From the NCBI RefSeq assembly GCF_965261555.1, contig NZ_OZ253465.1, positions 878,667 through 942,666 of the forward strand: 64,000 nucleotides of DNA. The letters are read 5' to 3'. Each line of letters opens with the position of its first letter. Positions within the stretch are counted from its first letter, which is position 1. The notes below the pieces were generated by a model. The model was not told the origin of the DNA, made no database searches, and was given only the letters and a program-made list of their open reading frames with translations. Shown here piece by piece: positions 1 to 64,000 of this stretch. The position numbers and the translations under genes were made by a program. This DNA is from Candidatus Palauibacter sp. GTDB taxonomy: Bacteria > Gemmatimonadota > Gemmatimonadetes > Palauibacterales > Palauibacteraceae.

Positions 1-134
1 GAGAGGGGCTTGGAACGCGAGGAGGACCGCTTGGCGGCGATCGGCGCGGCCGGGGGTCACCTGGCTTAGCGTCGCAGCGACTCGCCACGTGCCAGAACTT
101 GCAGCACATATGCCGCCCAAGACATGTTGCTTAG

Positions 135-500
135 GTGGACTGGACGGTCGAGATCGCCGATGAGTTTGCGCCGGAGTTCCGCGCGTTGCAGGTGGAGGTG
201 CAGGACGCGATCCTGGCCGTGTCCCGCCTTTTGCAACACTTCGGACCGCAGTTGGGACGCCCGCGAGTGGACACGCTCAACGGGTCGCGCTACGCAAACA
301 TGAAGGAGTTGAGATTCAGTGCGGCGGATGGGCAATGGCGGGTCGCGTTCGCCTTCGATCCCAGGCGCACCGCCGTCCTGCTCGTTGCCGCCGACAAGTC
401 GGGCGGCGGTTCCAAGGCGTTTTATCGGACGCTCATCCGCAAGGCGGACGAGCGCTTCGAGCGGCACTTGGCGGGGCTCGCGATGGAAGGAGGGGCATGA
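135..500 (+). CDS. RelE/ParE-superfamily toxin, HigB/Gp49-like (type II TA toxin)
   Basis: 121-aa ORF with GTG start. Pattern ...KELRF...G.WRVAFAFDP...VLLV..DK.....FY...I..A matches addiction-module killer proteins. Its stop overlaps the downstream HTH gene in an ATGA junction. Confidence 0.55.
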   Translation: MDWTVEIADEFAPEFRALQVEVQDAILAVSRLLQHFGPQLGRPRVDTLNGSRYANMKELRFSAADGQWRVAFAFDPRRTAVLLVAADKSGGGSKAFYRTLIRKADERFERHLAGLAMEGGA

Positions 501-817
501 TGGCATTGAACGTGGACGACGTGATCGAGGGACTCGACGCGCAGCGGCGGCAAGGAGTGGAGGAGCGCGCTGCTCAACTCATCGCCGAGGAAATGACGCT
601 ACGCGAGCTGCGCGAGGCCCGGCGGCTCACCCAAGTCAGCTTGGCACGCGAACTCGGCATCGGCCAGGAAGGCATATCGCGACTGGAAAAGCGTAGCGAC
701 CTCCTTCTCTCGACTCTGCGCCGAACCGTGGAAGCCATGGGAGGCACGCTCTCGCTGATCGCGAGGTTCCCAGACCGACCATCTGTCGAGTTGTCCGGCA
801 TCGCCGATCCGGAATAG
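497..817 (+). CDS. XRE-family HTH antitoxin (HigA-like)
   Basis: 106 aa. Helix-turn-helix signature ...LRELREARRLTQVSLARELGIGQEGISRLEK... Start ATG overlaps the toxin stop (ATGA), the typical toxin-first HigBA arrangement. Confidence 0.55.
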   Translation: MMALNVDDVIEGLDAQRRQGVEERAAQLIAEEMTLRELREARRLTQVSLARELGIGQEGISRLEKRSDLLLSTLRRTVEAMGGTLSLIARFPDRPSVELSGIADPE

Positions 818-1070
818 CAACCCTGTTTCCCCAGCCTCTCTTGGGCCCGCCGAGCGCACAGCGCGTAACTTGGTGGGCTAGGGCCGCAGCCCACCGCGCC
901 AAGTCGGGAGCGTTAGACGCGAGCGGAGGTTGTGCGGCCTCTCGTGTCTCAACATGCTTGCCCGTGACGCTTACCCGTGCCCACGAAAGCTCATCCTGTA
1001 TAACCAATGGTCTCGTACAAGCCGCCATGGTCTCAGCAACGGTCCATCATCCAGTCCAGGGCGTGAGGCG

Positions 1071-3257
1071 GTGAGTCGTTTGCGGGGTTTTCCCTTGGCC
1101 GAGCTCGTGACCCTCGGACTGGTCGTGGCCCTTGTTCCGGGGTGTGGCAGTGAGGAGTCAGCGGGTCCAGTGCCCCCTCCCCCGCCGGAGCCCGCGCGAC
1201 CGGCCTCCGTCTCGGTCACTCCGGCCACGGTCGTGCTGACGGCCTGGCGAGACACGGTTCGGTTCTTGGCGGAGGTGCGCGACCAGCGCGGGCGCCCGCT
1301 AGAAGACGTGGCGGTGGCGTGGACGAGCGGCGACTCGGCGGTGGCGGTCGTGGATGGCTCCGGACTGGTGACGGCCGCAGGCAACGGAACCGCATTGGTG
1401 ATAGCGACCTCGGGGACGGTGTCGGCAACAGCGTCGTTGACCGTGATGCAGGAGGTGAGCCGAGTGACGGTCACGCCTGCGACCGACACGCTGGTCGCCG
1501 GCGACACGCGGCGCCTGTCCGCAGAGGCGTTCGACGCAAACGGACACACGGTGGCGAACACGGCTTTCGCCTGGAGCACAAGCGACGCGGCCGTTGCCAC
1601 CGTTGATTCCACCGGGTTGCTGCGCGGGGTGGCCGCGGGCACGGCCGTGATCGCGGCAGCCGCAGGGAGCGCGGAGGGGATGTCCGAGATCGTCGTGACC
1701 GTCGCGGGAGAGAACACCGACCGGGCGGCTCTGGTCGCCCTCTACGAAGCGACAGACGGACCGAACTGGACTAACAGCGGGAACTGGCTAACCGACGCGC
1801 CGCTGGGCGAGTGGTACGGCGTCTGGACCGACGCTTCCGGGCGGGTGATCCGCTTGGATCTCCGCGGCAGCTGGGACATCCTGTCTGTTACGGGAAATAA
1901 CCTCCGAGGTGCGCTCCCGGCTGAACTAGGGAGTCTCACTGCCCTTGAGATTCTGAACCTTACGCACAATGAACTGATCGGCCCGATCCCCCCGGAGCTG
2001 GGCAACCTGACCAGCCTCGACAGCCTGCAATTGTGGCAGAGCTCACTGATCGGCGAAATCCCGCCGGAACTGGGGAGTCTCAATGGCCTCCGGCTTCTGT
2101 CGCTGGGCTTCAACGAGTTGATTGGCAGAATTCCCCCCGAGCTTGGGAGTCTCACCAACCTCGAGATTCTGCACCTTTCCGGGAACGGGCTGACGGGGGA
2201 GATCCCACCGGAGCTGGGGAGCCTCGCCAACCTTCGGAAGTTGAACTTGCAAGGTAACGAATTGGCGGGGCCAATCCCGCGGGAGCTAGGGAATCTCGCC
2301 AACCTCGAAGAGATGTGGTTGAACTTCAACAGCTTGACGGGGGCAATCCCACCACAGTTGGGGAACTTGGCAAATCTCAAGATACTGATCCCGCAATTCA
2401 ACAAGCTGACGGGGCCGATCCCCCCGGAGCTGGGCAACCTCACCCGCCTCGAGCGGATGAACCTGCTCGCGAACGAGCTGGACGGATCAATCCCACCGGA
2501 GTTGGGGAACCTGCCTCGCCTCCGGCAGCTGAACTTGCAATCGAACGAGTTGACGGGGCCGGTCCCCCCAGAGCTGGGGAACCTCGCGAACATTGAGGCG
2601 CTGTCCCTGTCTGGCAACAAGCTGGTGGGGAGTATCCCGCCAGAGTTGGCAGACCTCAAGCGTCTCAAGCGGCTTCTCCTGGATAGCAACGAATTGACGG
2701 GCCGTATCCCCCCGGAGCTGGCAGGCATCGCGGCACTGGAGGGTCTGGCTGTGAGTTGGAACGCGCTCACGGGGAATATCCCGCCGGAGCTGGGGAACCT
2801 CGCTGCCCTCGAGTACCTGCATGTGTCCGAGACCGCTATTGCGGGCAAGGTGCCCCCGGAGTTGGGGAACCTTTCCAATCTGGATGCCTTGTACTTGTTC
2901 GGGAACGCACTGACCGGGGAGGTTCCGACCTCGTTCCTAGAGTTGACCCGGCTCCGGTCGTTTTATTGGCACGAAAATGACGGCGACCCTGCCTTGTGCG
3001 TGCCCGTCTCGCAGCCGTTCGACAGTCTGCTCGTAGGGCTGGAAGCTTGGGACGGACCGCGGTGTGCGTCGTCACGAAAGGACGCTCGCCCACCGTTGGG
3101 GGCGCGGCCTACGTGGCCGGGCGAAACGTCCGTGCTCCCTCGCGGCTTCCCCCACGGCGGCTGGCGTACAGGAGAGTGGCCGCCGCCTCCGCCCGCTCAT
3201 CCTTTCTCCGTTCCGTTCCGCCTCCCGCCTATGCCGGGAGGCGGCGACGCTCGATGA
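1071..3257 (+). CDS. Lipoprotein with two Big_2 (bacterial Ig-like) domains followed by ~18 plant-type leucine-rich repeats
   Basis: GTG start at 1071 in frame with the track ORF 930..3257. Lipobox LVPGCGS. Big_2-like segments (VSVTPATVVL...TALVIATSGTVSATASLTV). Then regular 24-residue repeats LxxLxxLxLxxNxLtGxIPPELGNL. Confidence 0.7.
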   Translation: MSRLRGFPLAELVTLGLVVALVPGCGSEESAGPVPPPPPEPARPASVSVTPATVVLTAWRDTVRFLAEVRDQRGRPLEDVAVAWTSGDSAVAVVDGSGLVTAAGNGTALVIATSGTVSATASLTVMQEVSRVTVTPATDTLVAGDTRRLSAEAFDANGHTVANTAFAWSTSDAAVATVDSTGLLRGVAAGTAVIAAAAGSAEGMSEIVVTVAGENTDRAALVALYEATDGPNWTNSGNWLTDAPLGEWYGVWTDASGRVIRLDLRGSWDILSVTGNNLRGALPAELGSLTALEILNLTHNELIGPIPPELGNLTSLDSLQLWQSSLIGEIPPELGSLNGLRLLSLGFNELIGRIPPELGSLTNLEILHLSGNGLTGEIPPELGSLANLRKLNLQGNELAGPIPRELGNLANLEEMWLNFNSLTGAIPPQLGNLANLKILIPQFNKLTGPIPPELGNLTRLERMNLLANELDGSIPPELGNLPRLRQLNLQSNELTGPVPPELGNLANIEALSLSGNKLVGSIPPELADLKRLKRLLLDSNELTGRIPPELAGIAALEGLAVSWNALTGNIPPELGNLAALEYLHVSETAIAGKVPPELGNLSNLDALYLFGNALTGEVPTSFLELTRLRSFYWHENDGDPALCVPVSQPFDSLLVGLEAWDGPRCASSRKDARPPLGARPTWPGETSVLPRGFPHGGWRTGEWPPPPPAHPFSVPFRLPPMPGGGDAR

Positions 3258-3370
3258 GGCGTAGGTGCCTTGCGGCGCTATTGTGAGCAGGGAACAGATG
3301 TCCGTGTGGCACCGGAGGAGAGCCATGATGCTATGTGCCTATCCGATCCCCTCGCATCCGAAGCTAATGG

Positions 3371-3667
3371 TCAGTTGATTGGGACATTGCCAGGCTTTGC
3401 ATGCAGAATCTCTCGAATCTTCCTAATGTGAGATTCCCGGATCGACCTTTCCCGCACTTCCAGTTCGGCCATCTCACTCGCACAAAACTCGGCCGCCGAT
3501 CGCTCCTCACCCGACAACCGCCTCACGGCATCGTCAAGAGCCGCTCGAGCCCAAGCCTTCAACGAAGGTGCTCCCTGTACATGTGCGGCCCCCTTATAGA
3601 GCCAGTGATTCTCAAGCGGAAATGCGATGTGCCTTTCCGTCGGTTCATCAGGTCGTTTCCCTGTCAT
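3371..3667 (-). CDS. Hypothetical small protein in a local low-GC patch
   Basis: 98-aa ORF in a ~430-bp stretch (3290-3720) of visibly lower GC than its surroundings. No recognisable motif. Coding status uncertain. Confidence 0.3.
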   Translation of the reverse strand: MTGKRPDEPTERHIAFPLENHWLYKGAAHVQGAPSLKAWARAALDDAVRRLSGEERSAAEFCASEMAELEVRERSIRESHIRKIREILHAKPGNVPIN

Positions 3668-3716
3668 TCTCTGTCCCTCCTCGGTCCGTGCGAGCTGTCG
3701 ACGATCACTTGACGGC

Positions 3717-4079
3717 CTAGCCGTCGCGGTGGGCGGTGTCGGGGGAAAAGGCGGGGAGGCAGATGGCGATGTACTCGGCGCCTTCCGGGCTCGGCGTGCT
3801 GTAGCGGACCCATTCGCCGGCGTGCGTGACGACCGCTTGGCCAGCCTCCACGTCCAGGGCGCCGGCTTCGTGCTCTACGCGCAGTGATCCGCGCAGCACG
3901 ACGGTGATCTCCTCGAACTCGGGACGCTGACCGGGCTCGACCCACCCGGAGGGCGCCACCATGCGCGCCACGCTGACGCCCTCGTGTCCCGTTCGGACGC
4001 GGCCGGCGTACTCCTCGATGCGCTTGGGCTTGTTCCCGGCCGCCTCGATGACGGCCGGGGCTTCGATCAAAACGGGCAT
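3717..4079 (-). CDS. Cupin-domain protein
   Basis: Chosen start MPVLIEAPAVIEAAGNKP... at the ATG whose reverse complement is 4077-4079. The sequence ...GWVEPGQRPEFEEITVVLRGSLRVEHEAG...VVTHAGEWVRY... has a small beta-barrel cupin pattern. The N-terminal 42 codons of the track ORF look non-coding. Confidence 0.5.
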   Translation of the reverse strand: MPVLIEAPAVIEAAGNKPKRIEEYAGRVRTGHEGVSVARMVAPSGWVEPGQRPEFEEITVVLRGSLRVEHEAGALDVEAGQAVVTHAGEWVRYSTPSPEGAEYIAICLPAFSPDTAHRDG

Positions 4080-4113
4080 GTCCGGGACTGGGCCCGGCGT
4101 ACTCCCGCTGTCC

Positions 4114-6150
<2,037 letters not shown>

Positions 6151-6183
6151 GTCGGATCCTTCGATTGGGGTGAACTTCACGAA

Positions 6184-6855
6184 TCAGCCGCCCGGCTCCG
6201 GCGCGGCGAGCGCCTCGAGCATGATTTCCATGCGGGCGATTTCCGTGGCCTGATCGACGTGGATGTCGGAGGCCAGCTTGAAGACAAAGTCATCCTGCGC
6301 GGCGCCGTCCGTCGCGAACAATTCCCGCACCATCGTGACGGCGCCCTTGTGGTGCTGGATCATGTACCGGAGGAAGAGGCGGTCGAAGTCGGGGCCGCGC
6401 GCGGCCTCGAGTTCCGCGAGTTGTTCCGGGGTCAGCATCCCGGCCATGAGCATGGCCCCTTCCGCGTGGCCCCGCATGTCTCCGGTCTCGGGCACGGGGA
6501 GGCCGCGGTCGGAGAGCCAGCGGCTCATGACGGCGATCTCATCGGTCTGCGCGTTGATGATCCTGGCGCAGAGGGTCCGGATCGAAGGGCTCGCATCGTT
6601 GTCGGGCGCGAACCCGGCCATCACGAGCGCCTGCGCGTGGTGCGGAATCATGTGCGTCATGAAGCGGATGTCCGCCTCGTGCGCACCCTCGAGGGCGGCT
6701 TCGGCGCGCGCCTCGTAGATGGCTTCGAGTTCGGCGATGCGCGCCGCGTCTGGGCGGACGGCCTCGTCGGACGGACCGCGCCCCGCACTCGCGCACGCCT
6801 GGGCGGCCGCGAGAAGTCCTGTGAGGAGGATGAGAAGCCTGCGCTGGGTCCTCAT
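6184..6855 (-). CDS. DUF305 family protein (secreted or lipoprotein)
   Basis: Signal peptide with LLAAAQACASA. Two copies of the DUF305 hallmark (FMTHMIPHHAQAL and YMIQHHKGAV). Confidence 0.7.
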   Translation of the reverse strand: MRTQRRLLILLTGLLAAAQACASAGRGPSDEAVRPDAARIAELEAIYEARAEAALEGAHEADIRFMTHMIPHHAQALVMAGFAPDNDASPSIRTLCARIINAQTDEIAVMSRWLSDRGLPVPETGDMRGHAEGAMLMAGMLTPEQLAELEAARGPDFDRLFLRYMIQHHKGAVTMVRELFATDGAAQDDFVFKLASDIHVDQATEIARMEIMLEALAAPEPGG

Positions 6856-7000
6856 GCTTCGCCGTTCGGTACCGTTTGTCCGGGTCCACCGTTCGCGGGC
6901 GCGTCACGACCCGGAACGACGGACCAGCATACCGGGAGAACCGTACCGAATTCAATCGCCAACGGTTTCGCAGGTGGGAGGCGGGGTCCGGCCAGCGGGG

Positions 7001-8197
7001 CTACCGGTAGCGGTAGAGCCGGACCTCCTCCTCGTCGAGGGCGTTCGTCTGGAGGAGGACGAAGCGGCCGGCATCGATCGCCAACACCGTCGCTCCTTCA
7101 GGAAGGTCAAGCTGTCCGCGCGGCTGCCCGTCGGGGCCGAGGACGAGCCAGCGTCGCGTCTCGTCGCCCGCCCGGGCCGCGAGCCCGATCCACACCATTT
7201 CGTCGGGCCCCAGGACCGCGGAGTGGAAGGCCGGATGGGTCTCCCGCCAGGGGGCGTTCCGGACGAATTCCACGTAATAGTCGGGGACGTCCGGACCCCT
7301 GCGGGCGAGCCGTGCCGCTCTCCATGCCTCGATTTCTTCGTCCGTCACGGTCCACCCCCCGCCTGAGCCCCGGATCAGACGCGTCAGCCGCCCGTCGGCC
7401 GCGTAGACGGAGAGGCTCAGTACATCGTTATCCGCGATCAGGGCGCGGTCGCGGAAGCCGCCGGCCACGATGTTCCTCCCGAACGCCGGTTCGGTGCGCG
7501 TCATCCCACCGCCCGGCATGCCGCCGTAGGTCCATTCCTGGGCGGGCAGCATTCCGAGCGTGTCGGGCTCCGTCCCGGAATCGGTGAACGAAAGGAGGGG
7601 CGTCGTGTCCCGCTTCATCCCCTCCGGGAGGAAGAAGCGCTGCTCTCCCAGGATCGCCAGCATGCGCCCGGCCGCGTCTCTCGCGAGCGGTTTCAGGGAC
7701 ACGATGGCGCTCTGGGGGGAGAGAGGGGATGACGTGAGAAACTCCCCGCTCTCCGAAAACTCGCTGAGGCGAGCCAGGCGCGCGTCGTACGCCAGGAACC
7801 CTTCGTCCGTGGCGAGGAGCGTGGTGACGCTGCTGAACTCGCCGGGCCCCTCGCCCTGCCCCCCGATCCTGGCCGTCATCGAACCCGCACCGGAGAAGAG
7901 CAGCACCTCGCTCGAACCGGTATTGGCCAGCGCGAGGCCGCCGTTTCCGAGCAGGACGGCGTCACCGACCCAGAACAACTCGATCCCGAGATCCCGGGTC
8001 GAGAAGATGAGGTCCGCCTCCAGGAGGGATACCGATAGTTCCTCCACTCGGCCCAGAGCGACGTTCGTGACGCCCGCCGAATCGGAGACCACTACCACGT
8101 TCGGGGGTTGATCTTCGGGCTCGGAGTGAACGCCGCCGCAGGCGACGGCCGCGCAACAGAGGAGTCCGACGGCAGGGAGGCGTCCGGAAATGCGCAT
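7001..8197 (-). CDS. NHL-repeat beta-propeller lipoprotein (paralog of 18191..19264)
   Basis: Lipobox LLCCAAVACGG. NHL-like unit GGQGEGPGEFSSVTTLLATDEG.FLAYDARLARL. Shares the G.G.GPGEF motif with the 18191 gene. Confidence 0.5.
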   Translation of the reverse strand: MRISGRLPAVGLLCCAAVACGGVHSEPEDQPPNVVVVSDSAGVTNVALGRVEELSVSLLEADLIFSTRDLGIELFWVGDAVLLGNGGLALANTGSSEVLLFSGAGSMTARIGGQGEGPGEFSSVTTLLATDEGFLAYDARLARLSEFSESGEFLTSSPLSPQSAIVSLKPLARDAAGRMLAILGEQRFFLPEGMKRDTTPLLSFTDSGTEPDTLGMLPAQEWTYGGMPGGGMTRTEPAFGRNIVAGGFRDRALIADNDVLSLSVYAADGRLTRLIRGSGGGWTVTDEEIEAWRAARLARRGPDVPDYYVEFVRNAPWRETHPAFHSAVLGPDEMVWIGLAARAGDETRRWLVLGPDGQPRGQLDLPEGATVLAIDAGRFVLLQTNALDEEEVRLYRYR

Positions 8198-8304
8198 GTT
8201 CCCGTCCCGGTTGAGACATCGGTGATGTTGACCGCTGTCCGCGGAATGGCGGCCTCATTCCTTGGAGGCGCCATGCCGGCCGGGGGTTGTCTCCGGTGAA
8301 CCGG

Positions 8305-9477
8305 CTACTGGGAGGCGGGTACTCCCAGCGCGCGCTCCAGCGCCGCGTTCCCTCCCACGACCGGGAGCGAGATGCTCGTGGCGCCGAGGTCGACGGTCAG
8401 GGTCGTGCCGGGGTCGGGGTGGAGCGTGAACGACTGGTCGCTGGAGAAGATCATCAGGCCGATGCGGGCCCCGGCGGGGATCACCCGGTCGTCGGGCTGC
8501 AGGGCGAACTCCAGTTCGACGAACTCTCCCGGCGCAAGCGGCGTGCCGGTGCGGGGCGACGCGATGTCCTCGGCGCGCGCGTTCGACGGATCGGCCCAGC
8601 CCTTCGTGATGAGGTTGTCGTTGATCTCCCCGCCCCCGGTCCACGGCAGCGACACCAGCCACACGGACAGGTTGGCGGCGGGCGCGTCCGCCGACACCCG
8701 CACGCGGACGGTGGCGACGCCCGAGAGATGGACGTCCTCGCGCAGTTCGGGGGTCGCGTAGAGGAGACGGTGGTTCGACCACTCCGCGGCGGCGAGCTGG
8801 TCGCCAGCGAAGGAGAAGTTGTCGACGATCACACCGGTTCCCGCGCCCGTGCCAGGGGCGGCCCCCGCAGCGTCGCCGGCCCCCGATCCGTCGAGGGAGA
8901 GGGTCCCGATCCAGTGTCCGTCGCCCCCCGGAGGATGGAGGACCACGCTCTCGGCCTCGGGGTGGGGATAGCTCGGGTAGGGCGTGGGCTCCCGCGGGTC
9001 GTCTCCCTCTCGCACGATCCACGCCTCGGGGTCGTCTTCCACTCCGTTCTCCACACCGGCCACATAGCGGGTGAACCAGCGGTTCATGAGTTCGAGCGGC
9101 GGCGGGCCCCCGTGCCCGCCCTGGTGATAGAAGATCTGGAGCGGCACGCCCCGCTCCCGCAGTGCCATCGAGATGCGGTAGCTGTGCTCGGGCATGACGT
9201 TCCAGTCATTGAAGCCGTGGCTCATGAGGGTGGCGGCGCGCACGCCATCGATGTGGTTCAGGTAATCCCGGCCGGCCCAGAAGTCGCTGTAGTCGCCGGT
9301 CGCGCGGTCGAGATTCGCGGTCATCTCGTCGCGGACGTTGGCGAGGCAATCCGCGAAGGCCGGGACGATCTGCGCCTGCCCGTCCTCGATGACGAGTCCG
9401 GTCTGGGCGGCGGCCGCCGCCGGAAGCAGGGCGAACGCGAGAAGGGCCGCTGCGGGTGCCAGGCGCGACGGAATCAT
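8305..9477 (-). CDS. CocE/NonD (S15 X-Pro dipeptidyl-peptidase) family C-terminal region with its own signal peptide; possibly an N-terminally truncated gene
   Basis: The signal peptide MIPSRLAPAAALLAFALLPAAAAAQ is followed directly by the distal part of an alpha/beta-hydrolase fold (HGFNDWNV, YHQGGHGGP). A C-terminal beta-sandwich domain follows. The nucleophile-Ser half of the fold is absent. Confidence 0.45.
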   Translation of the reverse strand: MIPSRLAPAAALLAFALLPAAAAAQTGLVIEDGQAQIVPAFADCLANVRDEMTANLDRATGDYSDFWAGRDYLNHIDGVRAATLMSHGFNDWNVMPEHSYRISMALRERGVPLQIFYHQGGHGGPPPLELMNRWFTRYVAGVENGVEDDPEAWIVREGDDPREPTPYPSYPHPEAESVVLHPPGGDGHWIGTLSLDGSGAGDAAGAAPGTGAGTGVIVDNFSFAGDQLAAAEWSNHRLLYATPELREDVHLSGVATVRVRVSADAPAANLSVWLVSLPWTGGGEINDNLITKGWADPSNARAEDIASPRTGTPLAPGEFVELEFALQPDDRVIPAGARIGLMIFSSDQSFTLHPDPGTTLTVDLGATSISLPVVGGNAALERALGVPASQ

Positions 9478-9526
9478 GGGTTGGCTCCTGATGTGTCGAT
9501 ACGTGGCCGCTGATCTTCCGCGGCGG

Positions 9527-11203
9527 TCAGGGTCGCCGCAACGGACGGCCGGCGAGTTCGCCGGTCACCTCGTCGTCGCGGATCGCGAAGCGGCCGTTCA
9601 CGAGCAGGTGAACGACACCCTCGGACAACTGGTGCGGATCGTCGTAGGTCGCGCGGTCCGTGAACCGGTCGAGATCGATGACCGCGATGTCGGCGACCAT
9701 CCCCTCGCGGATATAACCGCGATCGTCGAGGCGGAGGAAGTCCGCGGCGAGGCCCGACATGCCCCGGATCGCGAACGGCAGCCCGATCGCGCCATCCCGG
9801 TCCACGAAGTCCTTGATCTTCTTCGGGAAGGTCCCGTACACGCGGGGGTGCACGATCTCGGCCCCCGGGGCGGGCGTCGCACCGTCGGTGCACGTCATCA
9901 TCCACGGCATCGTGGCGAGGTAGCGCGTGTTCTCAACGTCGTAGAGATCGCGGTTCATCACCCACGGGTTCGACTCGGACATGATCTCGCGCACGGCCTC
10001 GGGGACGGGCAGCCCGCGCTCGGCCGCCACATCGGCCAGCGTCTTGCCGTTGAACTCGGGCCTCGCGTCGGCGAACACGATCTTCTCCGGGCCGCCGCGG
10101 ATGTCGAGCATCTCCATCGTCTGCACGTCGAGGATCCGGGCCGTATCCGGGTTCGCGAAGCGGCGCACCATCTGCTCCGGGCCGCCGGCCTGCGCCCAGC
10201 GCGGGATCGTGTAGGCCCGCAGGCTCGACATCGTGGACGTGTAGACGTGCTGTGCGCCCGCCACCTCGATGCCCTCGGCGCGCGCCGAGTCGATGATCGC
10301 CGCGCCCTCCGAGGCCCGGCCGTAGAGCGCGGCCCCCTGCGCGTTGAAATGGCTGAAAATCGTGCGGAGCCCCGACTCCGCGCCGATGTGGATCGCCTCG
10401 CGGATCGAGTTGTGGTAGCCGATGCCCTGATAGGCCGCCCCGAGATCGCGGTCGTGGGTATCGTAGACCGGGGCGTGCTCCCCGCCGATGGGGTACTCCG
10501 CCGCCACCCGGCCGAGTTCGATGACCTCGTCGGCCTCCGCGTAGTAGCCCGGCGTATAGAAGAGTCCGGTGGAGAGCCCGAAGGCGCCGTCCTCCATCCC
10601 CTTCCGGACGAGCACCTTCATCTCATCGAGTTCCGCCGCGGTCGGGGCGCGGTTGTCCATGCCCATGACCGTCCCCCGCACGGAGCCGTGTCCGATATAG
10701 GAGACGATGTTCTTCCCGACGCCGGATTCCTCGAGGTCCGCGTAGAGCGCGGCGAGGTCCGTGCTGCTCGAGCCGTCGACCCCGATCACGCCCGTCGTGA
10801 TGCCCTGCGTGAGGAATTCGACCGCGGGGAGCCCGTACGCCTCGCCGACGGTGATAACGCTGATGTGGCTGTGCATGTCGATGAAGCCGGGCGTGAGCAG
10901 GAGGCCGTCGAGCGCGATCGTGTCCCGCGTGGCGAGCGCCGCCTCGCTCGCCGCAGCGTCACCGACGAACGTGATCCGGTCGCCCTCCACCGCCACGTCG
11001 GCCGCGAACGACGCCTCCCCCGACCCGTCGATCACCGTCGCCCCGGTGAACAGAACGCTCGTCGGGACGATCTCCGCTTCCGCCTCAGGGGCGTCGCCCG
11101 GCGCGCAGGCCACCGTCACACCCGCCAGCACGAGACACGCGGCGGGGATCCGCCATCGCAGCGGGATGGCGTCCGACATACTCTCAACGCGCTCGACGTT
11201 CAT
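9527..11203 (-). CDS. Amidohydrolase-family protein, D-aminoacylase (N-acyl-D-amino-acid deacylase)-like, lipoprotein
   Basis: Start MNVERVES at 11203. The upstream 198 codons of the track ORF are Arg/Ser-rich antisense to rph. Lipobox AGVTVACAP. Metal-binding FIDMHSH. Has the D-aminoacylase-like central and C-terminal regions. Confidence 0.65.
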
Positions 11204-11240
11204 CGGTTCTTCCTTTTTTACCTTCGACCGAGGCTGCCCC

Positions 11241-12092
11241 ATGCCGGCACGTCCACACGGTCGGGCGCTGGACGCCCTGCGACCCACGACCCTCGAGACG
11301 GGAACGGCCCCCTTCGCCGAGGGATCGTGCACGATCACGATGGGGATGACGCGCGTGCTTTGCACGGCCTCCATCGAGGAGAGCGTCCCGCCGTGGCGCG
11401 AGGGCCGCGGCGGCTGGGTCACGGGCGAGTACGCCATGCTGCCCCGTGCCACGGCGGAGCGCACGCGGCGAGAGCGGCGCGGCGCGCGGGGCCGCACCCA
11501 GGAAATCCAGCGCCTCATCGGCCGCTCGCTCCGCGCGGCGGTCGACCTGCAGGCGCTCGGCGAGCGGACGGTGACGGTGGACTGCGACGTCCTCGTCGCC
11601 GACGGCGGCACCCGGACCGCCTCGATCACGGGAGCGTGCGTGGCGCTCGAGATGGCCTTCCAGCGCCTGGTGTCGGACGGTGTTCTCGATGCGAGTCCGC
11701 TCCGCCAGTGGGTCGCCGCGATCAGCGCCGGCATGGTGGACGGCGAGGCGCGGCTCGACCTGGAGTACGTGGAGGACGCCGCAGCCGACGTCGACTTCAA
11801 CTTCGTCTACCTGGAAGACGGGCGCTTGGTCGAAGTGCAGGGGACGGCCGAGGGCGCGCCCTTCACGCGCGAAGAACTGGACGAGCTACTCGCGTTGGGG
11901 GCAGCAGGCGCCGACGAACTGGTCCGCCTGCAGAGGTCACAGTTGGTATTCGAGGATTTCGATGCCCGCGGGGTGGGGCTGCGAATGTCGGACAACCTGA
12001 CTCGCGAGGAACTGTACGACCGTGCCCGAGCTAGGAAGGAGGCCGAGAAGGAACGGTCTACTTCGGACCCCGGCGCTGGCTCGCGCGGCTGA
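11241..12092 (+). CDS. rph: Ribonuclease PH
   Basis: ...[64 protein letters not shown]...[26 protein letters not shown]... is near-canonical RNase PH. It carries a ~40-aa C-terminal extension relative to E. coli Rph. Confidence 0.85.
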
Positions 12093-12747
12093 GGCGATCC
12101 AAGAGCGGGTATTCGCGGTCGAGGTAGGTGTTGCCCTCGATGACGATGCGGCTCTGGTCGCCTCGCCGGAGGCCGCCGCCCGAGTCCTCTCCGTAGCCCG
12201 AGTACAGCGCATCCACGACCTCCATCCCGCTCACGACCTCGCCGAAGGGGGCGAATCCCGTCGAGTCGAGCCGCGAGTTGTCCACGAGGTTGATGTACAC
12301 CTGGGTGGCCCGGGTTCCGGGGTCGGTGAAGGCGAAGGCGATGCGGCCGCGGGTGTTGGAGGCGACGACGGGGTCGTCGGGGATGTAGGCGTTCATCCAC
12401 TCGGCGGTGAGGGCGGGGTCGCCGGCGAGCCCCCACTGAACGATGAAATCCGGGACGACGCGGTGGAAGCGGGCGTCGTCGTAGTAGCCGGATTCGACGA
12501 GGGCGAGGAACCGCTCGGCCCCCAGCGGCGCCCACTCGGGATGCACCGCGATCACGAATTCGCCCTGGCTCGTCTCCACAGCCACTTCAACCGGGCCGGC
12601 CTCGACCGCGGCGCGGAGAGCGATGGCATCTCCCCCGACATCGGAGGACGGGACGGGTTCGACGCGCTCGCAGCCCACGAGGATCGGAGTCGCCGCGAAG
12701 ATCAGAGTCGCGGTGAGGAAACGCGCGGCCCGCCCCGCGACCGTCAC
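12058..12747 (-). CDS. Cyclophilin-type peptidyl-prolyl cis-trans isomerase (lipoprotein)
   Basis: GTG start at 12747 overlapping the upstream stop (GTGA). Lipobox PILVGCE. Cyclophilin core ...[13 protein letters not shown]...[24 protein letters not shown]... Confidence 0.8.
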
Positions 12748-14672
12748 TTCAGGAACTGCTCGAAGAAGTCGAGCATGTCGAGGAGCATCTGCCGGCGGTT
12801 CGCCTTCCCGTACACGTAGTAGTTCTCGTTCGGGTACGTCTTGTACTGGAAGGGCTTGTAATGGTTTTCCAGCGCCCTCGCGAAGATCTCGGACTGGTCG
12901 GAGCCCGGATAGCGGCCCACGCCGTGCACGAGGAGGATCGGCGTCGAGACGTCGGCGACGTGCGAGATCGACGAACTGTGGCTCCACACCTCCTCGCTCG
13001 TCTCGAACGGGCCCAGTTCGTGGTCGAGCAGCTTGATGTGCCGGAGTTCGTTCTCGCCGTGTTGGAAGTGGACCCAGTCCGTGTATCCGGACCCCGGGAT
13101 CGCGGCGCGGAAGGCGTCCGGCGCGAAGGCCACCGCGTACATGCTCATCACGCCGCCGTAGCTCGTCCCCGTGATCCCGATCCGCTCCGGGTCGACCTCC
13201 GGGAGCGCCCGCAGGTAGTCCGCACCCGCAACGACATCCTCCAGGTCGCAGTGCCCCCAGCAGCCGTTGTTCGCGTCGGCGAACGCCTTCCCGTAGCCCG
13301 AACTCCCTCGGATGTTGGGCAGGAGCACGACGTATCCCCGCTGGACGAAGAACTGCACGTGCTGCTGGAAGGTGTCGTGGAACTGCGACGTGGGACCCCC
13401 GTGGATCCACATCACGCCGGGGAGGCCGTCGCCGGCCGCCGCCCCCGGGGGCCGGTAGAGCCAGGCCGGGATCGAGTATCCATCCGTGCTCTCGTAGCGG
13501 ATCTTCTCCGGCGCGACAAGCCGGGCGCCGAAGTTGCCGGCGGGCATGGAGGAGGTGAGCTGCCGGCTGTTCCCTTCCTCGAGCGAGACGACGTGGAGGT
13601 CGCGCGGGCTCAGGAGGTCCTCCTGGAGGTACGCGATCGCCTGGCCGTCCGGAGACCACGAGGGGCTCGACGCGACGCCGCCCTTCGGCGACACGAGCAC
13701 CCGCGGCTCGCCCCCGTCCGCCGCCACGACACGCAGGTCGTGGTGCCCGTTATGGTTCTCGGTGTAGGCGATCCAGCGTCCGTCCGGGGACCATGTCGCG
13801 GCGCTCTGGTCGGCCTCGGCCGGGGCAATCGGGCGGGCGTCGCCTCCCTCGCGCGGAGCGAGCCAGTAGTTGATCCAGCCGCTCCGGTGCGAACGGAAGA
13901 GGATCTGGCGGCCGTCCGGGGATACGCTCGGATACCCGAACGTGGCGCCCGCCCCGTAGTCGAAGAAGTCGCGGTCCTCGATCACCGTGCGCGGGCTGCC
14001 GCCGGCGGCGTCGACCTCGATCACGTCGTGGTCCTCCCACGCGTCGTCGAGACGCACGTAGAGGACGTGCCGCGAATCGGGCGTCCAGGTGGGGAAGACC
14101 TCGTAGCGCTTGTCCTCGGTGAGACGGTCCACCCGGCGGGTGGCGACATCGACCTTCCAGATGTCGTAGTTCCCGTAGCGGTCCCCGGCGAAGACGATGG
14201 AGCGCTCGTCCGGGGACCAGCTCATGGAATTTATGCGCGCGCCGAGGTCGGTGAGCTGGACGTCGGCCCCGTCCCGCGTCGACCAGAGCCAGATCTCGGG
14301 CGCGCCGCTCTTGTCCGACACGTAGGAGATCCACGTCCCGGAGGGCGACCAGCCGGGCATCCGTGACGTGAGGAAGTGGCCGGAGCCGCCCATGTCCACG
14401 GGCACGCGGGTGGGGAAGCCGCCCTCGGGCGGCAGGGTCATGAGACCGCCCGTGAGCCCCGACTCGAACAGGATCGCCGAGCCGTCCGGCGACCAGGCGG
14501 GTGCGCCTCCGACGACGGACTCGATGGAGAGGAGCTGGTCGACCGAGAGGACGCCGTCCGCGCCGCCGTTCCTGGCGCCGTCCTGCGCGTGAACCTCGCT
14601 CGCGCCGCCAGCCGCGGCGCCCAGAGCGAGGAGGATACCGGTGATCGCCGTCAACTGCGGATCGCGAGCCAT
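12744..14672 (-). CDS. S9 family serine peptidase (prolyl oligopeptidase or acylaminoacyl-peptidase type) with N-terminal beta-propeller
   Basis: Signal peptide. Repeated WSPDG propeller motifs. C-terminal alpha/beta-hydrolase with GITGTSYGG nucleophile elbow and the Asp/His region. Confidence 0.8.
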   Translation of the reverse strand: MARDPQLTAITGILLALGAAAGGASEVHAQDGARNGGADGVLSVDQLLSIESVVGGAPAWSPDGSAILFESGLTGGLMTLPPEGGFPTRVPVDMGGSGHFLTSRMPGWSPSGTWISYVSDKSGAPEIWLWSTRDGADVQLTDLGARINSMSWSPDERSIVFAGDRYGNYDIWKVDVATRRVDRLTEDKRYEVFPTWTPDSRHVLYVRLDDAWEDHDVIEVDAAGGSPRTVIEDRDFFDYGAGATFGYPSVSPDGRQILFRSHRSGWINYWLAPREGGDARPIAPAEADQSAATWSPDGRWIAYTENHNGHHDLRVVAADGGEPRVLVSPKGGVASSPSWSPDGQAIAYLQEDLLSPRDLHVVSLEEGNSRQLTSSMPAGNFGARLVAPEKIRYESTDGYSIPAWLYRPPGAAAGDGLPGVMWIHGGPTSQFHDTFQQHVQFFVQRGYVVLLPNIRGSSGYGKAFADANNGCWGHCDLEDVVAGADYLRALPEVDPERIGITGTSYGGVMSMYAVAFAPDAFRAAIPGSGYTDWVHFQHGENELRHIKLLDHELGPFETSEEVWSHSSSISHVADVSTPILLVHGVGRYPGSDQSEIFARALENHYKPFQYKTYPNENYYVYGKANRRQMLLDMLDFFEQFLK

Positions 14673-14691
14673 GTGTCTTCCTTTCAGCGCG

Positions 14692-16569
14692 TCAGTGTGC
14701 GGTCTCCTGCGGGGTCGGCCGCTTCGAGGCCGGCTCCGGCACGGTCGGTTCCTCGGACGTCGTGCGGCGCAGCGGGTCGCCTTCGAAGCGCCACGCCGAC
14801 TCGAAGTCCCTCGCCGGCGCCTCGCCGCGCAGGCGCGCGCGCACCATCTCGACCGGCATCCGGCCGCCCCTGAGGATCGCGTCGTGGAAGGCGCGGTTCG
14901 TCATCCCCCCCGACTGCACGAGCTGTTCGTGGAGGGCCCGGAACTGGAGCCCGCCGATCATGTAGGCGACCTGGTACAGCGGGGAGTAGGAGCCGTTGAA
15001 GCTCCGCCGCACCTCCGCCTCCGCGTTCGCCCGCTCGTGCCCCACGCGCTCGACGAGGAAGTCGATCGCCTCCTGCGGGGTCATCCGCGCGAGGTGGAAG
15101 GAGAGGGAGAAGATGATCCGGGCCGTGCGGTGCATGCGCCAGAAAAGCATCCCGATGCGGTCCTCGGGGGTCGACGGGAAGCCGAGGTCCCAGAGCAGCA
15201 TCTCCCAGTAGAGCGCCCACCCCTCGCCCCAGAACGGGGTGGAGAAGGCGCGGCGGTGGGAGTTGAAGCGGCTCGTCATGAACCCCTGCAGGTGGTGCCC
15301 CGGAATGAGTTCGTGGTGAACGGTCGCGCGGGAGAAGTGTTCGTTGTTCCCCCGCATGCTCATGAGCTTGTACTCGTGCTCCATCCCGTCCGTGGGGAAG
15401 GAGACCTGGATCACCTCCCCGCCGAGGAAGAAGGGCGACACCTTCTGGCGCTCGGGGGACATCATCTCGATGCGCCAGATCTCGTCGGCGAGAGGTGGAA
15501 CGGTGACGAGGTCGCGCTCGGTGACGAAGGCGAGCGCCTCGTCGGCGAGTTCCCGGATCATCTGCGGCTGGTCGCCGGGGTCGCGGTGCAGCGTCTTCAC
15601 GTACTCGAGGGCCGCCCGCCAGTCGTCGCCGTAGCCGAGCTCTCGGGAGGCCTCGATCATCCGCTCCTCGCACCACGCGTACTCGCGCTCGGCGATCGCG
15701 ATGAGTTCTTCCGGCGTGTAGGGGATCATCTCGCGGCGCAGGTCCGCGGCGAGACCTTCCGCGCCGATCGGGTCGCCGACGATGGGTTCGTCCTCGCCCT
15801 CGCGGTAGCCGATGACCGACTCGCGTAGGAAGGTCGCGTAGCCATCGAGCGCGGCCCTGGCGCGGGCGTACGGGTCCTCGTTCCACCAGGTGAAGACGGG
15901 GTCGTAGCCGGCGTAGTGCTCGTACCAGTCCTCGAGGAGACGCGTGCGCTCGGCGAGCGCCGTCACCGCCCGGAGCGCGACGATCCGCGAGACATCTCCT
16001 CCGTCCTCGAGCCGGGCTTCGACTTCGCCTCGGACGGCCTCGACCTCGGCCGGGAGCTTCGCGAGACGGGCTGCGGCGGACTCCGACTCGACGGGCTGCC
16101 GGCTGCGTCGACGTTCCTCCAGCTCCACGATGAGCGAGGTGAAGGAGATGAATCCGTCCATCTCGGCGGCGAGCCCCGCCTCGCGCGTCAGCAGGTCCAG
16201 CTGGTAGCGCAGTTCGTTGAGGAGCAGGACGTAATCCACGCGTCCCTCGAGACTCAGTGCCTCAAAATCAAGCGCGTCGATCTCCTGTTGCCAGCCGGAG
16301 AAAAACTCGTTGAATCGGCGGGTGCGTTCGGGAGAGTACGAGACGGTCCACCGGCGGCCGAGGGCGACCCGGTCAGCGGAGTAGCGCTCCACGACCGGTG
16401 CGAGTTCGCTCGATTCCGTCCCGACGAGCCCCGCGACGTCCTGGGCGGACGCGGGAGCGGCGGCTGTGGCCGACGCGGCGACAAGGGCCGTGACGGCCGG
16501 GACCAGCCCCGCAGGGAACACGCGGGAAGCGCGGCGAGCGCGGCGGGCAGGGGTTCGATGCGTGGTCAT
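14692..16569 (-). CDS. DUF885 family protein (putative metallopeptidase-like)
   Basis: 625 aa with HELIPGHHLQ motif characteristic of DUF885. N-terminal signal. Start overlaps the stop of the downstream gene by 4 nt. Confidence 0.7.
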   Translation of the reverse strand: MTTHRTPARRARRASRVFPAGLVPAVTALVAASATAAAPASAQDVAGLVGTESSELAPVVERYSADRVALGRRWTVSYSPERTRRFNEFFSGWQQEIDALDFEALSLEGRVDYVLLLNELRYQLDLLTREAGLAAEMDGFISFTSLIVELEERRRSRQPVESESAAARLAKLPAEVEAVRGEVEARLEDGGDVSRIVALRAVTALAERTRLLEDWYEHYAGYDPVFTWWNEDPYARARAALDGYATFLRESVIGYREGEDEPIVGDPIGAEGLAADLRREMIPYTPEELIAIAEREYAWCEERMIEASRELGYGDDWRAALEYVKTLHRDPGDQPQMIRELADEALAFVTERDLVTVPPLADEIWRIEMMSPERQKVSPFFLGGEVIQVSFPTDGMEHEYKLMSMRGNNEHFSRATVHHELIPGHHLQGFMTSRFNSHRRAFSTPFWGEGWALYWEMLLWDLGFPSTPEDRIGMLFWRMHRTARIIFSLSFHLARMTPQEAIDFLVERVGHERANAEAEVRRSFNGSYSPLYQVAYMIGGLQFRALHEQLVQSGGMTNRAFHDAILRGGRMPVEMVRARLRGEAPARDFESAWRFEGDPLRRTTSEEPTVPEPASKRPTPQETAH

Positions 16570-18044
16570 GGGTCCACTCTCCGCAGGACGAAGTGTCCCG
16601 AAACGACGTCCATTCGAAGTTCATTGAAGGGGGCGGTAGCGCCGGCGTCTCCGGAATCGTCTCGGATGAAACGATAGAGGGTCCGCCCATCGGCGAATTC
16701 GTCGCCGCCCCGCCACGAGAGGGTGGCCGGCTCGCCGCCTCCCGTGTCGATCGTCAGTTGTCCGTCCTCGGCCGCCACCGTCGCGGTGATGCGCTGGCCG
16801 CGGGCAGGGCCTTCGTAGCGGCCCGCGTAGGGTGAGGGATCGCCCTCGAAGGGCGCCGTGGCGGGTTCCGCCGGCGCACCGAGCACCACGTCTTCGATCT
16901 GTCCCGCGATCCCGCCGGACGAGGCGCCTCCGGCCGTGTTGATGAGCACCGCGATGGACAGATCCTCGGATGGGACGTAGCGGAGGTCGGTGACGTAGCC
17001 GAAGATCCCGCCGCCGTGCCCGATCCGCGGGGTCCCGTCCCGATCCGTGATCGCGAGGCCCTTCGCGTAGCGCAGGTCCGTGCCGTCGAGCAGGGGCTCG
17101 GGCGTGATCATCAGGCGATAGCTCTCGGGAGTCAGGATCCCGCCGCCTTCCCCGTCTCCGTGGAGGGCCTGATTCCAGGCGACGAGGTCGCGCACTGTGG
17201 AGCAGAGCGACCCCGCGGCGTAGGGCCACTGGTGGTCGAGGTAGGGCGCCGGGTGCAACCCGTCGTCGCCCGGCTCGTAGCCCTTCGCGCGGTTCGGAGT
17301 GAGTTCGTCCTTGTGGCAGTAGCGGGAGTCCTCCATCCCGGCCGCGCCGAAGAGGCGCTCCTCTACGAAGTCCTCGTAGCTCATCCCGCTCGCCGCCTCG
17401 ATGACGAGTCCGGCCAGGAAGTAGCCCGAGTTGTTGTAGGTCATCGCCGTGCCGGGTTCGAAATCGAAGGGCTCGGCGGCGAAGAGCGTGACGAGCGTGT
17501 CGCGCGGGAGTTCGAGGGGAGCGAGTTCCGCCCACAGGTGCTCCATCTCGGTGTAGCCCTTGATGCCCGAGGTGTGGTCCAGGAGCTGCCGGACGGTGAC
17601 GGTCCGGTCCCCGACGGGGTAGTCGGGCAGCCACCTCGTGAGCGGGTCGTCGAGGGAGAGCTTCCCTTCCTCCTGCAGGAGGAGAACGGCGGCCGCGGTG
17701 AACTGCTTGGTCACGGATCCGACCTCGTAGACGGCGTCCGGGGGCGTGAGCACGCCGAGTTCGAGGTCGGCGTGACCGAACTCCTCGATCAGGAGCGTGT
17801 CCGTCCCGCGCACGACGGCGATGGACATGCCGGCGGCGCGGCCCGCCTCGATCGGGGACGCGGCGATGGCGTGAGTCGCGTCGATCTGGTCCGCCGTAAG
17901 CGAGGCGGGGGACGAATCGGAGCTGGCGGGATCCGATGCCGGGTCCGGCCCGGCGCAGCCGGCGACGCCAAGGGCGAGGGCCGCTGCGGCGAGCGCGCTC
18001 CCGGGCCACCCCGGGCGCGAGTGCCGGAATCTCTCTGATCTCAC
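16566..18044 (-). CDS. Beta-lactamase-related serine hydrolase (class C beta-lactamase/PBP-like)
   Basis: S-x-x-K active site SVTKQF. YxN-like region. Lipobox LGVAGCAG. GTG start at 18044 chosen. The alternative ATG at 18060 opens an Arg-rich, non-coding-looking frame. Confidence 0.65.
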   Translation of the reverse strand: MRSERFRHSRPGWPGSALAAAALALGVAGCAGPDPASDPASSDSSPASLTADQIDATHAIAASPIEAGRAAGMSIAVVRGTDTLLIEEFGHADLELGVLTPPDAVYEVGSVTKQFTAAAVLLLQEEGKLSLDDPLTRWLPDYPVGDRTVTVRQLLDHTSGIKGYTEMEHLWAELAPLELPRDTLVTLFAAEPFDFEPGTAMTYNNSGYFLAGLVIEAASGMSYEDFVEERLFGAAGMEDSRYCHKDELTPNRAKGYEPGDDGLHPAPYLDHQWPYAAGSLCSTVRDLVAWNQALHGDGEGGGILTPESYRLMITPEPLLDGTDLRYAKGLAITDRDGTPRIGHGGGIFGYVTDLRYVPSEDLSIAVLINTAGGASSGGIAGQIEDVVLGAPAEPATAPFEGDPSPYAGRYEGPARGQRITATVAAEDGQLTIDTGGGEPATLSWRGGDEFADGRTLYRFIRDDSGDAGATAPFNELRMDVVSGHFVLRRVDP

Positions 18045-18050
18045 GTCGAG

Positions 18051-18114
18051 TCTCCTGCATCTCGGTTGAACCAGACCTATCTTCGGGCGGTGGATCGGAT
18101 GTGTCGATAGCCCG
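18051..18114. repeat. Conserved non-coding block, copy A (near-identical to 19311..19374)
   Basis: tctcctgcatct + 8 variable nt + ccagacctatcttcgggcggtGgatcggatgtgtcgatagcccg. 43/44 identity with copy B in the 44-nt core. Contains inverted repeat CTATC(25 nt)GATAG. Confidence 0.7.
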
Positions 18115-18190
18115 GCGTTTGTCGTTCGGGCGGCGGCGAAGAGAGGATTTCGATGGAGTCGACGGCGACACCGGCCTCGGTCCTGTTCTG

Positions 18191-19264
18191 ATGCGCTCCC
18201 GCCCGCATGTGGCGTGGGCCGTGTTGACGGTCGTGGCCTGCTCCACAGCGGAGCCGTCCCGGCCGGAGGCTTCCGGCGGGGGCGGGCCCGTCGTCCAGCT
18301 TGCGATCGCCTCCGGCGCGTATCGCATCCAGCCACCGCGAGCCAGACTCAGTCAACTGGACGACCGTGTGAGCCTCGGATCGATCGTTGACATCCTGGTA
18401 TTGGATGACCGGATCTTCGTTGCCGATGGTCTGGATCCTCGCGTCGTTGCCTTCGACTGGAGCCTGAACCCCATCCAGGTCCACGGTCGCGAGGGAGATG
18501 GTCCCGGGGAGTTCAGATTCCCGCGACGTTTGGCGGCCGCGGGGGAGGATCGGCTCGCCGTCCTCGATCCCGGCACCGGACGGGTTTCGTATCTCGATTC
18601 TTCCGGCGATTTCGAGGACGGGGTTTCGATCTCAGCCGACGCAAGCGACTTCGCGCACCACGGATCAGTCGGCCTGCTTGTGCCCGGAGACGTGTTTCCC
18701 AACCACTACCTGGTCCGCATGAACGGTACGGAGTCTGTGCCGTTCGGGGTTATCCCGGAGAACTTTCGGGAACCCGGAGGAGTGTCCCGCGATCTGGAGC
18801 GGGTTCTGCCGAGGAGCCGGAACCTCGTCACCGTGGCCACGGATGGCCGGATCTATGTGCTGGATCAACGACAGCTGGCCCTCGTCGTCTATGAGCCGAG
18901 CGGCGAAGTCGTGGAAACCCTGCTTCTTCCCCGCGCACTGAGGGAGCGCAAGATCCAGGGGGCGGATCAAGCCATCGATGCGTTCGGGGGGAGTCTGCTC
19001 AGCATCGAGTTCGTCGGCGAGCTTCGACCTCTTGATGATGGGCGCCTGTTCGTGGGTATGACCTCCGGTGACACGGTGGGTTATGTCCTCGATCCCGAGG
19101 CCCGGCAGGCGACTCCGCTCCTCACGCCGGGCGGGTCCGAGTGGACTTGGATGCAGCGGAGTTCGATCGGAACGGCCAACATGAACAAGCTCGTGATCGG
19201 CGACAGCTGGGAGGCCGAGCTCCACGCCGCGGAGACCAAGTTCGTGGAGGCCGGTCCGTTTTAG
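18191..19264 (+). CDS. NHL-repeat beta-propeller lipoprotein (paralog of 7001..8197)
   Basis: Start MRSRPHVAWAVLTVVACS (lipobox). NHL unit GREGDGPGEFRFPRRLAAAGEDRLAVLDPGTGRVSYLD. Preceded by a 12-codon upstream ORF (18153..18191) overlapping by TGATG. Confidence 0.55.
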   Translation: MRSRPHVAWAVLTVVACSTAEPSRPEASGGGGPVVQLAIASGAYRIQPPRARLSQLDDRVSLGSIVDILVLDDRIFVADGLDPRVVAFDWSLNPIQVHGREGDGPGEFRFPRRLAAAGEDRLAVLDPGTGRVSYLDSSGDFEDGVSISADASDFAHHGSVGLLVPGDVFPNHYLVRMNGTESVPFGVIPENFREPGGVSRDLERVLPRSRNLVTVATDGRIYVLDQRQLALVVYEPSGEVVETLLLPRALRERKIQGADQAIDAFGGSLLSIEFVGELRPLDDGRLFVGMTSGDTVGYVLDPEARQATPLLTPGGSEWTWMQRSSIGTANMNKLVIGDSWEAELHAAETKFVEAGPF

Positions 19265-19310
19265 AACTCCCCGGAGCCGAAGTCAGGCTCTCTCTCCTCC
19301 CCCCGCAGCT

Positions 19311-19374
19311 TCTCCTGCATCTGATCGCGACCAGACCTATCTTCGGGCGGTAGATCGGATGTGTCGATAGCCCG
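19311..19374. repeat. Conserved non-coding block, copy B
   Basis: Same 64-nt architecture as copy A. Exactly 1260 bp downstream of copy A. Lies in the 5' region of the membrane-protein gene. Confidence 0.7.
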
Positions 19375-19423
19375 CAGCCCATTGAGCAGCCGGCTGCGGG
19401 AGCATGGAATTCAGGAGAGCGCG

Positions 19424-20644
19424 ATGGAATCGACGGTGGCACCAACGTCTGTCTTCAGGGGACGCGAGGGCGCGGCGGAGTCCGCGGACAGCATTCCGTG
19501 GCCTCTGACCGCGATCCTGTTCGCCTCGGGGGCCGTGATCGTGGGCATCACGTGGGACATCTCGTGGCACCGGACGATCGGGCGGGACACCCTCTTCACG
19601 CCCGCGCACCTGCTCGTCTACGCGGGCGGGCTGGCGGCGGGGTTGTCGTGCGGGTGGCTCGCGCTGAAGACGACGTTCTCGGGGACGGATGCGGAGGTCG
19701 GACGCTCCGTACGCATGTGGGGGTTCCGGGCGCCGCTCGGGGCCTGGGTGGCGATCTGGGGCGCGATCGCCATGCTCACGTCCGCGCCGCTCGACGACTG
19801 GTGGCACAACGCGTACGGGCTCGACGTCGAGATCCTGAGCCCACCCCACGTGGTCCTGGCGCTTGGAATCTATGCGATCCAGGTGGGCGCTCTGCTGATG
19901 GCGCTGTCGTGGCATAACCGCGCCTCGGAGACGGGCCGGCGCAAGCTCGCGTGGGCCTATGTGTTCAGCGCCGCGATGCTGATCCTGTCGCTCTCCGTGC
20001 TGCTCATGGAGTACACGTTTCCGAACCAGATGCACGGGGCGACGTTCCACCTCATCATGGCGGCGCTCTTCCCCGTCCTCCTCTTCGCCATCGGGAGGGC
20101 CGGGCAGATGCGCTGGCCGGCGACGTGCGCGGCGTTCATCTATACCGGCGTCTCGCTGGCGATGATGTGGGTGCTGCCGCTTTTCCCGGCGGAGCCGATG
20201 CTCGCGCCGATCCTGCGTCCGGTCACCCAAATGGTGCCGCCCGAGTTCCCGCTCCTCCTGTTCGCGCCCGCAATCGTGATCGACCTCCTGCTGCGGCGAC
20301 ATTCGGCGCCGGGCGAGGCGCCCGGGCGGGCCTCGACGGACTGGCGGATCGCGGCCGTGGGGGGCGTCGCCTTCGTGGCCATCTTCGGCGCGATCCAGTG
20401 GGTCTTCGCCGACTTCATGCTCTCCGAGGGGGCGCGGAACTACTTCTTCCAGGGCGACACGTGGGGCTACACGGCGGCGCCCGGCGCCTGGCAGAATGTG
20501 TTCTGGCACGGCGGCCCGTACCTCGGGGGCGACTTCTCGGCGTCGCGGTTCGTCGCCGCGGCGTGGTGGGCGCTGCCGATCGCGTTCGTCTCGGCGCGCG
20601 CGGGCCTGTGGCTGGGGAACTGGTGGCTGCGCGTCCGCCGGTGA
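19424..20644 (+). CDS. Polytopic integral membrane protein of unknown function
   Basis: About 10 hydrophobic segments. ATG at 19424 (MESTVAPTSVF...) preferred over the GTG at 19361 because the ATG module is conserved with copy A. Stop overlaps the next gene (GTGA). Confidence 0.55.
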   Translation: MESTVAPTSVFRGREGAAESADSIPWPLTAILFASGAVIVGITWDISWHRTIGRDTLFTPAHLLVYAGGLAAGLSCGWLALKTTFSGTDAEVGRSVRMWGFRAPLGAWVAIWGAIAMLTSAPLDDWWHNAYGLDVEILSPPHVVLALGIYAIQVGALLMALSWHNRASETGRRKLAWAYVFSAAMLILSLSVLLMEYTFPNQMHGATFHLIMAALFPVLLFAIGRAGQMRWPATCAAFIYTGVSLAMMWVLPLFPAEPMLAPILRPVTQMVPPEFPLLLFAPAIVIDLLLRRHSAPGEAPGRASTDWRIAAVGGVAFVAIFGAIQWVFADFMLSEGARNYFFQGDTWGYTAAPGAWQNVFWHGGPYLGGDFSASRFVAAAWWALPIAFVSARAGLWLGNWWLRVRR

Positions 20645-22128
20645 GGCCCCGGCGGGCCGCCCGCCTCGCGCGGACGGCCGCGTTCGTGGCCGGACTGTAC
20701 GTCGTGGCGACGGGGCACGTCGGGAGCAAGAACGTGTTCTTCACCGGCGAGGCGGGGCCCTACCCCGTCTCCGTCGTCATCCGTCCGCCGGAGGTCGTCC
20801 CGGGGCTGGCGGAGGTCTCCGTCCGCGTGTCGGGCGGCGGTGCGGACCGGGTGACCGTGCGCCCCGTGCGCTGGGACGCGGCCCCGGAGGGCGGCGCGCC
20901 GCCCCCCGACGTCGCCGTTCCCGTGGCGGGCGATCCCGAACTGTACGCCGCGGAACTGTGGCTCATGACGGTGGGCGCGTACCGGGTGGAGGTCGCGGTG
21001 GAGGGGGGCCGGGGGAGCGGCGAGGTCTCGGTCCCCGTGACCTCCGTCATGCTCGGAGTGCGCGACCTGCCGCCGGGTCTCGGCTGGATCCTGGCCGCAC
21101 TCGCGCTGCTCCTGGTCGCAGGCGTGGTCTCGATCACCGGGGCCGCGGTGCGGGAGAGTCAGGTTCCGGCGGGGGAGGCGGCGGGTCCCAGGCGGCGTCG
21201 CCGCGCCCGGATCGCCATGGCCCTCACCGCCGTGGGAGTCGCGGGCCTCCTCTACCTGGGGAACGCCTGGTGGGAGGCGGTCGACCGGGACGTTCGCAGC
21301 GGAATCTTCGAGCGCCTCGCCGTGGAGAGCGCGATCGTGCGCGACGGAGGGACGCCCGCTCTGCAAATCGCGATCACCGATCCCGCCTGGCGGGGCCGGG
21401 ACTGGAGCCCGCTGGTGCCGGACCACGGCAAGCTCATGCACATGTTCGTCGTCGGGGCGCCGGGGATGGACGCGTTCGCCCACGTGCACCCCGTTCCCGT
21501 GGACCCGTCCACCTTCCGCGTCCCGTGGCCGGACCTGCCGCCGGGCGAGTATCGCATCTACGGCGACATCGTCCAAGAGTCCGGCTTCGCGCAGACGGTC
21601 GTCGACACGGTGACCGTCGACGCGGCGGCGCTCGCGGTTCCCGGGGAGGTCGGCGAGGGCGCGACCCTGCTGCCGGACGCGGACGACTCGGCGTGGACGG
21701 GCCTTCCGATGGCGCTCTCGGGACCGGGATCCGAGATGCGGCTGGACGATGGTTCGATCCTCGAGTGGCAGGGCGACCGGGAGCTGCGGGTCGACGAGGA
21801 GACGGTGCTGTCGTTCAGGGTCTGGGATCCCGACGAGAAACCGGCCGAACTCGAGCCCTACATGGGGATGCGCAGCCACGCCGCGCTCACGAGGGATGAC
21901 GGGGCGGTGTTCGTGCACCTGCATCCCGCGGGCACGATCTCGATGGGCTCGCTCTCGGTGCTCGCGCCTGAAGGGTCGCCGATGGGCGGCGGCGGCGCGG
22001 CGTCCCCCACCGGCGTCGTCGAGTTCCCGTTCGCATTCCCGCAGCCGGGCGAGTACACGATCTGGGTGCAGGTCAAGCGGGAGGGCCGCGTCCTCACGGG
22101 GGCCTTCCAGGCGACGGTCATGGAGTGA
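20641..22128 (+). CDS. Secreted/membrane-anchored protein with an N-terminal signal peptide, an internal hydrophobic segment, and two repeated beta-rich modules each carrying an HxHP motif
   Basis: GTG start overlapping the upstream stop. N-terminal hydrophobic segment (TAAFVAGLYVVATG). Internal hydrophobic segment (WILAALALLLVAGVVSI). AFAHVHPVPVD and VFVHLHPAGT motifs in similar contexts suggest duplicated metal-binding modules. Confidence 0.45.
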   Translation: MRPRRAARLARTAAFVAGLYVVATGHVGSKNVFFTGEAGPYPVSVVIRPPEVVPGLAEVSVRVSGGGADRVTVRPVRWDAAPEGGAPPPDVAVPVAGDPELYAAELWLMTVGAYRVEVAVEGGRGSGEVSVPVTSVMLGVRDLPPGLGWILAALALLLVAGVVSITGAAVRESQVPAGEAAGPRRRRRARIAMALTAVGVAGLLYLGNAWWEAVDRDVRSGIFERLAVESAIVRDGGTPALQIAITDPAWRGRDWSPLVPDHGKLMHMFVVGAPGMDAFAHVHPVPVDPSTFRVPWPDLPPGEYRIYGDIVQESGFAQTVVDTVTVDAAALAVPGEVGEGATLLPDADDSAWTGLPMALSGPGSEMRLDDGSILEWQGDRELRVDEETVLSFRVWDPDEKPAELEPYMGMRSHAALTRDDGAVFVHLHPAGTISMGSLSVLAPEGSPMGGGGAASPTGVVEFPFAFPQPGEYTIWVQVKREGRVLTGAFQATVME

Positions 22129-22844
22129 GCGCCGGAGCAGGCGAACGCATCGCGATGTGCTTCAGCGGCGGCAAGGACAGCGCTCTGGCTCTGCACGCGC
22201 TTCAGCAGTCCGGAACCTGGCGGGTCGAGACGCTGATCACGACGGTGACCGACGCCTACGAACGGGTGAGCATGCACGGCGTGCGGCGCGCGCTCGTGCG
22301 CGACCAGGCCGAGGCCATCGGCATCCCGCTCGTCGAGGTCGTCGTCCCGCCGCAGTCCTCGAATGAAATCTATGAACGGGCGATGGGAGAGGCCTTCGAC
22401 CGGCTTTACGAGGACGGAATCCGCCGCGTGGCCTTCGGGGACATCTTCCTGGAGGACCTCCGCGAGTACCGCGAACGGCAACTCGCCGCCTCGGGGCTGG
22501 AAGGTCTCTTTCCCATCTGGAGGCAACCCACGGGGGCGCTCGCGCGTACCTTCATCCGGGACGGGTTCGAAGCCATCGCAGTGTGCATCAACCCGGCGGT
22601 GCTGGACGCGTCCTTCGCGGGCCGCTCGTTCGACGCCCGCTTCCTCGCCGATCTCCCGGAATGGGTCGATCCGTGCGGGGAGAACGGAGAGTTCCATACC
22701 TTCGTGTGGGACGGTCCGATCCTGCCGCGACCGATCCCGGTCGCACGCGGCGAGGTCGTGGAACGAGATGGTTTCGTGTTCTGCGACCTGCTCGCGGCGG
22801 ATGCGGACATCACCGCGGCGCAGGGCGTCGCGGTCGGACGATAG
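22125..22844 (+). CDS. PP-loop ATP pyrophosphatase, MJ0570/Dph6 (diphthine-ammonia ligase)-like domain protein
   Basis: CFSGGKDS PP-loop near the N-terminus. About 240 aa. GTG start overlapping the upstream stop (GTGA). Third gene of an overlapped operon. Confidence 0.6.
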   Translation: MSAGAGERIAMCFSGGKDSALALHALQQSGTWRVETLITTVTDAYERVSMHGVRRALVRDQAEAIGIPLVEVVVPPQSSNEIYERAMGEAFDRLYEDGIRRVAFGDIFLEDLREYRERQLAASGLEGLFPIWRQPTGALARTFIRDGFEAIAVCINPAVLDASFAGRSFDARFLADLPEWVDPCGENGEFHTFVWDGPILPRPIPVARGEVVERDGFVFCDLLAADADITAAQGVAVGR

Positions 22845-22886
22845 GACCGAGAAGAGAGACGTAGAGGGACTTCGGAGGGATAAAGG

Positions 22887-23729
22887 ATGTTCAAGGTATT
22901 CGGCCTCATGGCGGGCCTGACGCTTCTCCTGGTGTTCGCCGGCCAGATGTTGTTCGGGCAGCAGGGCGCGGTGCTGTTCCTGGTGTTGTCGGGGGCGATG
23001 AACTTCGGGATGTACTGGTTCAGCGACCGGGTGGTCCTGCGCATGTACCGGGCCCAGGTCGTCGACCGGTCGCAGGCGCCGGACCTCTACGACCGGGTGG
23101 AGCGCCTGCGGAAGCGGGCGGGCCTGCCGGCACCGGTCGTGGCGGTCTCGCCGCAGCCGCAGCCGAACGCCTTCGCGACGGGGCGGAACCCGGAGCACGC
23201 CGTGGTCTGCTTCACGCAGGGGATCCTGCGCGCGCTGCCTCCCCGCGAACTGGACGGTGTGATCGCGCACGAACTTGCCCACATCAAGCATCGGCACATG
23301 CTCGTCGGCACCGTCGCCGCGACGATGGCGGGCGCCATCGCGATGATCGCCTCCATCGCCCGCTGGGGGTTCATCTTCGGCGGCGGACGCGATGACGGCG
23401 ACAACCCGCTCGGCATGCTGGTCATGGCCATCGTCGCCCCGCTGGCGGCCGTCATCATCCAGATGGCGATCAGCCGTCGCAACGAGTTTCAGGCGGACCG
23501 CACCGGGGGCGAGATCACGGGCGATCCCATGGGTCTGGCCGGCGCCCTGAAGCGTCTGGAATCCGGCGCCCGCCGCATTCCGATGGAGGTGAACCCGGCC
23601 GGGGCCTCGCTCGCGATCGTGAACCCCTTCGCGGGTCGACGTCGCGGTCTTACATCCCTCTTCACGACCCATCCGCCCACCGAGGAGCGGGTCGCCGCGC
23701 TGCGCGCCCAAGCCGCCGAGAGGCACTAG
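22887..23729 (+). CDS. htpX: Zinc metalloprotease HtpX (M48)
   Basis: HELAH zinc motif. Four TM segments. ...NAFATG..P..AVV.FTQGIL..L...ELDGVIAHELAHIKHRH... Confidence 0.85.
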   Translation: MFKVFGLMAGLTLLLVFAGQMLFGQQGAVLFLVLSGAMNFGMYWFSDRVVLRMYRAQVVDRSQAPDLYDRVERLRKRAGLPAPVVAVSPQPQPNAFATGRNPEHAVVCFTQGILRALPPRELDGVIAHELAHIKHRHMLVGTVAATMAGAIAMIASIARWGFIFGGGRDDGDNPLGMLVMAIVAPLAAVIIQMAISRRNEFQADRTGGEITGDPMGLAGALKRLESGARRIPMEVNPAGASLAIVNPFAGRRRGLTSLFTTHPPTEERVAALRAQAAERH

Positions 23730-23822
23730 TCAAGGCGAAGTGGAGGCGCGACTCCCGCGTCCGTTGGGAGTAGCCGGCCGGGACCTAAGCCAGCCCGGAA
23801 CGCAGGGGCCTCCGGTGAGCGT

Positions 23823-24140
23823 TCAGCGGGTTCTTCGCTGCCAGCGATCTTCGTAGGCGGTGCAGATCCGGCGGATCATCGTCGCGTAGTCCATGGGGTC
23901 CCCCGTCCGGGGCGCCGGGGTTCCCGTGACGAGCTTGGGGTCTTCGGCGCGAGGGGCTCCGTACGGCAGGTCCGGGTTCTTCCTCAGGTTGCTGTTCGGG
24001 GGGACGGGCGATCCCGGCGGCGGCCCCACCGCCAAATCGATATTCCAATCCTGGTAGTTGACCCTGACCGTGTGATTCAGCTTGGCTACGATCTCGCCCG
24101 CCCGGGCTCGTTCCGCGAAGGCGGGACAATGCTCGATCAT
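23823..24140 (-). CDS. Hypothetical protein, start overlapping the stop of the methyltransferase gene
   Basis: 105-aa frame from ATG (MIEHCPAFAERARAGEIVAKLNH...) sharing ATGA with the MTase TGA. High third-position GC supports coding. No recognisable domain. Confidence 0.3.
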   Translation of the reverse strand: MIEHCPAFAERARAGEIVAKLNHTVRVNYQDWNIDLAVGPPPGSPVPPNSNLRKNPDLPYGAPRAEDPKLVTGTPAPRTGDPMDYATMIRRICTAYEDRWQRRTR

Positions 24141-25053
24141 GTCATCGACGATCGCGAGGCAAACGGCGTTGCTGTGGGCGTCGGATCGAGGATGGTAGTT
24201 GTTCTCGGCCAGGTGGCGGACGAACGCCTCGGGCTGGTGAGCATGGCGGCGGCCGTTGTCGTCCCCGTCCCCCAGAACGGATCGAGGACGGTATCCCCCA
24301 CGAAGCTGAACATCTGGATCAGGCGGGAGGCCAATTCCACGGGGAAGGGCGCCGGATGGCCTCGCTTGCGGGCTTCGCCGCGGATGTCGTCCCAGATCGA
24401 CCGAAACCAACGCTGGTGGTCGTCTGGCTCGATGAGGCTGAGCGCTCGCTGGGCCGCGGTGGGTTTCCGGTAGCTCCCGGGCTTTCGCAGCATGAGGATG
24501 GTTTCGATGTCGTTCTTCACGATGGCGTTGGGCTCGTACGGCTTACCCAGGAATCCAACCCCCTTCGCCTCCGTCGCCATGTTGGCGATCTTGTACCAGC
24601 GGATCGGCGTGAGGTAATCGAACCCGATCCGGCGCGCGCGAACCGAGATGTCGGCCGGAAGCGGAAGAACGTGATGCCGACCTCCGGCCCGGCGTGAAAT
24701 GCAGACGCTTCCCACGACGACGCACAGCCGACCGCCGGGAGTCAGGAGGTCGTAGCACCGCCGCCACACCCGATCCAGTTCGTCGAGGAACGATTCGTAT
24801 TCGTCGATGCCGCCGAGTTGGCCGTCGTCCGCCCGGCCCCATCGTAGTCGATGAGGTTGAAGTAGGGTGGCGACGTGACGACGAGGTGGACCGGCTCCCC
24901 GATGTCGGACATGTCTCGAGCGTCGCCGAGGTGCAGCCGGTGCGTCGTCCGGTCCGGCGCGGCGCCGTCTCGCCAAGCCTCGATCTTGGCCTGACGCTTC
25001 AGGCGGAGCGAGGACTCGGCTCCGGACATGATTTCGTTGACGCCTACCGTCAT
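24137..25053 (-). pseudogene. Beta-class N4/N6 DNA methyltransferase interrupted by a single-base frameshift
   Basis: N-terminal frame (track ORF 24742..25053) carries motif IV VVTSPPYFNLIDYDG. After ~24836 the reading frame switches (+1) to the 24137..25066 frame, which continues ...DDGQLGGIDEYESFLDELDRVWRRCYDLLTPGGRLCVVVGS... and then motif I LDPFWGTGTTTAAA. The junction lies in a G/C homopolymer run (gcccggcccc, 24832-24841). Confidence 0.6.
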
Positions 25054-25132
25054 TCCGCCCTTGCACCCCTCGTCGTCAAGCGTCTGCGTGGTGGACCACT
25101 CAACGTAATGCTTCGACAGCCGCCGAGCATGG

Positions 25133-25927
25133 CTACCTGGTTGCCCACGCTCTCATCTGCCCGCGATTGGGATCGGTGCGGTCGAAGTGAAGCACGCCGC
25201 CGAACCGGGTCTCGTCGACGGCGAGCCGATAGAAGGAGACGACGTCGCGAGCCCGCCTCGGCACACGGGAGCGCAAGTCCTCCAGCAATGCCGCCTCCAG
25301 ATTCCGTCGCAGGAATCGGCGCAGGGACGTGTAGTAAAAAACCAGTTCCCGCGGCGTCGAACTGTCTGCATCGATCCAGAGGACGCCTCGAACGTCGACG
25401 ACGCTCCGGTCCGGCTTCGGCTCGAAGGCCAGCCCCACCCTGGCCGCATCTTCTGTCTCGAGCGTGCTCAGGCAGTGCGTCGCCAGAAACCCCGGAGATG
25501 CGAGCGTCTCACCGTCCGGCGTGTAGAACGTGGCCTCCGCATCCCGATCCACCTGCGCGTACCCGTACATCTCGACGTGCTGCCCCGACGCGGTTTCCAC
25601 CGCAGTGGGTACGACGACCGTCATGGAATCGGCGCTGAACGCTCGTCCGCCGCGACTCAACGAGACGCTCGGTCTTGTCATCCGGACCTGCAGGTTGCGG
25701 AGATCCGCCGTGGACGATGTCGATGTCAGAGCCGGGAGGACCGCTTCGTAGAGTTCGAAGGCTTGCCGCAGTTCGTCAGGCGTGGTCGGGCAGATGCTCT
25801 GCCCTGTGACCAGCAGGTCCGGCAGCGGAATCGGCCGGACATCCTGAGCCGCGAGCGGGAGCGCGAGCAGCGCGAGTCCGAAGACCGCAACCCGGGCGAT
25901 CCGGATAAGGAGGGATCGGTTAGTCAT
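25133..25927 (-). CDS. Hypothetical secreted protein
   Basis: Start MTNRSLLIRIARVAVFGLALLALPLAAQD (signal peptide). No recognisable family. Confidence 0.4.
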   Translation of the reverse strand: MTNRSLLIRIARVAVFGLALLALPLAAQDVRPIPLPDLLVTGQSICPTTPDELRQAFELYEAVLPALTSTSSTADLRNLQVRMTRPSVSLSRGGRAFSADSMTVVVPTAVETASGQHVEMYGYAQVDRDAEATFYTPDGETLASPGFLATHCLSTLETEDAARVGLAFEPKPDRSVVDVRGVLWIDADSSTPRELVFYYTSLRRFLRRNLEAALLEDLRSRVPRRARDVVSFYRLAVDETRFGGVLHFDRTDPNRGQMRAWATR

Positions 25928-25962
25928 CTTCACCTCTTCGCCGTGAATCAGGATCTGCCGAG

Positions 25963-27813
25963 CTATCCGCTCCAGATGATGATCGCGCCGCACCGGTTGG
26001 ATGGAGCGGCGAACTCCCCGGGCAGGGAGACGGCCCGGAGGTAGACTTCGATCGCGACGATCTCATGCGGAGCCGCCAGGTCGTCCACGCCCCCCTGCTC
26101 GAAGTCCCAGGCGCGGCCATCGATGACCAGCGTGCCGTTCAGGTAGACGGACATGTGGGAGCATCTCCTCGCGCTCGGCGATACGAGGCGGCACGTCTGT
26201 CGCGGGCAGACTTCGCGCAGGCCGTCCACCTCGGTGAGGAGGTCGGTGAGGCGGGTGGGCGCGAGGGCTCGAATCCGCTCCCGTGTGAAAAAGTGTCCGC
26301 GGCCGCGCGTCGCGCTCTCCCGCCGGCGTTCGTAGAAGCCGACTTCCATGAGACGCGGATGCCGCCGCTCCGCCACGATCCGCGGCCCCGCCGCCGGCGC
26401 GGCGGCGCCGGGCGCGGGAGGCGGCGCGGGGTCGAGTTCGACGCGGACGTCCACCGTTGAACCGGAGGGGACCGGGATGGTGTCTCCGGCGACACCGGCG
26501 TCGGGGTGGGATACGGCGAGCCCGTAGTCCCCGGGGATCAGGTCCGGAATCGCGAAGAGACCGTGCTCGTCGCTCGTTGTCAGGTGCCCGGCCTCGGCGG
26601 ACGGGCCACGGCCGCCGGGGGCCGGTGCGGCCTCGGCCGCCGCCAGCCTGATCTCGGCCCCCACCACGGGTTCGCCTCGCTGGAGATCGAAGACGCGGCC
26701 GGCGACGTAGCCGTAACGAGCGATGGGGATCACCAGATCCCGCGTCACGGGGACCGTATCGGCCGCCACGGGGGCTGTCTCGCCCGCCACGGGCGCCAGT
26801 TCGCCGCTGAGGCCGGCGAACCTGGCCCAGATGCTCACGTCCGTCCGCGGATCGAGGTCGCAGAACCGGAAGCGGCCGTTGTCGTCGGCCGTCGTCTCCT
26901 TCTCGCGCTCACGGCCGCCCGGTTCCGTGATCCAGGCCGTCACGGTCGCCCGGGGCAGGAGAAGGCCGGTCAGGGCGTCCGTGACCGTCCCCTCGACCAC
27001 GAGCGGAGCCCGGTCCGTTCCGGGGTCGGGCTCGCAGAGAACGATCCGCCGCTCTTCGAGCTCGGCCTCGGTCAGCCATTGGCGTGTCCAGATGAGGACT
27101 GTGGGGCAGAACCCATCCTCGCCCCCCGCGCTTATCAGAGGCTCGAGGCCCGGCACCTTGTGAGGTTCGTCGTGGAACTCGACGCCTCCGATTCGGTGAT
27201 AGGCGAGCCCGGTCATGAAGCCGACGCGATCCCGGCGGCCATCGATGAGGATCTGTGGACGGCACAGGCTGAAGCTGGTGGCCCGGTTCAGGTTGAGAAT
27301 GCGCTCGCTCATGTTTCGCCAGCCGATGATCAGGGGGTCTCCCCCGCGGCGGATGTCCTCGGGATCGTAGAATCTGCTTCGAGCGCTGCCGAGCGCCCGG
27401 CGCTCGTAGAAACCGACCTGCTCCAGGTACGACGGTCTCCACTCGACGTTGACCTCGAGCGGGGCGACTTCGATCGCGGCCGGTTCGATCCGGAACTCCA
27501 GCGATAGCGTGCCGTCGGCCCGCGCCTCGACCTCGGTCGTCCGCGTACCGTATCCGATGTGCCGGATCTCGAACGTGTGTGAGCCGGCGGGGACGACCAG
27601 TTGGAACGCTCCGTCCGTGGTGGTGAGCGTCGAGAGGTCCAGCGCGGGGATGGAGACGAGCGCCGCCGAGATGGGTACTCCGGTGCCGGCGTCGAGGAGG
27701 CGTCCCGCGATCGCTACCGGCTGCTGCGACGCGGCGCTCCGAGGGAGAGCCAATCCCGCCATCGCGGCGAGCGCCAGGAGCGCGGCACGGCGCGGGACCG
27801 GGTTTCGCGACAT
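25963..27813 (-). CDS. Secreted protein with repeated carboxypeptidase-regulatory-like (CarboxypepD_reg) and plug-like modules
   Basis: Signal peptide. Several Ig-like GRV.D...G.P..GA.V segments. Two copies of a VGFYERR... module (LEQVGFYERRALGSARSRFYDPEDIRRG and LMEVGFYERRRESATRGRGHFFTRERIRALAP), as found at TonB-receptor N-termini, but there is no barrel. Confidence 0.45.
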   Translation of the reverse strand: MSRNPVPRRAALLALAAMAGLALPRSAASQQPVAIAGRLLDAGTGVPISAALVSIPALDLSTLTTTDGAFQLVVPAGSHTFEIRHIGYGTRTTEVEARADGTLSLEFRIEPAAIEVAPLEVNVEWRPSYLEQVGFYERRALGSARSRFYDPEDIRRGGDPLIIGWRNMSERILNLNRATSFSLCRPQILIDGRRDRVGFMTGLAYHRIGGVEFHDEPHKVPGLEPLISAGGEDGFCPTVLIWTRQWLTEAELEERRIVLCEPDPGTDRAPLVVEGTVTDALTGLLLPRATVTAWITEPGGREREKETTADDNGRFRFCDLDPRTDVSIWARFAGLSGELAPVAGETAPVAADTVPVTRDLVIPIARYGYVAGRVFDLQRGEPVVGAEIRLAAAEAAPAPGGRGPSAEAGHLTTSDEHGLFAIPDLIPGDYGLAVSHPDAGVAGDTIPVPSGSTVDVRVELDPAPPPAPGAAAPAAGPRIVAERRHPRLMEVGFYERRRESATRGRGHFFTRERIRALAPTRLTDLLTEVDGLREVCPRQTCRLVSPSARRCSHMSVYLNGTLVIDGRAWDFEQGGVDDLAAPHEIVAIEVYLRAVSLPGEFAAPSNRCGAIIIWSG

Positions 27814-27869
27814 CGGATTCGTCTCCTGCGGAGCTTCCGCGCCCCGGCGGCGGATCGTCGCCGAGTGCT

Positions 27870-28403
27870 TCAGAGCGACTCCGGGCGCAGGCGCTCGGTG
27901 TCGGAGAGACAGACCACCCGGCAGTGTACCATTTCATCGCCCTCGAAACGCGCGTACGCCTCGAACCGGCGGTCCTCGATCAGGTGCGGCAGCCAGTGGC
28001 GGTCGTCCTCCCACATCCGATCGTACGGGATGTCGTCTACGGGCGCCCACACGGGGGTCGCCTCGCTCGTCTCCACCGGCTCTCCCTCCAGCGCGTCCGA
28101 CCGGAACACGTGGATCAGGATGGACATGCCGCTCAGCACCTCGAATCCCACTTCGCCGACCTTCCGGGGCGCCACCGGCCGCGCGCGCAGTTCCTCCTGA
28201 AACTCCCGCATCGCGGCCTCGATCGTACTCTCGCCGGGTTCGACCTTGCCCCCGGCCCCGTTCAGCTTGCCGGCGCCGAGGCCGCGCTTCTTGTGGATGA
28301 GGAGGATTTCCCCTTCCCGCACGATGTAGAGGAGGGTCGCGTTGAGGTCCGGCTCCCAACTCTTCGGAATGGGACGTTCCGTCGCGAGAGGTCGAGGTTG
28401 CAT
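27870..28403 (-). CDS. NUDIX hydrolase
   Basis: Nudix box GKLNGAGGKVEPGESTIEAAMREFQEELRAR (GX5EX7REUXEEXGU). Confidence 0.75.
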   Translation of the reverse strand: MQPRPLATERPIPKSWEPDLNATLLYIVREGEILLIHKKRGLGAGKLNGAGGKVEPGESTIEAAMREFQEELRARPVAPRKVGEVGFEVLSGMSILIHVFRSDALEGEPVETSEATPVWAPVDDIPYDRMWEDDRHWLPHLIEDRRFEAYARFEGDEMVHCRVVCLSDTERLRPESL

Positions 28404-28450
28404 TCGTTATCCTTTCCGCGGCGGGAGAACCCGGCAGCGGCTGGGGCGCG

Positions 28451-30229
28451 TCATGGCATGGAGACGCTCGCGCGTTCGAAAACGACTTCCCCGTTGAAGA
28501 CGGTCATCTCGCACGACAGGTCACGCAGTTCGATCGTCGGGACGGTGAGCGGGTTGCGGTCCCAGACCGCGAGATCCGCGTATTTTTCGGGTTCGATCGT
28601 CCCGACCTTCTCCTCGAGGAACATCTGGTGCGCGGCCCAGGTTGTGAACGAGCGCAGCGCCGTCTCGACGTCGACGGACTCGCCGGTGCCGTACGGGTCG
28701 CTCCCGTAGACGCCGAGCAGCGGCTGGCGGGCGACGGAGGCCCAGACGCCGTAGCGCGCCGGGTAGGGAGTGACGAAGAAGTCGGAGCCGCTCGCCCAGA
28801 TCATGCCCCGGTCCTGGTAGGAGCGGAACGGATTCAGCCGCAGGGTTCGCTCGGGCCCGAAGTTCCCCGCGTAGGTGTCGCCGATCCACCACGTGAAGGT
28901 GGGGGACGGCTCCGGGTAGCCGGCCTGCCATTCCCGCTGGAGTTCGGCCATCGCGTCGAGCGCGCGGTCCGTGGGGATGTTCGAGTGGATGATTCCGTGC
29001 CGGAGCCCGCGGGTCGGGGTGGCATCGAGCGCCTCGATGAAACTGTCGACGGTCCAGTCGATCGCGCGGTCGCCGATGGAGTGGATCGAAACGTGGAGCC
29101 CGGCGTCGTGATAGGCCCGGAAGCTGCGGCGCAGTTCGTCCGGGTCCATCGTCGGATAGCCGCGGTTTCCCGTGTCGGTCTCCGTGCGCTCCCGGTTCCA
29201 GTCGTCGTACAGCCAGGCCGTGCGGGCGCCGCCGCTGCCGTCGATGTACAACTTGACGCCGCCGGCGATGAGCCGGTCGTCCCCCGTCGACTCGTAGGGC
29301 CGCGTGAAGGCCGCGAGGCTGTCGGCGTAGGCGCGGACCTCGTCCAGCGTCCCGTCGCGGGCGTCCCACAGGGCGAAGATCCGGACGGAGAGGTCGCCGT
29401 CGGCGAGGACATCGCGGTAGGCCTCCCACGTGCGGCGGCCGATCCCGGGATCCTTGCCGCCGGTCATGCACTCGGCGTTGAAGGCGTCGGCGAGCGAGCG
29501 GATCCCCTCGCGCCGCTCGCCGGGTCCGAGCGGCGGGATGAGGCGGGTCACGAGACCCATCGCGGACTCCTTGAGGACGCCGGTCGGCTCCCCGGCCGCG
29601 TCGCGATCGATGGTGCCGCCGGGCGGGTCGGGCGTGTCCGCCGTGATGCCCGCCATATCGAGGGCGAGCGAGTTGGCCACGCCGTAGTGGCCCATCGTGT
29701 GCGCCAGCCACACGGGCTGCCCCGCGGCGACGGCATCCAGGTCGGAGGCGTAAATGTAGCGCAACTCCTCGAGCTTCCCTTCGTCCCAGCCGCCGCCGCG
29801 CACCCACTCGCCCTCGGACAGCCGCCCGGCCTGCTCCGCGACCATGCCCTGCACGTCCGCGATGTTCTCCACGTTCGGATAGCTGAGGTCGAGGCGGTAC
29901 AGGCGGTTCGCGCCGCCGTTCGCGAAGTGGACGTGCGCGTCCATGAGCCCCGGCGTCATCGCGCGTCCGTCGAGGTCGATGCGGCGGGTCTCCGGGCCCG
30001 CGAGCGCCTCGATCTCCGACGTCGCGCCGACGGCCACGACATGTTCGCCGCGCACCGCCACGGCTTCGGCCACGCGGCTCTCCGCGTCGAGCGTGATCAC
30101 GCGTCCGTCCACGAGGATCAGGTCGGCCGGCTCGGCCGGTGGCCCCCCACAGGCGGCGAGGACGGCGCCGGCCAACACGACGACGGTGCCGGCCAATGCG
30201 ACGACGGATGGGTTCGGTCGGTTCATCAC
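28451..30229 (-). CDS. Amidohydrolase-3 family metal-dependent hydrolase (lipoprotein)
   Basis: Lipobox LAACGG. GLMDAHVHF HxH metal site. Later His/Asp residues of the fold. Start overlaps the MFS gene stop. Confidence 0.7.
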   Translation of the reverse strand: MMNRPNPSVVALAGTVVVLAGAVLAACGGPPAEPADLILVDGRVITLDAESRVAEAVAVRGEHVVAVGATSEIEALAGPETRRIDLDGRAMTPGLMDAHVHFANGGANRLYRLDLSYPNVENIADVQGMVAEQAGRLSEGEWVRGGGWDEGKLEELRYIYASDLDAVAAGQPVWLAHTMGHYGVANSLALDMAGITADTPDPPGGTIDRDAAGEPTGVLKESAMGLVTRLIPPLGPGERREGIRSLADAFNAECMTGGKDPGIGRRTWEAYRDVLADGDLSVRIFALWDARDGTLDEVRAYADSLAAFTRPYESTGDDRLIAGGVKLYIDGSGGARTAWLYDDWNRERTETDTGNRGYPTMDPDELRRSFRAYHDAGLHVSIHSIGDRAIDWTVDSFIEALDATPTRGLRHGIIHSNIPTDRALDAMAELQREWQAGYPEPSPTFTWWIGDTYAGNFGPERTLRLNPFRSYQDRGMIWASGSDFFVTPYPARYGVWASVARQPLLGVYGSDPYGTGESVDVETALRSFTTWAAHQMFLEEKVGTIEPEKYADLAVWDRNPLTVPTIELRDLSCEMTVFNGEVVFERASVSMP

Positions 30230-31386
30230 TGGGCTCTACGGTAGGGGCGAAGCGAGGGCTGCATCGCGAAGAGCGCCCCGAGCAGCAGGAGCGGCATCGA
30301 CCACGCGGTCGCGACTACGGGCCCGAACGCGTCCGCGAACCCGCCCACGACCGGAATCGCCAGCGTCCCCACGGCCCACGCGAGCCCCATGACGATGCCC
30401 GAACTCACCGCCGTCCCCGAGGGGAGGATCTCCTGCGCCACGACGACGATCGGAGGCAGCAGCGCCATGTTCAGGAAGCCCGCGCACACGGCCATCACGA
30501 TCGCGGCGGGGCTGGCCGGCGCCAGCGTGAACGCGAGGATGTGCGTGGGCACGGCGAGCACGCTGATCGCGGCCAGGAGGTGCTGCCGGTTGAACCGGTC
30601 GGTGAGGAAGCCGGAGGCGAGCGTCCCCAGGCCCTGGGCGCCGAGATAGACGCTGAGCACGACGGCGCCCGCCGTCTCGCTCTGTCCCGCGCGGTGGGCG
30701 ATGATCGGGATGAAGGTGAGGATCGCCTTCTGCGCGAAGGACCCGACGACCGAGATCCCGAACACGAGGCCGAGCGGCCCCCTGAGTTTGCGGAGCACCT
30801 CCACCGGGGGAGGCGGCGGGGTCCCCGGCCCCACCCGGGTCCGACCCTTCGCGACGAACCAGAGGGCGATCCCGAGCACGACCCCCGGGATCATCGCGAT
30901 CCACAGTCCGGAGAGCCCGAACAGGCCCACGATGGCGACCGCGCTGATCGGCCCCAGCGCGAAGCCCGCCGCCCCCCCGAAGGAGAAGATTGACATGCGC
31001 ACGCCGCTTCCGCGACCGTCTCCGGCGCGCGCGACGAGCGAGGCCCCCGGCGGGTGAAAGGCGGCCGACCCCAGTCCTCCCACCGTGAGCAACAGGAGGA
31101 GGACGAAGTAGCTGGGCGCCATCCCCAGCAGCGAGATGAACACGCCCCCCACGATCGGCCCCGCGGCGAGGAAGGCGCGCCTCCCGAAGCGGTCTGCCAG
31201 GTAGCCGAAGGCCGGCTGCGGGAGCGCGGTCGAGATGGAGAGTACGGTCGACAGCGTCGCGGCCAGCGTGATCGAGAGGCCGAGGTTGTCCATGATCCGC
31301 GGCAGCAGCGGCGGCAGGAACGCGGTGTACGCATCGATCGTCGTGTGCGAGACGACGATGAGCGCCACGACCGCCGCGGGACGCAT
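30226..31386 (-). CDS. MFS transporter
   Basis: Start ATG at 31386 (MRPAAVVALIVV...). 12 predicted TM helices. MFS-type motifs (GYLADRFGRR). Confidence 0.7.
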   Translation of the reverse strand: MRPAAVVALIVVSHTTIDAYTAFLPPLLPRIMDNLGLSITLAATLSTVLSISTALPQPAFGYLADRFGRRAFLAAGPIVGGVFISLLGMAPSYFVLLLLLTVGGLGSAAFHPPGASLVARAGDGRGSGVRMSIFSFGGAAGFALGPISAVAIVGLFGLSGLWIAMIPGVVLGIALWFVAKGRTRVGPGTPPPPPVEVLRKLRGPLGLVFGISVVGSFAQKAILTFIPIIAHRAGQSETAGAVVLSVYLGAQGLGTLASGFLTDRFNRQHLLAAISVLAVPTHILAFTLAPASPAAIVMAVCAGFLNMALLPPIVVVAQEILPSGTAVSSGIVMGLAWAVGTLAIPVVGGFADAFGPVVATAWSMPLLLLGALFAMQPSLRPYRRAQ

Positions 31387-31629
31387 CGACGTGCGTCCCG
31401 GGAGGCCGCTGGGAGGATTGGCGAGTGCCGCGCTCGGTTCGTGCAGTGTGAACTCCGATCCCGTTCGGATGGCAGCCGCGTGCCGACGGCTCACAGTATA
31501 CAGGATCGAGTCCGTCGTGGAGGAACGTGCGCGCATCTATGTTGAACCTCCCGGCCGTCCGCGTTTCGGGTGAACCGGAGGCCGACACGTGTGCCGCGCG
31601 AGGTGTAATCGATGGTTCGGAGACAGCGG

Positions 31630-33072
31630 ATGCAGCGGAAGCGGTCGTTCCTGGCCCTGGGACTCGGCGGCCTGTCCCTGACCCTTGCCGGATGCGAGGG
31701 GGTCGTGATGGACCTCGTCGATCTCGTGGACGAGAACGCGACCTACGTGGTCACGGGGGGGCACTGGCTCGACGTGCACGCCGGGACCCTCGTCGAGAAC
31801 GAGGGTATCACGATTCGCGACGGGCGGATCGTCTCCATCGGCCCTCCGGCGGATAGAGCCGACGTCACGATTACGATCGACCTCGACCGGGAAGCGACGA
31901 TCCTCCCGGGGTTCTTCGACCTGCACGCTCACTACGCGGTGGATTTGTTCGGCGATGGCCGCGTCGATGAGACGGCCGCCTATCCCGAACTCTTCCTCGC
32001 CAACGGCGTGACGACGACCTTCCCGGCCGGCGAGCTGGATCCGGTCCGCATGCGGGAGCTGCGGCTCGCGATCGAGAGCGGCGAGCGCAGGGGTCCCCGG
32101 CTCCTCAACTCGGGCCCCTACTTCGGATCGTGGCGGCAGGGCTGGGACGACGACGCCATGACGCCCGACTCGATCCGCAACGAGGTGGACCACTGGGCGG
32201 CGCAGGGCACGGCCGGCTTCAAGGCAAAGGGGGCCGGGCCGGAGCAGCTCTCCGTGCTCATCGAACAGGCGCACGAGCACGGACTCACCGTCACCGCCCA
32301 CCTCGACTCCGGATTTGGGAACACCGTGAACCCCCGCGACGCGATCCTCATGGGCATCGACCGCGTCGAGCACTTCCTCGGGGGCGACATGATGCCGGCC
32401 GACCGCACGGCCTACGCTTCGCTGCAGGAGTTCGACGACTTCGAGGGGGACGCGCTCCGCGACATCATCGACCTCTACGTCGACCGCGGCGTGTACTTCG
32501 ACCCCACGCTCTCCATCTACGGGTACTGGGGTCCGCACGACCCGGAGATGACGGAGTACTGGACGGACGAACTTCGCTTCCTGACGCCGTACATGCGGGA
32601 GATCGTCGAGGCCCGGCCGCCCCGGCCCGTGAACGAGTCGTTCGCGAAGATGTCGCCGATCAAGCGCCGGACGCTGAAGGCCTTCTACGACAGCGGTGGA
32701 CGCGACCTCATCACGCTCGGCACGGACCTCCCGAGCTGGGGACGGTACTGGTCGCCGTTCGCCATACACCGCGAACTCCTCGCGTTCGCGCGCGCCGGCG
32801 TCCCGCCCGCGGACGTCTTCCGCATCGCGACCCTCAATTCGGCGCGCGCGATGGGCCTCGATGACGAACTCGGCAGCATCGAGGAAGGAAAGATCGCGGA
32901 CCTCGTGATCGTGCGGGGGAACCCTCTGGAGGACATCCGGGCCGCCCGCGACGTCTGGTTCGTCTTCGCGCGGGGACGTCTTCATTCGCCGGAAGAGTTG
33001 CTCGCGACGGCGGAGGGCAGGATCGGGCCCACGGATGCATCGGAGGAGTCCGCGTGGAGACCCGCTCGCTGA
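31630..33072 (+). CDS. Amidohydrolase family protein (lipoprotein)
   Basis: Lipobox LTLAGCEG. GFFDLHAHY metal-binding. HxH...H...D pattern of the TIM-barrel amidohydrolase superfamily. Confidence 0.65.
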   Translation: MQRKRSFLALGLGGLSLTLAGCEGVVMDLVDLVDENATYVVTGGHWLDVHAGTLVENEGITIRDGRIVSIGPPADRADVTITIDLDREATILPGFFDLHAHYAVDLFGDGRVDETAAYPELFLANGVTTTFPAGELDPVRMRELRLAIESGERRGPRLLNSGPYFGSWRQGWDDDAMTPDSIRNEVDHWAAQGTAGFKAKGAGPEQLSVLIEQAHEHGLTVTAHLDSGFGNTVNPRDAILMGIDRVEHFLGGDMMPADRTAYASLQEFDDFEGDALRDIIDLYVDRGVYFDPTLSIYGYWGPHDPEMTEYWTDELRFLTPYMREIVEARPPRPVNESFAKMSPIKRRTLKAFYDSGGRDLITLGTDLPSWGRYWSPFAIHRELLAFARAGVPPADVFRIATLNSARAMGLDDELGSIEEGKIADLVIVRGNPLEDIRAARDVWFVFARGRLHSPEELLATAEGRIGPTDASEESAWRPAR

Positions 33073-33156
33073 GAGGCGCGGTTGCGATGACGTCTTGCTC
33101 CGACGCGTGATCGGACCCGAGCTTGCAACATACGATCCCCGAAGGCGAGGTCTGAC

Positions 33157-34317
33157 ATGATGAGCCAGCGAAACCCGATTCCACGACGACAGGTGCTGAT
33201 CCAGGGCGGCGCGGCGGCCGCCGGTCTCGCGGTCCTGCCGACGGACATCTTCCGCGGCTGGCTCGCCGGGTTCGATCAGGAGGCCGTGATCCCGTGGGTT
33301 CAACGGCCCCACCCCGGGTTGACGGAGCGGATGAATATCCTGAACTGGGAAGAGCTGGACTCCTGGATCACGCCGGTCAGTCAGATGTTCCGCGTGGGGC
33401 ACTACGGGTTGCCGGTGATCGCGGAGAGCGACTGGAATCTCGAGATCGGCGGACTCGTGGACCGGCCGCGGACGTTCAGCCTCGCCGAGCTGAGAGCGCG
33501 GCCCCGCCAGGAGGTCGTGTTCACGCTGGAGTGCTCCGGGAACCGCGGCCGTCCCTCGTTCATCGGCGGCGTCCACAACGCGCGCTGGGCGGGGACCCGG
33601 CTCGCCGATGTCCTTGCGGAGGCCGGCGTTCAGGAGGACGGAATCGAGGTCGTCTTCTTCGGGGCGGACGAAGGCGAGGAGGAGATCCGGGGCAACACGG
33701 TGACGCAGAACTTCGCCCGCAGCCTGTCGCTCGAGGACGCGATGAATCCCGACATCATCCTCGCGTACGAGGTGAACGGCGAGCCGCTGCCGACTGCGCA
33801 CGGATTTCCGCTGCGGGTCATCGCGCCCGGCTGGTACGGCATCGCGAACGTGAAATGGCTGACGCGGATCGAACTCCGCGACCGCCGCTTCATGGGCAAG
33901 TTCATGGCCCGCGACTACGTGACGCTGCGAGCGGAGGAGCGCGACGGCGAGACGGTGTGGACGGAGACCTCGGTGGGGCGCGTGAACATCAACTCCGTCC
34001 CCGCGAAGGTCACGCGGAACGGCGACGGCTACGCGATCCACGGGGCGGCGTGGGGCGCGGACATCGCCTCGGTCGAGGTCCGCGTGGACGAAGGGCCGTG
34101 GCAGGCGGCGACGCTGGGCGAAGGCCAGGGCGACCCGTACACGTGGACGTTCTGGCGCATGGACTGGGACGCCACGCCGGGTCGGCACGCGATCGTCTCG
34201 AGGGCGATCGACGCGGACGGCAACATCCAGCCGGCGGCGGACGACCCGATGCTCGTGAACAAGCGGACGTACTGGGAGAGCAACGGACAGCTCACCCGCA
34301 ACGTCGTGATCGACTGA
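33157..34317 (+). CDS. Sulfite-oxidase-family molybdopterin oxidoreductase (Tat-exported)
   Basis: Twin-arginine signal RRQVLIQGGAAAAGLA. Moco-binding core TLECSGNRGRP...ARWAG. C-terminal dimerisation/Ig-like domain. Confidence 0.7.
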   Translation: MMSQRNPIPRRQVLIQGGAAAAGLAVLPTDIFRGWLAGFDQEAVIPWVQRPHPGLTERMNILNWEELDSWITPVSQMFRVGHYGLPVIAESDWNLEIGGLVDRPRTFSLAELRARPRQEVVFTLECSGNRGRPSFIGGVHNARWAGTRLADVLAEAGVQEDGIEVVFFGADEGEEEIRGNTVTQNFARSLSLEDAMNPDIILAYEVNGEPLPTAHGFPLRVIAPGWYGIANVKWLTRIELRDRRFMGKFMARDYVTLRAEERDGETVWTETSVGRVNINSVPAKVTRNGDGYAIHGAAWGADIASVEVRVDEGPWQAATLGEGQGDPYTWTFWRMDWDATPGRHAIVSRAIDADGNIQPAADDPMLVNKRTYWESNGQLTRNVVID

Positions 34318-34354
34318 CCGTCCCCTCCCCCGGCTCGCGAGCGGGGGCCGCGGC

Positions 34355-34735
34355 TCAGCGAACGCTTCGGGCGCGCCGGCGCAGTCGGCGCAGGAGCCAG
34401 GCGTACGCCACGGCGTTGAGCGCCAGCACGGACAGCCCAAGCCAGATCTGGATCTCCCGGTTGAGCGCGCCGGGATAGATGATGGGCAGCAGGTAACGCT
34501 CGATGAAGCCGCCGGAGTAACCGGCCTGGCCGCTCGCGATCCGGAGCCTGACCTCCAGCGGCGTGAGCGGGCAGATCCAGCCGGCGAACTCGATCAACGC
34601 CCCCCACACGAAACAGGGCACGTGCGCCCACGCGAGCCTCGGCCAGCGGATCGCCGCGAATCCGCCGGCGACGACGAACGCGATGAAGAGCAGGTGGACG
34701 ACGAGGACGAGGTCTGCGAGCAACCGGTACAGCAC
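34355..34735 (-). CDS. DUF2784-like small membrane protein
   Basis: 126 aa with 3-4 TM helices. Pattern ...HL.FI.F...G.....RW.....H.P......LIEF.GWICPLT.LE..LR... Confidence 0.5.
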   Translation of the reverse strand: MLYRLLADLVLVVHLLFIAFVVAGGFAAIRWPRLAWAHVPCFVWGALIEFAGWICPLTPLEVRLRIASGQAGYSGGFIERYLLPIIYPGALNREIQIWLGLSVLALNAVAYAWLLRRLRRRARSVR

Positions 34736-34774
34736 GGCGATCCGGCCTCCGTCAGCGCGCCGTCCGGGATCGCT

Positions 34775-35983
34775 TCATTCCACCTGCACGGGGTGCGGGA
34801 GCGGGACGTTCAGCAGGTAGCCCTTTTCGTTCATCAGAGGCTCATCCGGCTGCGTATTTCCCGCCGCATCCGTGGCGCGGGTGGCCAGCGTGTGCGTCCC
34901 CGGCGTCGCGTCCCACTCGAACTCGAAGCGTTGCCACGCGAGGGGCAGAATCGGATCGACGATCTCGGCCTCCAGCCACGTCGTTCCGCCGTCCGGACTC
35001 CATTCGACGGCGGATACCGGTCCCGCCGGCGCGTGCGCGAACCCGTGGAGGACGTGGGACCCCGGCGCCAGCTGCGCGGGCCTCGGAAGGGCCAGCGCAC
35101 TCTTCACGACGAGTTCCGTGATCACCGCCCCCTGAGCGGGCGCATGCTCCTCCGCCGGCCACTCGTCGCCGATGAGGACGTAGGACGACGTGTTGTTCGA
35201 GTTCCACACCCGCTCGGTGGAGAGCTGTATGGACCCCAGCCACTTGATGCTGCTGGACCCCGACCATCCGGGAACGACGGACCGCGCCGGGAATCCGTGA
35301 TCCGCGGGAAGCCGCTCGCCGTTCATGCGCAGCGCGATGATGGTGTCGGGATCCCGCGCCTTGGCGAGCGGCATGGCGCGCTCGAATCCGGTGCTGTCCA
35401 GCCCCACGAGATTCACATCGACCGTTCCCGGCCGCACGCCGGCCAGGTCGAGCACCGTGGCGACCGACGGCCCCGACCACTCCGCGCACCCCACGGCTCC
35501 GGTCGTCCATTGGCCGCCGCTCGCCCGGGTGCCCGTGAGTTCCGGATACAGACCCCGCCAGTTTCCGGCGCACTCCAGATAGGCGGTGATCGTATGCTGC
35601 GGCAGCGACTCGAGGGTGGACAGGTCGAGCCGCAGCTCGGTCTCCGCGCCGTCCCCCTCCACTCGAAGCGAGTAGCCCTCGGGGTCGATCGTCGGCGTGG
35701 GCGAGTGGTTTCGGACGAAGAACAACTCGTTCGGCGTGATGAATCCGTCGACGAGTTCGAGCCGCGTTTCCAGATTCAGGGTGCGCTGGATGAAGGGCGC
35801 TGGATCCTTCGCCCACCGGGGCGGCCGCTCCCCGCGGGAGGCGATGGCGGCTTCGGCGTCCGTCGATGACCCCGCGTCTCCCGCGCGGCCGCAGGCGGCG
35901 AGCCAGGCCGCGGCGGGTCCCGCGCTGGCGGCGCGCACAAAATCTCGACGGGTGAAGAGGGCGGTCTCGACTCTCCGCTTCAT
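34775..35983 (-). CDS. Sulfite-oxidase-family molybdoenzyme (second paralog, Tat-exported)
   Basis: Start [22 protein letters not shown] (Tat motif) at 35983. Moco domain [10 protein letters not shown]...GCAEWSG. C-terminal Ig-like domain. Confidence 0.65.
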
Positions 35984-36043
35984 CGGCGACACCTCGCGGT
36001 TCCGGCGCTTGGCATATCGGTGCGATTGGGCAAGTTTAGATGT

Positions 36044-37705
36044 ATGCGACTCAAGAGCAACGCACCCGCGATGCCTTGGCGTCCGCGGATCGTCGATGGC
36101 GGCCAGCGGAAGCACCGCTCGATCCCGGCGTTACTGTCCGCTGCGCTCGCGGTCGGGCCGGTCGCGTGCACGTCCGAACCCGGCGTCGAGGCCGACGCGG
36201 TCTTCGAGGTCGTGGAGGCGACGATCGGCGACGTGCAGGCGGCGATCCGCGATGGGACGACGACCTGCCGCGAGGTCGTGGAGCGGCATCTCGCCCGGAT
36301 CGCGGCCCATGAAGACGCGATCAAGGCGATCACCGTGCTCAACCCCCGGGCTCTCGACCGCGCGGATCGGCTCGACGCGGCGCAGGCCGCCGGCGAGACG
36401 ATGGGACCGCTCTTCTGCGTCCCGATGCTCGTCAAGGACAACTTCGACACGCACGACATGGTCACGACCGGGGGGTCCATCGCTCTCGCGGACAACCTTC
36501 CGCCCGACGACGCCTTCATGGTGCGGAAGATCCGCGAGGCGGACGCGATCGTGATTGCCAAGACGAACATGGCGGAATGGGCCTTCAGTCCGCGTCAGTC
36601 CGTCAGTTCCTCCTTCGATACGACGCGCAACGCCTACGCCCTCGACCGCGTCCCCGCCGGATCCAGCGGGGGGACGGCCTCGGGGGTCGCCGCCTCGTTC
36701 GGCGTCATCGGGCTGGGCAGCGACACCGGCAACTCGATCCGCGGCCCCAGCTCCCACCTCGCCCTGGTCGGGATCCGTTCGACCATCGGCCTCACGAGCC
36801 GCGACGGGGTCATCCCCCTCTCCTTCGACCGCGATATCGCGGGCCCGATGGGCCGGACCGTGGAGGATGTCGCGCGCGTGTTCAACGTCGTGGCCGGCTA
36901 CGATCCCGCGGATCCGTACACGGAAGCGGGGCGCGGCCGCGAGGAAGAGGACTACACGGCCTTCCTGGACGCCGACGGGGCGCGGGGCGCGAGGATCGGC
37001 GTCCTGCGCGCGCTCGCGGACCCGGAGGAGACCGATGGGGAGATTCTCGCGCTTTTCGAGGCGGCCATCGACGACCTCGCGGCGCTCGGAGCCGGGATCG
37101 TGGACCCCTTCGAGTTCGACGTCGCAGCGGAACTGGGGCGGGAGGGGATGTTCTGCCGCCGCTTCCGCTACGACATGTGGGTCTATCTGCGGTCGCTGGG
37201 GCCGGCGGCGCCGATGACCGACGTCCTGGAGGTGCTGGAGGACGGACGATACTCCGACTACGCGCAGGCTTCGCTGCGGCGGAACGAGGGGGCCCCGCTC
37301 GACGTACATCCGTCCGAATGGGACGAACCGTGCCCGGACTACGCGGAGAACGAGGGCCGTCAGGCCTACCTGGCGAGCCTCGTGGAAGCGATGGATGACG
37401 AACGCGTGGACGCGATCCTCTACCCGTCGTGGCTCTGCGTGCCCGCCCCTATCGACAGGGGGGACGAGGAATACTGCGGCGACAACAGCCAGCGCGTGGC
37501 TCCCGCCACCGGGATGCCCGCGATCACGGTCCCGATGGGGTACACTTACGGCGAGTTCCCGGCGGGACTGCAGATTCTTGCCCGGCCGTACGACGAAGGG
37601 CTTCTCTTCCGGCTCGCGTACGGATACGAACAGGCGACACGACACCGCCGTCCCCCGGACGGGTTCCAGCGGGACGGTTTCCAGGAGAAGGAGGGAGCAT
37701 CATGA
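36044..37705 (+). CDS. Amidase (amidase-signature family)
   Basis: GGSSGGTASGVAASFGVIGLGSDTGNSIRGPSS amidase signature with Ser-cisSer-Lys elements. Stop overlaps the TBDR start (ATGA). Confidence 0.8.
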   Translation: MRLKSNAPAMPWRPRIVDGGQRKHRSIPALLSAALAVGPVACTSEPGVEADAVFEVVEATIGDVQAAIRDGTTTCREVVERHLARIAAHEDAIKAITVLNPRALDRADRLDAAQAAGETMGPLFCVPMLVKDNFDTHDMVTTGGSIALADNLPPDDAFMVRKIREADAIVIAKTNMAEWAFSPRQSVSSSFDTTRNAYALDRVPAGSSGGTASGVAASFGVIGLGSDTGNSIRGPSSHLALVGIRSTIGLTSRDGVIPLSFDRDIAGPMGRTVEDVARVFNVVAGYDPADPYTEAGRGREEEDYTAFLDADGARGARIGVLRALADPEETDGEILALFEAAIDDLAALGAGIVDPFEFDVAAELGREGMFCRRFRYDMWVYLRSLGPAAPMTDVLEVLEDGRYSDYAQASLRRNEGAPLDVHPSEWDEPCPDYAENEGRQAYLASLVEAMDDERVDAILYPSWLCVPAPIDRGDEEYCGDNSQRVAPATGMPAITVPMGYTYGEFPAGLQILARPYDEGLLFRLAYGYEQATRHRRPPDGFQRDGFQEKEGAS

Positions 37706-40700
37706 GGTCCCGAATATGGCTGATCGCCGCCCTCGCCATCGCGTGGCCGACGGTTTCGCTCGCGCAGGACGGAGCCGTCAGCGGCACCGTGACCAACGAG
37801 GAGGGCCTTGCGATTTCCACCGTGACGGTCACGGCGACGGGGACGCCTCTCGGCGACGAATCGCGCACGGCGATGACGGATGCACAGGGCGTGTACACGC
37901 TCGACGGCCTCCCGCCGGGTACATATTCGCTGCGCTTCACCTTTCCCGGTTTCGTCGAGGGAGTCGTTTCGGGCGTCGTCGTTCGGGCCGGTGAGCGCAC
38001 GGACGTCGACACGCAGCTGGCCTCCCAGCGAACCATCGTGTTGGAGGACCTGACCGCCGTGGTGACCGGGTCGCACTTCTCGGCGCCGCCGGAGAACCTG
38101 CCCTACGCGGTCGACGTGACGGACCGCGAGTCGCTACAGGAGCAGGGCGCGCCGCAACCAGTGGACTTCTTCAAGAAACTGGGCGCCGCCCACGGCATGA
38201 TCGGCGAGCGCAACGGCTGGTACAACCAGAGCGGAACGCTCGTTCCGGAGACCGCGACCAACGTCAATCTGCGAGGCCTGGGCGCCTCGCGAACGCTGAC
38301 GCTCCTGAACGGCCGCCGCCAGGTGTACACCCCGGCGAGACTTCCCGGCGGCAGGTTCGTGGACATCAACGCCTTCCCCTCCATCGCGCTCGACCGCATC
38401 GAAGTCCTGAAGGAGGGCGCGTCGGCCATCTACGGCTCCGACGCCGTGGCCGGCGTGGCCAACTTCGTGACCCGGGGAGATTTCCAGGGATTCGAGGTGT
38501 CGGCTTCGCACGACTACTTCAGCGGCGCCGGCGACACGAATGTGGGTGCCATCTGGGGCACGAGCCTGGGCGACGGAACCAGCGCCGTCCTTTCGGCGGA
38601 TTGGGCCATGCGCCGGGAGCTGCAGGCCGAGGAGCGCGACTGGGTGCTGCGCCCGTACCCCGGGCCGGGCGGCGGCGGCTGGTCCTACTACGGGAACCCC
38701 GGGGCCTTTCTGCGCCCGACGCTGACCGGCACCGAGACTCCCGGTCAATACGTCAGCGCGCTCATCCGTTCTCACTACGGGGACAGCCAGGGCGACGCCC
38801 GCCTGTTCGTTGATCCGGGCTGCGAGGGCCTCGGCGGAACGGACGCCGGCATCACCTGCCGGTTCCGATACGGGCCGTGGGACAACCTGATCGAAAACCA
38901 GTGGCACGCGCGGGTGTTCGGCGAACTGAACAGCGAGTTGAGCGAGAACACCTTCGTCCACGTCGAGGGGCTGTGGTCGGAGGCCGCCATCCCCAACTGG
39001 TACACGACCCCCTCCTTCCCGCCGACATCGCTGTACGACGGCCTTCAGGTCGTGATGCCCGAGAATCCGGGCAGGCAGGCATTCTGCAGCTCGAATGCGG
39101 CTGCGGCCGGCTTTGCCACGCAGGCGGCATGCCTCGAGGACGACTGGTTCTTCTTCGGGCGGCTGGTAGGCAACAGCGGTCCCGGACGAACTCTGACGCG
39201 GTCGTCGCGTACGCAGAGGGTCGCAGCTTCGCTGGACCACCACGTTGGCGAGACGGGCGAGCTGGACGTTGCCGTCGGCTACTCCCGGGCGGCGGGCAAC
39301 GTGAACCAGCCGGCGGAGTACGCCTACCGCAAATACCTGGCCTTTCGCGGTTTCGGTGGACCCGACTGCGGAGTCGGCGTCGTTGTCGACCCCGCGTCGG
39401 CCGCCGGGATGAGCCTCGGAGACACGGGCGGCGCCGTGGCGGGCCAGGGCAACTGCATGTTCTACAATCCGTTCAGCAACGCGATCCTTCGCGCGCAGCA
39501 GCCGGGCACGACGTACACCAACGCGGACAATCCGGGCTACGATCCCGCGGTCGCCAACTCGCCCGCGCTGATCGACTGGATCAACGAAGAGGTGGACCTC
39601 TTCAGCACCGCCGAGCTTCTCACGGCCGAGGCCACGTTCACCAACTCGCTGACCGACGCGATCGGCTACGCGTTCGGCTACCAGTTCCGCTGGTTCGATG
39701 TCACGGGCCAACCCAACGACCCGGGGAACCAGCGTCTCAACCCCTGCCAGGTGCCGGGCGACCGGAGCTGCCTCGACCAGGCGGGGCCGTTCACCTTCAC
39801 GACCGGGTACTTCCCCTACGAGAGTTCACAGACGGTCCACCGGTTCTACGGTGAGCTGCCGATAAACCTCGGCGACCGGCTGGATCTCCAGTTCGCCGCC
39901 AACTACGAGTTCCACGATGTTGCCAGCAGTTTCGACCCGAAGGCGGCCCTCGCCGTCCGGTTGATGGACTCCGGCGACTATCAACTTTCGGCGCGGGCAT
40001 CCCTCCAATCGACGTTCCGCGTCCCGTCCGTCGACGATGTCAACACGGACAAGATCACGGCTCTCGAATACGTGTGGGAGACGGACGTCTACAAGGCGGT
40101 GGACACGTACGGGAGCCAGGATCTGGTGCCGGAACGGGCCACCACGGGCAACGTGGGCCTCGTCTTCTTCCACTTCCCGAGCCGTACGCAGGCGACGTTC
40201 GACTACTGGACGTATGACTTCAAGGACATCATCAACGTGGTTCCCTATACGGCCGTCACGAGACTCTACGACGAGGGCGGCGCGAGCCGGGAGGCGGTGA
40301 AGGAGTTCATCAAATGTCCGGACGGATGGGGGACGGGAACGTGCGACGCGGCTCTCATCGAACGCATTCGGATCGACCTCGTGAACTGGCCGGGCATGAA
40401 GACATCGGGCCTCGACTGGAGCCTGTCGACGCGCCAACCGGTCGGGAGCGCGGAGATGTCGTTCGGGATCGACGGCACCTACACGCGCAAGTACGACGTC
40501 ATGGCGCTCACGCGAGGAGGCGTGGAGCTGCAGGCGGCGACGAGCGGGGCCGGACTGCTCAACCGCAACAACCCCATCGCGTGGCCTCTTCCGCAGTGGA
40601 AGTGGACGGCATCCGTGGGGCTCCACACGGAGCGTCTCACGGCGGTCGGCAACGTCTACTACATCTCCTCCTACGACGACCCCGACTCCGCCGATGAGGA

Positions 40701-40902
40701 CCATCGCGTGATCGGTTCCTTCGCCACCGTGGACGCAACTTTGATGATGAAGGTCACCGACCGAATCGATGGCTTCGTCACCGGATTCAACCTGCTGGGA
40801 ACGCCTCCGCCCCTCGTCAACTGGGAGACCTCGTACGACGGCTTCACGCACGACCCGAAGGGACGGCGTCTCAAGGTGGGGATGACCTATAGGGTGAACT
40901 AG
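37702..40902 (+). CDS. TonB-dependent outer-membrane receptor with N-terminal CarboxypepD_reg domain
   Basis: Signal peptide MRSRIWLIAALAIAWPTVSLAQ. CarboxypepD_reg (GTVTNEEGLAISTVTVTATG...GVYTLDGLPPGTYSL). Plug (LNGRRQVY...IEVLKEGASAIYGSDAVAGVANFVT). Long beta-barrel. Confidence 0.75.
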   Translation: MRSRIWLIAALAIAWPTVSLAQDGAVSGTVTNEEGLAISTVTVTATGTPLGDESRTAMTDAQGVYTLDGLPPGTYSLRFTFPGFVEGVVSGVVVRAGERTDVDTQLASQRTIVLEDLTAVVTGSHFSAPPENLPYAVDVTDRESLQEQGAPQPVDFFKKLGAAHGMIGERNGWYNQSGTLVPETATNVNLRGLGASRTLTLLNGRRQVYTPARLPGGRFVDINAFPSIALDRIEVLKEGASAIYGSDAVAGVANFVTRGDFQGFEVSASHDYFSGAGDTNVGAIWGTSLGDGTSAVLSADWAMRRELQAEERDWVLRPYPGPGGGGWSYYGNPGAFLRPTLTGTETPGQYVSALIRSHYGDSQGDARLFVDPGCEGLGGTDAGITCRFRYGPWDNLIENQWHARVFGELNSELSENTFVHVEGLWSEAAIPNWYTTPSFPPTSLYDGLQVVMPENPGRQAFCSSNAAAAGFATQAACLEDDWFFFGRLVGNSGPGRTLTRSSRTQRVAASLDHHVGETGELDVAVGYSRAAGNVNQPAEYAYRKYLAFRGFGGPDCGVGVVVDPASAAGMSLGDTGGAVAGQGNCMFYNPFSNAILRAQQPGTTYTNADNPGYDPAVANSPALIDWINEEVDLFSTAELLTAEATFTNSLTDAIGYAFGYQFRWFDVTGQPNDPGNQRLNPCQVPGDRSCLDQAGPFTFTTGYFPYESSQTVHRFYGELPINLGDRLDLQFAANYEFHDVASSFDPKAALAVRLMDSGDYQLSARASLQSTFRVPSVDDVNTDKITALEYVWETDVYKAVDTYGSQDLVPERATTGNVGLVFFHFPSRTQATFDYWTYDFKDIINVVPYTAVTRLYDEGGASREAVKEFIKCPDGWGTGTCDAALIERIRIDLVNWPGMKTSGLDWSLSTRQPVGSAEMSFGIDGTYTRKYDVMALTRGGVELQAATSGAGLLNRNNPIAWPLPQWKWTASVGLHTERLTAVGNVYYISSYDDPDSADEDHRVIGSFATVDATLMMKVTDRIDGFVTGFNLLGTPPPLVNWETSYDGFTHDPKGRRLKVGMTYRVN

Positions 40903-40924
40903 GACCTGCGGTGCGGCCCCCGGG

Positions 40925-41914
40925 CTACGGGCGCGGCGGCTCGACGGGGCGCGCGACCATGATGCCGTCCTGCGAGTCGATGGAGAGGATCCGCTCCGCC
41001 AGCGGCCGCTCCGAAATCTCCACCGACCTTCCGACGAGGGGGGCGTGGAGGAGGTGAAGCGCCCCGTCCCGCCACACGGCGAATCCGGTGTGGGCGACAT
41101 CCAGTCCTTCGACGGTCGAAGTGGCCGCGATCACGTCGCCGTTGCGGATCCGGTCCGCCACCTGCGCGATCCGATCCTGCGGCACGTACTGCCGGCCGGG
41201 CCCCTCGTCGAGCCGCGCCTCGGTGGCCGCGATGGCCCGGAGCACGCCGGGCTCGGAGAGTTGCCGATACGCTTCGGGGTGCCGGGACATGAAGTTCACG
41301 GGCTCCGGATCGATGGCGGGGTCCAGTTCCCCGGTCGCGATGCGCACGATCCCCCGGGCTTCGTTGTCCGCGAGCCACTCCGAGAAGTAGTGCAGGCGGC
41401 TCGGGTACCCGTCGAGCCGGCCCCCGCGGTATCGGAGCGCCGTCAGGTGGGCCTCGTAACCGGCCTGCGCGCCGGGGGGATCCGAAAGGGCCTCGACACC
41501 CTGCTCGCGGACGAACCGCGTCAGGGCGAGGACGGTTTCGACGAGGGTCACGCAGTCGAGTTCGCGGAAGTTGATCACGAGGCGCTCGGGTCCGGGGACT
41601 TCGAGCGTGCCGGGTTCGTACGTCGTCCCGACGAAGGTTTCGGCAAGCTGAACGATGGCGTCGCCCAGGTCCATCTCCGCGAGCCCGCGCTCCGAGGCGA
41701 ACCGCACCCTCTCCTCGAAGATCGCCCAGTCCTCCGGGGCCCAGGCGGTTCCGTCCGAAGGCGCGGAAGATTCCGTGCCGACGCCGCCGGTCTCGTCAAC
41801 CACGGTCGAGGTGGAGGGCTGGGCCTGCGACCAGGCGAGCGCCGCGATGACGGCCACGGTGACAAGGATACAGCCGACGACTTTCGCCAGCGTGAAGACG
41901 CTGCGCCATCTCAT
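40925..41914 (-). CDS. DUF1460-like (amidase-like) secreted protein
   Basis: Start MRWRSVFTLAKVVGCILVTVAVIAALA (signal anchor). Pattern ...YEPGTLE..GPERLVINFRELDCVTLVETVLAL... resembles DUF1460. Confidence 0.45.
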   Translation of the reverse strand: MRWRSVFTLAKVVGCILVTVAVIAALAWSQAQPSTSTVVDETGGVGTESSAPSDGTAWAPEDWAIFEERVRFASERGLAEMDLGDAIVQLAETFVGTTYEPGTLEVPGPERLVINFRELDCVTLVETVLALTRFVREQGVEALSDPPGAQAGYEAHLTALRYRGGRLDGYPSRLHYFSEWLADNEARGIVRIATGELDPAIDPEPVNFMSRHPEAYRQLSEPGVLRAIAATEARLDEGPGRQYVPQDRIAQVADRIRNGDVIAATSTVEGLDVAHTGFAVWRDGALHLLHAPLVGRSVEISERPLAERILSIDSQDGIMVARPVEPPRP

Positions 41915-42140
41915 GTCGAACTGAGGTTGAGCACGACTCGTTCCTCCCCTTCCCTGTATTCGATCCGAAGCGAGCGATTCACCGCCGTCCACCAGTGTCG
42001 CATCCGGCGCTGGAAGCCGGCCAGACCCGCATGGCCTTCCCCTCGCGCCGCTGCGCCGCCATCGCTCGCCGCTTTGCCGGAGGTCGGCTACCTTGGTGGG
42101 CTTCCACACTGAAGGCCGCTCCCTCTGCCGAGAGTCATAG

Positions 42141-44975
42141 ATGAAAACGTCCCGCTTGCCCGGCTTCGCTTTCGTTCCGACCGCCGCCGCCCTCCTCTCG
42201 TTCTCCGCTCCCGGAGCGGCGGCGCAGACTCCGGCTCCGACGGATCCGATTCCGCCGGATCCGGCCGTCATCACCGGGACGCTCGACAACGGCCTGCGCT
42301 ACTTCGTGCACGAGAACGATCAGCCGGAGAACCGGGCGGAACTGCGCCTCGTCGTGAACGCGGGCTCCATCCTCGAGGACGACGACCAGCTCGGGTTCGC
42401 GCACTTCGTCGAGCACATGGCGTTCAACGGCACGGAGAACTTCGAGAAGCAGGCGCTCGTCGACTATCTCGAGTCGATCGGGATGCAGTTCGGCCCCGAC
42501 ATCAACGCGTACACGAGCTTCGACGAGACGGTCTACATGCTCCAGGTGCCGATGGACGACCCGGAGATGCTGGCCACCGCGTTCCGGATCCTCGAGGACT
42601 GGGCGCAGGGCGTGGTCTTCGACCCGGAGGAGGTCGACAAGGAGCGCGGCGTCGTGATCGAGGAATGGCGCGGCCGGCGAGGAGCCGGAGCGCGGATACA
42701 GGACCAGCAGTTCCCGGTCCTCTTCCAGGGGTCGCTGTACGCGGAACGACTCCCGATCGGGAAGCCGGAGCTCCTCGAGACGGCCCCCGCCGAGCGGCTG
42801 CGCAGCTTCTACGAAGACTGGTACCGGCCGGACCTGATGGCGATCGTCGCCGTCGGCGATTTCGACGGCGCCGAAATGGAAGCGACGATTCGCGAGCGGT
42901 TCGCAGGGTTGACCGGGCCCGCGGAGCCGCGTCCCCGGATCGCGGTCGAAGTCCCGATCGACCATCCGCCGCTCGTCACGATCGCGACCGACCCCGAAGC
43001 GCCGGGCAGTCAGGTCGGCGTGCTGTACAAGCAGCCGCCCGCCCCGCGCGGCACGATCGGCGACTTCCGCCGCGGGCTGGTCGAAGGGCTCTACTCCGGC
43101 ATGCTGAACGCGCGGCTGAACGAGCTCCGGCTCCAGGCCGACCCGCCGTTCATGGTCGGTTTTTCGGGTCAGGGGCAGTTCGCGCGCGGCGTGGATGCCT
43201 ACCAGCTCGTCGCGGTCGTCGCCGAGGGCGGGATCGAGCGCGGGCTCGAAGCGCTCCTCACCGAGGCCGAGCGCGTCGTTCAGAACGGGTTCACCGAGAG
43301 CGAGCTGGATCGCGAAAAGACGAACACCCGGCGGAGATACGAACGCCGTCTGGCCGAGCGGGAGAACCAGGAGTCCGGCGCGCTCGCGAGCCGCTACATA
43401 CAGGTGTTTCTCCAGGGGAGCGCCTACCCCGATCTCGAGACGCAGATGGAGTTGGTGGACGCCTTCCTCCCCGGGATCACGCTCGAGGAGACGAACGGCG
43501 TCGCCCAGGCGTGGCTGGCCGAGCAGGGACGCGTCGTCCTCGCCAGCGCGCCCACGAAGGAAGGCCTGGAACCCCCCACGGAAGACGACCTCCTGAGCGT
43601 GTTCGCCGCGGTAGGCGGGAGGGAGGTCGAGGCCTACGAGGACGAGGCGGCCGATGCCCCGCTCCTTCCCGTCGCTCCCGAGGGCATGCCCGTCGCGAGC
43701 GAGGAGGTCCTCGACGAGTTGGGAGTCACGATATGGACCCTCGAGAACGGCGTCCGGGTCGTCCTGAAGCCCACGGATTTCAAGGACGACGAGATCCTCT
43801 TCTCCGCGACGAGCCCCGGCGGCACGTCGATCATATCCGATGACCTGTACCGACGCGTGTCGTTCGCCCTCGGCGTCGTGAGCCAGTCCGGCGTCGGCGA
43901 ATTCGACCAGACGGCGTTGACGAAGAAGCTGGCCGGCAAGGCGGTGCGCGTCACCGCTTCGGTGGGTTCGCTCTCGGAGGGGGTAAGTGGATCGGCGTCT
44001 CCGCAGGACGTGGAGACCGCATTCCAACTCATCTACCTGTACTTCTCCGCGCCACGCAGGGACGAGACGATGTTCGAGGCGCTGAAGGCCCAGCAGACGG
44101 CGTTCCTCGCGAATGCGGGCGCGAGTCCCGGTTTCGTGTTCTCCGACACGATCTCGGCCACGATGTCGCAGGGGCACCCGAGGGTACTCAGGTTCTCGCA
44201 GTTTGCGCAGTACCTGGAGCTGGCCGACCTCGACGCGGCGTACGACGTCTACCTCGACCGTTTCGCGGACGCGAGCGACTTCACCTTCTACTTCACGGGG
44301 GCCTTCGATCTCGCGACGATCCGGCCGCTCGTGGAACAGTATCTCGGGGCGCTTCCGAATCTCGGGCGTGTCGAGAGCTGGCGGGACATCGGGATCGATC
44401 CGCCGGCCGGGACGATCGAAACGACCGTCTACAAGGGTCTGGAGCCGCAGAGCCGCACGCAGATCATCTTCGCGGGCGAGGCGGAATACTCGCTGGAGGA
44501 GTCGAACGCGATCTCGGCCATGGCGGACGTCCTGGACATCCGCCTCCGGGAGGTGCTGCGGGAAGACCTCGGCGGCACCTACGGCGTCGGCGTCAGCGGG
44601 TCGCTGAGCTACCGGCCCGACGAGGAGTACCGCTTCAGCATCTCCTTCGGCTCGGACCCGGAACGCGCGGAGGAGTTGTCCGCCGTCGTGTTCGAGGAGA
44701 TCGAAAGCCTGAAGGCGGACGGGCCGGACGCGGAGACCGTCGACAAGGTCCGCGAGACGCAGCGCCGCGGGAAGGAGACGAGCCTGCAGGAGAACCGGTA
44801 CTGGCTGTCGCAGCTGGCCTCCTTCGAACGGGCCGGCCGGGACCTGAACGGGATCCCGAGCTACGAGTGGATCGAGAACTGGACCGCGGAGCAGGTGCGG
44901 CAGGCCGCCGTCCGTTACCTCCGCACCGACCAGTACGCCCGGTTTGTCCTGCTTCCGGAGCAGAAGGTCCCCTAG
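42141..44975 (+). CDS. M16 family zinc peptidase (pitrilysin/insulinase-like, two-module)
   Basis: Signal peptide. Inverted zinc motif HFVEHMAFNGTENF (HxxEH). About 940 aa with tandem M16 active and inactive domains. Confidence 0.8.
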   Translation: MKTSRLPGFAFVPTAAALLSFSAPGAAAQTPAPTDPIPPDPAVITGTLDNGLRYFVHENDQPENRAELRLVVNAGSILEDDDQLGFAHFVEHMAFNGTENFEKQALVDYLESIGMQFGPDINAYTSFDETVYMLQVPMDDPEMLATAFRILEDWAQGVVFDPEEVDKERGVVIEEWRGRRGAGARIQDQQFPVLFQGSLYAERLPIGKPELLETAPAERLRSFYEDWYRPDLMAIVAVGDFDGAEMEATIRERFAGLTGPAEPRPRIAVEVPIDHPPLVTIATDPEAPGSQVGVLYKQPPAPRGTIGDFRRGLVEGLYSGMLNARLNELRLQADPPFMVGFSGQGQFARGVDAYQLVAVVAEGGIERGLEALLTEAERVVQNGFTESELDREKTNTRRRYERRLAERENQESGALASRYIQVFLQGSAYPDLETQMELVDAFLPGITLEETNGVAQAWLAEQGRVVLASAPTKEGLEPPTEDDLLSVFAAVGGREVEAYEDEAADAPLLPVAPEGMPVASEEVLDELGVTIWTLENGVRVVLKPTDFKDDEILFSATSPGGTSIISDDLYRRVSFALGVVSQSGVGEFDQTALTKKLAGKAVRVTASVGSLSEGVSGSASPQDVETAFQLIYLYFSAPRRDETMFEALKAQQTAFLANAGASPGFVFSDTISATMSQGHPRVLRFSQFAQYLELADLDAAYDVYLDRFADASDFTFYFTGAFDLATIRPLVEQYLGALPNLGRVESWRDIGIDPPAGTIETTVYKGLEPQSRTQIIFAGEAEYSLEESNAISAMADVLDIRLREVLREDLGGTYGVGVSGSLSYRPDEEYRFSISFGSDPERAEELSAVVFEEIESLKADGPDAETVDKVRETQRRGKETSLQENRYWLSQLASFERAGRDLNGIPSYEWIENWTAEQVRQAAVRYLRTDQYARFVLLPEQKVP

Positions 44976-45011
44976 TATCGCGTGGGGGCGCCACGGCCGG
45001 CGGACGATCGG

Positions 45012-46925
45012 ATGAGCGTCGCCGCACACGCGCGGAGGGAACGTGTGCCAGTCCGGGTCATGCCGGACCACGACAGCATCGCCGCCGAAGTCGCGGGCCG
45101 GATCGCGGCGCTCCTGCGGGAGAGGGCGAAGAACGGGCGCGCCGCCGTTCTCGGCCTCGCAACCGGCGCCACGCCCGTCGGCGTCTATCGGGAACTCATC
45201 CGCCTGCATCGGGACGAAGGACTCGACTTCTCCAACGCGGTCGCCTTCAACCTCGATGAGTACTTCCCGATGCGGCCCGGCAGCCTGCACAGCTATCACC
45301 GCTACATGCGGGAGCACCTGTTCGACCATGTGAACATCCCGGCGGAACACCGCCACATCCCTCGAGGTGATGTGCCGGAAGCGGAGGTCGAGGCGCACTG
45401 CGTCGAGTACGAGCGCCGAATCCGGCAGGCGGGCGGGATCGACTTCCAGATTCTCGGGATCGGGCGCAGCGGTCACATCGGCTTCAACGAGCCGGGGTCC
45501 GAGCGCGACTCGCGCACCCGGCGGCTCTACCTGGATACCGTCACCCGGAGCGATGCGGCGTCCGATTTCTTCGGCGAGGAGAACGTGCCGCCGCAGGCGA
45601 TCACGATGGGCGTGGCTACAATCCTCGAAGCGCGGGAAGTCGTCCTGCTCGCGACCGGCGAACACAAGGCGGGGATCGTGCGTCGAGCCGTCGAGGGGGA
45701 GGTCCACGCGGACGTCGCCGCGACCTTTCTTCAGCAGCACGCCGCCGCGACGGTCTATCTCGATCCGGCCGCCGCTTCCGATCTCACGCGCGTTCGCACG
45801 CCGTGGCTCGTGGGCGATGTGGATTGGACGGCGGAGCGCGAGACCGCGGCCGTCATCTGGCTGAGCGAACGCATCGACAAGTCGATCCTGCACCTCGCGA
45901 CCGACGACTATCGCGCGAACCACCTCGCGCCGCTCACGTCCCGGCACGGTTCGGCCGAGCCGCTCAACGGACAGGTCTTCAACGCGCTCATCTCCAAGAT
46001 CCGGGGGAAGAGCCGGCTGCCGCGCGGCCAGAACATCGTCGTCTTCTCGCCTCATCCGGACGACGATGTGATCTCGATGGGCGGACTGCTGCGCAAGCTC
46101 GTCGAGAACGGCAACCACGTCACCGTGGCGTATCAGACGTCCGGGAACATCGCCGTCTTCGACCACGAGGTGCGCCGGTACCTGGACTTCCTGCGGCGCG
46201 CGGCCGGCGTCATCGACCTTGGCGACGCCGCGAGCCTCGATGGGGTGCTGCGCTCTCTCGAAGACCGGCTCGCCCGCAAGGAGCCGGGGGGCATCGATCC
46301 CGGCGTGGTTCAGGAACTCAAGCGGATCATCCGCGAGACGGAAGCCACGGCCGCGATCGAATCTCTGGGGCTCTCCGCCAACCGCGCCCGCTTTCTGAAC
46401 CAGCCGTTCTATCAGACGGGAGCGGTGAAGAAGAACCCGATCACGTCGGAGGACGTGGAGATCGTCGCGCAGCTGCTGGAGCAGGTGCGGCCGACGATCG
46501 TGTTCGCCGCCGGGGACCTGTCCGATCCGCACGGCACGCACCGCATGTGCCTCGAGACGGTGGATGCGGCGCTCGCCGGTTACCGCGGCGACCCCCCGTG
46601 GCTCTGGCTCTACCGCGGCGCGTGGCAGGAGTGGAGCCTGGACGAAGCGACCGTCCTCGTGCCGCTCTCCGAAGGCGAACTGCGCGGCAAGGTCCAGGCG
46701 ATCTTCCGACACGAAACACAGAAGGATCTGGCTCCCTTCCCCGGTCCGGATCCGCGGGAATTCTGGCAGCGCGTCGTCGAACGAAACCGGGATACCGCGA
46801 ACCGGCTCGCCGCCCTGGGCCTGCCGGCCTACTACGCCATGGAGGCGTACGTGACGCTGCGGGATGGACGGCGGGTGGAGGGTCCGGAGATCCCCACCTC
46901 CTCTCTCGCGGACGCAGATGCGTGA
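45012..46925 (+). CDS. nagB: Large-form glucosamine-6-phosphate deaminase (NagB domain fused to LmbE/PIG-L-like domain)
   Basis: N-terminal NagB core (LGLATGATPVGVY...FNLDEY...GIGRSGHIGFNEPGS). C-terminal LmbE-like region with PHPDDDVISMGG motif. Confidence 0.7.
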   Translation: MSVAAHARRERVPVRVMPDHDSIAAEVAGRIAALLRERAKNGRAAVLGLATGATPVGVYRELIRLHRDEGLDFSNAVAFNLDEYFPMRPGSLHSYHRYMREHLFDHVNIPAEHRHIPRGDVPEAEVEAHCVEYERRIRQAGGIDFQILGIGRSGHIGFNEPGSERDSRTRRLYLDTVTRSDAASDFFGEENVPPQAITMGVATILEAREVVLLATGEHKAGIVRRAVEGEVHADVAATFLQQHAAATVYLDPAAASDLTRVRTPWLVGDVDWTAERETAAVIWLSERIDKSILHLATDDYRANHLAPLTSRHGSAEPLNGQVFNALISKIRGKSRLPRGQNIVVFSPHPDDDVISMGGLLRKLVENGNHVTVAYQTSGNIAVFDHEVRRYLDFLRRAAGVIDLGDAASLDGVLRSLEDRLARKEPGGIDPGVVQELKRIIRETEATAAIESLGLSANRARFLNQPFYQTGAVKKNPITSEDVEIVAQLLEQVRPTIVFAAGDLSDPHGTHRMCLETVDAALAGYRGDPPWLWLYRGAWQEWSLDEATVLVPLSEGELRGKVQAIFRHETQKDLAPFPGPDPREFWQRVVERNRDTANRLAALGLPAYYAMEAYVTLRDGRRVEGPEIPTSSLADADA

Positions 46926-46969
46926 ACCCGTGGCGCACCTGATCGGACGGCGCGGCGTGACAGTCTGAC

Positions 46970-47674
46970 GTGGGCGGGTTCTTCGGTACGGAACGCGTGC
47001 CGTTCGATCTCTTCGGGCCGGTGCATCTCGCGACGATCGGCGTCGTGGTCGCGGTGGGCCTCTATGTGATCCGCGCCGGGATGGCGGCCGATGAGCGGGG
47101 CAGACGCCGCCTCCGCGTGGCGATGGGCCTCACGATCTTCTTCTTTCTCGTTTCGAGGCACGCCTGGAAGGCCGCGACGGGGCTGTGGGCCGCAGAGAAC
47201 GACATACCGCTTCACCTGTGCAACATCATGGGCTGGGTGACCCTGTACGGGCTGTGGACCCGGCATCCCGCGGTTCTCCGTCTCATGTACTTCCTGGGGG
47301 TGGCGGGGGCGGCGCAGGCCCTCCTGACCCCGAATACCGAGTTCGGCGTCGTGCACATCACCTTCTTCGAGTCGATGGGGTCGCATGGAACCGTCGTCAT
47401 CGCCGGGGTGTGGGCGGCGATGGTGGAAGGCTATCGGCCGGCGGCGCGCGATCCGTGGATCGCCCTGGGACTGCTGAACCTGTACGCGGTCGTCGTCTAT
47501 CCGGTGAACCTGCTGCTCGGGTCGAACTATCTCTACGTGATCGAGAAGCCGCTGGGGCCCACGGTCCTCGATTTCTTTCCCGGCTGGCCATGGTACATTC
47601 TGCTTCTGGAACCTGTGGCCATCGGGCTCTTTCTGGCGCTGTGGCTTCCCTTCCGGAACCCGGCGGCGGACTGA
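46970..47674 (+). CDS. TIGR02206/YwaF-like integral membrane protein
   Basis: Seven hydrophobic segments. Conserved LHLCNIMGWVTLYGLW and ...FFESMGSHGTVVIAG... patterns. Confidence 0.5.
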   Translation: MGGFFGTERVPFDLFGPVHLATIGVVVAVGLYVIRAGMAADERGRRRLRVAMGLTIFFFLVSRHAWKAATGLWAAENDIPLHLCNIMGWVTLYGLWTRHPAVLRLMYFLGVAGAAQALLTPNTEFGVVHITFFESMGSHGTVVIAGVWAAMVEGYRPAARDPWIALGLLNLYAVVVYPVNLLLGSNYLYVIEKPLGPTVLDFFPGWPWYILLLEPVAIGLFLALWLPFRNPAAD

Positions 47675-47749
47675 CGGTACCAAGTCTCTTCCCGCTCGAA
47701 CAACCTGTAAAAGAACCCCTGCGAAGAACCCCAATGGAGGATGGACGGC

Positions 47750-47914
47750 ATGCCGGAATGTCCTGTATGCGGCGCGGAACCGACGATTTCGGACGACCCC
47801 GTCGAGGGCGAGTTGCTCGAATGTGAGGATTGCGGAGTCGAACTCGAGATCCTCGCCCTTGACCCCATCACCCTTGGAGAGGCGCCGGACGCGGAGGAGG
47901 ACTGGGGCGAATGA
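47750..47914 (+). CDS. lysW: Amino-group carrier protein LysW/ArgW (absent from the supplied ORF track because it is <60 aa)
   Basis: [54 protein letters not shown]. Two CxxC zinc-ribbon pairs and the hallmark C-terminal EDWGE. Stop overlaps the lysX ATG (ATGA). An alternative in-frame ATG lies at 47741. Confidence 0.75.
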
Positions 47915-48759
47915 GAGTCGGCTTTCTTCATTCGCTCATCCGCAAGGACGAGAAGCTGCTGATCGCGGAGTTGCGCGGGCGCGGCGACGTCGAACTGGTG
48001 TTTCTGGACGACCGCAAGCTCGCGTTCGACTTCCGGAACGTCCCGGACGTCGACGTCGTCCTCGAGCGCTGCATCAACCATTCGCGGGCCATGCACGCGT
48101 TGCGGCTGTTCGAGGGGGCCGGTCTCGATTGCGTGAACCGCTACGAGGTGTCGCGCCGCTGCGGGGACAAGATCCTCACCGCGGCATCGCTCCAGGAATG
48201 CGGTGTGCCGCAGCCTGAGGTCAGGGTCGCGTTCACCGAGGAGTCCGCGCTCAAGGCCATCGAGGAACTCGGCTATCCCGTGGTCCTCAAGCCCGCGGTC
48301 GGCTCCTGGGGCCGCCTTCTGTCGAGGATCAACGACCGGCACGCGGCGGAGACGGTCCTCGAACACAAGGCGATCCTGGGCAGCTATCATCACTCGATCT
48401 TCTTCGTGCAGAAGTACGTCGAGAAACGCGGGCGCGACATCCGCGCGTTCGTCGTCGGCGACGACTGCGTGGCGGCCATCTACCGGTCGTCCGAGCACTG
48501 GATCACGAATACGGCACGCGGCGGAACGGCCTCGAACTGTCCGGTGACGAGCGAGATTGGAGAGCTGTCGCTGCGCGCGGCGGCCGCCATGGGCGGGGGC
48601 GTGGTCGCGGTGGATCTGCTCGAGAGCGGCGGCGAACTGCTGGTCAACGAGGTGAACTACACGATGGAGTTCCGGAACAGCATCGAGGCGACGGGCGTGA
48701 ACATTCCGGAGAGGATCGTGTCCTACGTGCTCTCGCCGGACCGGGCGGCGGACCGATGA
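47911..48759 (+). CDS. lysX: ATP-grasp ligase LysX/ArgX (RimK family) that loads substrate onto LysW
   Basis: RimK-like ATP-grasp. Stop overlaps the lysY ATG (ATGA). Confidence 0.8.
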
Positions 48760-49778
48760 TCCGCGCGTCGATCGCGGGCGGCTCGGGCTACGCCGGTGGG
48801 GAACTGTTGAGGCTCCTGCTCGGCCATCCCGACGTCGAGGTGCGGCAGATCACATCGGAGCGCTTCGCCGGGCGGTTCGCGCGCCGGGTCCATCCCAACC
48901 TGCGCGGCGTCACGCGACTGCGCTTCAGCGCGCTCGAGGAGCTGTCGGAGTGCGACGTGCTCTTCCTCTGTCTCCCGCACGGGGAGTCGTCCCGCCGCAT
49001 CGGCGAGTTCCGGTCTCTGGCGGGGCGGATCGTCGACCTGGGCGCGGACTTCCGGCTCGAGGACGGCGCCGACTATGAGCGCTTCTACGGCCGGCCGCAC
49101 CCTCGGCCGGAGCTCCTGGGATCGTTCGTGTACGGGATCGCGGAGGTGAACCGCGAGGCGCTGGCGGCCGCGGAGCTCGTCGCGTGCGCGGGCTGCAACG
49201 CGACGGCCTCCATCCTCGGGCTCCTGCCGCTGTACCGGGAGGGGGTCGCGGACTCGGTCGTGATCGAGGTGAAGGTGGGATCGAGCGAGGCCGGGAACCG
49301 CGCCAGCGAGGGCAGCCACCACCCGGAGCGCAGCGGCGCCATGCGGTCGTATCGGCCGACGGGCCACCGCCACGCGGCCGAGATCGCGGCGGTGCTCGGC
49401 GGCGACGTGCATTTCTCCGCGACGGCGGTCGAGATGGTGCGCGGCGTCCTCGCCACCTGTCACGTGTTCCTGAACCGGGAGCTGGATGAGAAGGCGCTGT
49501 GGAAGATCTATCGGAGCGCGTACGCCGACGAACCGTTCGTGCGCATCGTCAAGGAGCGGAGCGGCATCCACCGCTATCCCGACCCCAACCTCCTGGCGGG
49601 CGCGAACTACTGTGACGTGGGGTTCGAGCGCGATCCGCTCTCGAACCGGGTCGTCGTCCTGAGCGCGATCGACAATCTCATGAAGGGAGCGGCGGGACAG
49701 GCGGTGCAGGCGTTCAACGTGATGCACGGGTTGCCGGAGGCGCGGGGGCTCGAGTTCCCCGGGCTGCATCCGGCCTGA
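48756..49778 (+). CDS. lysY: LysY/ArgC-type N-acetyl-gamma-glutamyl-phosphate reductase family protein
   Basis: [17 protein letters not shown] Rossmann N-terminus. Catalytic Cys region [14 protein letters not shown]. ArgC fold. Confidence 0.8.
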
Positions 49779-49803
49779 CCGCGACACGCGGAGCTGAATC
49801 CTC

Positions 49804-50460
49804 GTGTGCCGCATCCTCTGCGTCCGCAGCGACGAGCCCTTCGACATGGAGCCGCACCTCGCCGCCTTCGCGCAGCTCGCCCGAGAGAGTCCCGAGTATC
49901 AGGGCGACGGGTGGGGGTGCGCCTGGATCGATGCCGACGGGTCCGACGGGTGGCGCGTCTACCGCAACATCTCGCCGGTGTGGGAGGACGCCGCGGCGCC
50001 GCCCGGGCGCACGAGGCTTCTGCTCGCGCACGCGAGGAGCGCGTATCGCGGAGAAGGGATACGGGTCGAGAACAACATGCCGTTCTTCGACGGGGAACGC
50101 GCGTTCATCTTCAACGGGGAGCTGCACGGAGTGCGGATCAAGGAACGGGGGCGGATCGGCGCGGAGAAGGTGTTCAACTTCGTCAAGCGCTTCGATGATG
50201 GAGACATGGGCCGTGCGCTGGAGCGAGGACTCGATGCGATCGAGAAGCGTACCCGTTACGTGCGGGCGATGAATCTGATCATCGCCGATGCATCGCGCCG
50301 GGTCCACTTCGCGACCCGATTCAGCGAGGATCCGGACTACTTCCGGATGCATGCCGCCCACCGGGACGGTGTGCGGATCCTGTGCTCGGCGCCCTATCCG
50401 GCTCCGGACGGGCGGGGGGCGTGGACGCCGGTGGCCAACGGCGCCATCGGGACGTTCTGA
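49804..50460 (+). CDS. Class-II glutamine-amidotransferase-like Ntn hydrolase (EgtC/YafJ type) embedded in the LysW cluster
   Basis: N-terminal MCRILCV (Cys2 nucleophile after Met removal). ...GDGWGCAW...RSAYRGEG...NNMPFFDGERAFIFNGEL... aligns with EgtC/YafJ-type gamma-glutamyl amidohydrolases. Confidence 0.65.
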   Translation: MCRILCVRSDEPFDMEPHLAAFAQLARESPEYQGDGWGCAWIDADGSDGWRVYRNISPVWEDAAAPPGRTRLLLAHARSAYRGEGIRVENNMPFFDGERAFIFNGELHGVRIKERGRIGAEKVFNFVKRFDDGDMGRALERGLDAIEKRTRYVRAMNLIIADASRRVHFATRFSEDPDYFRMHAAHRDGVRILCSAPYPAPDGRGAWTPVANGAIGTF

Positions 50461-50463
50461 TCG

Positions 50464-51276
50464 ATGCGACGCGAACCCGACGGGCTGCTTCTCGTCAAGA
50501 TCGGCGGCGGAGCATCCATCAATCTGGACGGGATCGCTCGCGACCTGGCGGACTTGTCCGGTCCGCTCGTCATCGTGCACGGCGCGAACGCGCTGCGCGA
50601 TTCCCTGGCCCGGAGGCTCGGGGTCGAGAAGCGCATCCTCACGTCCGTGTCCGGACACGAGAGCGTACGTTCCGACCGCGACCTGATCGACGTGATGCTC
50701 ATGGCCTACGCGGGCCTGCGAAACAAGCGCATCGTGGAACTGCTGCAGGGTCGGGGCGTGAACGCGGTCGGGCTCACCGGGCTCGACGGCGCGCTCGTGC
50801 GCGGCCGCCGCAACCGGGGAATCCGGGTGAGAGAGGGCGGCAAGACGCTGATCAAGCGGGACCTGTCCGGGAAACCCGTGGAGGTGAACCACAAGCTGAT
50901 GGCGTTGCTCCTCGACGGTGGTTTCACGCCGGTGGTGACCGTTCCGCTGATCGACGAACACAACGTGGCGATCAACTCGGAGAACGATGACGTCGTGACG
51001 CTGCTGAGCGACGAACTGCGAGCAGACTGCGTGATCCAGTTGATCGAGGCGCCCGGTTTCCTCGAGGACCCTGACGATCCGGGGTCGGTCGTCGCACGGC
51101 TCGCGCGCGCGGAGCTTGCGCGTCGGGAGGGCGAGGTCGCCGGGCGCATGAAGCGGAAGCTGCTCGCCCTGAGGCGACTCGTGGAATCCGGCACGACGCG
51201 CGTGGTGATCGCGGACGGGCGCGTCGAACGCCCGATCTCGGAGGCGCTGGCCGGACGGGGCACGGTCATCGGATGA
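50464..51276 (+). CDS. lysZ: LysZ/ArgB-type amino-acid kinase (acetylglutamate-kinase family)
   Basis: LLVKIGGGASINLDGIARDLADL...VIVHGANA... amino acid kinase fold. Stop overlaps the lysJ ATG (ATGA). Confidence 0.8.
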   Translation: MRREPDGLLLVKIGGGASINLDGIARDLADLSGPLVIVHGANALRDSLARRLGVEKRILTSVSGHESVRSDRDLIDVMLMAYAGLRNKRIVELLQGRGVNAVGLTGLDGALVRGRRNRGIRVREGGKTLIKRDLSGKPVEVNHKLMALLLDGGFTPVVTVPLIDEHNVAINSENDDVVTLLSDELRADCVIQLIEAPGFLEDPDDPGSVVARLARAELARREGEVAGRMKRKLLALRRLVESGTTRVVIADGRVERPISEALAGRGTVIG

Positions 51277-52427
51277 ACGTGCGCGAGACCGAACGGGAGT
51301 ACGCGCTCGAGGTGTTCCCGAAGCGCGACATCGCGGTCGTGCGGGGCGAGGGCGCATGCGTGTGGGACGACGAGGGTCGCCGCTACATCGATTGCGTGGG
51401 CGGGATCGGCGTGGCGAGCATCGGCCACGCCAACCCGGCCGTCGCCGAGGCGCTGGCGGAACAGGCTCGGGTGCTCGTGTCCTGTCCGGGGATCTTCTAC
51501 AACGATGTCCGGGCGCGGTTGCTGGCCGAACTCGTCTCGATCGCGCCGGCGGGGCTCACGCGCGCCTTCCTCTGCAACTCCGGGGCGGAGGCGGTGGAGG
51601 CGGCGATCAAGTTCGCGCGGCTTGCGACCGGACGGGCGGGGGTCGTGTCCGCGATGCGCGGCTTCCACGGGCGAACGATGGGAGCGCTGAGCGCGACGTA
51701 TAAAAGGGAGTACCGGGAGCCGTTCGAGCCGCTCGTGCCGGGGTTCTCGTTCGTGCCGTTCAACCACGTCGAGAAGCTGCGCGCGGCCGTGGGCGACGAC
51801 ACGGCGGCGGTCATCATCGAACCGGTGCAGGGAGAGGGCGGGGTGCGGCCGGCCAGCCCGGACTATCTGTCGGCGGCGCGCCGCATCTGCGACGAGGCCG
51901 GTGCGGTCCTCGTGTTCGACGAGATCCAGACGGGCTTCTGTCGCACCGGCCGCATGTTCGCCTGCGATCGCTACGGCGTTGCGCCGGACGTTCTCTGCCT
52001 CGCGAAGGCGATCGCGGGCGGCGTGCCACTGGGAGCGGTCCTGGCGCATGAACGGCTGCAGCCGCCGCCCGGGCGGCACGGCACGACTTTCGGCGGCAAT
52101 CCGCTCGCCTGCGCCGCCGCCCTGGCCGCGATCCGCTTCATGCGGGATGAGCGGCTCGACGAGCGGGCGGAGGCGCTGGGCGCCCGCTTCAGCGAGCGTT
52201 TCGCCCGGCGGCGGCCGGGTCGCGTGCGCGCCGTGCGGCAGGTCGGCCTCATGATCGGCGTCGAACTCCGCGAGCGCTGCCGACCCTACCTGGGAGCTCT
52301 CGCGGAGCGGGGCGTCCTCGCCCTCCCGGCCGGCACCACGGTCATCCGGCTGCTGCCGCCGCTCGTGATCACCGAAGCGCAGATCGACGAGGTGGCGGAT
52401 ACGCTGACGGAAGTACTGGCCGACTGA
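51273..52427 (+). CDS. lysJ: LysJ/ArgD-type class-III aminotransferase
   Basis: PLP-dependent acetylornithine-aminotransferase pattern ...DCVGGIGVASIGHANP...FLCNSGAEAVEAAIKFAR...VFDEIQTGFCRTGRMFA...LAKAIAGGVPLGAV... Confidence 0.8.
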   Translation: MNVRETEREYALEVFPKRDIAVVRGEGACVWDDEGRRYIDCVGGIGVASIGHANPAVAEALAEQARVLVSCPGIFYNDVRARLLAELVSIAPAGLTRAFLCNSGAEAVEAAIKFARLATGRAGVVSAMRGFHGRTMGALSATYKREYREPFEPLVPGFSFVPFNHVEKLRAAVGDDTAAVIIEPVQGEGGVRPASPDYLSAARRICDEAGAVLVFDEIQTGFCRTGRMFACDRYGVAPDVLCLAKAIAGGVPLGAVLAHERLQPPPGRHGTTFGGNPLACAAALAAIRFMRDERLDERAEALGARFSERFARRRPGRVRAVRQVGLMIGVELRERCRPYLGALAERGVLALPAGTTVIRLLPPLVITEAQIDEVADTLTEVLAD

Positions 52428-52713
52428 CGCCGACCGGGAGCCGCCGGACCGTCGATTCCCGGATGCCCGAATCGACCGGACTCCGGAATTCGTTCGCGGA
52501 GGGGGACTGGACGGTCGCGGAGGGGGATTGGACGGCGCTATGCCGAGCCGAGGAGGTCGCCACGAGTCTTGCGATCACGTGGACACCGCCCAATCCCCAC
52601 TCGCACGCATACGATAGCTGATCGTATGCGACCTGGGAGCGACAGGCAACCGTGAATTGACGACAATTTGACGACATTCGAGTGTTGTGGAGCGACGAGC
52701 AGCAGACTCCCGC

Positions 52714-55320
52714 TTACGGGGTCGCTAGACGAACCACAGCTGTCGTGCGTTCCGCAGTGTCCGGGGGAAACGTAATGCGTACGGTCGCGGGGTTGGCGAG
52801 GGCAGTCGTTGCGGCGCCCTCCACGACGTCAGGTTCGACTGTGGCGCCGAAGATTCCGAGCTCGTAGCTCCGACCCGCTAGCCCCTCCACCTCGAGAATC
52901 CAGCCACCGGGATCCGCGGTGAAGTCGAGGATGCGCAGGCCGCTGCTCCCTTGACCGGGCTCAAGGTCGATCCGGGGCGGCGCGATCGCGAGTCCACCAT
53001 TCCATGTCACGACGATTTCCGCGCGATCGCCCGCAGGGCCGGCCTCGCCGAGCGTCATCTCCACCGTTCCATCCTCGGTGACTTCGGTGGCTACGCCGTT
53101 CACGGTGATGGAGACGTCACGCGCGCCCGCCGGCACGTCGGGTACGAGGCCGAATGTCAGCGCAGGCCCCCTGGTCGTGAGCGTCGTCCGCTGCTCCCCG
53201 CCTTCCTCCGTCCACCGTTGTCGGATCTCCACGTCCGTCGTCGTCTCCCCGGCTCGGAGCCGTCTCACCGTCACGGCCGGCCAGTCCGGCGGGAGTTGCG
53301 GGGCGAGGCGCACGCGGTCCAGCGGCGCATCGGGTTCCCAGCCGATGACGCCGCGCACTAACGGTGTCACCAGGGCCGAGGTCGCGAAGAACTGGTGGGG
53401 GACGGTCTGATCGAGGGGCTCGTAGAACGTTCCGGACAGCAACTCCGGGTGTCGTCCCAGGCTCCAGTCGAAGGTCATCTGCTTCACCGCGTCCATGAGA
53501 TGGAAGCCGGCCCACGGACGCCGATACCGGTACTGGGCCCACGACACGTATCCCGTCACGAAGGGCCATACCGTTCCCATGTTGTACTGGAGGGGGTGAT
53601 AAAGTTCGCTCTCCGTGGAGAGCATGTGCGCGCCCCAGTCCGACGAGATCCGGTCGCTCGCGAGGTGGGCGAGGGTCGCCCGTGCGCGCGCCTCGTCGAA
53701 CAGGCCGAACGCCGCCGCCGTGGCAGGCCACACGGTGAGGTTGTCGTTGGTTCCGCCATCGGCGAGGATCCCGAAGGCATGGTGTCCCGCGTCGTCCAGC
53801 CAGTACGCGTCGTTCAGGGTCGCCCGCGCGCGGGGAGCGAGCTCCCGCGCCCGGCCCGCGATCCCCGCGTCGCCCATGCGTTCGGCCAACGCCATCGTCC
53901 CTTCAAGCGCCGCCACCCAGATCCCCGCCAGGTAGATGTCCTGGTGGAGCGCGGCCCCGAGGCCGCCGACCTCGACCGCCGCGAGCCCACCCACGGTGTT
54001 CTCGATGATCCCGTCCCCGTCCGTTTCGGCGGTGAGGCACCACGCCCAGGCGCGCCGGTACGCCGGCCACAGTTCCCGCAGGAGGTCGTCGTCGCCGCTC
54101 GCCCGCCAGTACTCGTAAAGGGCGACCATCCAGTAGGGCGTCGTGTCGGCGTGGTAGTAGGCGTACGGGTACACGTCGAACCACGGGATGCGCGCGGCCG
54201 CCTGAGAGATTTCGTGCGTGATCTTGCCGTCCTCGCGCTGGTAGGTCGCGAGAAAGGCGAGTTCCTCCGCCACCAGTTCCCACTGCCCGAGCGCCTCCAT
54301 GGCGAACATGGTCTGCGCCGCGTCGCCGCCGAAGAACCAGCCGAAGCCGGGACGGGTTCCGTTGCGGGAATGGCCCCACCCGGCGACGAACCCGCAGCCG
54401 AGGTCGGGGTTGCAGACGCGCTGCTCCTCCAGGTTGATCTTCGCCCACTCGAGGGCGAGGTCGAGCCGCGGATCCGGCGATTCGATGGAGACGGTGGAGG
54501 CGAGCACCGAGTCGGCCCATGCTCGCTTCGCGTCGTAGAGCGAGCGCGCTTCGGCGATCAGCCGTTCGTAGCTGGCGAAGACCTCCTCGCGGGGCGTGGT
54601 TCCGCCCGCCACCGCGATCGGGATGAATTCCCGCCGCGCGCGCTCCGGGTCGACCGGGATCACCATGGTGCGCGGCGCCTCGCCCAGTTGGTGCGCCGGG
54701 TGTTCCACGGAGTTCACGGCCCACGGAGAGCCGACGACGGCGTTCCTCTCCTGCAGGCTCTCGGAGAGCACGAAGACGCGACGGGCGGCGTCCCAGTAGG
54801 CGTACTGCCCCCCGATCGAACCCGGCCACATGTAGTTCAGCACGGGCTCGAACTCCGCGATGATCTCGAGCGGTTCCGGGCTGTCCACATCGAGCAGGAG
54901 CAGAAGGCCGGGGAGGTCGGCCGGCGCGAGGATGTGCTGGCGCACCCGGAAGGCGGCGTGGCTGTAGGTGATCGTCGTGAGTTCGGGCCGAACCTGCACG
55001 GTGCGCGCGACCTCGTCTCCCGGAATCGGCGTCCCGTAGGCCGGCGTCGAGAAGCCGAGCCGGAAACGGTTCCCGACCTTGAGGGGATGGACCCACAGTT
55101 CCGCTTCGCCCGTCTCGAGCCCCAGCCACGCGGACCGGGGCCCGGTGACGCCGAGATACTCGCCGGGACGCACGGGTCCCGCGAGTTCGATCGGCGAAGG
55201 CGCGATCTCGAAACGCGGAACCCCGGCTGCGGACTGGCCGGAGCCGTTCGCGGGCAGGCCCGCGGCCACCGCGACGAAGAGCGCAGGAAGCGCGACGCGC
55301 GAGTTACTTTCGAGAGCCAT
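52714..55320 (-). CDS. Secreted (alpha/alpha)6-barrel glycoside hydrolase, amylo-alpha-1,6-glucosidase/GDE_C-like
   Basis: Signal peptide. N-terminal beta-sandwich. Central six-hairpin region (...GCGFVAGWGHSRNGTRPGFGWFFGGDAAQTMFAMEALGQWE...GKITHEISQ...YWMVALYEYWRASGD...). C-terminal beta domains. Confidence 0.55.
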   Translation of the reverse strand: MALESNSRVALPALFVAVAAGLPANGSGQSAAGVPRFEIAPSPIELAGPVRPGEYLGVTGPRSAWLGLETGEAELWVHPLKVGNRFRLGFSTPAYGTPIPGDEVARTVQVRPELTTITYSHAAFRVRQHILAPADLPGLLLLLDVDSPEPLEIIAEFEPVLNYMWPGSIGGQYAYWDAARRVFVLSESLQERNAVVGSPWAVNSVEHPAHQLGEAPRTMVIPVDPERARREFIPIAVAGGTTPREEVFASYERLIAEARSLYDAKRAWADSVLASTVSIESPDPRLDLALEWAKINLEEQRVCNPDLGCGFVAGWGHSRNGTRPGFGWFFGGDAAQTMFAMEALGQWELVAEELAFLATYQREDGKITHEISQAAARIPWFDVYPYAYYHADTTPYWMVALYEYWRASGDDDLLRELWPAYRRAWAWCLTAETDGDGIIENTVGGLAAVEVGGLGAALHQDIYLAGIWVAALEGTMALAERMGDAGIAGRARELAPRARATLNDAYWLDDAGHHAFGILADGGTNDNLTVWPATAAAFGLFDEARARATLAHLASDRISSDWGAHMLSTESELYHPLQYNMGTVWPFVTGYVSWAQYRYRRPWAGFHLMDAVKQMTFDWSLGRHPELLSGTFYEPLDQTVPHQFFATSALVTPLVRGVIGWEPDAPLDRVRLAPQLPPDWPAVTVRRLRAGETTTDVEIRQRWTEEGGEQRTTLTTRGPALTFGLVPDVPAGARDVSITVNGVATEVTEDGTVEMTLGEAGPAGDRAEIVVTWNGGLAIAPPRIDLEPGQGSSGLRILDFTADPGGWILEVEGLAGRSYELGIFGATVEPDVVEGAATTALANPATVRITFPPDTAERTTAVVRLATP

Positions 55321-55396
55321 CGTCCCTCCGGTCGTCTCGGATCGGTGCCCTAAACCCTGGTTGACTCGCCGGCATCACGGTAGCCAAGTTCGCCAC

Positions 55397-56434
55397 ATGA
55401 CGACCAGAAGCAATCGAACGTCGACGTACAGCGCTGCGCTGCCGCCGTTTCCCGAAGGCTGGTATTTCATCGGAAAGCGCGCGTCCATCGAGCGCGCGAA
55501 GCTCATCGAGAAGACGTGGATGGGCGAGGAGATCGTCGCCTGGGCCGACGACGAGGGCCGCATCTGCGTGGCGGACGCCTTCTGTCCGCACCTGGGCTCG
55601 CACATGGGACCCGCCGCGGGCGGCCTCGTGCGCGACGGCTGTCTCGTGTGCCCCTTTCACGGGTTCGAATTCGATACCGCCGGCCAGTGCGTGGCCACGC
55701 CCAATGCCCCGCCCCCGAAAGCGGCGAGGTTGAAGCTCTACGAGACGCGGGAGATCCTCGGCATGATCTTCGCCTGGTGGGGGAGCGGCGGGAGACCGCC
55801 GCAGTGGCACCTGCCCGATGAGCCACCCACGGGCGGTGAGTGGTCCGGATTGCGATCCACGACCATGCGCTTCCGCGGCCACCCCCAGGAGACCGCCGAA
55901 AACTCCGTTGATGTGGAGCACCTGGGCTACACGCACGGCTACGACGATGTGGTGCCGACCGACTTTTCGGTCGATGGAGCCTACCTGAAGAGTTGCTTCG
56001 ACTTCAAGAGCGTTCGCCGGATCGCGGGTCTGGCGGATATCCGCTCCGAGGTCTCGGCCGTCACACACGTCCATGGACTCGGCTATTCCTTCGTTGAAAT
56101 CCACGAGACGGCGGTCGGCATAAGGTCGCGCATGTGGGTGCTTTCGACACCGGTCGACGGCGAGTCGGTGGATCTGACGCTGGTCAGCCAGGTGCATGAG
56201 GTCCGCAAACCCCGACGGCGCATCGCGGGTCTGGCCTTCCTGCCCGTGGCGCTGCGCCACAGGCTGCTGAATCTCTTCGTCATACGGGAGGAGAGACGGT
56301 TCGTCCTGCAGGACGTGGTCATTTGGGAAAGGAAGCGCTACCGGTCCCCGCCCAGGCTGTGCCGAGCCGACGGCCCCATCGGAAAGTACCGCAGATACTG
56401 CCGGCAGTTCTACCCGGACCAGGGGGGACGCTAG
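55397..56434 (+). CDS. Rieske [2Fe-2S] non-haem-iron oxygenase (KshA/SdmA/Neverland-type alpha subunit)
   Basis: Rieske ligands CPHLGSHM...CPFHGF. Mononuclear iron motif ENSVDVEHLGYTHG (D-x2-H-x4-H). About 345 aa. Convergent with the P450 gene and overlapping its stop by 4 nt. Confidence 0.75.
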   Translation: MTTRSNRTSTYSAALPPFPEGWYFIGKRASIERAKLIEKTWMGEEIVAWADDEGRICVADAFCPHLGSHMGPAAGGLVRDGCLVCPFHGFEFDTAGQCVATPNAPPPKAARLKLYETREILGMIFAWWGSGGRPPQWHLPDEPPTGGEWSGLRSTTMRFRGHPQETAENSVDVEHLGYTHGYDDVVPTDFSVDGAYLKSCFDFKSVRRIAGLADIRSEVSAVTHVHGLGYSFVEIHETAVGIRSRMWVLSTPVDGESVDLTLVSQVHEVRKPRRRIAGLAFLPVALRHRLLNLFVIREERRFVLQDVVIWERKRYRSPPRLCRADGPIGKYRRYCRQFYPDQGGR

Positions 56435-58476
56435 ACCGGTATCTCGCGGTGTTGCTCGGCGATGTGGAACATGAGCTTCTTGCTCGGCTTCATCGACGGA
56501 AGCGGGTCGAACTTGAACTTGTAGCCCGCCGGCACCTCGAGCCTGAAGTAGTGCGCGATCATCAGCACGTTGACCGCCAGTTGCAGTTCCATCCACCGGA
56601 AACCGAGACAGGTATGCGTGCCCAGCCCATACGGCGCGTACCCCGGACTCTTATGCTCGTCGCGTGGCGGCAGGTAGCGGTCGATGTCGAACGAGAACGG
56701 GTCCGGGAATACATCTTTCATGTAATGGGAGGCCGTAGAGGCGATGAAAATGTTGCTCCCCACCGGCAGTTCGTAGCCCTCGACCACACACGAGTTCATC
56801 ACGGTCCGCATGGACCCCGGGACGACCGGATACATGCGGAGGAATTCCATCAGGAATCGGTGGGTCACATCGATCGACGACCCCGTGATGGCGTCGCCAT
56901 CCGGGTCGCCATCCCCGAACAGCGCATCGGCTTCGCTCCGGATTCGCTCGTAGAGTTCCGGCTGCGTCGCCATGGCGTACACCGCAAAGCTGAGCGCGTC
57001 GCCGAGGTACACGCTGGCGACCAGCGCCGCCGAGAGCGCGAAACGCAGATTCGATTGCGGCACGAACTGCGGGTCGCTCCCGTGCAGGCTGAGCCAGTCG
57101 TCCGCCAGGTCCCGCGGGCATCCGGCTCGCTGTTCGGTGGTATGCACGCTCTGGATCCGCTTCAGCAACGTGTCGACGGTGGCTGCGCGGCGTTTCATGC
57201 CCGGCGTCTTCAGCATGAAGCCGGGCATGGCCTTCATGATCTTGACGGTGAGCGCGCGCTCCTTGTACACCGACAGATCGTCGAAGATGTCCTGTGAATC
57301 GACGCCGACGGACAGAGGCGAAATCTGCGCGTTGGCCATTCGGCGGCAGAGCGACCTCGCCTGGTAGGTGTCGCCGACCTTCCAGTCCGCCATGAAGTTG
57401 CGGGCATACTCGTAGAGAACGTCCGCCTGGTCCGCGAGTCTCCCGCGGGAATACGCCGGCGAGATGGCCTTGCGAAGCCGGAAATGGTCGGCGCCATCCA
57501 GCGACGGCAACACGCCGTTCGCGCCGTAGACTTTCTCGAAGTCGGCGAAATAGTCCTTGGTTCTCACGTAGATCCGGCTGTGCCGGTGTGCCCAGCGATT
57601 CGTCTCCGGGCCGACGAGGAAGAGCATGGGTTCCTTGAACGGCGGGCGGAGCTCGAACACCGGCCCGTACTCCTTCGCAAGTTCCGCGATGATCGCGGGA
57701 AGGTTGCCGGAGCGCAGATGCGGGTTGAGCAGCACGTGACGCAGCTTGACCTTCGGAATGTGCTTGGTGAGGGCCGAACGGCGAAGCAGGGGGCCGGCGA
57801 GGTTGTGTACGACGGCGGCGGCGATGGACCGGCCGATCAGATCCATCCGGCAGATGAACTCGATGCGTTCCTCCGCCTCCTCATCGAGTTGGAAGATGTA
57901 GCGAAAGACATCGCACGTATTGACGAGGCAGATGATGATGACGTCTCTCGGATCCGGAATCTCGTCGGAGAAGATGACCCTCCCGATTCGCGTCCTGGTG
58001 AACTGACGAGCGGTGCCTTCCTCGGCGGCGCCATCCGGTTCGGACTCCCAGGCGCCGCGAGCCAGCGTCCAGAAGTCGCCATCGTGGTGTTCCAGGATGT
58101 TCAATCCGACCAGGCGCTCCAGCGTCCGGTCGATGATGGACTCCGCCCGCGGGGCGAGCCGTTCGATCCAGTACCGGGCGGTCCGTCGATGGGGTGCTTC
58201 CGCGATTTCCTTTAGAAAGGGGTCCAGGACGGGGTCGCCCGTTTCGGTGGGGTCCACGAGGAAAAGGGATTCCATGTCCGTGTCGATGCGCGACAAAAGG
58301 GAGAGTTCCGCGAGCACGGCGCCGGCGACGGCGCAGTTCAACTCCCAGCCGGGGACCTGGTGGAAGTAGCCGCTCTCCTCGTTGAGGAGCATCAGGATCA
58401 ACTCCTCGGGCAGGCTCAGCGCTTGATTGGAAACACTCCCTGTAGGGACGACCATAGGGCTCGACCGCCCGTCCAT
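56431..58476 (-). CDS. Cytochrome P450 fused to an N-terminal GPP34/GOLPH3-like domain
   Basis: C-terminal ~470 aa carry the ExxR K-helix (EFLRMYP), PERF-like PDPFSFDIDRY and haem-thiolate loop YGLGTHTCLG. The I-helix (VYLGDALSF) lacks the usual acid-Thr pair. N-terminal ~200 aa match the GPP34 family (LSLPEELILMLLNEESGYFHQVPGWELNCAVAGAVLAELSLLSRI...). ATG at 58476. An alternative GTG lies at 58503. Confidence 0.75.
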   Translation of the reverse strand: MDGRSSPMVVPTGSVSNQALSLPEELILMLLNEESGYFHQVPGWELNCAVAGAVLAELSLLSRIDTDMESLFLVDPTETGDPVLDPFLKEIAEAPHRRTARYWIERLAPRAESIIDRTLERLVGLNILEHHDGDFWTLARGAWESEPDGAAEEGTARQFTRTRIGRVIFSDEIPDPRDVIIICLVNTCDVFRYIFQLDEEAEERIEFICRMDLIGRSIAAAVVHNLAGPLLRRSALTKHIPKVKLRHVLLNPHLRSGNLPAIIAELAKEYGPVFELRPPFKEPMLFLVGPETNRWAHRHSRIYVRTKDYFADFEKVYGANGVLPSLDGADHFRLRKAISPAYSRGRLADQADVLYEYARNFMADWKVGDTYQARSLCRRMANAQISPLSVGVDSQDIFDDLSVYKERALTVKIMKAMPGFMLKTPGMKRRAATVDTLLKRIQSVHTTEQRAGCPRDLADDWLSLHGSDPQFVPQSNLRFALSAALVASVYLGDALSFAVYAMATQPELYERIRSEADALFGDGDPDGDAITGSSIDVTHRFLMEFLRMYPVVPGSMRTVMNSCVVEGYELPVGSNIFIASTASHYMKDVFPDPFSFDIDRYLPPRDEHKSPGYAPYGLGTHTCLGFRWMELQLAVNVLMIAHYFRLEVPAGYKFKFDPLPSMKPSKKLMFHIAEQHREIPV

Positions 58477-58530
58477 GTAATTTTGAGAAGCACCGGACGG
58501 CACGGCTTGTTCCGGTTGCCGTCGCCATTG

Positions 58531-59061
58531 TCAAGGATGGCGTGACTCGAACATCCAGGTCAAGCCAACGTGCAGGGCCGTTGCATCCGCTTCGGACTCC
58601 GAGGCCCCGCCGGCGCGGAGGGCAGCGGCACGTCCCGCATCCGCACCCTCGATCCAGGAGTGCGAGTAGTCGAAACCGAAGTTCACGCCGCCTCGATACC
58701 AATTCTGCCTGAGTCCGACATCGACCTCGCCGAAGCCGGGTAGCGGCCGCGCGACTTCGTCGTCGGCCGTACCGAAATGACCCCACAGCGCCACGAACGT
58801 GGGTTGCAGGCTGTCACTCAAGTTCTTGGATGCCGCCAGTGCGAGAGTGGTGCCATCTCCCGCATCCCCACCCTCGAACCACGCATACGTATAGCCACCG
58901 AAGGAGCCTGCAAAAAACGACCCGGCGCCCGTGGCGTCGGTTGCGCGCGGTTCACGGAACACCCTGGAAGACTCTGATCCGTCGTGCGGAAGCGGATGCC
59001 GGCACCGGGGGCGAGGACGGTGCTCGCCAACTCGGCCCCCAGGCCAGCGAGTAAAGCGCAC
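58531..59061 (-). pseudogene. Probable remnant of an outer-membrane beta-barrel protein (C-terminal ~120 aa only, no signal peptide)
   Basis: ...GYTYAWFEGGDAGDGTTLALAASKNLSDSLQPTFVALWGHFG...VDVGLRQNWYRGGVNFGFDYSHSWIEG...ATALHVGLTWMFE has alternating amphipathic strands and a terminal W.F as in OMP barrels. The N-terminal part is Arg-rich and lacks a signal sequence. Confidence 0.3.
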
Positions 59062-59260
59062 TCGGTCGATGACCGATGCTGCTTCAGGTGACGGTCGAGC
59101 CGCTCTGCGAGCTTGGCGGCTGGCGGAACGCCAAGACGGTGCTCAACTGCTACCAGAGGCCCGACGAGGGACAGCGGGGGGCATCCGATTGGTGGAGGCG
59201 GTCTCGGCCCGGACGGCAACGGCGACTGGCAGGCCGTGGCGGGGCTTTTGCCACGGGCTG

Positions 59261-60295
59261 CTAGGGTTTGCGAGCCAGGAAACAGTACAGCGGCGTAAAG
59301 ATACCCGTCTTGCCGCCCGCAACGTACGCCTCCGCGGTTCGATCGAGGAGCCGTGCGACTGCCGCCGAGCCATTCGGAAAGAACCGCAGTACCTCGGCCA
59401 GCTTCGATCCCGCGATGATCACCTTGCGGCCCCACGCAAGCCCGCACAAGGCGCTCCCCAACGTCCCGTGGCGACTCTCCATGGGTTGATACCAGGGCGT
59501 GGAGGGTCCTTCCCGAACCTCCCAGTCGCTCCCCTCGATGACCTGGAATCCCGCCCCTTCGAGCGCGTGATTCACTTCCCCGAAGGTGGCGATGTCGTGC
59601 AGCGCAATACCGCGCATGAGGTCCCGCTTGATGGTCCGGTGCCGTGCGTTCCGCGGATCGAACCGGTCCGTCAGACACATTTCCTGACCCCAGAACAGGG
59701 CACCCGGTTTCAGCACGCGGAAAATCTCGGCGAAGGCGCGTTGCTTGTCCTGCGCATGGCACGTTGACTCTATGGCGTAACCCGCGTCGAAGGTGTCGGC
59801 CTCGATGGCGCTCATGTCCGCGAAGCTGCACTTCCTGAAGTCGGTCATGTCCTCCAGCCCCGCCTCGGCGTTCAACTTCTTCGCCTCCGCCAGCTGGATC
59901 TCATTGATGTTGATTCCCGTGACCCTGACACCCGCCTCACGGACGACGCGGCGCATGGGGCCGCCGACTCCACAACCGACGTCGACCACCTTCATGCCCT
60001 GTTGAAGCTCCAACCGGGAGATCATCGCCCGCTGGTGCCGGACCTTGGACTCCTCCGGACTTTCGTCAGGCGTGAGGGGCGCGAAGTGCAGGGATTCACC
60101 CCAGCTCCACACCATGATGCCGTTGCAAAGCTCGTAGTAGTCCCTGACCGTTTCCTCGTGGTCGTAGCCGCCCTCGCCTCCGGCCCGCCCGACCCATCCA
60201 TCGAAGTGTCGCACGCGATGCGCCACGTCCGATCCCCGGTACGCTTCCGTCAGCGCTTTCGACAGTTCGCCCAGCCGCTTCGCGTGGCGCTTCAA
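59261..60295 (-). CDS. Sterol C-24 methyltransferase (Erg6/SMT1-type SAM-dependent methyltransferase with Sterol_MT_C domain)
   Basis: End-to-end similarity to Erg6. YYELCNGIMVWSWGESLHFAP (Erg6 [20 protein letters not shown]). SAM motif VVDVGCGVGGP. AGYAIESTCHA (AIEATCHAP). FRVLKPGALF (YKVLKPGGTF). TPWYQPM (IPWYYPL). C-terminal VAGGKTGIFTPLYCFLARKP (VAGGKSKLFTPMMLFVARKP). A TTG start at 60295 abuts the RND stop. An alternative TTG at 60355 would overlap it. Confidence 0.85.
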   Translation of the reverse strand: MKRHAKRLGELSKALTEAYRGSDVAHRVRHFDGWVGRAGGEGGYDHEETVRDYYELCNGIMVWSWGESLHFAPLTPDESPEESKVRHQRAMISRLELQQGMKVVDVGCGVGGPMRRVVREAGVRVTGININEIQLAEAKKLNAEAGLEDMTDFRKCSFADMSAIEADTFDAGYAIESTCHAQDKQRAFAEIFRVLKPGALFWGQEMCLTDRFDPRNARHRTIKRDLMRGIALHDIATFGEVNHALEGAGFQVIEGSDWEVREGPSTPWYQPMESRHGTLGSALCGLAWGRKVIIAGSKLAEVLRFFPNGSAAVARLLDRTAEAYVAGGKTGIFTPLYCFLARKP

Positions 60296-63200
60296 GCGGG
60301 CAACTCGCGTCGCTGCTCCGAGCGGCCGCGCGACCTTGCCCGCCGCGCCAGCCAACGCTGGTGGATCGAGGTCAGCGCCGGCACGAGGAACATCAGCAGG
60401 ACCGTGGTGAAGAGGATGCCGCAGCCGATCGAAGCGGAGAAGGGCACGAAGAACTGGGCCTGAATCGCGTCTTCGAGGATGAGGGGCGTGAAGCCGAGGA
60501 AGGTGGTCAGCGACGTCAGCATGATCGGGCGGAAACGCCCCTTGGCACCCTCGATGATCGCTTCTCGTGCCGGCAGGCCTTCCTCGAACTCCTGGTCGAT
60601 GAAGTCGATCATGACCAGGGAGTCGTTCACCACCACGCCGGCGAGGCCGAAGACCCCGATGAAGGACTCGGAGCTGAGTGCGACACCCAGGACCCAGTGG
60701 CCCAGAATCACCCCGATCAACCCGAACGGGATGATAGCCATAATGATGATCGGCTTGGTATACGAGCGCAGCGGAATCGCGAGCAGCGCGAAGATCATGA
60801 TCATGGCGATCCCGAAGCCGGGGCCCAGCGCATTCAGGGATTCCAGCTGCTGCTGCGGTTCACCTCCGAAGGTGTAGGTCAGTTCCGGGTCCTCGGCGAC
60901 GATCCCCGCGAGGATGTCGTCTTCCAGAATGCGGTTGGCGCGCCCGCCGGATATCACCTCCGGATCCACATCCGCAGTGACCCTGACGATGCGCTGGCCG
61001 TCCTGGCGATGGATGGCGGGCGGCGACATGCCCGAGCTCAGCGAAGCCACACGGCTCACCGGGACCTCGGCGCCGCCGGCCGTCCGAACCAGCGAACTTT
61101 CGATGTCGGTGATCGAGTTGCGCTGCTCCTCGGGCAGCCGCACGTACACCCGAACCTCTTCGCGGCCGCGCTGCACCCTTAGCGCCTCCGCGCCGAAGAA
61201 CGCGGCTCGCGTCTGCCAGGCGAGGTCGTCGAGGGTGAGACCGAGAGTTCGTGCCTCGGGTAGCAGGCCCAGCTGGATTTCCGGGATGCCGGGGGTGTGG
61301 TCGGAGCGTATGTCGTGGACGCCGCCCACTTCGCGGAGGCGATTGACGACCGTGGTTGCGACCCCGGGGAGCTGCCCCGGGTCCGGATGGGACAGTACGG
61401 CCTCCACGGGGTTGCCCAGGTCGTAGATCTGGCCGCTGATGGTGACCGCGCGCACATAGGGCAGGACACCCAGTTCCTCGCGCCACGCCTGCACGACTTC
61501 CGCGGTTGGAATCCGCCGGTGCTGCGCGTCCAGGAGCTTGAACGAGATGCTGGCGACATTGGGCTCCGGGTTCAACCTGAGGTTGGGACTGAGCCCCCCT
61601 CCATCGACCCGCGGCCGTTGACCGACCGTAATCGTTACCCCGGACAGCAGGGGCGGTGCATCGGCGGGCCTGTCTGCGGAGATCCGCTCGATGACCCGGT
61701 GGCCGGCCGCCTCCAACTCGCGCGCCACCTCGTAGGTTCGCTGGGCCGTCGTCCCGTCCGGCATCTCCAGGGTGGCCGTTGCGAAATCGCCTTCGACCTC
61801 CGTGGCAAAGGTGAACGGAACGATGCCCGCCGGCAGCAAGGCAAGGCACAGGACGAGCAGGGCGATTGCGGACGCGAGCGTCACTCCGGGTCGATCGGTC
61901 GCGAAACTCACGCCGCGGTGCAGGGGGCCCTGCACGAATCTGCCCAACTGCAGATCGACCTGAGCCTGAATCCGGGATACGAATCGCCCAAGGCGCGTTC
62001 GGGGCGCCCACTCCGGTCCGTGGAGGTGGTGAGAGAGGTGGTTGGGCAACACCAGCAGCGATTCGATCACCGAAATCACCAGCATCGCGATGACGATGGT
62101 CGGCAGCGCCTTCCAGATTTCTCCGATCCCTCCTGGAATGAAGAGCAGAGGAGAGAACGCGGCGATGGTGGTCAGCACTGCGAAGATGAGAGGCACTTTG
62201 ATTCGCCGGGCCCCGCGTATCGCCGCGACGACGCCCGGCGTGCCCCGCATTCGTTCCAGGTGGATGTACTCGGAGACGACGACCGCATCGTCCACCACGA
62301 TTCCGATGGCGAGCACGAACGAGAAGAGGGAGACCGCGTGGATGGCGAGGTCGAACGCCATCATCGCGGCCAGGGCACCGACGCCGGACACCCCGAGGCC
62401 GACGGCTACCCAGAAGGCAAGCCGGAGTTCGAGAAACAGTCCCAAGGCCAACAGCACCAGCAACAGCCCGAGAAGACCATTCTTCATGAGGATGCCGGCG
62501 CGCTCCTCGAAGGCATCGGATGCGTCGTTCAAGATGGTGACGCCCACGCCGTCCGGGAGTGACGGGGCCACCTCGTCGGCGACGTACTGCCGAACGGCGC
62601 CCGCCACATTCATCACCTTCTCGCCCTCGGCCCTCGATACCTCGACGAAGACGGCCGGCAGACCGTCGTGCCGGACGATCAGGTCCAGGTCCTGGAAGCC
62701 GTCGCGCACCTCGGCGATGTCGCCCAGTCGTACCACCGTGCCGTCCCCGCGGCTGAGCAGTACGATCTCCTCGAAGTCCTGCTGATCGTAGCTCTGTCCC
62801 AGGGTGCGCACCCTCACCTGGGACTGCTCGGTGTCGATGCTGCCGGCGGACAGATCCAGCGAACTGCGGCGAATTGTGTTTGCGATATCGGGGAGCGTGA
62901 GTCCAAGCGCTCTGAGCCGCTGCAGCGGCACTTCGATCGAGATCTCATAGTTGCGGATGCCGCTCGTCTCTACCTGCGAGACGGAAGGCAGCGCGGCGAG
63001 TTCATCCTCGATCCGGTAGGCAAGCTCCTTCAACGTTCGCTCGGGGGCATCGCCGTAGACGGCCAGGCGCATGATGCTCTCGGCGTTGGTCAGCTCCCTG
63101 ATCTGGGGCCGCTCGGCTTCTCCCGGGAACGTCTGGATTCGGCCGACCGCCGCTTCCACCTCGGCCACGGCATCGTTCATCTCCGTGCCCGACCGCATTT

Positions 63201-63513
63201 CCACCCTGACCGACGCCATGCCCGGGGCCGCCACGGACTTCACCGCCTTCACGTTGCCCAGCCCTTCGACCTCGTCCTCGATCTTGGCGACGATGGACTC
63301 CTCGACCTCCTCGGGGGTGGCGCCCGGATAGGCGACGGAGACCTCGACCTGGTTGAAGGGCACGGTGGGCCAGGCTTCCAGCTCGAGCCCGAAGAACGAG
63401 GCCACGCCCGCGACGAGAATGCCGACCATCAGCAGATTGGCGGCCACGCTGTTGCTCGCCATGTAGGCGATGGGGCCGCCGGGTTCGCCGTGATTCCTTC
63501 CGTTCGAAGTCAT
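60292..63513 (-). CDS. RND efflux transporter permease (AcrB/HAE1-type, 12 TM, two large periplasmic loops)
   Basis: 1073 aa. Canonical AcrB-like organisation and motifs (...SIVAKIEDEVEGL..., ...AIGIVVDDAVVVSE..., ...GLAGVVVNDSLVMIDF...). Confidence 0.85.
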   Translation of the reverse strand: MTSNGRNHGEPGGPIAYMASNSVAANLLMVGILVAGVASFFGLELEAWPTVPFNQVEVSVAYPGATPEEVEESIVAKIEDEVEGLGNVKAVKSVAAPGMASVRVEMRSGTEMNDAVAEVEAAVGRIQTFPGEAERPQIRELTNAESIMRLAVYGDAPERTLKELAYRIEDELAALPSVSQVETSGIRNYEISIEVPLQRLRALGLTLPDIANTIRRSSLDLSAGSIDTEQSQVRVRTLGQSYDQQDFEEIVLLSRGDGTVVRLGDIAEVRDGFQDLDLIVRHDGLPAVFVEVSRAEGEKVMNVAGAVRQYVADEVAPSLPDGVGVTILNDASDAFEERAGILMKNGLLGLLLVLLALGLFLELRLAFWVAVGLGVSGVGALAAMMAFDLAIHAVSLFSFVLAIGIVVDDAVVVSEYIHLERMRGTPGVVAAIRGARRIKVPLIFAVLTTIAAFSPLLFIPGGIGEIWKALPTIVIAMLVISVIESLLVLPNHLSHHLHGPEWAPRTRLGRFVSRIQAQVDLQLGRFVQGPLHRGVSFATDRPGVTLASAIALLVLCLALLPAGIVPFTFATEVEGDFATATLEMPDGTTAQRTYEVARELEAAGHRVIERISADRPADAPPLLSGVTITVGQRPRVDGGGLSPNLRLNPEPNVASISFKLLDAQHRRIPTAEVVQAWREELGVLPYVRAVTISGQIYDLGNPVEAVLSHPDPGQLPGVATTVVNRLREVGGVHDIRSDHTPGIPEIQLGLLPEARTLGLTLDDLAWQTRAAFFGAEALRVQRGREEVRVYVRLPEEQRNSITDIESSLVRTAGGAEVPVSRVASLSSGMSPPAIHRQDGQRIVRVTADVDPEVISGGRANRILEDDILAGIVAEDPELTYTFGGEPQQQLESLNALGPGFGIAMIMIFALLAIPLRSYTKPIIIMAIIPFGLIGVILGHWVLGVALSSESFIGVFGLAGVVVNDSLVMIDFIDQEFEEGLPAREAIIEGAKGRFRPIMLTSLTTFLGFTPLILEDAIQAQFFVPFSASIGCGILFTTVLLMFLVPALTSIHQRWLARRARSRGRSEQRRELPA

Positions 63514-63650
63514 TGTGCCGGTTCAGCCTCGGTCGGAACGGGGATCGTCGTTATCAGGAGGCTACAGGTAAGAAGGGGTGGCAGGCGAGGCTTCCCGAAT
63601 CGGGCCGGACCGTCCACGGCGGCCGTCCGGCCCGGAACCCGCGTCGGAGC

Positions 63651-64000
63651 TCACCGCGCCGGATCGGTTCCGGTCTGAACGCGCATGCCTTCGGCGGCGA
63701 ATTGAATGCCACCGGTGATCACGGCCTGGCCGTTCTCGAGGGAACCGGTCACAAATACCTCGTCGTCAGCGCGCTGCAGCACGCGGACCGGAATGATGCT
63801 CACGACACCCGCTTCGCTCACCGCCCAGACTTCGTTGCCCGTTTGTAGCGCCGCGCGTGGTACGCGAAAATAATCCTCCGGTGAAACACCGTCGATTTCC
63901 ACTTCCACGAACTTGCCGACCAGCAGGGGAGGGCTGCCGGACGCGCTGGATGCGCTCGCGGAGACGCCCGCCGCAAAGGGGTCGGACACGCGCACGATCA
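63651..64000 (-). CDS. RND periplasmic adaptor (membrane fusion protein), C-terminal part; gene continues beyond the window
   Basis: C-terminal beta-barrel/MP domain of HlyD-family adaptors (...GKFVEVEIDG...VPRAALQTGNEVWAVSEAGVVSIIPVRVLQRADDEVFVTGSL.NGQAVITGG...). Start lies past position 64000. Confidence 0.6.
   Translation of the reverse strand, partial: IVRVSDPFAAGVSASASSASGSPPLLVGKFVEVEIDGVSPEDYFRVPRAALQTGNEVWAVSEAGVVSIIPVRVLQRADDEVFVTGSLENGQAVITGGIQFAAEGMRVQTGTDPAR

Follow-up and report, generated by a model that had tools for sequence, protein, structure and literature searches.

Proteins that combine an N-terminal GPP34 domain with a C-terminal cytochrome P450 were named GPP34_L by Ferreira et al. 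in 2025 (Microbiome 13:4; PMC11706023), and this architecture has been known as a hallmark of sponge-symbiont bacteria since then. The 656 proteins described were reported from sponge (and coral) symbionts only and were absent from free-living relatives, and 92.6 % of the sponge-symbiont Gemmatimonadota carry GPP34_L. In bacteria GPP34 more commonly stands alone, as the original prediction for the locus studied here had also stated; P450 genes occur within five genes of such stand-alone GPP34, and rare GPP34+Rieske and GPP34+ABC-ATPase fusions exist (PMC11706023). PI4P binding was proposed by Ferreira et al., who assigned no enzymatic role and analysed the flanks for the short form only. In human GOLPH3 the PI4P pocket consists of W81, R90, R171 and R174, and mutating pairs of pocket residues abolishes PI4P binding of GOLPH3 and Vps74 (PMC2806290).

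The window analysed here, a 64,000-nucleotide stretch of DNA from Candidatus Palauibacter sp., encodes such a protein (Table 1). The original prediction pointed to a GPP34–P450 fusion with a non-canonical I helix, an observation that we confirm, and named no earlier description of the architecture; it is, however, known from GPP34_L and from an NCBI entry of 94 % identity. What appears to be unreported in the literature searched is the sterol module context, the derived I helix and the lost PI4P pocket; none of these, nor the RND genes nearby, is found in the main text of Ferreira et al. Among the gene families of sponge symbionts, GPP34_L is one of the most characteristic and is functionally unexplained. 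The sole published idea, a secreted PI4P-binding effector, finds no support in the PI4P-binding residues of GOLPH3; the neighbouring genes suggest sterol tailoring and export instead. We see about an even chance that the protein is a cytoplasmic sterol-tailoring or sterol-handling P450 of the GPP34_L family, docked by an adaptor domain and encoded in a horizontally shared module.

The Fusion Gene

The fusion ORF is uninterrupted, and its codon-position GC of 0.63/0.42/0.84 resembles that of real genes in a window of 68 % GC. As originally predicted, GPP34 is joined in frame to a complete P450, and the peptides quoted at that time are present in the translation. Pfam places GPP34 (PF05719) over the whole domain (profile positions 1–198 of 201, E 9.5e-32, 111.1 bits, gathering cut-off 29.1 bits) and p450 (PF00067) directly behind the linker (E 3e-37, 128.9 bits, cut-off 22.8 bits), where a P450 fold, the Cys-ligand loop and ExxR are found as well. 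Both domains lie in one protein of 654–690 aa in all of the 120 best database homologues, and the same collinear ORF was confirmed in at least 556 loci from species-representative genomes, so that a sequencing artefact is excluded as the origin of the fusion and no frameshift or stop separates two genes. As the homologues begin at Met17, translation probably starts from the ATG at 58455, which yields a protein of 674 aa. An AF2 model of this form reached a mean pLDDT of 89.5 and a pTM of 0.85, the latter suggesting a fixed arrangement of the two domains. Neither a signal peptide nor a transmembrane segment was found in the fusion protein, a two-domain heme-thiolate protein of the GPP34_L family that is most likely cytoplasmic. 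The closest locus, at 94 %, belongs to a Candidatus Palauibacter MAG, and NCBI labels the entry of 94 % identity a 'cytochrome P450' of Candidatus Palauibacter sp.

Table 1. Features of the fusion gene and its surroundings, in positions of the window.
Feature	Position	Strand	Remarks
GPP34–P450 fusion ORF	56431..58503	−	690 aa from GTG; ORF listing, Pfam
GPP34/GOLPH3-like domain	57811..58413	−	residues 31–231 of the 690-aa ORF; Pfam 111 bits; acidic; 1 of 4 PI4P-pocket residues
Inter-domain linker	57718..57810	−	residues 232–262, between Pfam envelopes; strongly basic
Cytochrome P450 domain	56512..57717	−	residues 263–664; Pfam PF00067
Non-canonical I-helix motif ASVYLGD	56998..57018	−	translation; aligned to AGLDT of relatives
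Heme-thiolate loop YGLGTHTCLG	56602..56631	−	translation; Cys632 ligand, His at Cys-2
KshA-type Rieske non-heme-iron oxygenase	55400..56434	+	~344 aa; longest ORF from 55079; Pfam Rieske + KshA_C
ERG6-type sterol C-24 methyltransferase (SMT) homologue	59261..60355	−	Pfam Methyltransf_11 + Sterol_MT_C; upstream of fusion, same strand
AcrB-type RND inner-membrane transporter	60292..63513	−	Pfam ACR_tran 532 bits; upstream of fusion, same strand
HlyD-type membrane-fusion protein for RND pump, C-terminal part	63660..64000	−	runs off window; tblastn, Pfam of L001 protein
1.9-kb segment (ORF176 + SMT) without counterpart in L001	58427..60355		blastn of L001 vs window

Gene Neighbourhood

The Rieske oxygenase gene runs towards the fusion gene, and the two share 4 nt at the stop of the latter. 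Its product carries the CxH...CxxH and DxxHxxxxH motifs and has KshA (4qdc, E 1.4e-23) as its best solved relative. The SMT homologue scores 55.9 bits for Sterol_MT_C (cut-off 21.7) and contains the region-I-like motif WSWGESLHF. Compared with the closest genome, the Palauibacter locus L001, the window is 94.8 % identical by blastn over 48402–58426 and 75 % identical in the RND gene, with no match in between; the breakpoint of the similarity is the 5' end of the fusion gene. The HlyD-family protein of L001 aligns to the window end with 77 % identity over 91 aa (tblastn). The window contains just three of the module's genes, and neither OSC nor CYP51 was found in it.

To view the context more broadly, synteny was surveyed at 80 loci from ~10 phyla, counting neighbours within 8 kb at 50 % identity or more. 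A KshA-type Rieske oxygenase was present at 66 of the 80 loci, an ERG6-type SMT at 53 (a range of 53–57 for SMT homologues within 8 kb), and one or both at 73; with 41 loci having it within 400 nt, the SMT is the commonest immediate neighbour. RND-superfamily transporters, either AcrB-type or MMPL with a sterol-sensing-like domain, accompany the gene at 65 loci and a FAD amine-oxidase-family protein at 41, and only two loci, one being a 2.9-kb contig, show none of the four. The fusion gene thus travels with a Rieske oxygenase, an SMT, a FAD amine-oxidase-family oxidoreductase and an RND-superfamily transporter. No curated equivalog was reached by the amine oxidase or the MMPL transporter. Between phyla, the identity of the fusion averages 0.72 with a maximum of 0.92, and for 14 of the 80 sequences the nearest neighbour belongs to another phylum; as judged by sequence, the family has spread horizontally among host-associated bacteria of ~10 phyla.

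In several genomes the module adjoins a de novo sterol cluster (sdmA, sdmB, ERG24, CYP51, OSC). At a Nitrospirales locus (L081) the order is fusion / SMT / Rieske/KshA_C / OMP / amine oxidase / SMT / SdmB-like / SdmA-like / ERG24 / P450, where the SdmB-like (293 bits) and SdmA-like (407 bits) proteins both stay under the 600-bit equivalog cut-off, and at L082 it is fusion / amine oxidase / MMPL/Patched/sterol-sensing-domain transporter / Rieske/KshA_C. The genes sdmA/sdmB/ERG24 were found within 8 kb of the fusion in L004, L019, L034, L038 and L053. L038 has the same gene order as the Nitrospira scaffold of Brown et al. 2023 and appears to be that scaffold; it holds an ortholog (74 %) of the window SMT, which is their 'Nitrospira sp., coral reef 2 of 2' SMT. 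On this scaffold SMT '1 of 2' methylated desmosterol in vitro, with CYP51 and OSC following; no activity was seen in vitro for 2 of 14 environmental SMTs (PMC10070321). The fusion gene is hence physically linked to experimentally supported sterol genes.

The same surroundings could also be those of a system for detoxification and efflux, in which the P450 oxidises non-sterol lipophiles of host or microbial origin, such as terpenoids, alkaloids or other lipids, e.g. hopanoids, the RND pump expels them, and GPP34 couples both. The AcrB-type pump is indeed the most general partner across the GPP34–P450 superfamily: distant subfamilies also adjoin it, often together with OEP and MFP genes (L084, L086, L089, L090/L091), other subfamilies adjoin a sulfotransferase or GT4 glycosyltransferase, and among the models it is HAE3/HpnN that the MMPL partner matches best, being less like the sterol transporter BstA. 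We nevertheless regard this reading as unlikely, as the commonest partners in the present subfamily are an SMT with a sterol-specific C-terminal domain and the KshA-type oxygenase, several loci extend into the sterol genes named above, and a detoxifying mono-oxygenase would be expected to retain the canonical I helix that this clade has lost.

The GPP34 Domain

A PDB profile search with the N-domain returned E values below 0.02 for GOLPH3 and Vps74 only, followed by the UspA-family protein 3s3t at E 0.13. In the hhalign alignment to human GOLPH3, which has a probability of just 60 %, W81 falls on W53, the sole one of the four pocket residues that is kept, R90 on A60, a position varying between A, V, I and M in the family, R171 on E121 and R174 on I124, and a 10-residue deletion lies just before the R171/R174 equivalents, at the pocket. 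The W81 equivalent is invariant across the subfamily. The AF2 model has strands at 121–124 and 128–131 (674-aa numbering), at the position aligned to the beta3/beta4 hairpin, the protrusion that GOLPH3 requires for membrane binding and oligomerisation. The net charge of the N-domain is −16 vs +1 for the GOLPH3 core; the lipid-headgroup-binding module originally envisaged is not borne out by this charge and the pocket. From these comparisons PI4P recognition by the fusion is not plausible, and docking to a membrane or partner is a plausible role for the domain. The 35-residue stretch containing the linker carries a net charge of +7, P238 and P250 of the linker are invariant in the family alignment, and the linker sits where eukaryote-type P450s have their N-terminal anchor and hinge.

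These features bear directly on the proposal of Ferreira et al. (PMC11706023), by which a secreted eukaryote-like effector would bind host PI4P on the phagosome through GPP34 and block its maturation, the P450 being accessory. A restriction to symbionts, true Pfam GPP34 membership, the invariant Trp and the transcription of GPP34_L genes in Aplysina aerophoba all fit an effector, but three of the four pocket residues are replaced next to a deletion, the domain is strongly acidic, and the protein has no export signal. The conserved neighbours moreover include no secretion-system genes, but encode RND pumps and lipid enzymes of the cytoplasm or inner membrane, and a heme P450 in need of bacterial redox partners would be odd cargo, so that an effector seems very unlikely to us.

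The P450 Domain

The I helix reads ASVYLGD where AGx(D/E)T is canonical. As the original prediction held, the acid-Thr pair is absent, and this under each of three alignment registers, including the canonical Thr-to-Pro +16 spacing. Aligned to distant relatives, AGLDT corresponds to ASV-Y, with the acid residue deleted and Tyr replacing Thr; the acid-alcohol motif (A/G)Gx(D/E)T, which is typical of the P450 family and not obligatory, is therefore not present. S(V/A)YLGD occurs in at least 186 of 200 family sequences, ASVYLGD is invariant in the close-family alignment, and AGLDT is retained in distant GPP34–P450 fusions and in stand-alone relatives. The altered helix is a clade-specific change, derived and then fixed, and this speaks for a different chemistry under selection and not for decay. 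ExxR (E553/R556) and the heme-thiolate loop are intact and invariant in the family alignment, and ~197 of the 200 family sequences show the pattern G.G.H.C.G.

Loss of the acid-alcohol pair, together with the finding that no ferredoxin or reductase is conserved among the neighbour clusters of the surveyed loci, would also be compatible with a dead P450 or a heme- or ligand-sensing domain, the protein then being a regulator or carrier. Such a role is highly improbable: the Cys loop, ExxR and the PERF-like FDIDRY region are invariant across ~10 phyla, and the altered motif itself is nearly invariant, as for an active site under selection. Several active P450s also do without the pair, among them CYP74 allene oxide synthase, CYP8A1/CYP5A1, the CYP152 peroxygenases and EryF, which with an intact Cys ligand rearrange peroxides or endoperoxides, use H2O2 or rely on substrate-assisted catalysis. 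We know of no description of a one-residue deletion plus Tyr in a P450 I helix. Least probable of all is sterol catabolism, in which the KshA-like oxygenase and the P450 would start the breakdown of host sterols for carbon, as KshA and CYP125/CYP142 do in actinobacteria: KshA is the closest solved Rieske relative and CYP142 and CYP125, P450s that act on steroid side chains, appear low among the structural matches, but the SMT so often adjoining the gene is biosynthetic and SAM-dependent, de novo synthesis genes are contiguous at some loci, and KstD, KshB, Hsa and beta-oxidation genes are not among the conserved neighbour clusters.

Proposed Role

Our functional reading of the fusion is guilt by association. 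As a sterol-tailoring or sterol-handling P450, the protein would be one enzyme of a module that tailors the side chain or ring of self-made or host sterols and exports them, the P450 domain binding the sterol; the original suggestion of probing sterol binding was well aimed, given that the neighbours of the fusion are sterol genes. Rosetta-stone support for the module comes from the GPP34+Rieske and GPP34+ABC-ATPase fusions and from P450 genes near stand-alone GPP34 (PMC11706023). Since a one-residue deletion has removed the I-helix acid and Tyr occupies the Thr position, O2 activation probably does not proceed through the canonical proton relay. Protons might reach the P450 another way, substrate- or Tyr-assisted, or the enzyme might rearrange, desaturate or dehydrate an intermediate that is already oxygenated, such as one formed by the Rieske oxygenase. 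Where eukaryote-type P450s have an N-terminal membrane anchor, the protein carries the GPP34 domain, most likely as an adaptor through which the P450 docks to the inner membrane or a partner transporter, comparable to GOLPH3 on the cytosolic tails of membrane proteins. Because the MMPL partner is closer to HpnN/HAE3 than to BstA, a hopanoid or other lipid is possible as an alternative substrate.

A more specific version, which we consider distinctly unlikely, is that the GPP34–P450, the Rieske oxygenase, the amine-oxidase flavoprotein and the SMT jointly remodel sterol side chains, for example by re-introducing a double bond so that the SMT adds further carbons, and that the RND pump exports the products; the Tyr-containing, acid-less I helix would perform non-canonical chemistry and the GOLPH3 fold would link enzyme to transporter. 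If true, symbionts would have a direct share in the unconventional sterols of sponges, those used as the oldest animal biomarkers among them, and the P450 would represent a previously undescribed I-helix type. Should the broader sterol reading be right, it would bear on who makes unusual sponge sterols, and with that on the 24-isopropylcholestane biomarker debate, as well as on how symbionts handle host sterols. It would further add a conserved clade of P450s in which the acid residue is deleted and the catalytic Thr replaced by Tyr, and the GOLPH3 fold as an adaptor in bacteria.

Comparison with Known Systems

Membership in CYP51 would call for the I-helix signature AGQHTS, a B' helix of the type YxxF/LxxPxFGxxVxF/YD and at least ~30 % identity. 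The fusion P450 is just 14–20 % identical to the solved CYP51s as well as to CYP46A1 and CYP90B1, contains neither AGQHTS nor any acid/His-Thr pair, and is like CYP51 just in part of B'-C and in the His at Cys-2, so that membership in any of these three families, the sterol 14-alpha-demethylases included, was rejected. P450 BM3 resembles the fusion in joining a P450 to a second domain, and BM3 heme domains are good structural matches. Here, however, the partner domain is N-terminal and without flavin or iron-sulfur motif, and with only GPP34 and p450 domains detected by Pfam, a redox-partner fusion of the BM3/CYP116 type was likewise rejected. The absence of an O2-activating acid-Thr pair beside an intact Cys ligand is shared with CYP74, CYP8A1/CYP5A1, CYP152 and EryF, to which no sequence relationship was seen among the best matches.

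The N-domain belongs to the same Pfam family as GOLPH3 and Vps74 (PDB 3KN1, 2ZIH), the alignment spanning GOLPH3 residues 56–253, and shares with them the W81 equivalent; the strands predicted at the equivalent place may form a like beta-hairpin. Unlike them it has no R90, R171 or R174, carries the 10-residue deletion, is acidic instead of near neutral and is fused to an enzyme; by analogy, it may share the adaptor role of GOLPH3 but not that of reading PI4P.

The sterol clusters of sponge and coral symbionts (Kelly et al. 2022, PMC9531527; Brown et al. 2023, PMC10070321) come from the same organisms and show the same evidence of horizontal transfer together with SMT, sdmA, sdmB, ERG24, CYP51 and OSC. 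GPP34–P450, the KshA-type Rieske oxygenase and the amine oxidase are not listed as their members, and P450, Rieske and GPP34 find no mention in the text or supplements of Brown et al. GPP34_L itself is matched in domain order and in length (~675 aa), within a single protein. The host range agrees too, with the same phyla as in Table 1 of PMC11706023, Gemmatimonadota included, a Candidatus Palauibacter MAG as the closest genome, and loci from sponge and coral MAG series (SB06xx bins, Plut, others). Being 72–96 % identical to hundreds of these proteins and showing no structural difference, the protein of the window is a member of GPP34_L.

Results and Discussion

The in-frame fusion of a GPP34 domain to a complete P450, which the original prediction had read from the sequence, was confirmed, while its interpretation found support only in part. 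The reading frame is unbroken, its third-position GC content of 0.84 is usual for true genes of this 68 % GC window, and the peptides quoted in the prediction are found in the translation. GPP34 (PF05719) spans residues 31–231, matching 198 of 201 profile positions at 111.1 bits (Pfam cut-off 29.1), and p450 (PF00067) spans residues 263–664 at 128.9 bits (cut-off 22.8), so that neither a sub-threshold GPP34 score nor a frameshift or stop, the contrary outcomes named beforehand, was observed. Both domains are present in 120 of the 120 best-listed database relatives, which are 654–690 aa long, and at least 556 collinear fusion loci were confirmed when one genome of each species was scanned, which excludes a frameshift or assembly artefact. 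As the homologs begin at Met17, the likely start codon is the ATG at 58455, which shortens the protein to 674 aa. A fusion to a redox partner was excluded by the absence of a cofactor-binding motif from the second domain. The mean pLDDT of the AF2 model was 89.5 with a diverse alignment versus 46 with 27 close homologs. Searches for Rfam families, promoters and terminators in the fusion region gave no matches, and a repeat scan revealed nothing of relevance.

Features of the window around and within the fusion gene
Feature	Position (nt)	Strand	Remarks
GPP34-P450 fusion ORF	56431–58503	−	unbroken, 690 aa from GTG
Heme-thiolate loop YGLGTHTCLG	56602–56631	−	invariant
I-helix motif ASVYLGD	56998–57018	−	from translation
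KshA-type Rieske oxygenase	about 55400–56434		converges on fusion gene; Rieske and KshA_C domains, both metal motifs intact
ERG6-type sterol methyltransferase (SMT)	59261–60355	−	Sterol_MT_C domain; upstream of fusion
AcrB-type RND pump	60292–63513	−	same strand as fusion; next upstream after SMT
Membrane-fusion protein of RND pump			tail only, past RND gene, off window end
ORF176	58531–59061	−	within 805-nt gap between SMT and fusion gene
Segment lacking in closest genome	58427–60355		1.9 kb; ORF176 and SMT
GH116-like glycoside hydrolase	52714–55320	−	868 aa; beside Rieske gene
TMEM164-family protein	46970–47674	+	234 aa; E 7.7e-49
LysX/RimK row	47911–52427	+	LysX/RimK ATP-grasp, semialdehyde dehydrogenase, amino-acid kinase, class-III aminotransferase
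Overlapping long ORFs	19361–22128; 20467–21924	+; −	no Pfam match; unusual codon-position GC of 0.82/0.56/0.79

The fusion gene is flanked by genes for a Rieske oxygenase, whose best solved relative is KshA, an SMT and an RND pump, and the rest of the window holds housekeeping genes. Neighbours sharing 50 % identity or more with these genes and lying no further than 8 kb from the fusion gene were counted at 80 loci from Gemmatimonadota, Latescibacterota, Nitrospirota, Chloroflexota, Verrucomicrobiota, Binatota, Thermodesulfobacteriota, Bacteroidota and Alpha- and Gammaproteobacteria. A KshA-type Rieske oxygenase was found at 66 and an SMT at 53 of them, one or the other being present at 73. 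RND-superfamily transporters of any kind accompany the fusion at 65 loci (AcrB-type at 23, MMPL proteins with a Patched/sterol-sensing-like domain at 42) and a FAD amine-oxidase-family protein at 41, leaving two loci with none of these neighbours, one of them on a 2.9-kb contig. The fusion gene belongs to a conserved mobile module of steroid-type Rieske oxygenase, SMT, flavoprotein and RND-superfamily transporter. This sterol-gene company is documented for the window subfamily, and for P0245 (locus L084), a sister cluster member, a KshA-type Rieske gene lies close by as well.

In some genomes the module is physically continuous with de novo sterol clusters. At the Nitrospirales locus L081 it continues into SdmB-like, SdmA-like, ERG24 and P450 genes, the first two scoring 293 and 407 bits in NCBIfam, both below the 600-bit equivalog cut-offs. 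Locus L038 (JAAXIB010000027.1) seems to correspond to the scaffold that Brown et al. 2023 (PMC10070321) labelled 'Nitrospira sp., coral reef', for which SMT '2 of 2', SMT '1 of 2', sdmB, sdmA, ERG24, ERG11 and OSC were reported in this order; the gene order is alike. Judging from gene order and numbering, SMT '2 of 2' (IMG 2682229270), tested in that study, lies directly beside the L038 fusion gene, and SMT '1 of 2' methylated desmosterol in vitro. The text and supplements of Brown et al. mention neither P450 nor GPP34 or Rieske, and the fusion, the KshA-type oxygenase and the amine oxidase are not listed as cluster members there or in Kelly et al. 2022 (PMC9531527). No link between GPP34 and sterols was found in the literature searched.

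Further genes of the window were noted in passing. ORF176 has no Pfam or NCBIfam match and no homolog among the 80 loci. A 52-nt stretch is repeated within it at a distance of 225 nt and 71 % identity (peptides WFEGGDAGDG, WIEGADAGR), and the C-terminus of the putative protein is outer-membrane-protein-like, with no similarity to the OMP gene of L081. The GH116-like gene, whose family comprises non-lysosomal glucosylceramidases, is syntenic in Gemmatimonadota loci only (5/80). The TMEM164 family is familiar mainly from eukaryotes, and its gene holds the same place in L085, another Palauibacter. The LysX/RimK row is reminiscent of carrier-protein-type clusters for lysine/arginine biosynthesis and is syntenic in Gemmatimonadota relatives.

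Fusion proteins from different phyla share 72 % identity on average and up to 92 % (Binatia versus Thermodesulfobacteriota), and for 14 of the 80 fusion proteins the nearest relative lies in another phylum, which together indicates horizontal spread; horizontal transfer has been inferred for sterol genes by Kelly et al. 2022. The locus is also plastic. The closest genome, a Candidatus Palauibacter MAG (L001), shows 94.8 % nucleotide identity to the window across 10 kb on one side. It has no counterpart of the segment holding ORF176 and the SMT, and the RND genes of the two share only 75 % identity, indicating insertion or replacement of a cassette, with the breakpoint at the fusion gene's 5' end. 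Close 'GPP34-only' proteins exist, at least one of which is a truncated tandem copy: in L085 (8001–15510) a 340-aa GPP34-only gene, annotated 'GOLPH3/VPS74 family protein', stands in tandem with a full-length fusion at the corresponding place, beside which lie an ISL3 transposase and an AcrB RND gene. Some of the 'short GPP34' proteins in databases may likewise be truncated fusion copies.

A wide search of 1.84 billion cluster representatives returned dozens of full-length collinear fusion clusters at 27–42 % identity, which shows the GPP34-P450 fusion to be old and diverse. An AcrB-type RND pump adjoins four of six distant members looked up, one member comes after a sulfotransferase and one after a glycosyltransferase, and since pumps stand beside distant members as well, RND coupling seems general to the superfamily. 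The fusions of L084, L086, L089, L090 and L091 (33–42 % identity) have directly adjacent AcrB-type pumps, in many cases together with genes for OEP and membrane-fusion proteins, and L089 has two such fusions on a single contig. Fusions with a canonical I helix overlap the stop codon of a sulfotransferase gene (L083, 1572–4720) or a GT4 glycosyltransferase gene (L090, 1403–4560), which suggests that in other subfamilies the hydroxylated products are passed on for sulfation or glycosylation. With pumps so widespread, the module might serve non-sterol detoxification and efflux; set beside the sterol genes that accompany the window subfamily, we regard this as rather unlikely.

The belief that the architecture had not been described is outdated, as Ferreira et al. 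2025 (Microbiome 13:4, PMC11706023) published it as GPP34_L. They report 656 such proteins, all from sponge symbionts, with an occurrence of 92.6 % among Gemmatimonadota symbionts, presence in 14 of the 16 phyla that carry GPP34, the other two having the short form alone, and transcription in Aplysina aerophoba. Palauibacter is a Gemmatimonadota genus with species on sponges and corals, and the window gene is one ordinary representative of an already known and very large family. Ferreira et al. proposed that GPP34 proteins are secreted PI4P-binding effectors blocking phagosome maturation; a role of the P450 is absent from their work, and flanking genes were analysed for the short form only. 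In GOLPH3, PI4P is bound via W81, R90, R171 and R174, paired Ala substitutions abolishing binding (Wood et al. 2009, PMC2806290). GOLPH3 was not detected by a single-sequence phmmer search of the PDB, whereas a profile of the N-domain matched it weakly (E 0.0035); only GOLPH3 and Vps74 fell below E 0.02, a further match being the UspA-family structure 3s3t (E 0.13). When the profile was aligned by hhalign to human GOLPH3 (sequence identical to PDB 9qpq; probability 60 %), W81 corresponded to the invariant W53, whereas R90 is replaced by a variable A/V/I/M, R171 by a near-invariant Glu and R174 by Ile, and 10 residues are deleted just before the R171/R174 equivalents. The GPP34 domain carries a net charge of −16 compared to +1 for the GOLPH3 core, and a 35-residue stretch containing the linker to the P450 is basic (+7). 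Given these replacements, the deletion, the charge and the lack of any signal peptide or transmembrane segment in the fusion protein, PI4P recognition is unlikely, so that the lipid-headgroup role originally envisaged is not supported in this form and the published effector model becomes improbable. An adaptor or docking role for the domain is still plausible.

The P450 domain retains an invariant ExxR motif, and the gene encodes an intact two-domain cytoplasmic heme-thiolate protein. CYP51 membership, suggested by the best sequence matches and a His at Cys−2, was excluded on identity and signatures. HMMER places the I helix in different registers depending on whether it is aligned to CYP184A1 or to Methylococcus CYP51. 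The canonical 16-residue spacing from the catalytic Thr to the Pro after the I helix pairs AGLDT with ASV-Y, and a multiple alignment with distant relatives gives the same pairing; in ASV-Y the acid residue is deleted and Tyr499 takes the place of Thr. As no register yields an acid-Thr pair, the predicted absence of that pair stands. Most distant fusions (27–40 % identity) still read AGLDT, AGIET or AGLHT here, as do the nearest stand-alone P450s, and the deletion form is common to the window subfamily, its nearest sister clusters P0241, P0245, P0246, P0248, P0249, P0251 and P0261 and the stand-alone P0331, a distribution that marks it as a derived trait. The missing pair might point to a non-catalytic heme domain, which we consider highly improbable: S(V/A)YLGD recurs in at least 186 of 200 subfamily sequences, arguing for a selected change of chemistry and not decay.

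The most likely mechanism, in which we place about even confidence, is sterol tailoring or handling coupled to transport. The fusion protein would act on self-made or host sterols, which would then be moved by the transporter; with an I helix devoid of the proton-relay pair, it may use unconventional O2 activation or convert an already oxygenated intermediate. Sterol catabolism, the KshA-type oxygenase notwithstanding, is a highly improbable explanation for a module that in some genomes runs into de novo sterol clusters. For a conspicuous family without a functional explanation, context and residue evidence turn the hypothesis away from host phosphoinositides and towards sterol chemistry, a reading that bears on the sponge-biomarker question and is testable by a few expression experiments. 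Within sterol tailoring, the GPP34 domain probably holds the enzyme at the membrane or at the transporter as a docking module, much as GOLPH3 does on the cytosolic tails of membrane proteins. An adaptor common to oxygenases and transporters fits the rare GPP34+Rieske and GPP34+ABC-ATPase fusions and the P450 genes beside stand-alone GPP34 reported by Ferreira et al. (PMC11706023), and in eukaryote-type P450s it is a membrane anchor that occupies the position held here by the GPP34 domain.

Follow-up and report, generated by a model that had tools for sequence, protein, structure and literature searches.

Steranes with alkylated side chains are read as fossil traces of eukaryotes and of the first animals, and what is now debated is whether their precursors can come from bacteria, above all from sponge symbionts. 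In 2023, Brown et al. counted 7,966 sterol methyltransferase (SMT) homologs in IMG and reported 20 active bacterial enzymes; examples of active SMTs from that work are 'Nitrospira sp., coral reef 1 of 2' (IMG 2682229274) and the propylating enzymes of Chlamydiae and of an Aplysina symbiont. These active bacterial SMTs, which belong to host-associated uncultured bacteria, keep Y/F81, E82, F89 and T78 and methylate desmosterol. Brown and Welander placed residues 81 and 249 within 5 Å of a docked sterol side chain; a G249I substitution in the Chlamydiae SMT abolished the second and third methylations, and propylation needs Gly249. The same authors noted that SMTs found inactive may need other sterol substrates. 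A separate literature describes the GPP34 plus P450 'long form', GPP34_L, which is reported to be exclusive to sponge symbionts, occurs in 92.6% of sponge-symbiotic Gemmatimonadota, and has been proposed to be a secreted PI4P-binding effector that modulates phagocytosis; sterols and methyltransferases are never mentioned there (Microbiome 2025, PMC11706023).

The window analysed here, a stretch of 64,000 nucleotides from Candidatus Palauibacter sp. (Gemmatimonadota), brings these two protein families together. Its minus strand carries an SMT-family gene (59261..60295; 344 aa, TTG start) that is supported by its ORF, its Pfam domains and its alignment to Erg6. The first-pass annotation had given the product, at 59261..60355, as 344 to 364 residues long, and both lengths can be explained: the longest ORF, 59261..60355, encodes 364 aa from its first TTG, and the shorter form starts at the TTG at 60295, as in the public annotation. 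The public protein WP_428277228.1 from Candidatus Palauibacter sp. (P0001) is 100% identical, and the codon-position GC of the ORF (0.65/0.48/0.81) follows the usual pattern of genes in this genome. The ORF is thus confirmed as a real gene with a family match far beyond chance. Pfam Methyltransf_11 (7.4e-18) and Sterol_MT_C (PF08498; 4.6e-15, 55.9 bits against a gathering score of 21.7, aa 308–364 of the 364-aa ORF) both score above their cut-offs, giving the two-domain layout of a class I SAM methyltransferase plus Sterol_MT_C that is shared with Erg6 and the plant SMT1 and SMT2 enzymes. The CMAS (1.3e-15) and UbiE (2e-07) models cover the shared Rossmann core only, and with Sterol_MT_C present the generic methyltransferase lacking that domain, which the annotation had named as its alternative, fails.

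Alignment with Saccharomyces cerevisiae Erg6 bears out the claimed end-to-end similarity to sterol 24-C-methyltransferases (BLASTP E 1e-60; 328 residues align at 34% identity, and colinearity extends to the very C-terminus); the Erg6 sequence used agrees at 28/28 of the numbered positions quoted in Brown and Welander 2025. The SMT-specific C-terminal string VAGGKTGIFTPLYCFLARKP occurs verbatim in the product, the C-terminal domain residues G333, L341, G352, F357 and P359 are all kept, and so are H90, E195, the GG...FTP...ARKP block and the SAM motif (Region II, DxGxGxxGP), which reads VDVGCGVGGP at aa 104. Among NCBIfam models none attains its own cut-off against this protein, and a PDB sequence search returned no solved SMT structure. 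The window protein is a bacterial member of the sterol methyltransferase family.

The narrower label of Erg6-type C-24 methyltransferase fares less well, since Region I and position 249 are substituted and, by its sequence, the window protein is placed in a divergent paralog clade, provisionally named SMT2, and not with the canonical enzymes. Bit scores drop abruptly from 344 to 264 between this clade and the remainder of the family, and neighbour-joining bootstrap supports both a core and an extended SMT2 clade (200/200 each), apart from Erg6 and from the Nitrospira SMT1; this tree excludes the fragmentary representatives P0242 and P0370, with which the clade is not recovered (83/200). The phylogeny separates the protein from Erg6 and bacterial SMT1. 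Clade members share, besides the bit-score gap, the signature YDHxETV (YDHEETV at aa 44 of the window protein), Met81-Val82, Leu89 and Ile249, all found here. Across the 82 sequences of the clade M81 is fixed in 80, V82 in 79, L89 in 80 and I249 in 80, so that Region I bears Y81M, E82V and F89L, and Ile249 replaces Asp, Asn or Gly. Where the canonical Region I reads Y/F81-E82-Y/F83-G84-W-G-x-x-F89-H-F, the window protein has M81, V82, W83, S84 and L89; the 11-letter substrate region pointed out by the annotation is thus present, although diverged to MVWSWGESLHF (WSWGESLHF at aa 63). Together with Ile249 and the separate clade, this motif sets the protein apart from Erg6 and the plant enzymes, as do its bacterial origin, its operon with an RND pump and an activity that is only predicted. 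From the active Nitrospira SMT1 it differs in sharing just 43% identity over a colinear full length, and it lacks the Gly249 of the propylating type.

The catalytic framework has been spared these changes. Of 25 residues common to all functional SMTs, the clade retains 23, including DxGxGxxGP, H90 and E195, and the window protein 22, the exceptions being T78N, G84S and F89L; with Ser84 in place of an otherwise conserved glycine it is one of only 6/82 members. D125, G127, G129 and P133 are retained in 80–82 of the 82 sequences, and DxGxGxxGP, H90, E195, D189 and Q154 in 79–82, across at least 10 phyla. Compared with 11 relatives, the window gene gives dN/dS values of 0.17–0.41, and SMT2 is under strong purifying selection. 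Between phyla dS is only 0.24–0.8; the gene has passed between at least 10 phyla, within a module that would be horizontally mobile.

The closest tested homolog of the window protein is 'Nitrospira sp., coral reef 2 of 2' (IMG 2682229270; P0090; locus L001, 10001–11035), which is 75% identical and has YDHxETV, M81, V82, L89 and I249. We matched the tested enzyme to this gene by identity over the 25 residues that are readable in the preprint supplement, and the published Erg6 identity of 35.63% also agrees; further SMT2-type sequences were recognised in the supplement alignment from the block just upstream of Region I. On that basis, this enzyme and three other SMT2-type enzymes stand in the 'No activity' list of Brown and Welander 2025, as assayed in vitro in E. 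coli lysates with desmosterol and 24-methylenecholesterol. By the same record, 0/4 SMT2-type enzymes were active in this system against 23/30 other bacterial SMTs (Fisher's exact ~0.007, our own arithmetic). The conservation described above suggests that SMT2 acts on another substrate, and the in-vitro failures may be due to weak expression or to the lack of a partner protein. Because it is a divergent paralog whose tested relatives were inactive on the usual sterols, the window gene cannot serve as proof of 24-alkyl sterol synthesis.

Immediately upstream of SMT2, also on the minus strand, lies a 1073-aa RND inner-membrane efflux permease of the AcrB/MexB/MdtB (HAE1) type (60292..63513; Pfam ACR_tran 2.5e-159, a full-length match over 1021 profile positions). 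Its TGA stop overlaps the SMT2 start as TTGA, an arrangement by which SMT2 is translationally coupled to the pump. The best solved relatives of the permease are multidrug efflux pumps of the MexB, AcrB and MdtB type, and HpnN is absent among the 60 solved-structure matches listed. At the window edge stands the C-terminal part of an RND periplasmic adaptor, or membrane fusion protein (63651..64000, minus), recognised from its translation, which is 67% identical to residues 288–402 of the adaptor in locus L007, a protein with BSH_RND (PF25917); a full-length AcrB-family permease with an adaptor gene upstream makes this an HAE1-type tripartite efflux system, whose outer-membrane factor would be encoded past the end of the window. 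The sterol and hopanoid RND transporters BstA (Methylococcus) and HpnN resemble it as RND-superfamily genes linked to triterpenoid lipid genes, but BstA is HpnN-like, whereas the window encodes an AcrB/MexB/MdtB-type tripartite permease with adaptor.

On the other side, a spacer of 757 bp (58504..59260) separates SMT2 from the next gene, a junction that measures 20–30 bp in relatives. Its one weak ORF (58531..59061, minus, 176 aa) has a GC3 of 0.69, atypical for coding sequence here; no Pfam family and, by blastx, no homolog among the module proteins was found for the spacer, and by blastn against the window and 80 loci the only match was a 72-bp piece that recurs elsewhere in L023 and L075. 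Beyond it, on the minus strand, is a GPP34 (GOLPH3)–cytochrome P450 fusion of up to 690 aa (56431..58503), with both Pfam domains in one ORF: GPP34 (PF05719, 9.5e-32) at aa 31–231, about 57811..58413, and P450 (PF00067, 3e-37) at aa 263–664, about 56512..57717, the latter with a heme loop YGLGTHTCLG at aa 625 and ExxR motifs. The P450 is not a CYP51, having 24% identity to that of Nitrospira. This is exactly the architecture of GPP34_L; the difference is that the window fusion stands among an SMT-family gene, an efflux pump and an oxygenase of steroid type, company that points to lipid metabolism.

The oxygenase is a KshA-like Rieske non-heme iron protein of 346 aa (55394..56434, plus; Pfam Rieske 1.1e-15, KshA_C 6.5e-24) with the motifs CxH...CxxH and DxxHxxxxH; its gene runs towards that of the P450 fusion, and the two share 4 bp where they meet. 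Its best solved relative is the 3-ketosteroid 9alpha-hydroxylase KshA (1.4e-23). Like SdmA of bacterial C-4 sterol demethylation, a Rieske oxygenase acting on sterols and found in the same Nitrospirales loci, it belongs to the Rieske group, but it has KshA_C and not VanA_C, the window lacks SdmB, and an identity of 24% with 30.9 bits against the SdmA-model cut-off of 600 rules out SdmA itself. NCBIfam gave no specific assignment for the Rieske protein, the P450 fusion or the amine-oxidase neighbour, the module contains no redox partner for either oxygenase, and a scan of 55–64 kb for promoters and terminators yielded no promoter-like site and one terminator-like site, fewer than expected by chance.

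To place the window in a wider setting, synteny was counted in 62 full-flank species-representative SMT2 loci. GPP34 lies beside SMT2 in 61, P450 in 60 and Rieske in 54; RND is found in 34, the adaptor in 19 and the outer-membrane factor in 11, and 28 have no pump within 10 kb. The neighbouring GPP34-P450 orthologs (60–61 loci) are 68–72% identical and the RND orthologs (34 loci) 69–94%, a flavin amine-oxidase-family gene accompanies the module in 29, and the SMT2-GPP34-P450 pairing is still seen at 55% identity in an organism with 47% GC. Only host-associated bacteria, which carry many other symbiosis genes, have the module, and the SMT2 group travels among sponge and coral symbionts with the P450 fusion, the steroid-type oxygenase and the efflux pump. 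The link between SMT2 and this module appears to be unreported. Sterol synthesis genes lie within 10 kb in only 5–6 of the 62 loci. Core genes adjoin SMT2 in Nitrospirales alone; there the module directly borders SdmB-SdmA-ERG24-CYP51-SMO/OSC-SMT1, so that SMT1 and SMT2 types share one locus. The tested '2 of 2' gene belongs to this arrangement: Rieske/KshA_C and GPP34-P450 neighbours as in the window, but Gly84 where the window has Ser, and a core sterol cluster and an outer-membrane beta-barrel gene alongside in place of an RND pump. Sterol synthesis as an implication for this genome finds no counterpart in the 64-kb window, from which oxidosqualene cyclase, squalene epoxidase, CYP51, ERG24 and SdmAB are all absent. 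A sterol-like substrate is plausible, because the Nitrospirales relatives directly adjoin a complete sterol synthesis cluster.

Taking these observations together, we favour, with about as much doubt as confidence, a model in which SMT2 is a competent C-methyltransferase with a remodelled pocket that serves one step of an oxidise-methylate-export module for a non-standard sterol substrate. In the side-chain pocket Met81, Val82, Leu89 and Ile249 would stand for Tyr, Glu, Phe and Asp/Asn/Gly, from which it follows that substrate or regiochemistry should differ from those of Erg6-type C-24 methylases. The GPP34-P450 fusion and the KshA-like oxygenase would oxidise or desaturate a sterol-like lipid, supplied either by bacterial synthesis, as in the Nitrospirales, where the module abuts the sterol cluster, or by a sterol-rich host; SMT2 would then methylate an olefinic carbon of the oxidised lipid, and in most lineages, including that of the window, the tripartite AcrB-type pump coupled to it would expel the product. 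That the substrate is a sterol, that the steps run in this order and that the product is exported are what we infer here. A bolder version, in which SMT2 is a non-C-24 side-chain methylase that, together with both oxygenases, makes a symbiosis-specific modified sterol for RND delivery to the host, we rate as a long shot; it might, for example, act as a C-26 methylase on delta-25(27) (epi)codisterol from its SMT1 neighbour.

The clade could also consist of ordinary Erg6-like C-24 methyltransferases whose inactivity is an expression artefact or the result of being offered the wrong, late substrates, the true delta-24 substrate being, for instance, lanosterol, cycloartenol or zymosterol. Full-length Erg6 homology with Sterol_MT_C, the 22/25 (window) and 23/25 (clade) functional residues, the place of SMT2 beside the Nitrospirales sterol clusters and Brown and Welander's remark about other substrates would all agree with this. 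It is unlikely, however, given the contrast of 0/4 with 23/30 in the assay record, the clade-wide replacements in the GWGxxFHF motif and at precisely those positions, 81 and 249, that contact the side chain, and the end of second and third methylations in the Chlamydiae G249I enzyme; moreover, in Nitrospirales genomes SMT2 is accompanied by an active SMT1 of the canonical kind, and this speaks against redundancy between the two. At the opposite extreme, the inactivity of 4/4 tested members in that record and the near-obligate pairing with GPP34-P450 (60–61/62 loci) would suit a methylation-dead sterol- or lipid-binding or scaffolding subunit of the fusion enzyme. The catalytic residues kept in 79–82/82 sequences from at least 10 phyla and the dN/dS of 0.17–0.41 make this very improbable, as conservation of this kind should decay in a pseudoenzyme.

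The substrate of SMT2 may be no sterol at all, because the window is without sterol genes and so few loci have them nearby, and an AcrB-type pump beside modifying enzymes also fits detoxification. Botryococcus triterpene methyltransferases of the SMT family act on squalene and botryococcene, which are non-sterol isoprenoids. On this alternative, which is possible though we doubt it, the module is a three-phase defence against lipophilic metabolites of the host or of neighbours, terpenoids of sponges for instance: the two oxygenases functionalise, the methyltransferase caps or alters, and the pump expels. The multidrug HAE1 type of the pump, as opposed to an HpnN/BstA lipid transporter, accords with it, as do the presence of the pump in 34/62 loci, some with adaptor and outer-membrane factor, the flavin amine-oxidase-family gene in 29/62, the scarcity of sterol synthesis genes and the restriction to host-associated bacteria with many other symbiosis genes. 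Against it, the C-methylation of olefins that is the chemistry of the SMT family is not the usual kind of conjugation for detoxification, a steroid hydroxylase is the Rieske protein's nearest solved relative, the Nitrospirales linkage points to sterols, and 28/62 loci are pumpless within 10 kb.

Bacterial SMTs are no longer rare: against the annotation's statement that only a handful are known stand the enzymes and homologs of Brown et al. 2023 and our own search, which found >2,200 SMT homologs and, at the level of species, at least 546 genome loci. SMT2 is widespread at these loci in sponge and coral symbiont genomes, yet it has failed every C-24 assay so far, and 'ERG6/SMT1' annotation counts in metagenome-assembled genomes therefore overstate bacterial capacity for 24-alkyl sterols. 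It is also locked to a P450 fusion that is regarded elsewhere as a hallmark of sponge symbiosis. Linking the two yields a testable hypothesis for a pair of orphan proteins, a shared oxidise-methylate-export sterol pathway, and makes SMT2 a candidate when it comes to other sponge biomarkers whose methylases are yet to be discovered. Should the non-C-24 reading prove true, bacterial symbionts would be among the producers of 'sponge' sterols that carry a 26-methyl group or are otherwise unusual, and GPP34_L would be an enzyme of sterol metabolism, not a phagosome effector.

The gene at 59261-60355 (minus strand; longest open reading frame, 364 codons from the first TTG) encodes an annotated product of 344 aa with a TTG start at 60295 (P0001, WP_428277228.1), deposited from a 3,803,763-bp contig of Candidatus Palauibacter sp. 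(Gemmatimonadota). Its codon-position GC of 0.65/0.48/0.81 is typical for genes of this 68% GC window. Pfam searches returned matches to Methyltransf_11 (7.4e-18) and Sterol_MT_C (4.6e-15; 55.9 bits, the gathering score being 21.7); in NCBIfam, no model reached its cut-off. Yeast Erg6 aligns at 34% identity (E 1e-60), from residue 24 to the last residue and without large gaps; the comparison sequence, which we take to be that of Erg6, agrees at all 28 numbered positions given by Brown & Welander 2025. With Sterol_MT_C above its cut-off, the feature is real and was placed in the right family by the first-pass annotation, whose quoted C-terminal string is present verbatim in the protein.

As a bacterial sterol methyltransferase (SMT) homolog, the gene is ordinary and its annotation already public, as 'methyltransferase domain-containing protein' (NCBI) and 'sterol methyltransferase family protein' (UniRef). 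Bacterial SMTs, presented as rare in the first-pass annotation, are in fact numerous: IMG metagenomes hold 7,966 homologs, and 20 metagenomic bacterial enzymes methylate sterols in vitro (Brown et al. 2023, PMC10070321). SMT1/ERG6 is enriched in sponge-symbiont MAGs, Gemmatimonadota among them (Kelly et al. 2022, PMC9531527), and the present searches found more than 2,200 homologs and at least 546 loci in species-representative genomes.

Within the family, the window protein belongs to a divergent paralog clade that we provisionally name SMT2, SMT1 being the canonical bacterial type. In a search of 1.84 billion representative proteins, bit scores dropped from 344 (48% identity) to 264 (42% identity) between the SMT2 group and the rest of the family, and neighbour-joining with fragments removed set the group apart from Erg6 and an active Nitrospira enzyme in 200 of 200 bootstraps. 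Brown & Welander (2025, bioRxiv 10.64898/2025.12.19.695621) describe 25 residues common to every functional SMT, and identify residues 81 and 249 as the two within 5 Å of the docked sterol side chain. An alignment of 82 close relatives of the window protein to Erg6, whose numbering we use, showed 23 of the 25 to be preserved in the clade, among them H90, E195, the C-terminal residues and the complete SAM motif. Position 81, canonically Tyr, is Met in 80 of the 82 sequences, and position 249, canonically Asp, Asn or Gly, is Ile in 80; Glu82 is replaced by Val (79/82), Phe89 by Leu (80/82) and Thr78 by Ser or Asn (76/82). The window protein additionally carries Ser for Gly84, a minority state shared by 6/82 clade members.

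Members of the clade have been assayed. P0090, a homolog 75% identical to the window protein, lies on L001, a 70-kb Nitrospirales contig from the coral Porites lutea (species-representative copy L049, JAAXIB010000027.1, 70,077 bp). The two SMT genes of this contig are 38.81% and 35.63% identical to Erg6, and the same two values are listed for the 'Nitrospira sp., coral reef' genes 2682229274 and 2682229270 (Brown et al. 2023, PMC10070321, Supplementary Data 1). A 25-residue stretch of P0090 is identical to the published 'Nitrospira 2 of 2' alignment, the leading 'L' of which is due to a TTG start. Given identities equal to the second decimal, the identical stretch and the TTG start, P0090 is therefore 'Nitrospira 2 of 2', an enzyme grouped under 'No activity' (Brown & Welander 2025, Supplementary Figure 1). 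Three further 'No activity' sequences, Aplysina aerophoba 10000835 2 of 2, Petrosia ficiformis LXNJ01004423 and Theonella Chromatiales MAG 2 of 2, have YDHxETV, the signature of SMT2, immediately before Region I. The substrates offered, in E. coli lysates, were desmosterol and 24-methylenecholesterol. The same study reports F89 and T78 as conserved in all functional SMTs; with L89 in the SMT2 clade, all 23 active bacterial enzymes must be of another type. Activity was thus recorded for 0/4 SMT2-type enzymes versus 23/30 other bacterial SMTs (Fisher's exact test, P about 0.007).

The clade's catalytic and cofactor residues are near-invariant across at least 10 phyla in the 82-sequence alignment, and dN/dS between the window gene and eleven relatives is 0.17-0.41; judged from these sequence comparisons, a dead enzyme is unlikely. 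Synonymous divergence between phyla is just 0.24-0.8, and protein identity is 70-86% between Gemmatimonadota, Acidobacteriota, Latescibacterota, Nitrospirota, Chloroflexota, Rhodothermales, Binatia and Opitutales, which together argue for recent horizontal spread. The surrounding region (55394-64000) has a GC content of 0.649 versus 0.684 in the remaining window, and transposase and integrase genes adjoin the homologous gene set at locus L006; like the low synonymous divergence, these features point to recent horizontal transfer.

In the window, SMT2 is preceded on the minus strand by the C-terminus of a periplasmic adaptor (63651-64000) and an AcrB-type RND permease (60292-63513). The start TTG of SMT2 overlaps the TGA stop of the RND gene as TTGA, an arrangement typical of translational coupling. 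Downstream lies a GPP34-cytochrome P450 fusion (56431-58503, minus strand) that is convergent with a Rieske/KshA_C oxygenase gene (55394-56434), the closest solved relative of which is 3-ketosteroid 9alpha-hydroxylase (1.4e-23). The heme loop of the P450 domain is intact, and the similarity of the domain to its solved relatives is only generic; assignment as CYP51 was rejected at 24% identity. Its I-helix (aa about 500-507) reads YLGDALSF, as compared to YLGDTFSL in 33 of 75 comparable orthologs; the Ala after the I-helix Asp is shared with a sizeable minority of orthologs, the 33 having Thr. The SMT2/P450 spacer (58504-59260), without recognisable content, spans 757 bp versus 20-30 bp in relatives. 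It holds a weak 176-aa ORF whose C-terminus resembles a beta-barrel strand pattern, with no family match, and a 72-bp piece that recurs (83% identity) at unrelated positions of loci L023 and L075, perhaps a small repeat or rearrangement scar.

The remaining window genes encode peptidases, amidohydrolases, a TonB-dependent receptor, molybdoenzymes, a lysine/arginine-type biosynthesis set and a leucine-rich-repeat protein; no sterol synthesis genes were found within the 64 kb. The leucine-rich-repeat protein (930-3257, plus strand; 775 aa) combines many such repeats with bacterial Ig-like (Big_1/Big_2) domains and fits the 'eukaryotic-like' kind enriched in sponge symbionts, consistent with a host-associated lifestyle. 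A Gp49-like gene (DUF891, HigB-type toxin family; 135-500, plus strand) and an overlapping opposite-strand ORF are possibly a toxin-antitoxin pair. Unrelated to SMT2, two sulfite-oxidase-type molybdopterin oxidoreductases (33091-34317, plus; 34775-36130, minus) lie either side of a DUF2784 gene; an amidase and a TonB-dependent receptor carrying a carboxypeptidase-regulatory domain are encoded nearby.

The module recurs, with shuffled gene order, in independent contexts. Among 62 species-representative loci with full 10-kb flanks, tblastn placed a GPP34 domain near SMT2 in 61, a P450 domain in 60, a Rieske oxygenase in 54 and an RND permease in 34; an adaptor was present in 19/62 and an outer-membrane factor in 11/62. 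A flavin amine-oxidase-family gene neighbours SMT2 in 29/62 and a beta-barrel outer-membrane protein in 13/62, and the core sterol genes SMT1, SdmA, SdmB, ERG24 and CYP51 in 5-6/62. A distant clade member (55% identity, 47% GC organism) retains a GPP34-P450 fusion convergent with SMT2, so this pairing predates the recent spread. The 80 best loci all come from MAGs; isolate tags (Plut_, RHO, COS, IRC, APA, SB06xx) and species names (Ca. Palauibacter irciniicola, rhopaloidicola, denitrificans) suggest sponges and corals as the hosts.

Variants of the module were also observed. Some genomes carry a second, divergent GPP34/P450 partner 43-47% identical to that of the window, so that the partner exists in at least two lineages (L006 7553-9612, the same locus as L023, called as two ORFs, GPP34 of 276 aa and P450 of 410 aa; also L025, L040, L045, L047, L052, L055, L057, L059, L066, L068, L070 and L080). 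Two SMT2 homologs, P0080 (477 aa; PF19298 listed) and P0116 (373 aa), have N-terminal extensions that match the C-terminus of the KshA-like Rieske protein; these probably reflect gene-call run-ons from a Rieske gene located directly 5' of SMT2 in the same orientation, the arrangement seen in L001, and less probably true Rieske-SMT2 fusions. The flavin amine-oxidase-family protein (PF01593; L001 6074-7432, L004 13138-14502), which the window lacks, may act as a desaturase of the side chain; NCBIfam matched its FAD-binding N-terminus only, to protoporphyrinogen oxidase and HpnE models far below cut-off. In Nitrospirales symbionts, squalene epoxidase and oxidosqualene cyclase are fused (L044 2160-5621, L060 4348-8016; about 1,100-1,200 aa; Pfam SE and SQHop_cyclase_N/C, DCTAE motif), and many homologs of 1,090-1,119 aa indicate that this fusion is widespread in related metagenomic bacteria.

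Taken together, a model for SMT2 emerges that we consider the most likely, at about even odds: a catalytically active olefin C-methyltransferase whose side-chain pocket has been remodelled, operating in an oxidise-methylate-export module. The substrate would be a sterol other than desmosterol or 24-methylenecholesterol, which the P450 fusion and the Rieske oxygenase would oxidise or desaturate either ahead of methylation or following it, and the product would exit the cell via the coupled tripartite pump. The sequence comparisons establish the family, the clade, the conservation of the catalytic residues, the selection, the synteny and the coupling to the pump; the substrate class, the sequence of steps and the export are inferred from them. 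The strongest evidence for sterols as the likely substrate class comes from Nitrospirales, where the module lies immediately beside SdmB-SdmA-ERG24-CYP51-(squalene epoxidase-OSC fusion)-SMT1. A role in detoxifying lipophiles other than sterols is in our view doubtful and sits less easily with that linkage; bearing on it, SMT-family enzymes of Botryococcus methylate squalene, and the window pump resembles MexB, AcrB and MdtB, HpnN being absent among the 60 solved matches listed. The sterol transporter BstA is related to HpnN, a hopanoid transporter.

The Erg6-type C-24 function assigned in the first-pass annotation is disfavoured by the separate clade, the replaced side-chain-pocket residues and the four inactive enzymes. 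An ordinary C-24 enzyme, compatible with the 23 retained residues, would require that the inactivity of its relatives in vitro had a technical cause or arose because an early intermediate was not supplied, and is rather unlikely. The near-constant company of the P450 would also suit a non-catalytic partner of that enzyme, a role rendered very improbable by the conserved active site and the purifying dN/dS values.

The GPP34 and P450 'long form' has been described as exclusive to sponge symbionts, present in 92.6% of symbiotic Gemmatimonadota, with a proposed GPP34 role in phagocytosis modulation through PI4P binding (Microbiome 2025, PMC11706023); the words 'sterol' and 'methyltransferase' are absent from that paper, and the Palauibacterales description does not mention sterols. 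Our literature search, of incomplete coverage, found no publication tying sponge symbionts, SMT, P450 and Rieske together, and the SMT2/GPP34-P450/Rieske/RND association thus appears new to the literature. These data urge caution when 24-alkyl sterol production by bacteria is deduced from SMT homolog counts. It is as part of an orphan, mobile, symbiont-specific module that the window gene becomes a useful lead, and the module suggests a function, open to experimental test, for two hallmark proteins of sponge symbionts that have so far lacked an explanation.

What the first reader, a model, noticed from the sequence alone, without database searches (positions are those of the whole stretch)
59261..64000. 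SMT gene is translationally coupled to an MFP-RND efflux pump
On the minus strand the order is adaptor (partial), RND permease, SMT. The SMT TTG start lies either directly adjacent to the RND stop codon (60292-60295) or 60 nt inside it. A biosynthetic lipid methyltransferase co-transcribed with a tripartite efflux pump suggests a dedicated export or outer-membrane trafficking route for the methylated sterol or triterpenoid. This would be analogous to, but in an RND family distinct from, HpnN/Bst-type transporters.
Basis: inference. Interest (0 to 1): 0.75.

Follow-up and report, generated by a model that had tools for sequence, protein, structure and literature searches.

The report
Sterol-gene-linked RND efflux pump operon
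A sterol methyltransferase gene directly follows, and overlaps by four bases, an RND efflux-pump gene in a Gemmatimonadota genome whose relatives are largely sponge and coral symbionts; this pump family lies next to sterol genes in at least five bacterial phyla, which suggests an undescribed route for moving bacterial sterols across the cell envelope.

Summary
On the minus strand lie an adaptor fragment (63651-64000), an ACR_tran RND permease (60292-63513) and a sterol methyltransferase (SMT, 59261-60295). The SMT's TTG start overlaps the RND stop as TTGA.

The overlap is a rearrangement scar, not a conserved design. The last nine RND codons and the stop codon come from the 3' end of a deleted GPP34-P450 gene, which in close relatives lies between RND and SMT. 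The ancestral SMT start codon (ATG) is AAG here, and a newly created TTG replaces it.

The wider inference holds up well. This RND is about 70% or more identical across phyla. Its nearest other RND clusters are at most 45% identical. It is linked to SMT in 45 of 77 informative SMT loci: Gemmatimonadota, Acidobacteriota, Latescibacterota, Opitutales and Rhodothermales. It is absent from Chloroflexota and Nitrospirales loci. All six RND homologues sampled independently also lie beside sterol genes, one of them beside an oxidosqualene-cyclase cluster. The complete form is OEP-MFP-RND-P450-SMT. The pump is not HpnN/BstA-like.

Sterol transport itself is inferred, not shown. I found no paper describing this linkage. 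I rate it a new variant of a known kind, with interest about 0.7.

The parts
63651..64000 (-). C-terminal part of the periplasmic adaptor (MFP); the gene runs off the window end
   Evidence: TIGR01730 RND_mfp 56.8 bits. It is 70-80% identical to full-length MFPs directly upstream of the orthologous RND in L001, L007, L023 and L062.
63514..63650 (.). 137-nt gap between the MFP stop and the RND ATG
   Evidence: No promoter-like or terminator-like match. Homology to close relatives that lack the MFP begins about 30-55 nt upstream of the ATG.
60292..63513 (-). RND permease, 1073 aa, ACR_tran type
   Evidence: Pfam ACR_tran 532 bits, full length. The hydropathy profile (12 peaks at score 1.6 or above after merging overlaps, one expected C-terminal segment not detected) and two periplasmic loops of about 300 aa fit the 1+5/1+5 RND layout. 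TM4 reads GIVVDDA and TM10 reads GVVVNDS. It is 93-95% identical to L012, L013, L016 and L018, and about 70% identical across phyla.
60292..60321 (-). Last nine RND codons plus the stop (SEQRRELPA*), derived from the 3' end of a deleted GPP34-P450 gene
   Evidence: The RND of relatives ends ...RSRGRADVTGMPEPASA*. Their P450 ends ...(A/S)EQRRELPA*, 11 nt before the SMT ATG. blastn breakpoints fall at 60317-60323.
60292..60295 (-). TTGA: the SMT start TTG overlaps the RND stop TGA
   Evidence: The TTG arose from CTGA to TTGA, as seen by comparison with L002, L012 and L016.
59261..60295 (-). Sterol methyltransferase (SMT), 344 aa, TTG start
   Evidence: Sterol_MT_C plus Methyltransf_11/25. Identical to the NCBI protein P0001. 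dN/dS is 0.21-0.36 against relatives.
60278..60280 (-). AAG codon at the position of the ancestral, otherwise conserved SMT start ATG
   Evidence: N-terminal comparison of 80 loci: the conserved start reads M(R/Q)LGxLS.
58504..59260 (.). 757-nt spacer between SMT and the P450 gene; it holds a non-conserved 176-aa ORF (58531-59061, minus strand) whose C-terminal half looks like a beta-barrel fragment
   Evidence: No Pfam or NCBIfam match and no hit in other loci. The hairpin at the SMT stop is not better than shuffled sequence.
56431..58503 (-). GPP34 (GOLPH3-like) domain fused to a cytochrome P450, 690 aa
   Evidence: Pfam GPP34 111 bits plus p450 129 bits. Only weakly CYP51-like (E about 1e-19). 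It falls outside the clade of RND-linked P450s.
55397..56434 (+). Rieske oxygenase with a KshA-type catalytic domain, convergent with the P450 gene
   Evidence: Pfam Rieske plus KshA_C. Best PDB match is KshA, E 4e-23. Not an SdmA equivalog: 30 bits against a cut-off of 600.
52714..55320 (-). GH116/DUF608-like glycoside hydrolase, a conserved neighbour of the island
   Evidence: Pfam DUF608 and MGH1-like_GH. It is 83-86% identical in L001, L006, L007 and L024. A GH116 gene also flanks the SMT in L082.

Best explanation
The window holds one version of a horizontally spread, recombining sterol-tailoring and transport module. Its fullest form is the operon OEP-MFP-RND-(GPP34-P450)-SMT with a convergent KshA-like Rieske oxygenase.

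In this genome a deletion of about 2.1-2.6 kb removed the P450 gene that lay between RND and SMT. The deletion fused the RND reading frame to the last nine P450 codons. The RND gene therefore now ends at the former P450 stop codon, which the SMT's replacement TTG start overlaps. MFP, RND and SMT are most likely transcribed together, and the SMT is probably translated by termination-reinitiation at TTGA.

Functionally (inferred), the ACR_tran-type pump, with its adaptor and an outer-membrane channel, takes sterols or the products of the P450, SMT and Rieske enzymes from the inner membrane or periplasm. It moves them to the outer membrane or out of the cell. This parallels what HpnN does for hopanoids and BstA for 4-methylsterols, but uses a different RND branch and a full tripartite assembly.
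For: Shown:
- Gene identities and the TTGA overlap.
- The deletion scar: the window RND ends ...RSRGR|SEQRRELPA*, whereas relatives have an RND ending ...RSRGRADVTGMPEPASA* and a P450 ending ...(A/S)EQRRELPA*. blastn breakpoints fall at 60317-60323.
- ATG changed to AAG, with a compensating TTG in all four ATG-less sequences.
- SMT dN/dS of 0.21-0.36 and RND dN/dS of 0.22-0.27, which indicates that both genes are under purifying selection.
- An orthologous RND (about 70% identity or more) lies within about 9 kb of the SMT, upstream on its strand in nearly all cases, in 45 of 77 informative loci: Acidobacteriota 8/8, Latescibacterota 10/10, Gemmatimonadota 21/23, Opitutales 1/1, Rhodothermales 1/1. 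It is absent in 0/11 Chloroflexota and 0/10 Nitrospirales.
- In most loci the gaps are operon-tight: RND stop to P450 start about 0-40 nt in most, with 1-nt overlaps in four loci; P450 stop to SMT ATG 8-54 nt in most; RND stop to SMT ATG 17 nt in five of the six Acidobacteriota RND-SMT loci (68 nt in L028).
- All six RND homologues picked independently of the SMT lie next to GPP34-P450, Rieske, SMT or an ERG24-P450-squalene epoxidase/OSC cluster, in differing orders and orientations.
- OEP orthologues lie upstream of the MFP in 11 SMT loci.
- The clade is isolated: the best 50%-cluster representative is 56% identical and the next are at most 45%.
- Island GC is 0.63-0.66 against 0.68-0.72 in the flanking genes.

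From my own knowledge: ACR_tran pumps such as AcrAB-TolC, MtrCDE and CmeABC handle bile salts and steroid hormones.
Against: There is no transcript, protein or lipid evidence, so the transport substrate is inferred from gene neighbourhood only. SMT loci in Nitrospirales (diderm bacteria) lack the pump, so it is not required for SMT function. The pump's steadiest neighbour is the P450 rather than the SMT, so the substrate could be a P450 product that is not a membrane sterol. In close relatives (L012, L013, L016) no MFP lies next to the RND. No OEP is visible in this window, because the MFP runs off its end. No Shine-Dalgarno-like sequence is evident before the TTG. An internal promoter inside the RND 3' end cannot be excluded. 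The P450 is separated from the SMT by a 757-nt spacer and may be a separate transcription unit.
Confidence: 0.55

Rival explanations
1. The cluster makes, or converts, a secreted steroid-like metabolite such as a signal or defence compound, possibly from host sterols taken up by the cell. The pump exports that product rather than trafficking a structural membrane sterol.
For: The RND's most constant partner is the unusual GPP34-P450. Some RND-P450-Rieske loci have no SMT within 8 kb (L081, L084, L085). The KshA-type Rieske and FAD amine-oxidase-like genes resemble steroid-transforming enzymes. TonB-dependent receptors lie beside the module in L004 and L083. No cyclase gene is present in this window.
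Against: L086 places the same pump beside a de novo ERG24-P450-squalene epoxidase/OSC cluster. Sponge symbionts of these phyla are reported to carry cyclase clusters (PMC9531527). No product is known.
Confidence: 0.2
2. The pump is a general protective efflux system, for example against host or microbial toxins or toxic sterol intermediates. It travels with the sterol genes on a mobile island without being part of their pathway.
For: The nearest solved relatives are multidrug pumps such as OqxB-like proteins, MdtB and MexK. The island has a mosaic ancestry and lower GC than its flanks. The pump is dispensable in Nitrospirales and Chloroflexota SMT loci.
Against: Linkage persists through many rearrangements and in at least five phyla, and holds in six of six independently sampled RND loci. 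The spacing is operon-tight, with stop/start overlaps. The clade is tight, with nearest relatives at most 45% identical, and every member sampled lies beside sterol genes.
Confidence: 0.15
3. The SMT in this genome is not properly expressed. Loss of its ATG and the deletion upstream have left a decaying gene, and the TTGA overlap has no function.
For: The canonical ATG is AAG. Only TTG starts remain, without an obvious ribosome-binding site. The locus has clearly been rearranged.
Against: The 344-codon frame is intact. dN/dS is 0.21-0.36, similar to the RND. Three other genomes lost the same ATG and carry the same TTG. The SMT motifs and the C-terminal domain are preserved.
Confidence: 0.08

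Closest known systems
HpnN (hopanoid transporter; RND family HAE3, Pfam MMPL; PDB 5KHS)
   Same: An RND-superfamily inner-membrane protein encoded with triterpenoid biosynthesis genes. It moves the lipid towards the outer membrane.
   Different: It belongs to a different RND branch. The window protein matches ACR_tran over its full length at 532 bits, but MMPL at only 20.1 bits (below cut-off) and HAE3 TIGR00921 at 31 bits against a cut-off of 352. HpnN works without an MFP/OEP tripartite assembly (my own knowledge).
BstA-BstB-BstC sterol transport system of Methylococcus capsulatus (PMC10942540)
   Same: It is the known precedent for a bacterial sterol transporter of the RND superfamily encoded next to sterol genes (sdmA/sdmB, sometimes osc/smo).
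   Different: BstA is HpnN-like (MMPL Pfam) and is partnered by a periplasmic binding protein and an outer-membrane-associated protein. The module here instead uses an adaptor (HlyD-type) and an OEP channel, and is linked to SMT, GPP34-P450 and a KshA-like Rieske rather than to SdmAB.
AcrAB-TolC, MtrCDE, CmeABC and OqxAB (HAE1 multidrug pumps)
   Same: Same Pfam family, the same 12-helix topology with two large periplasmic loops, the same TM4 Asp-Asp pair, an adjacent MFP and (in 15 related loci) an OEP. These pumps are known to expel bile salts and steroid hormones (my own knowledge).
   Different: Only about 250 bits to the best solved structure. Below every NCBIfam subfamily cut-off (428 against 1250; 321 against 940). 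The TM10 lysine (AcrB K940) is Asn, as in the surrounding uncharacterised subfamily. The gene lies inside sterol-gene operons rather than under a local drug-responsive regulator.
NPC1, Patched and Dispatched (eukaryotic sterol-handling RND proteins)
   Same: RND-superfamily proteins that move sterols. They carry acidic residues in both TM4 and TM10 (my own knowledge).
   Different: There is no detectable specific relationship and no sterol-sensing-domain match was seen. The resemblance is limited to the superfamily fold and was not tested further.
Sponge-symbiont SMT and sterol gene clusters (Brown et al. 2023, PMC10070321; Kelly et al. 2022, PMC9531527)
   Same: The same kind of organisms and the same enzyme family. 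SMTs and ERG24-CYP51-cyclase clusters are spread by horizontal transfer among sponge symbionts of many phyla.
   Different: Neither paper contains the words RND or efflux, and Brown et al. also has no occurrence of transporter, P450 or Rieske. The clusters they list hold SMO/OSC, ERG11, ERG24, SMT and sdmAB, with true SdmA homologues at 44-47% identity. The module here has a non-SdmA Rieske, a GPP34-P450 and the pump.

Membership tests
ACR_tran / HAE1-like RND permease | Full-length match to the AcrB/AcrD/AcrF family profile | tested here: met
   PF00873 532.5 bits, profile positions 8-1016 of 1021.
ACR_tran / HAE1-like RND permease | Twelve transmembrane helices arranged 1+5/1+5 with two periplasmic loops of about 300 residues | tested here: met
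   Hydropathy scan finds helices at 23-41, 347-488 (five), 549-567 and 895-1047, with loops at 42-346 and 568-894. One helix in the last bundle falls below the threshold.
ACR_tran / HAE1-like RND permease | Proton-relay residues: Asp-Asp in TM4 and Lys in TM10 (AcrB D407, D408, K940) | tested here: inconclusive
   TM4 GIVVDDA is present. At the K940 position the protein has Asn followed by Asp (GVVVNDS), shown by alignment to OqxB-like and MexK structures. This is invariant in 120 homologues and common in the nearest representative clusters. It is therefore a variant relay typical of an uncharacterised subfamily.
ACR_tran / HAE1-like RND permease | Reaches the curated score of a named NCBIfam RND subfamily | tested here: not met
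   RND_permease_2 scores 428 against 1250, TIGR00915 321 against 940, and CusA/CzcA TIGR00914 241 against 701.
Tripartite RND efflux system | Adjacent periplasmic adaptor (MFP) gene | tested here: met
   An MFP C-terminal fragment lies at 63651-64000. Orthologous full-length MFPs lie upstream of the RND in 22 loci.
Tripartite RND efflux system | Outer-membrane factor (OEP/TolC-like) | tested here: inconclusive
   Not visible in the window, which ends inside the MFP. An OEP is present upstream of the MFP in 11 SMT loci and in L083-L086. It is absent next to the MFP in L001 and L007.
HAE3 / HpnN / BstA-type triterpenoid transporter | Match to the MMPL or HAE3 profiles at family level | tested here: not met
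   PF03176 scores 20.1 against 20.5, over the C-terminal bundle only. TIGR00921 scores 31 against 351.9.
Sterol C-24 methyltransferase (ERG6/SMT) | SAM-methyltransferase core plus the Sterol_MT_C domain | tested here: met
   Methyltransf_11 scores 65 bits and Sterol_MT_C 55.9 against 21.7. The SMT-like motifs WGESLHF and IESTCHA are visible in the translation (motif identity is from my own knowledge).
Sterol C-24 methyltransferase (ERG6/SMT) | Methylates a sterol side chain | not testable with these tools
   Related symbiont SMTs were active in vitro (PMC10070321), but this protein and its closest relatives could not be mapped to the enzymes tested there.
Translationally coupled gene pair | Stop of the upstream gene overlaps or abuts the start of the downstream gene on the same strand | tested here: met
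   TTGA at 60295-60292. The TTG is supported as the start by comparison with ATG-less relatives.
Translationally coupled gene pair | Downstream translation depends on upstream translation | not testable with these tools
   This needs reporter fusions or ribosome profiling.
Conserved operon or gene neighbourhood | Same-strand linkage with short gaps that recurs in distant genomes | tested here: met
   Linked in 45 of 77 informative loci in five named phyla or orders plus unclassified MAGs. Gaps are mostly under 60 nt. Six of six RND-centred loci are linked to sterol genes.
SdmA (4beta-methylsterol monooxygenase), tested for the neighbouring Rieske gene | Reaches the NCBIfam equivalog score | tested here: not met
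   NF052579 scores 30 bits against 600. The Pfam KshA_C domain scores 85.7 bits.
CYP51 (sterol 14-demethylase), tested for the neighbouring P450 gene | Strong similarity to CYP51 structures | tested here: not met
   The best CYP51 match (M. capsulatus, 6mi0) has E 1.5e-19 at 73 bits, no better than unrelated P450s.

The most novel reading that the evidence does not exclude
OEP-MFP-RND-(GPP34-P450)-SMT is a horizontally mobile sterol secretion system. Through it, diderm sponge and coral symbionts would deliver side-chain-alkylated or otherwise tailored sterols to their outer membrane and onward to the host. Bacterial enzymes and a bacterial exporter would then contribute directly to the unusual sterol pools of sponges, and to the sterane biomarkers derived from them.
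Probability: 0.2. Interest if true: 0.85.

Novelty: new variant of a known kind. Interest (0 to 1): 0.7.

Why it matters
How bacteria move sterols is known from a single system, BstABC of a methanotroph, and by analogy from HpnN for hopanoids. The evidence here points to a second, unrelated solution. It is a complete tripartite ACR_tran-type pump built into sterol-tailoring operons, and it is shared by horizontal transfer among symbionts of at least five phyla.

If the pump carries sterols, it offers a concrete, testable mechanism for symbiont-made or symbiont-modified sterols to leave the bacterial cell. That bears on the dispute over whether sponge-specific sterols and their fossil steranes are animal or bacterial products.

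The work also gives experimenters defined targets: the pump, the GPP34-P450 fusion and the non-SdmA Rieske oxygenase. Finally, the local TTGA overlap is a clear example of how a deletion can create a new stop/start junction while preserving operon expression.

Tried and rejected
- **Own contig.** I tried to fetch the window's own contig beyond position 64000 through exact-protein look-ups of the SMT and the RND. Neither is on record, so the rest of the MFP and any OEP in this genome remain unseen.
- **Promoters and terminators.** The scan of 56000-64000 found no promoter-like site and one terminator-like site inside the RND gene, fewer than in shuffled sequence. A 15-nt inverted repeat at the SMT stop (59226-59264) and a T-run near 58917 looked like terminators, but they fold no better than shuffles. 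I rejected both as evidence.
- **Rfam.** A scan of 52000-64000 found nothing at E up to 0.1.
- **TM10 Asn as a sterol signature.** I considered that Asn in place of AcrB K940 might mark a Patched-like sterol pump. I rejected this because the same Asn occurs in all 75 of 143 long nearest representative clusters where the motif could be located, and none showed Lys.
- **Identity of the neighbours.** The Rieske gene is not SdmA and the P450 is not CYP51.
- **HpnN/BstA membership of the pump.** Rejected on profile scores.
- **Simple relocation of the P450.** The window's P450 is only 63-65% identical to the RND-linked P450s of relatives and falls outside their clade. The upstream P450 was therefore lost, and a different lineage sits downstream.
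- **The 176-aa ORF in the SMT-P450 spacer.** It has no family match and no hit in 80 loci. I left it as unexplained.
- **Other sterol genes in the window.** The Pfam-scanned ORFs of 8305-52427 hold no cyclase, squalene epoxidase or other sterol gene; 1-8304 and a few shorter ORFs were not scanned.
- **Literature.** Searches for an RND or efflux pump in bacterial or sponge-symbiont sterol clusters found none.

Full report
**1. What is in the sequence**

The window has about 68% GC. On the minus strand at its right end lie three genes.
- The last 115 codons of a periplasmic adaptor occupy 63651-64000 (TIGR01730, 56.8 bits).
- After a 137-nt gap comes a 1073-codon RND permease at 60292-63513. It matches Pfam ACR_tran at 532 bits over virtually the whole profile.
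- Next is a sterol methyltransferase carrying the Sterol_MT_C domain, at 59261-60295.

The RND stop TGA is at 60294-60292. An in-frame TTG lies at 60295-60293, giving TTGA, and another lies at 60355. An identical 344-aa protein is deposited for Candidatus Palauibacter sp., a member of the Gemmatimonadota.

**2. The SMT start**

In 80 related loci the SMT begins with a conserved ATG, reading M(R/Q)LGxLS. In the window that codon is AAG (60280-60278). The only in-frame starts upstream of it are the two TTGs.

Three other genomes (L008, L013, L021) also lost the ATG, and they carry TTG at the same position five codons upstream. Genomes that keep the ATG have CTG or GTG there. I take TTG 60295 as the working start. 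The gene is intact and evolves under purifying selection, with dN/dS of 0.21-0.36, comparable to 0.22-0.27 for the RND.

**3. How the overlap arose**

The closest relatives by RND sequence are L012, L013, L016 and L018, at 93-95% identity. In L012 and L013 the order is RND, GPP34-P450, SMT. In L016 and L018 the divergent P450 (43% identical) lies on the opposite strand.

blastn shows RND homology ending at 60317-60323. SMT-side homology begins there and maps to the last 25 nt or so of the relatives' P450 gene. The peptides make this explicit.
- The RND of relatives ends ...HQRWLARRARSRGRADVTGMPEPASA*.
- Their P450 ends ...(A/S)EQRRELPA*, 11 nt before the SMT ATG.
- The window RND ends ...HQRWLARRARSRGRSEQRRELPA*.

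A deletion of roughly 2.1-2.6 kb therefore fused the RND in frame to the last nine P450 codons. The RND now uses the former P450 stop codon. A C-to-T change turned CTGA into TTGA.

The P450 that remains in the window (56431-58503) lies 757 nt beyond the SMT. It is only 63-65% identical to the relatives' upstream P450s. In a neighbour-joining tree it falls outside the clade of RND-linked P450s, among the copies found downstream of the SMT in Chloroflexota and Nitrospirales. The TTGA coupling is thus a young, lineage-specific scar inherited from a P450/SMT junction. It is not a conserved design.

**4. Is the pump really tied to sterol genes?**

- **SMT-centred loci.** Of 80 loci fetched with the SMT (546 relatives were found; all 80 are metagenome-assembled genomes, and many names point to sponge and coral bins), 45 of 77 informative loci carry an RND orthologue of about 70% identity or more within about 9 kb of the SMT, upstream on its strand in nearly all.
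- **Taxa.** Linkage holds in Acidobacteriota 8/8, Latescibacterota 10/10, Gemmatimonadota 21/23, Opitutales 1/1, Rhodothermales 1/1 and unclassified MAGs 4/10. It is absent in Chloroflexota 0/11 and Nitrospirales 0/10, and in the few informative Binatia, Nitrospinota and Actinomycetota loci.
- **Spacing.** In most loci the RND stop to P450 start is about 0-40 nt, with 1-nt overlaps in L047, L049, L071 and L077. P450 stop to SMT ATG is 8-54 nt in most. In five of the six Acidobacteriota loci with the order RND-SMT-P450 the RND stop lies 17 nt before the SMT ATG (68 nt in L028).
- **Adaptor and channel.** Orthologous MFPs precede the RND in 22 loci, and OEP channel genes precede the MFP in 11. 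The complete form is therefore OEP-MFP-RND-P450-SMT, usually with a convergent KshA-like Rieske gene.
- **RND-centred loci.** Six RND homologues of 72-86% identity, chosen without regard to the SMT, all lie beside sterol genes.
  - L081: RND with convergent amine-oxidase-like, GPP34-P450 and Rieske genes.
  - L082: P450-RND with a convergent SMT and GH116 gene.
  - L083: Rieske, amine-oxidase-like, MFP and OEP genes, divergent from P450-RND, followed by an SMT and a TonB-dependent receptor.
  - L084: OEP-MFP-RND-P450 with a convergent Rieske gene.
  - L085: RND with a convergent P450, and MFP and OEP genes about 5 kb away.
  - L086: OEP-MFP-RND beside FA_hydroxylase, Rieske, ERG4_ERG24, a P450 and a fused squalene epoxidase/oxidosqualene cyclase.

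Linkage that survives changes of order and orientation is the classic signature of functional coupling.

The clade is also discrete. Against 1.84 billion cluster representatives, the best is 56% identical and the next are 45% or less, while members from different phyla are about 70% identical. The island genes have lower GC (0.63-0.66) than the flanking genes (0.68-0.72). Ancestry is mosaic: the window RND is 93-95% identical to L012-type loci but 71% to L001, whereas the SMT, Rieske and GH116 genes are 84-86% identical to L001. Together these points indicate horizontal spread and frequent recombination of the module.

**5. What kind of pump**

The hydropathy profile is consistent with the 1+5/1+5 RND topology with two large periplasmic loops, although one helix of the last bundle falls below the threshold. 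The TM4 Asp-Asp pair is present.

The protein is far from HpnN/BstA-type transporters. It is also not a canonical AcrB. The best solved relatives (OqxB-like, MdtB, MexK) score about 250 bits. No NCBIfam subfamily cut-off is reached. The TM10 lysine is replaced by Asn. That replacement is general in the surrounding uncharacterised subfamily, so it says nothing specific about sterols. No close relative with a known drug or metal specificity exists.

**6. Neighbours**

- The P450 is fused to a GPP34 (GOLPH3-like) domain and is not CYP51.
- The Rieske protein has a KshA-type catalytic domain and is not SdmA.
- A GH116-like glycosidase is a conserved flank.
- The Pfam-scanned ORFs of the rest of the window hold no cyclase or epoxidase; the first 8.3 kb was not scanned.

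Published work reports cyclase clusters spreading horizontally among sponge symbionts of these phyla (PMC9531527) and active symbiont SMTs (PMC10070321). The substrate may therefore be made by the bacterium itself, but I could not check this genome.

**7. Mechanism proposed**

- *Shown:* gene identities, the overlap, the deletion scar, the start-codon replacement, and the conserved neighbourhood.
- *Inferred:* MFP-RND-SMT form one transcript. The SMT is translated by reinitiation at TTGA. The pump, with its adaptor and an outer-membrane channel, moves sterols or the products of the P450, SMT and Rieske enzymes from the inner membrane or periplasm to the outer membrane or outside the cell.

The pump is present in the diderm phyla listed and absent from Chloroflexota and Actinomycetota loci, which (to my knowledge) include many monoderm lineages. 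That fits an envelope-spanning role. Its absence from diderm Nitrospirales shows that it is an accessory, not a requirement.

Three rival readings remain open: export of a secreted steroid-like metabolite (possibly derived from host sterols), generic protective efflux carried along on a mobile island, and a poorly expressed SMT.

**8. Comparison with known systems and novelty**

RND-superfamily transporters dedicated to triterpenoid lipids are known: HpnN, and BstA (PMC10942540). Here a different RND branch and a full tripartite assembly are recruited, and the genes are embedded in operons with sterol-tailoring enzymes.

Neither of the two most relevant papers mentions RND or efflux, and Brown et al. 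also lacks the words transporter, P450 and Rieske. Seven full-text searches found no description of this linkage. I rate it a new variant of a known kind.

**9. Verdict**

Interest is about 0.7.

Noticed in passing
window 56431-58503 (minus); also L001-L086: A GPP34 (GOLPH3-like, PF05719) domain is fused to the N-terminus of a cytochrome P450 of about 430 aa. The fusion is conserved in nearly all SMT loci and in five of six RND-centred loci. The P450 part is only weakly CYP51-like. A full-text search for GPP34, P450, sterol and bacteria together found no paper.
   Followed up: partly
window 52714-55320 (minus); L001, L006, L007, L024, L082: A GH116/DUF608-like glycoside hydrolase, the family of GBA2 glucosylceramidase, is a conserved neighbour of the Rieske and SMT genes at 83-86% identity. 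It might act on steryl glycosides. This was not tested.
   Followed up: no
window 55397-56434 (plus): The Rieske oxygenase next to the sterol genes has a KshA-type C-terminal domain but scores only 30 bits against the SdmA equivalog model (cut-off 600). It is a different sterol-associated Rieske enzyme from the known bacterial C-4 demethylase.
   Followed up: partly
window 58504-59260: The 757-nt spacer between SMT and P450 is absent from other loci. It holds a 176-aa ORF whose C-terminal half looks like an outer-membrane beta-barrel fragment ending GLTWMF. It also holds a 52-nt imperfect direct repeat (58618-58669 and 58843-58894). Its origin is unexplained.
   Followed up: partly
L012 11444-11608; L049 11157-11393; L013 11190-11441: Gene remnants lie beside the SMT in relatives. 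L012 and L049 carry short 3' fragments of a window-type P450 downstream of the SMT. L013 carries an inverted fragment of the RND 5' end. The island is a hot spot for rearrangement, and an ancestor may have had P450 genes on both sides of the SMT.
   Followed up: partly
window 46970-52427; L001 14784-15224; L082 1-3090: The sterol island sits at the same chromosomal site in the window, L001 and L082. That site is next to a RimK/LysX-type ATP-grasp, amino-acid kinase and class-III aminotransferase cluster. The internal order and the ancestry of the island differ between the three genomes.
   Followed up: partly
L086 11326-19177: An OEP-MFP-RND set of the same clade lies beside FA_hydroxylase, a Rieske/KshA_C gene, ERG4_ERG24, a 423-aa P450 and a single ORF that fuses squalene epoxidase to oxidosqualene cyclase. 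This places the pump next to a de novo sterol pathway.
   Followed up: no
L004 4279-6732; L083 12444-15401: TonB-dependent outer-membrane receptors lie directly beside the RND/SMT genes in Acidobacteriota loci. This hints at uptake of a related substrate in those lineages.
   Followed up: no
L032, L042, L046, L050, L053, L063, L066: Second and third SMT paralogues, 38-44% identical to the main one, lie within a few kb in Nitrospirales, Nitrospinota and unclassified MAGs that lack the pump.
   Followed up: no
window 37429-40902 (plus) and 25963-27813 (minus): A TonB-dependent receptor with a CarboxypepD_reg domain, and a second CarboxypepD_reg protein, lie among many amidohydrolase and peptidase genes. 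This looks like ordinary nutrient-scavenging content unrelated to the finding.
   Followed up: no
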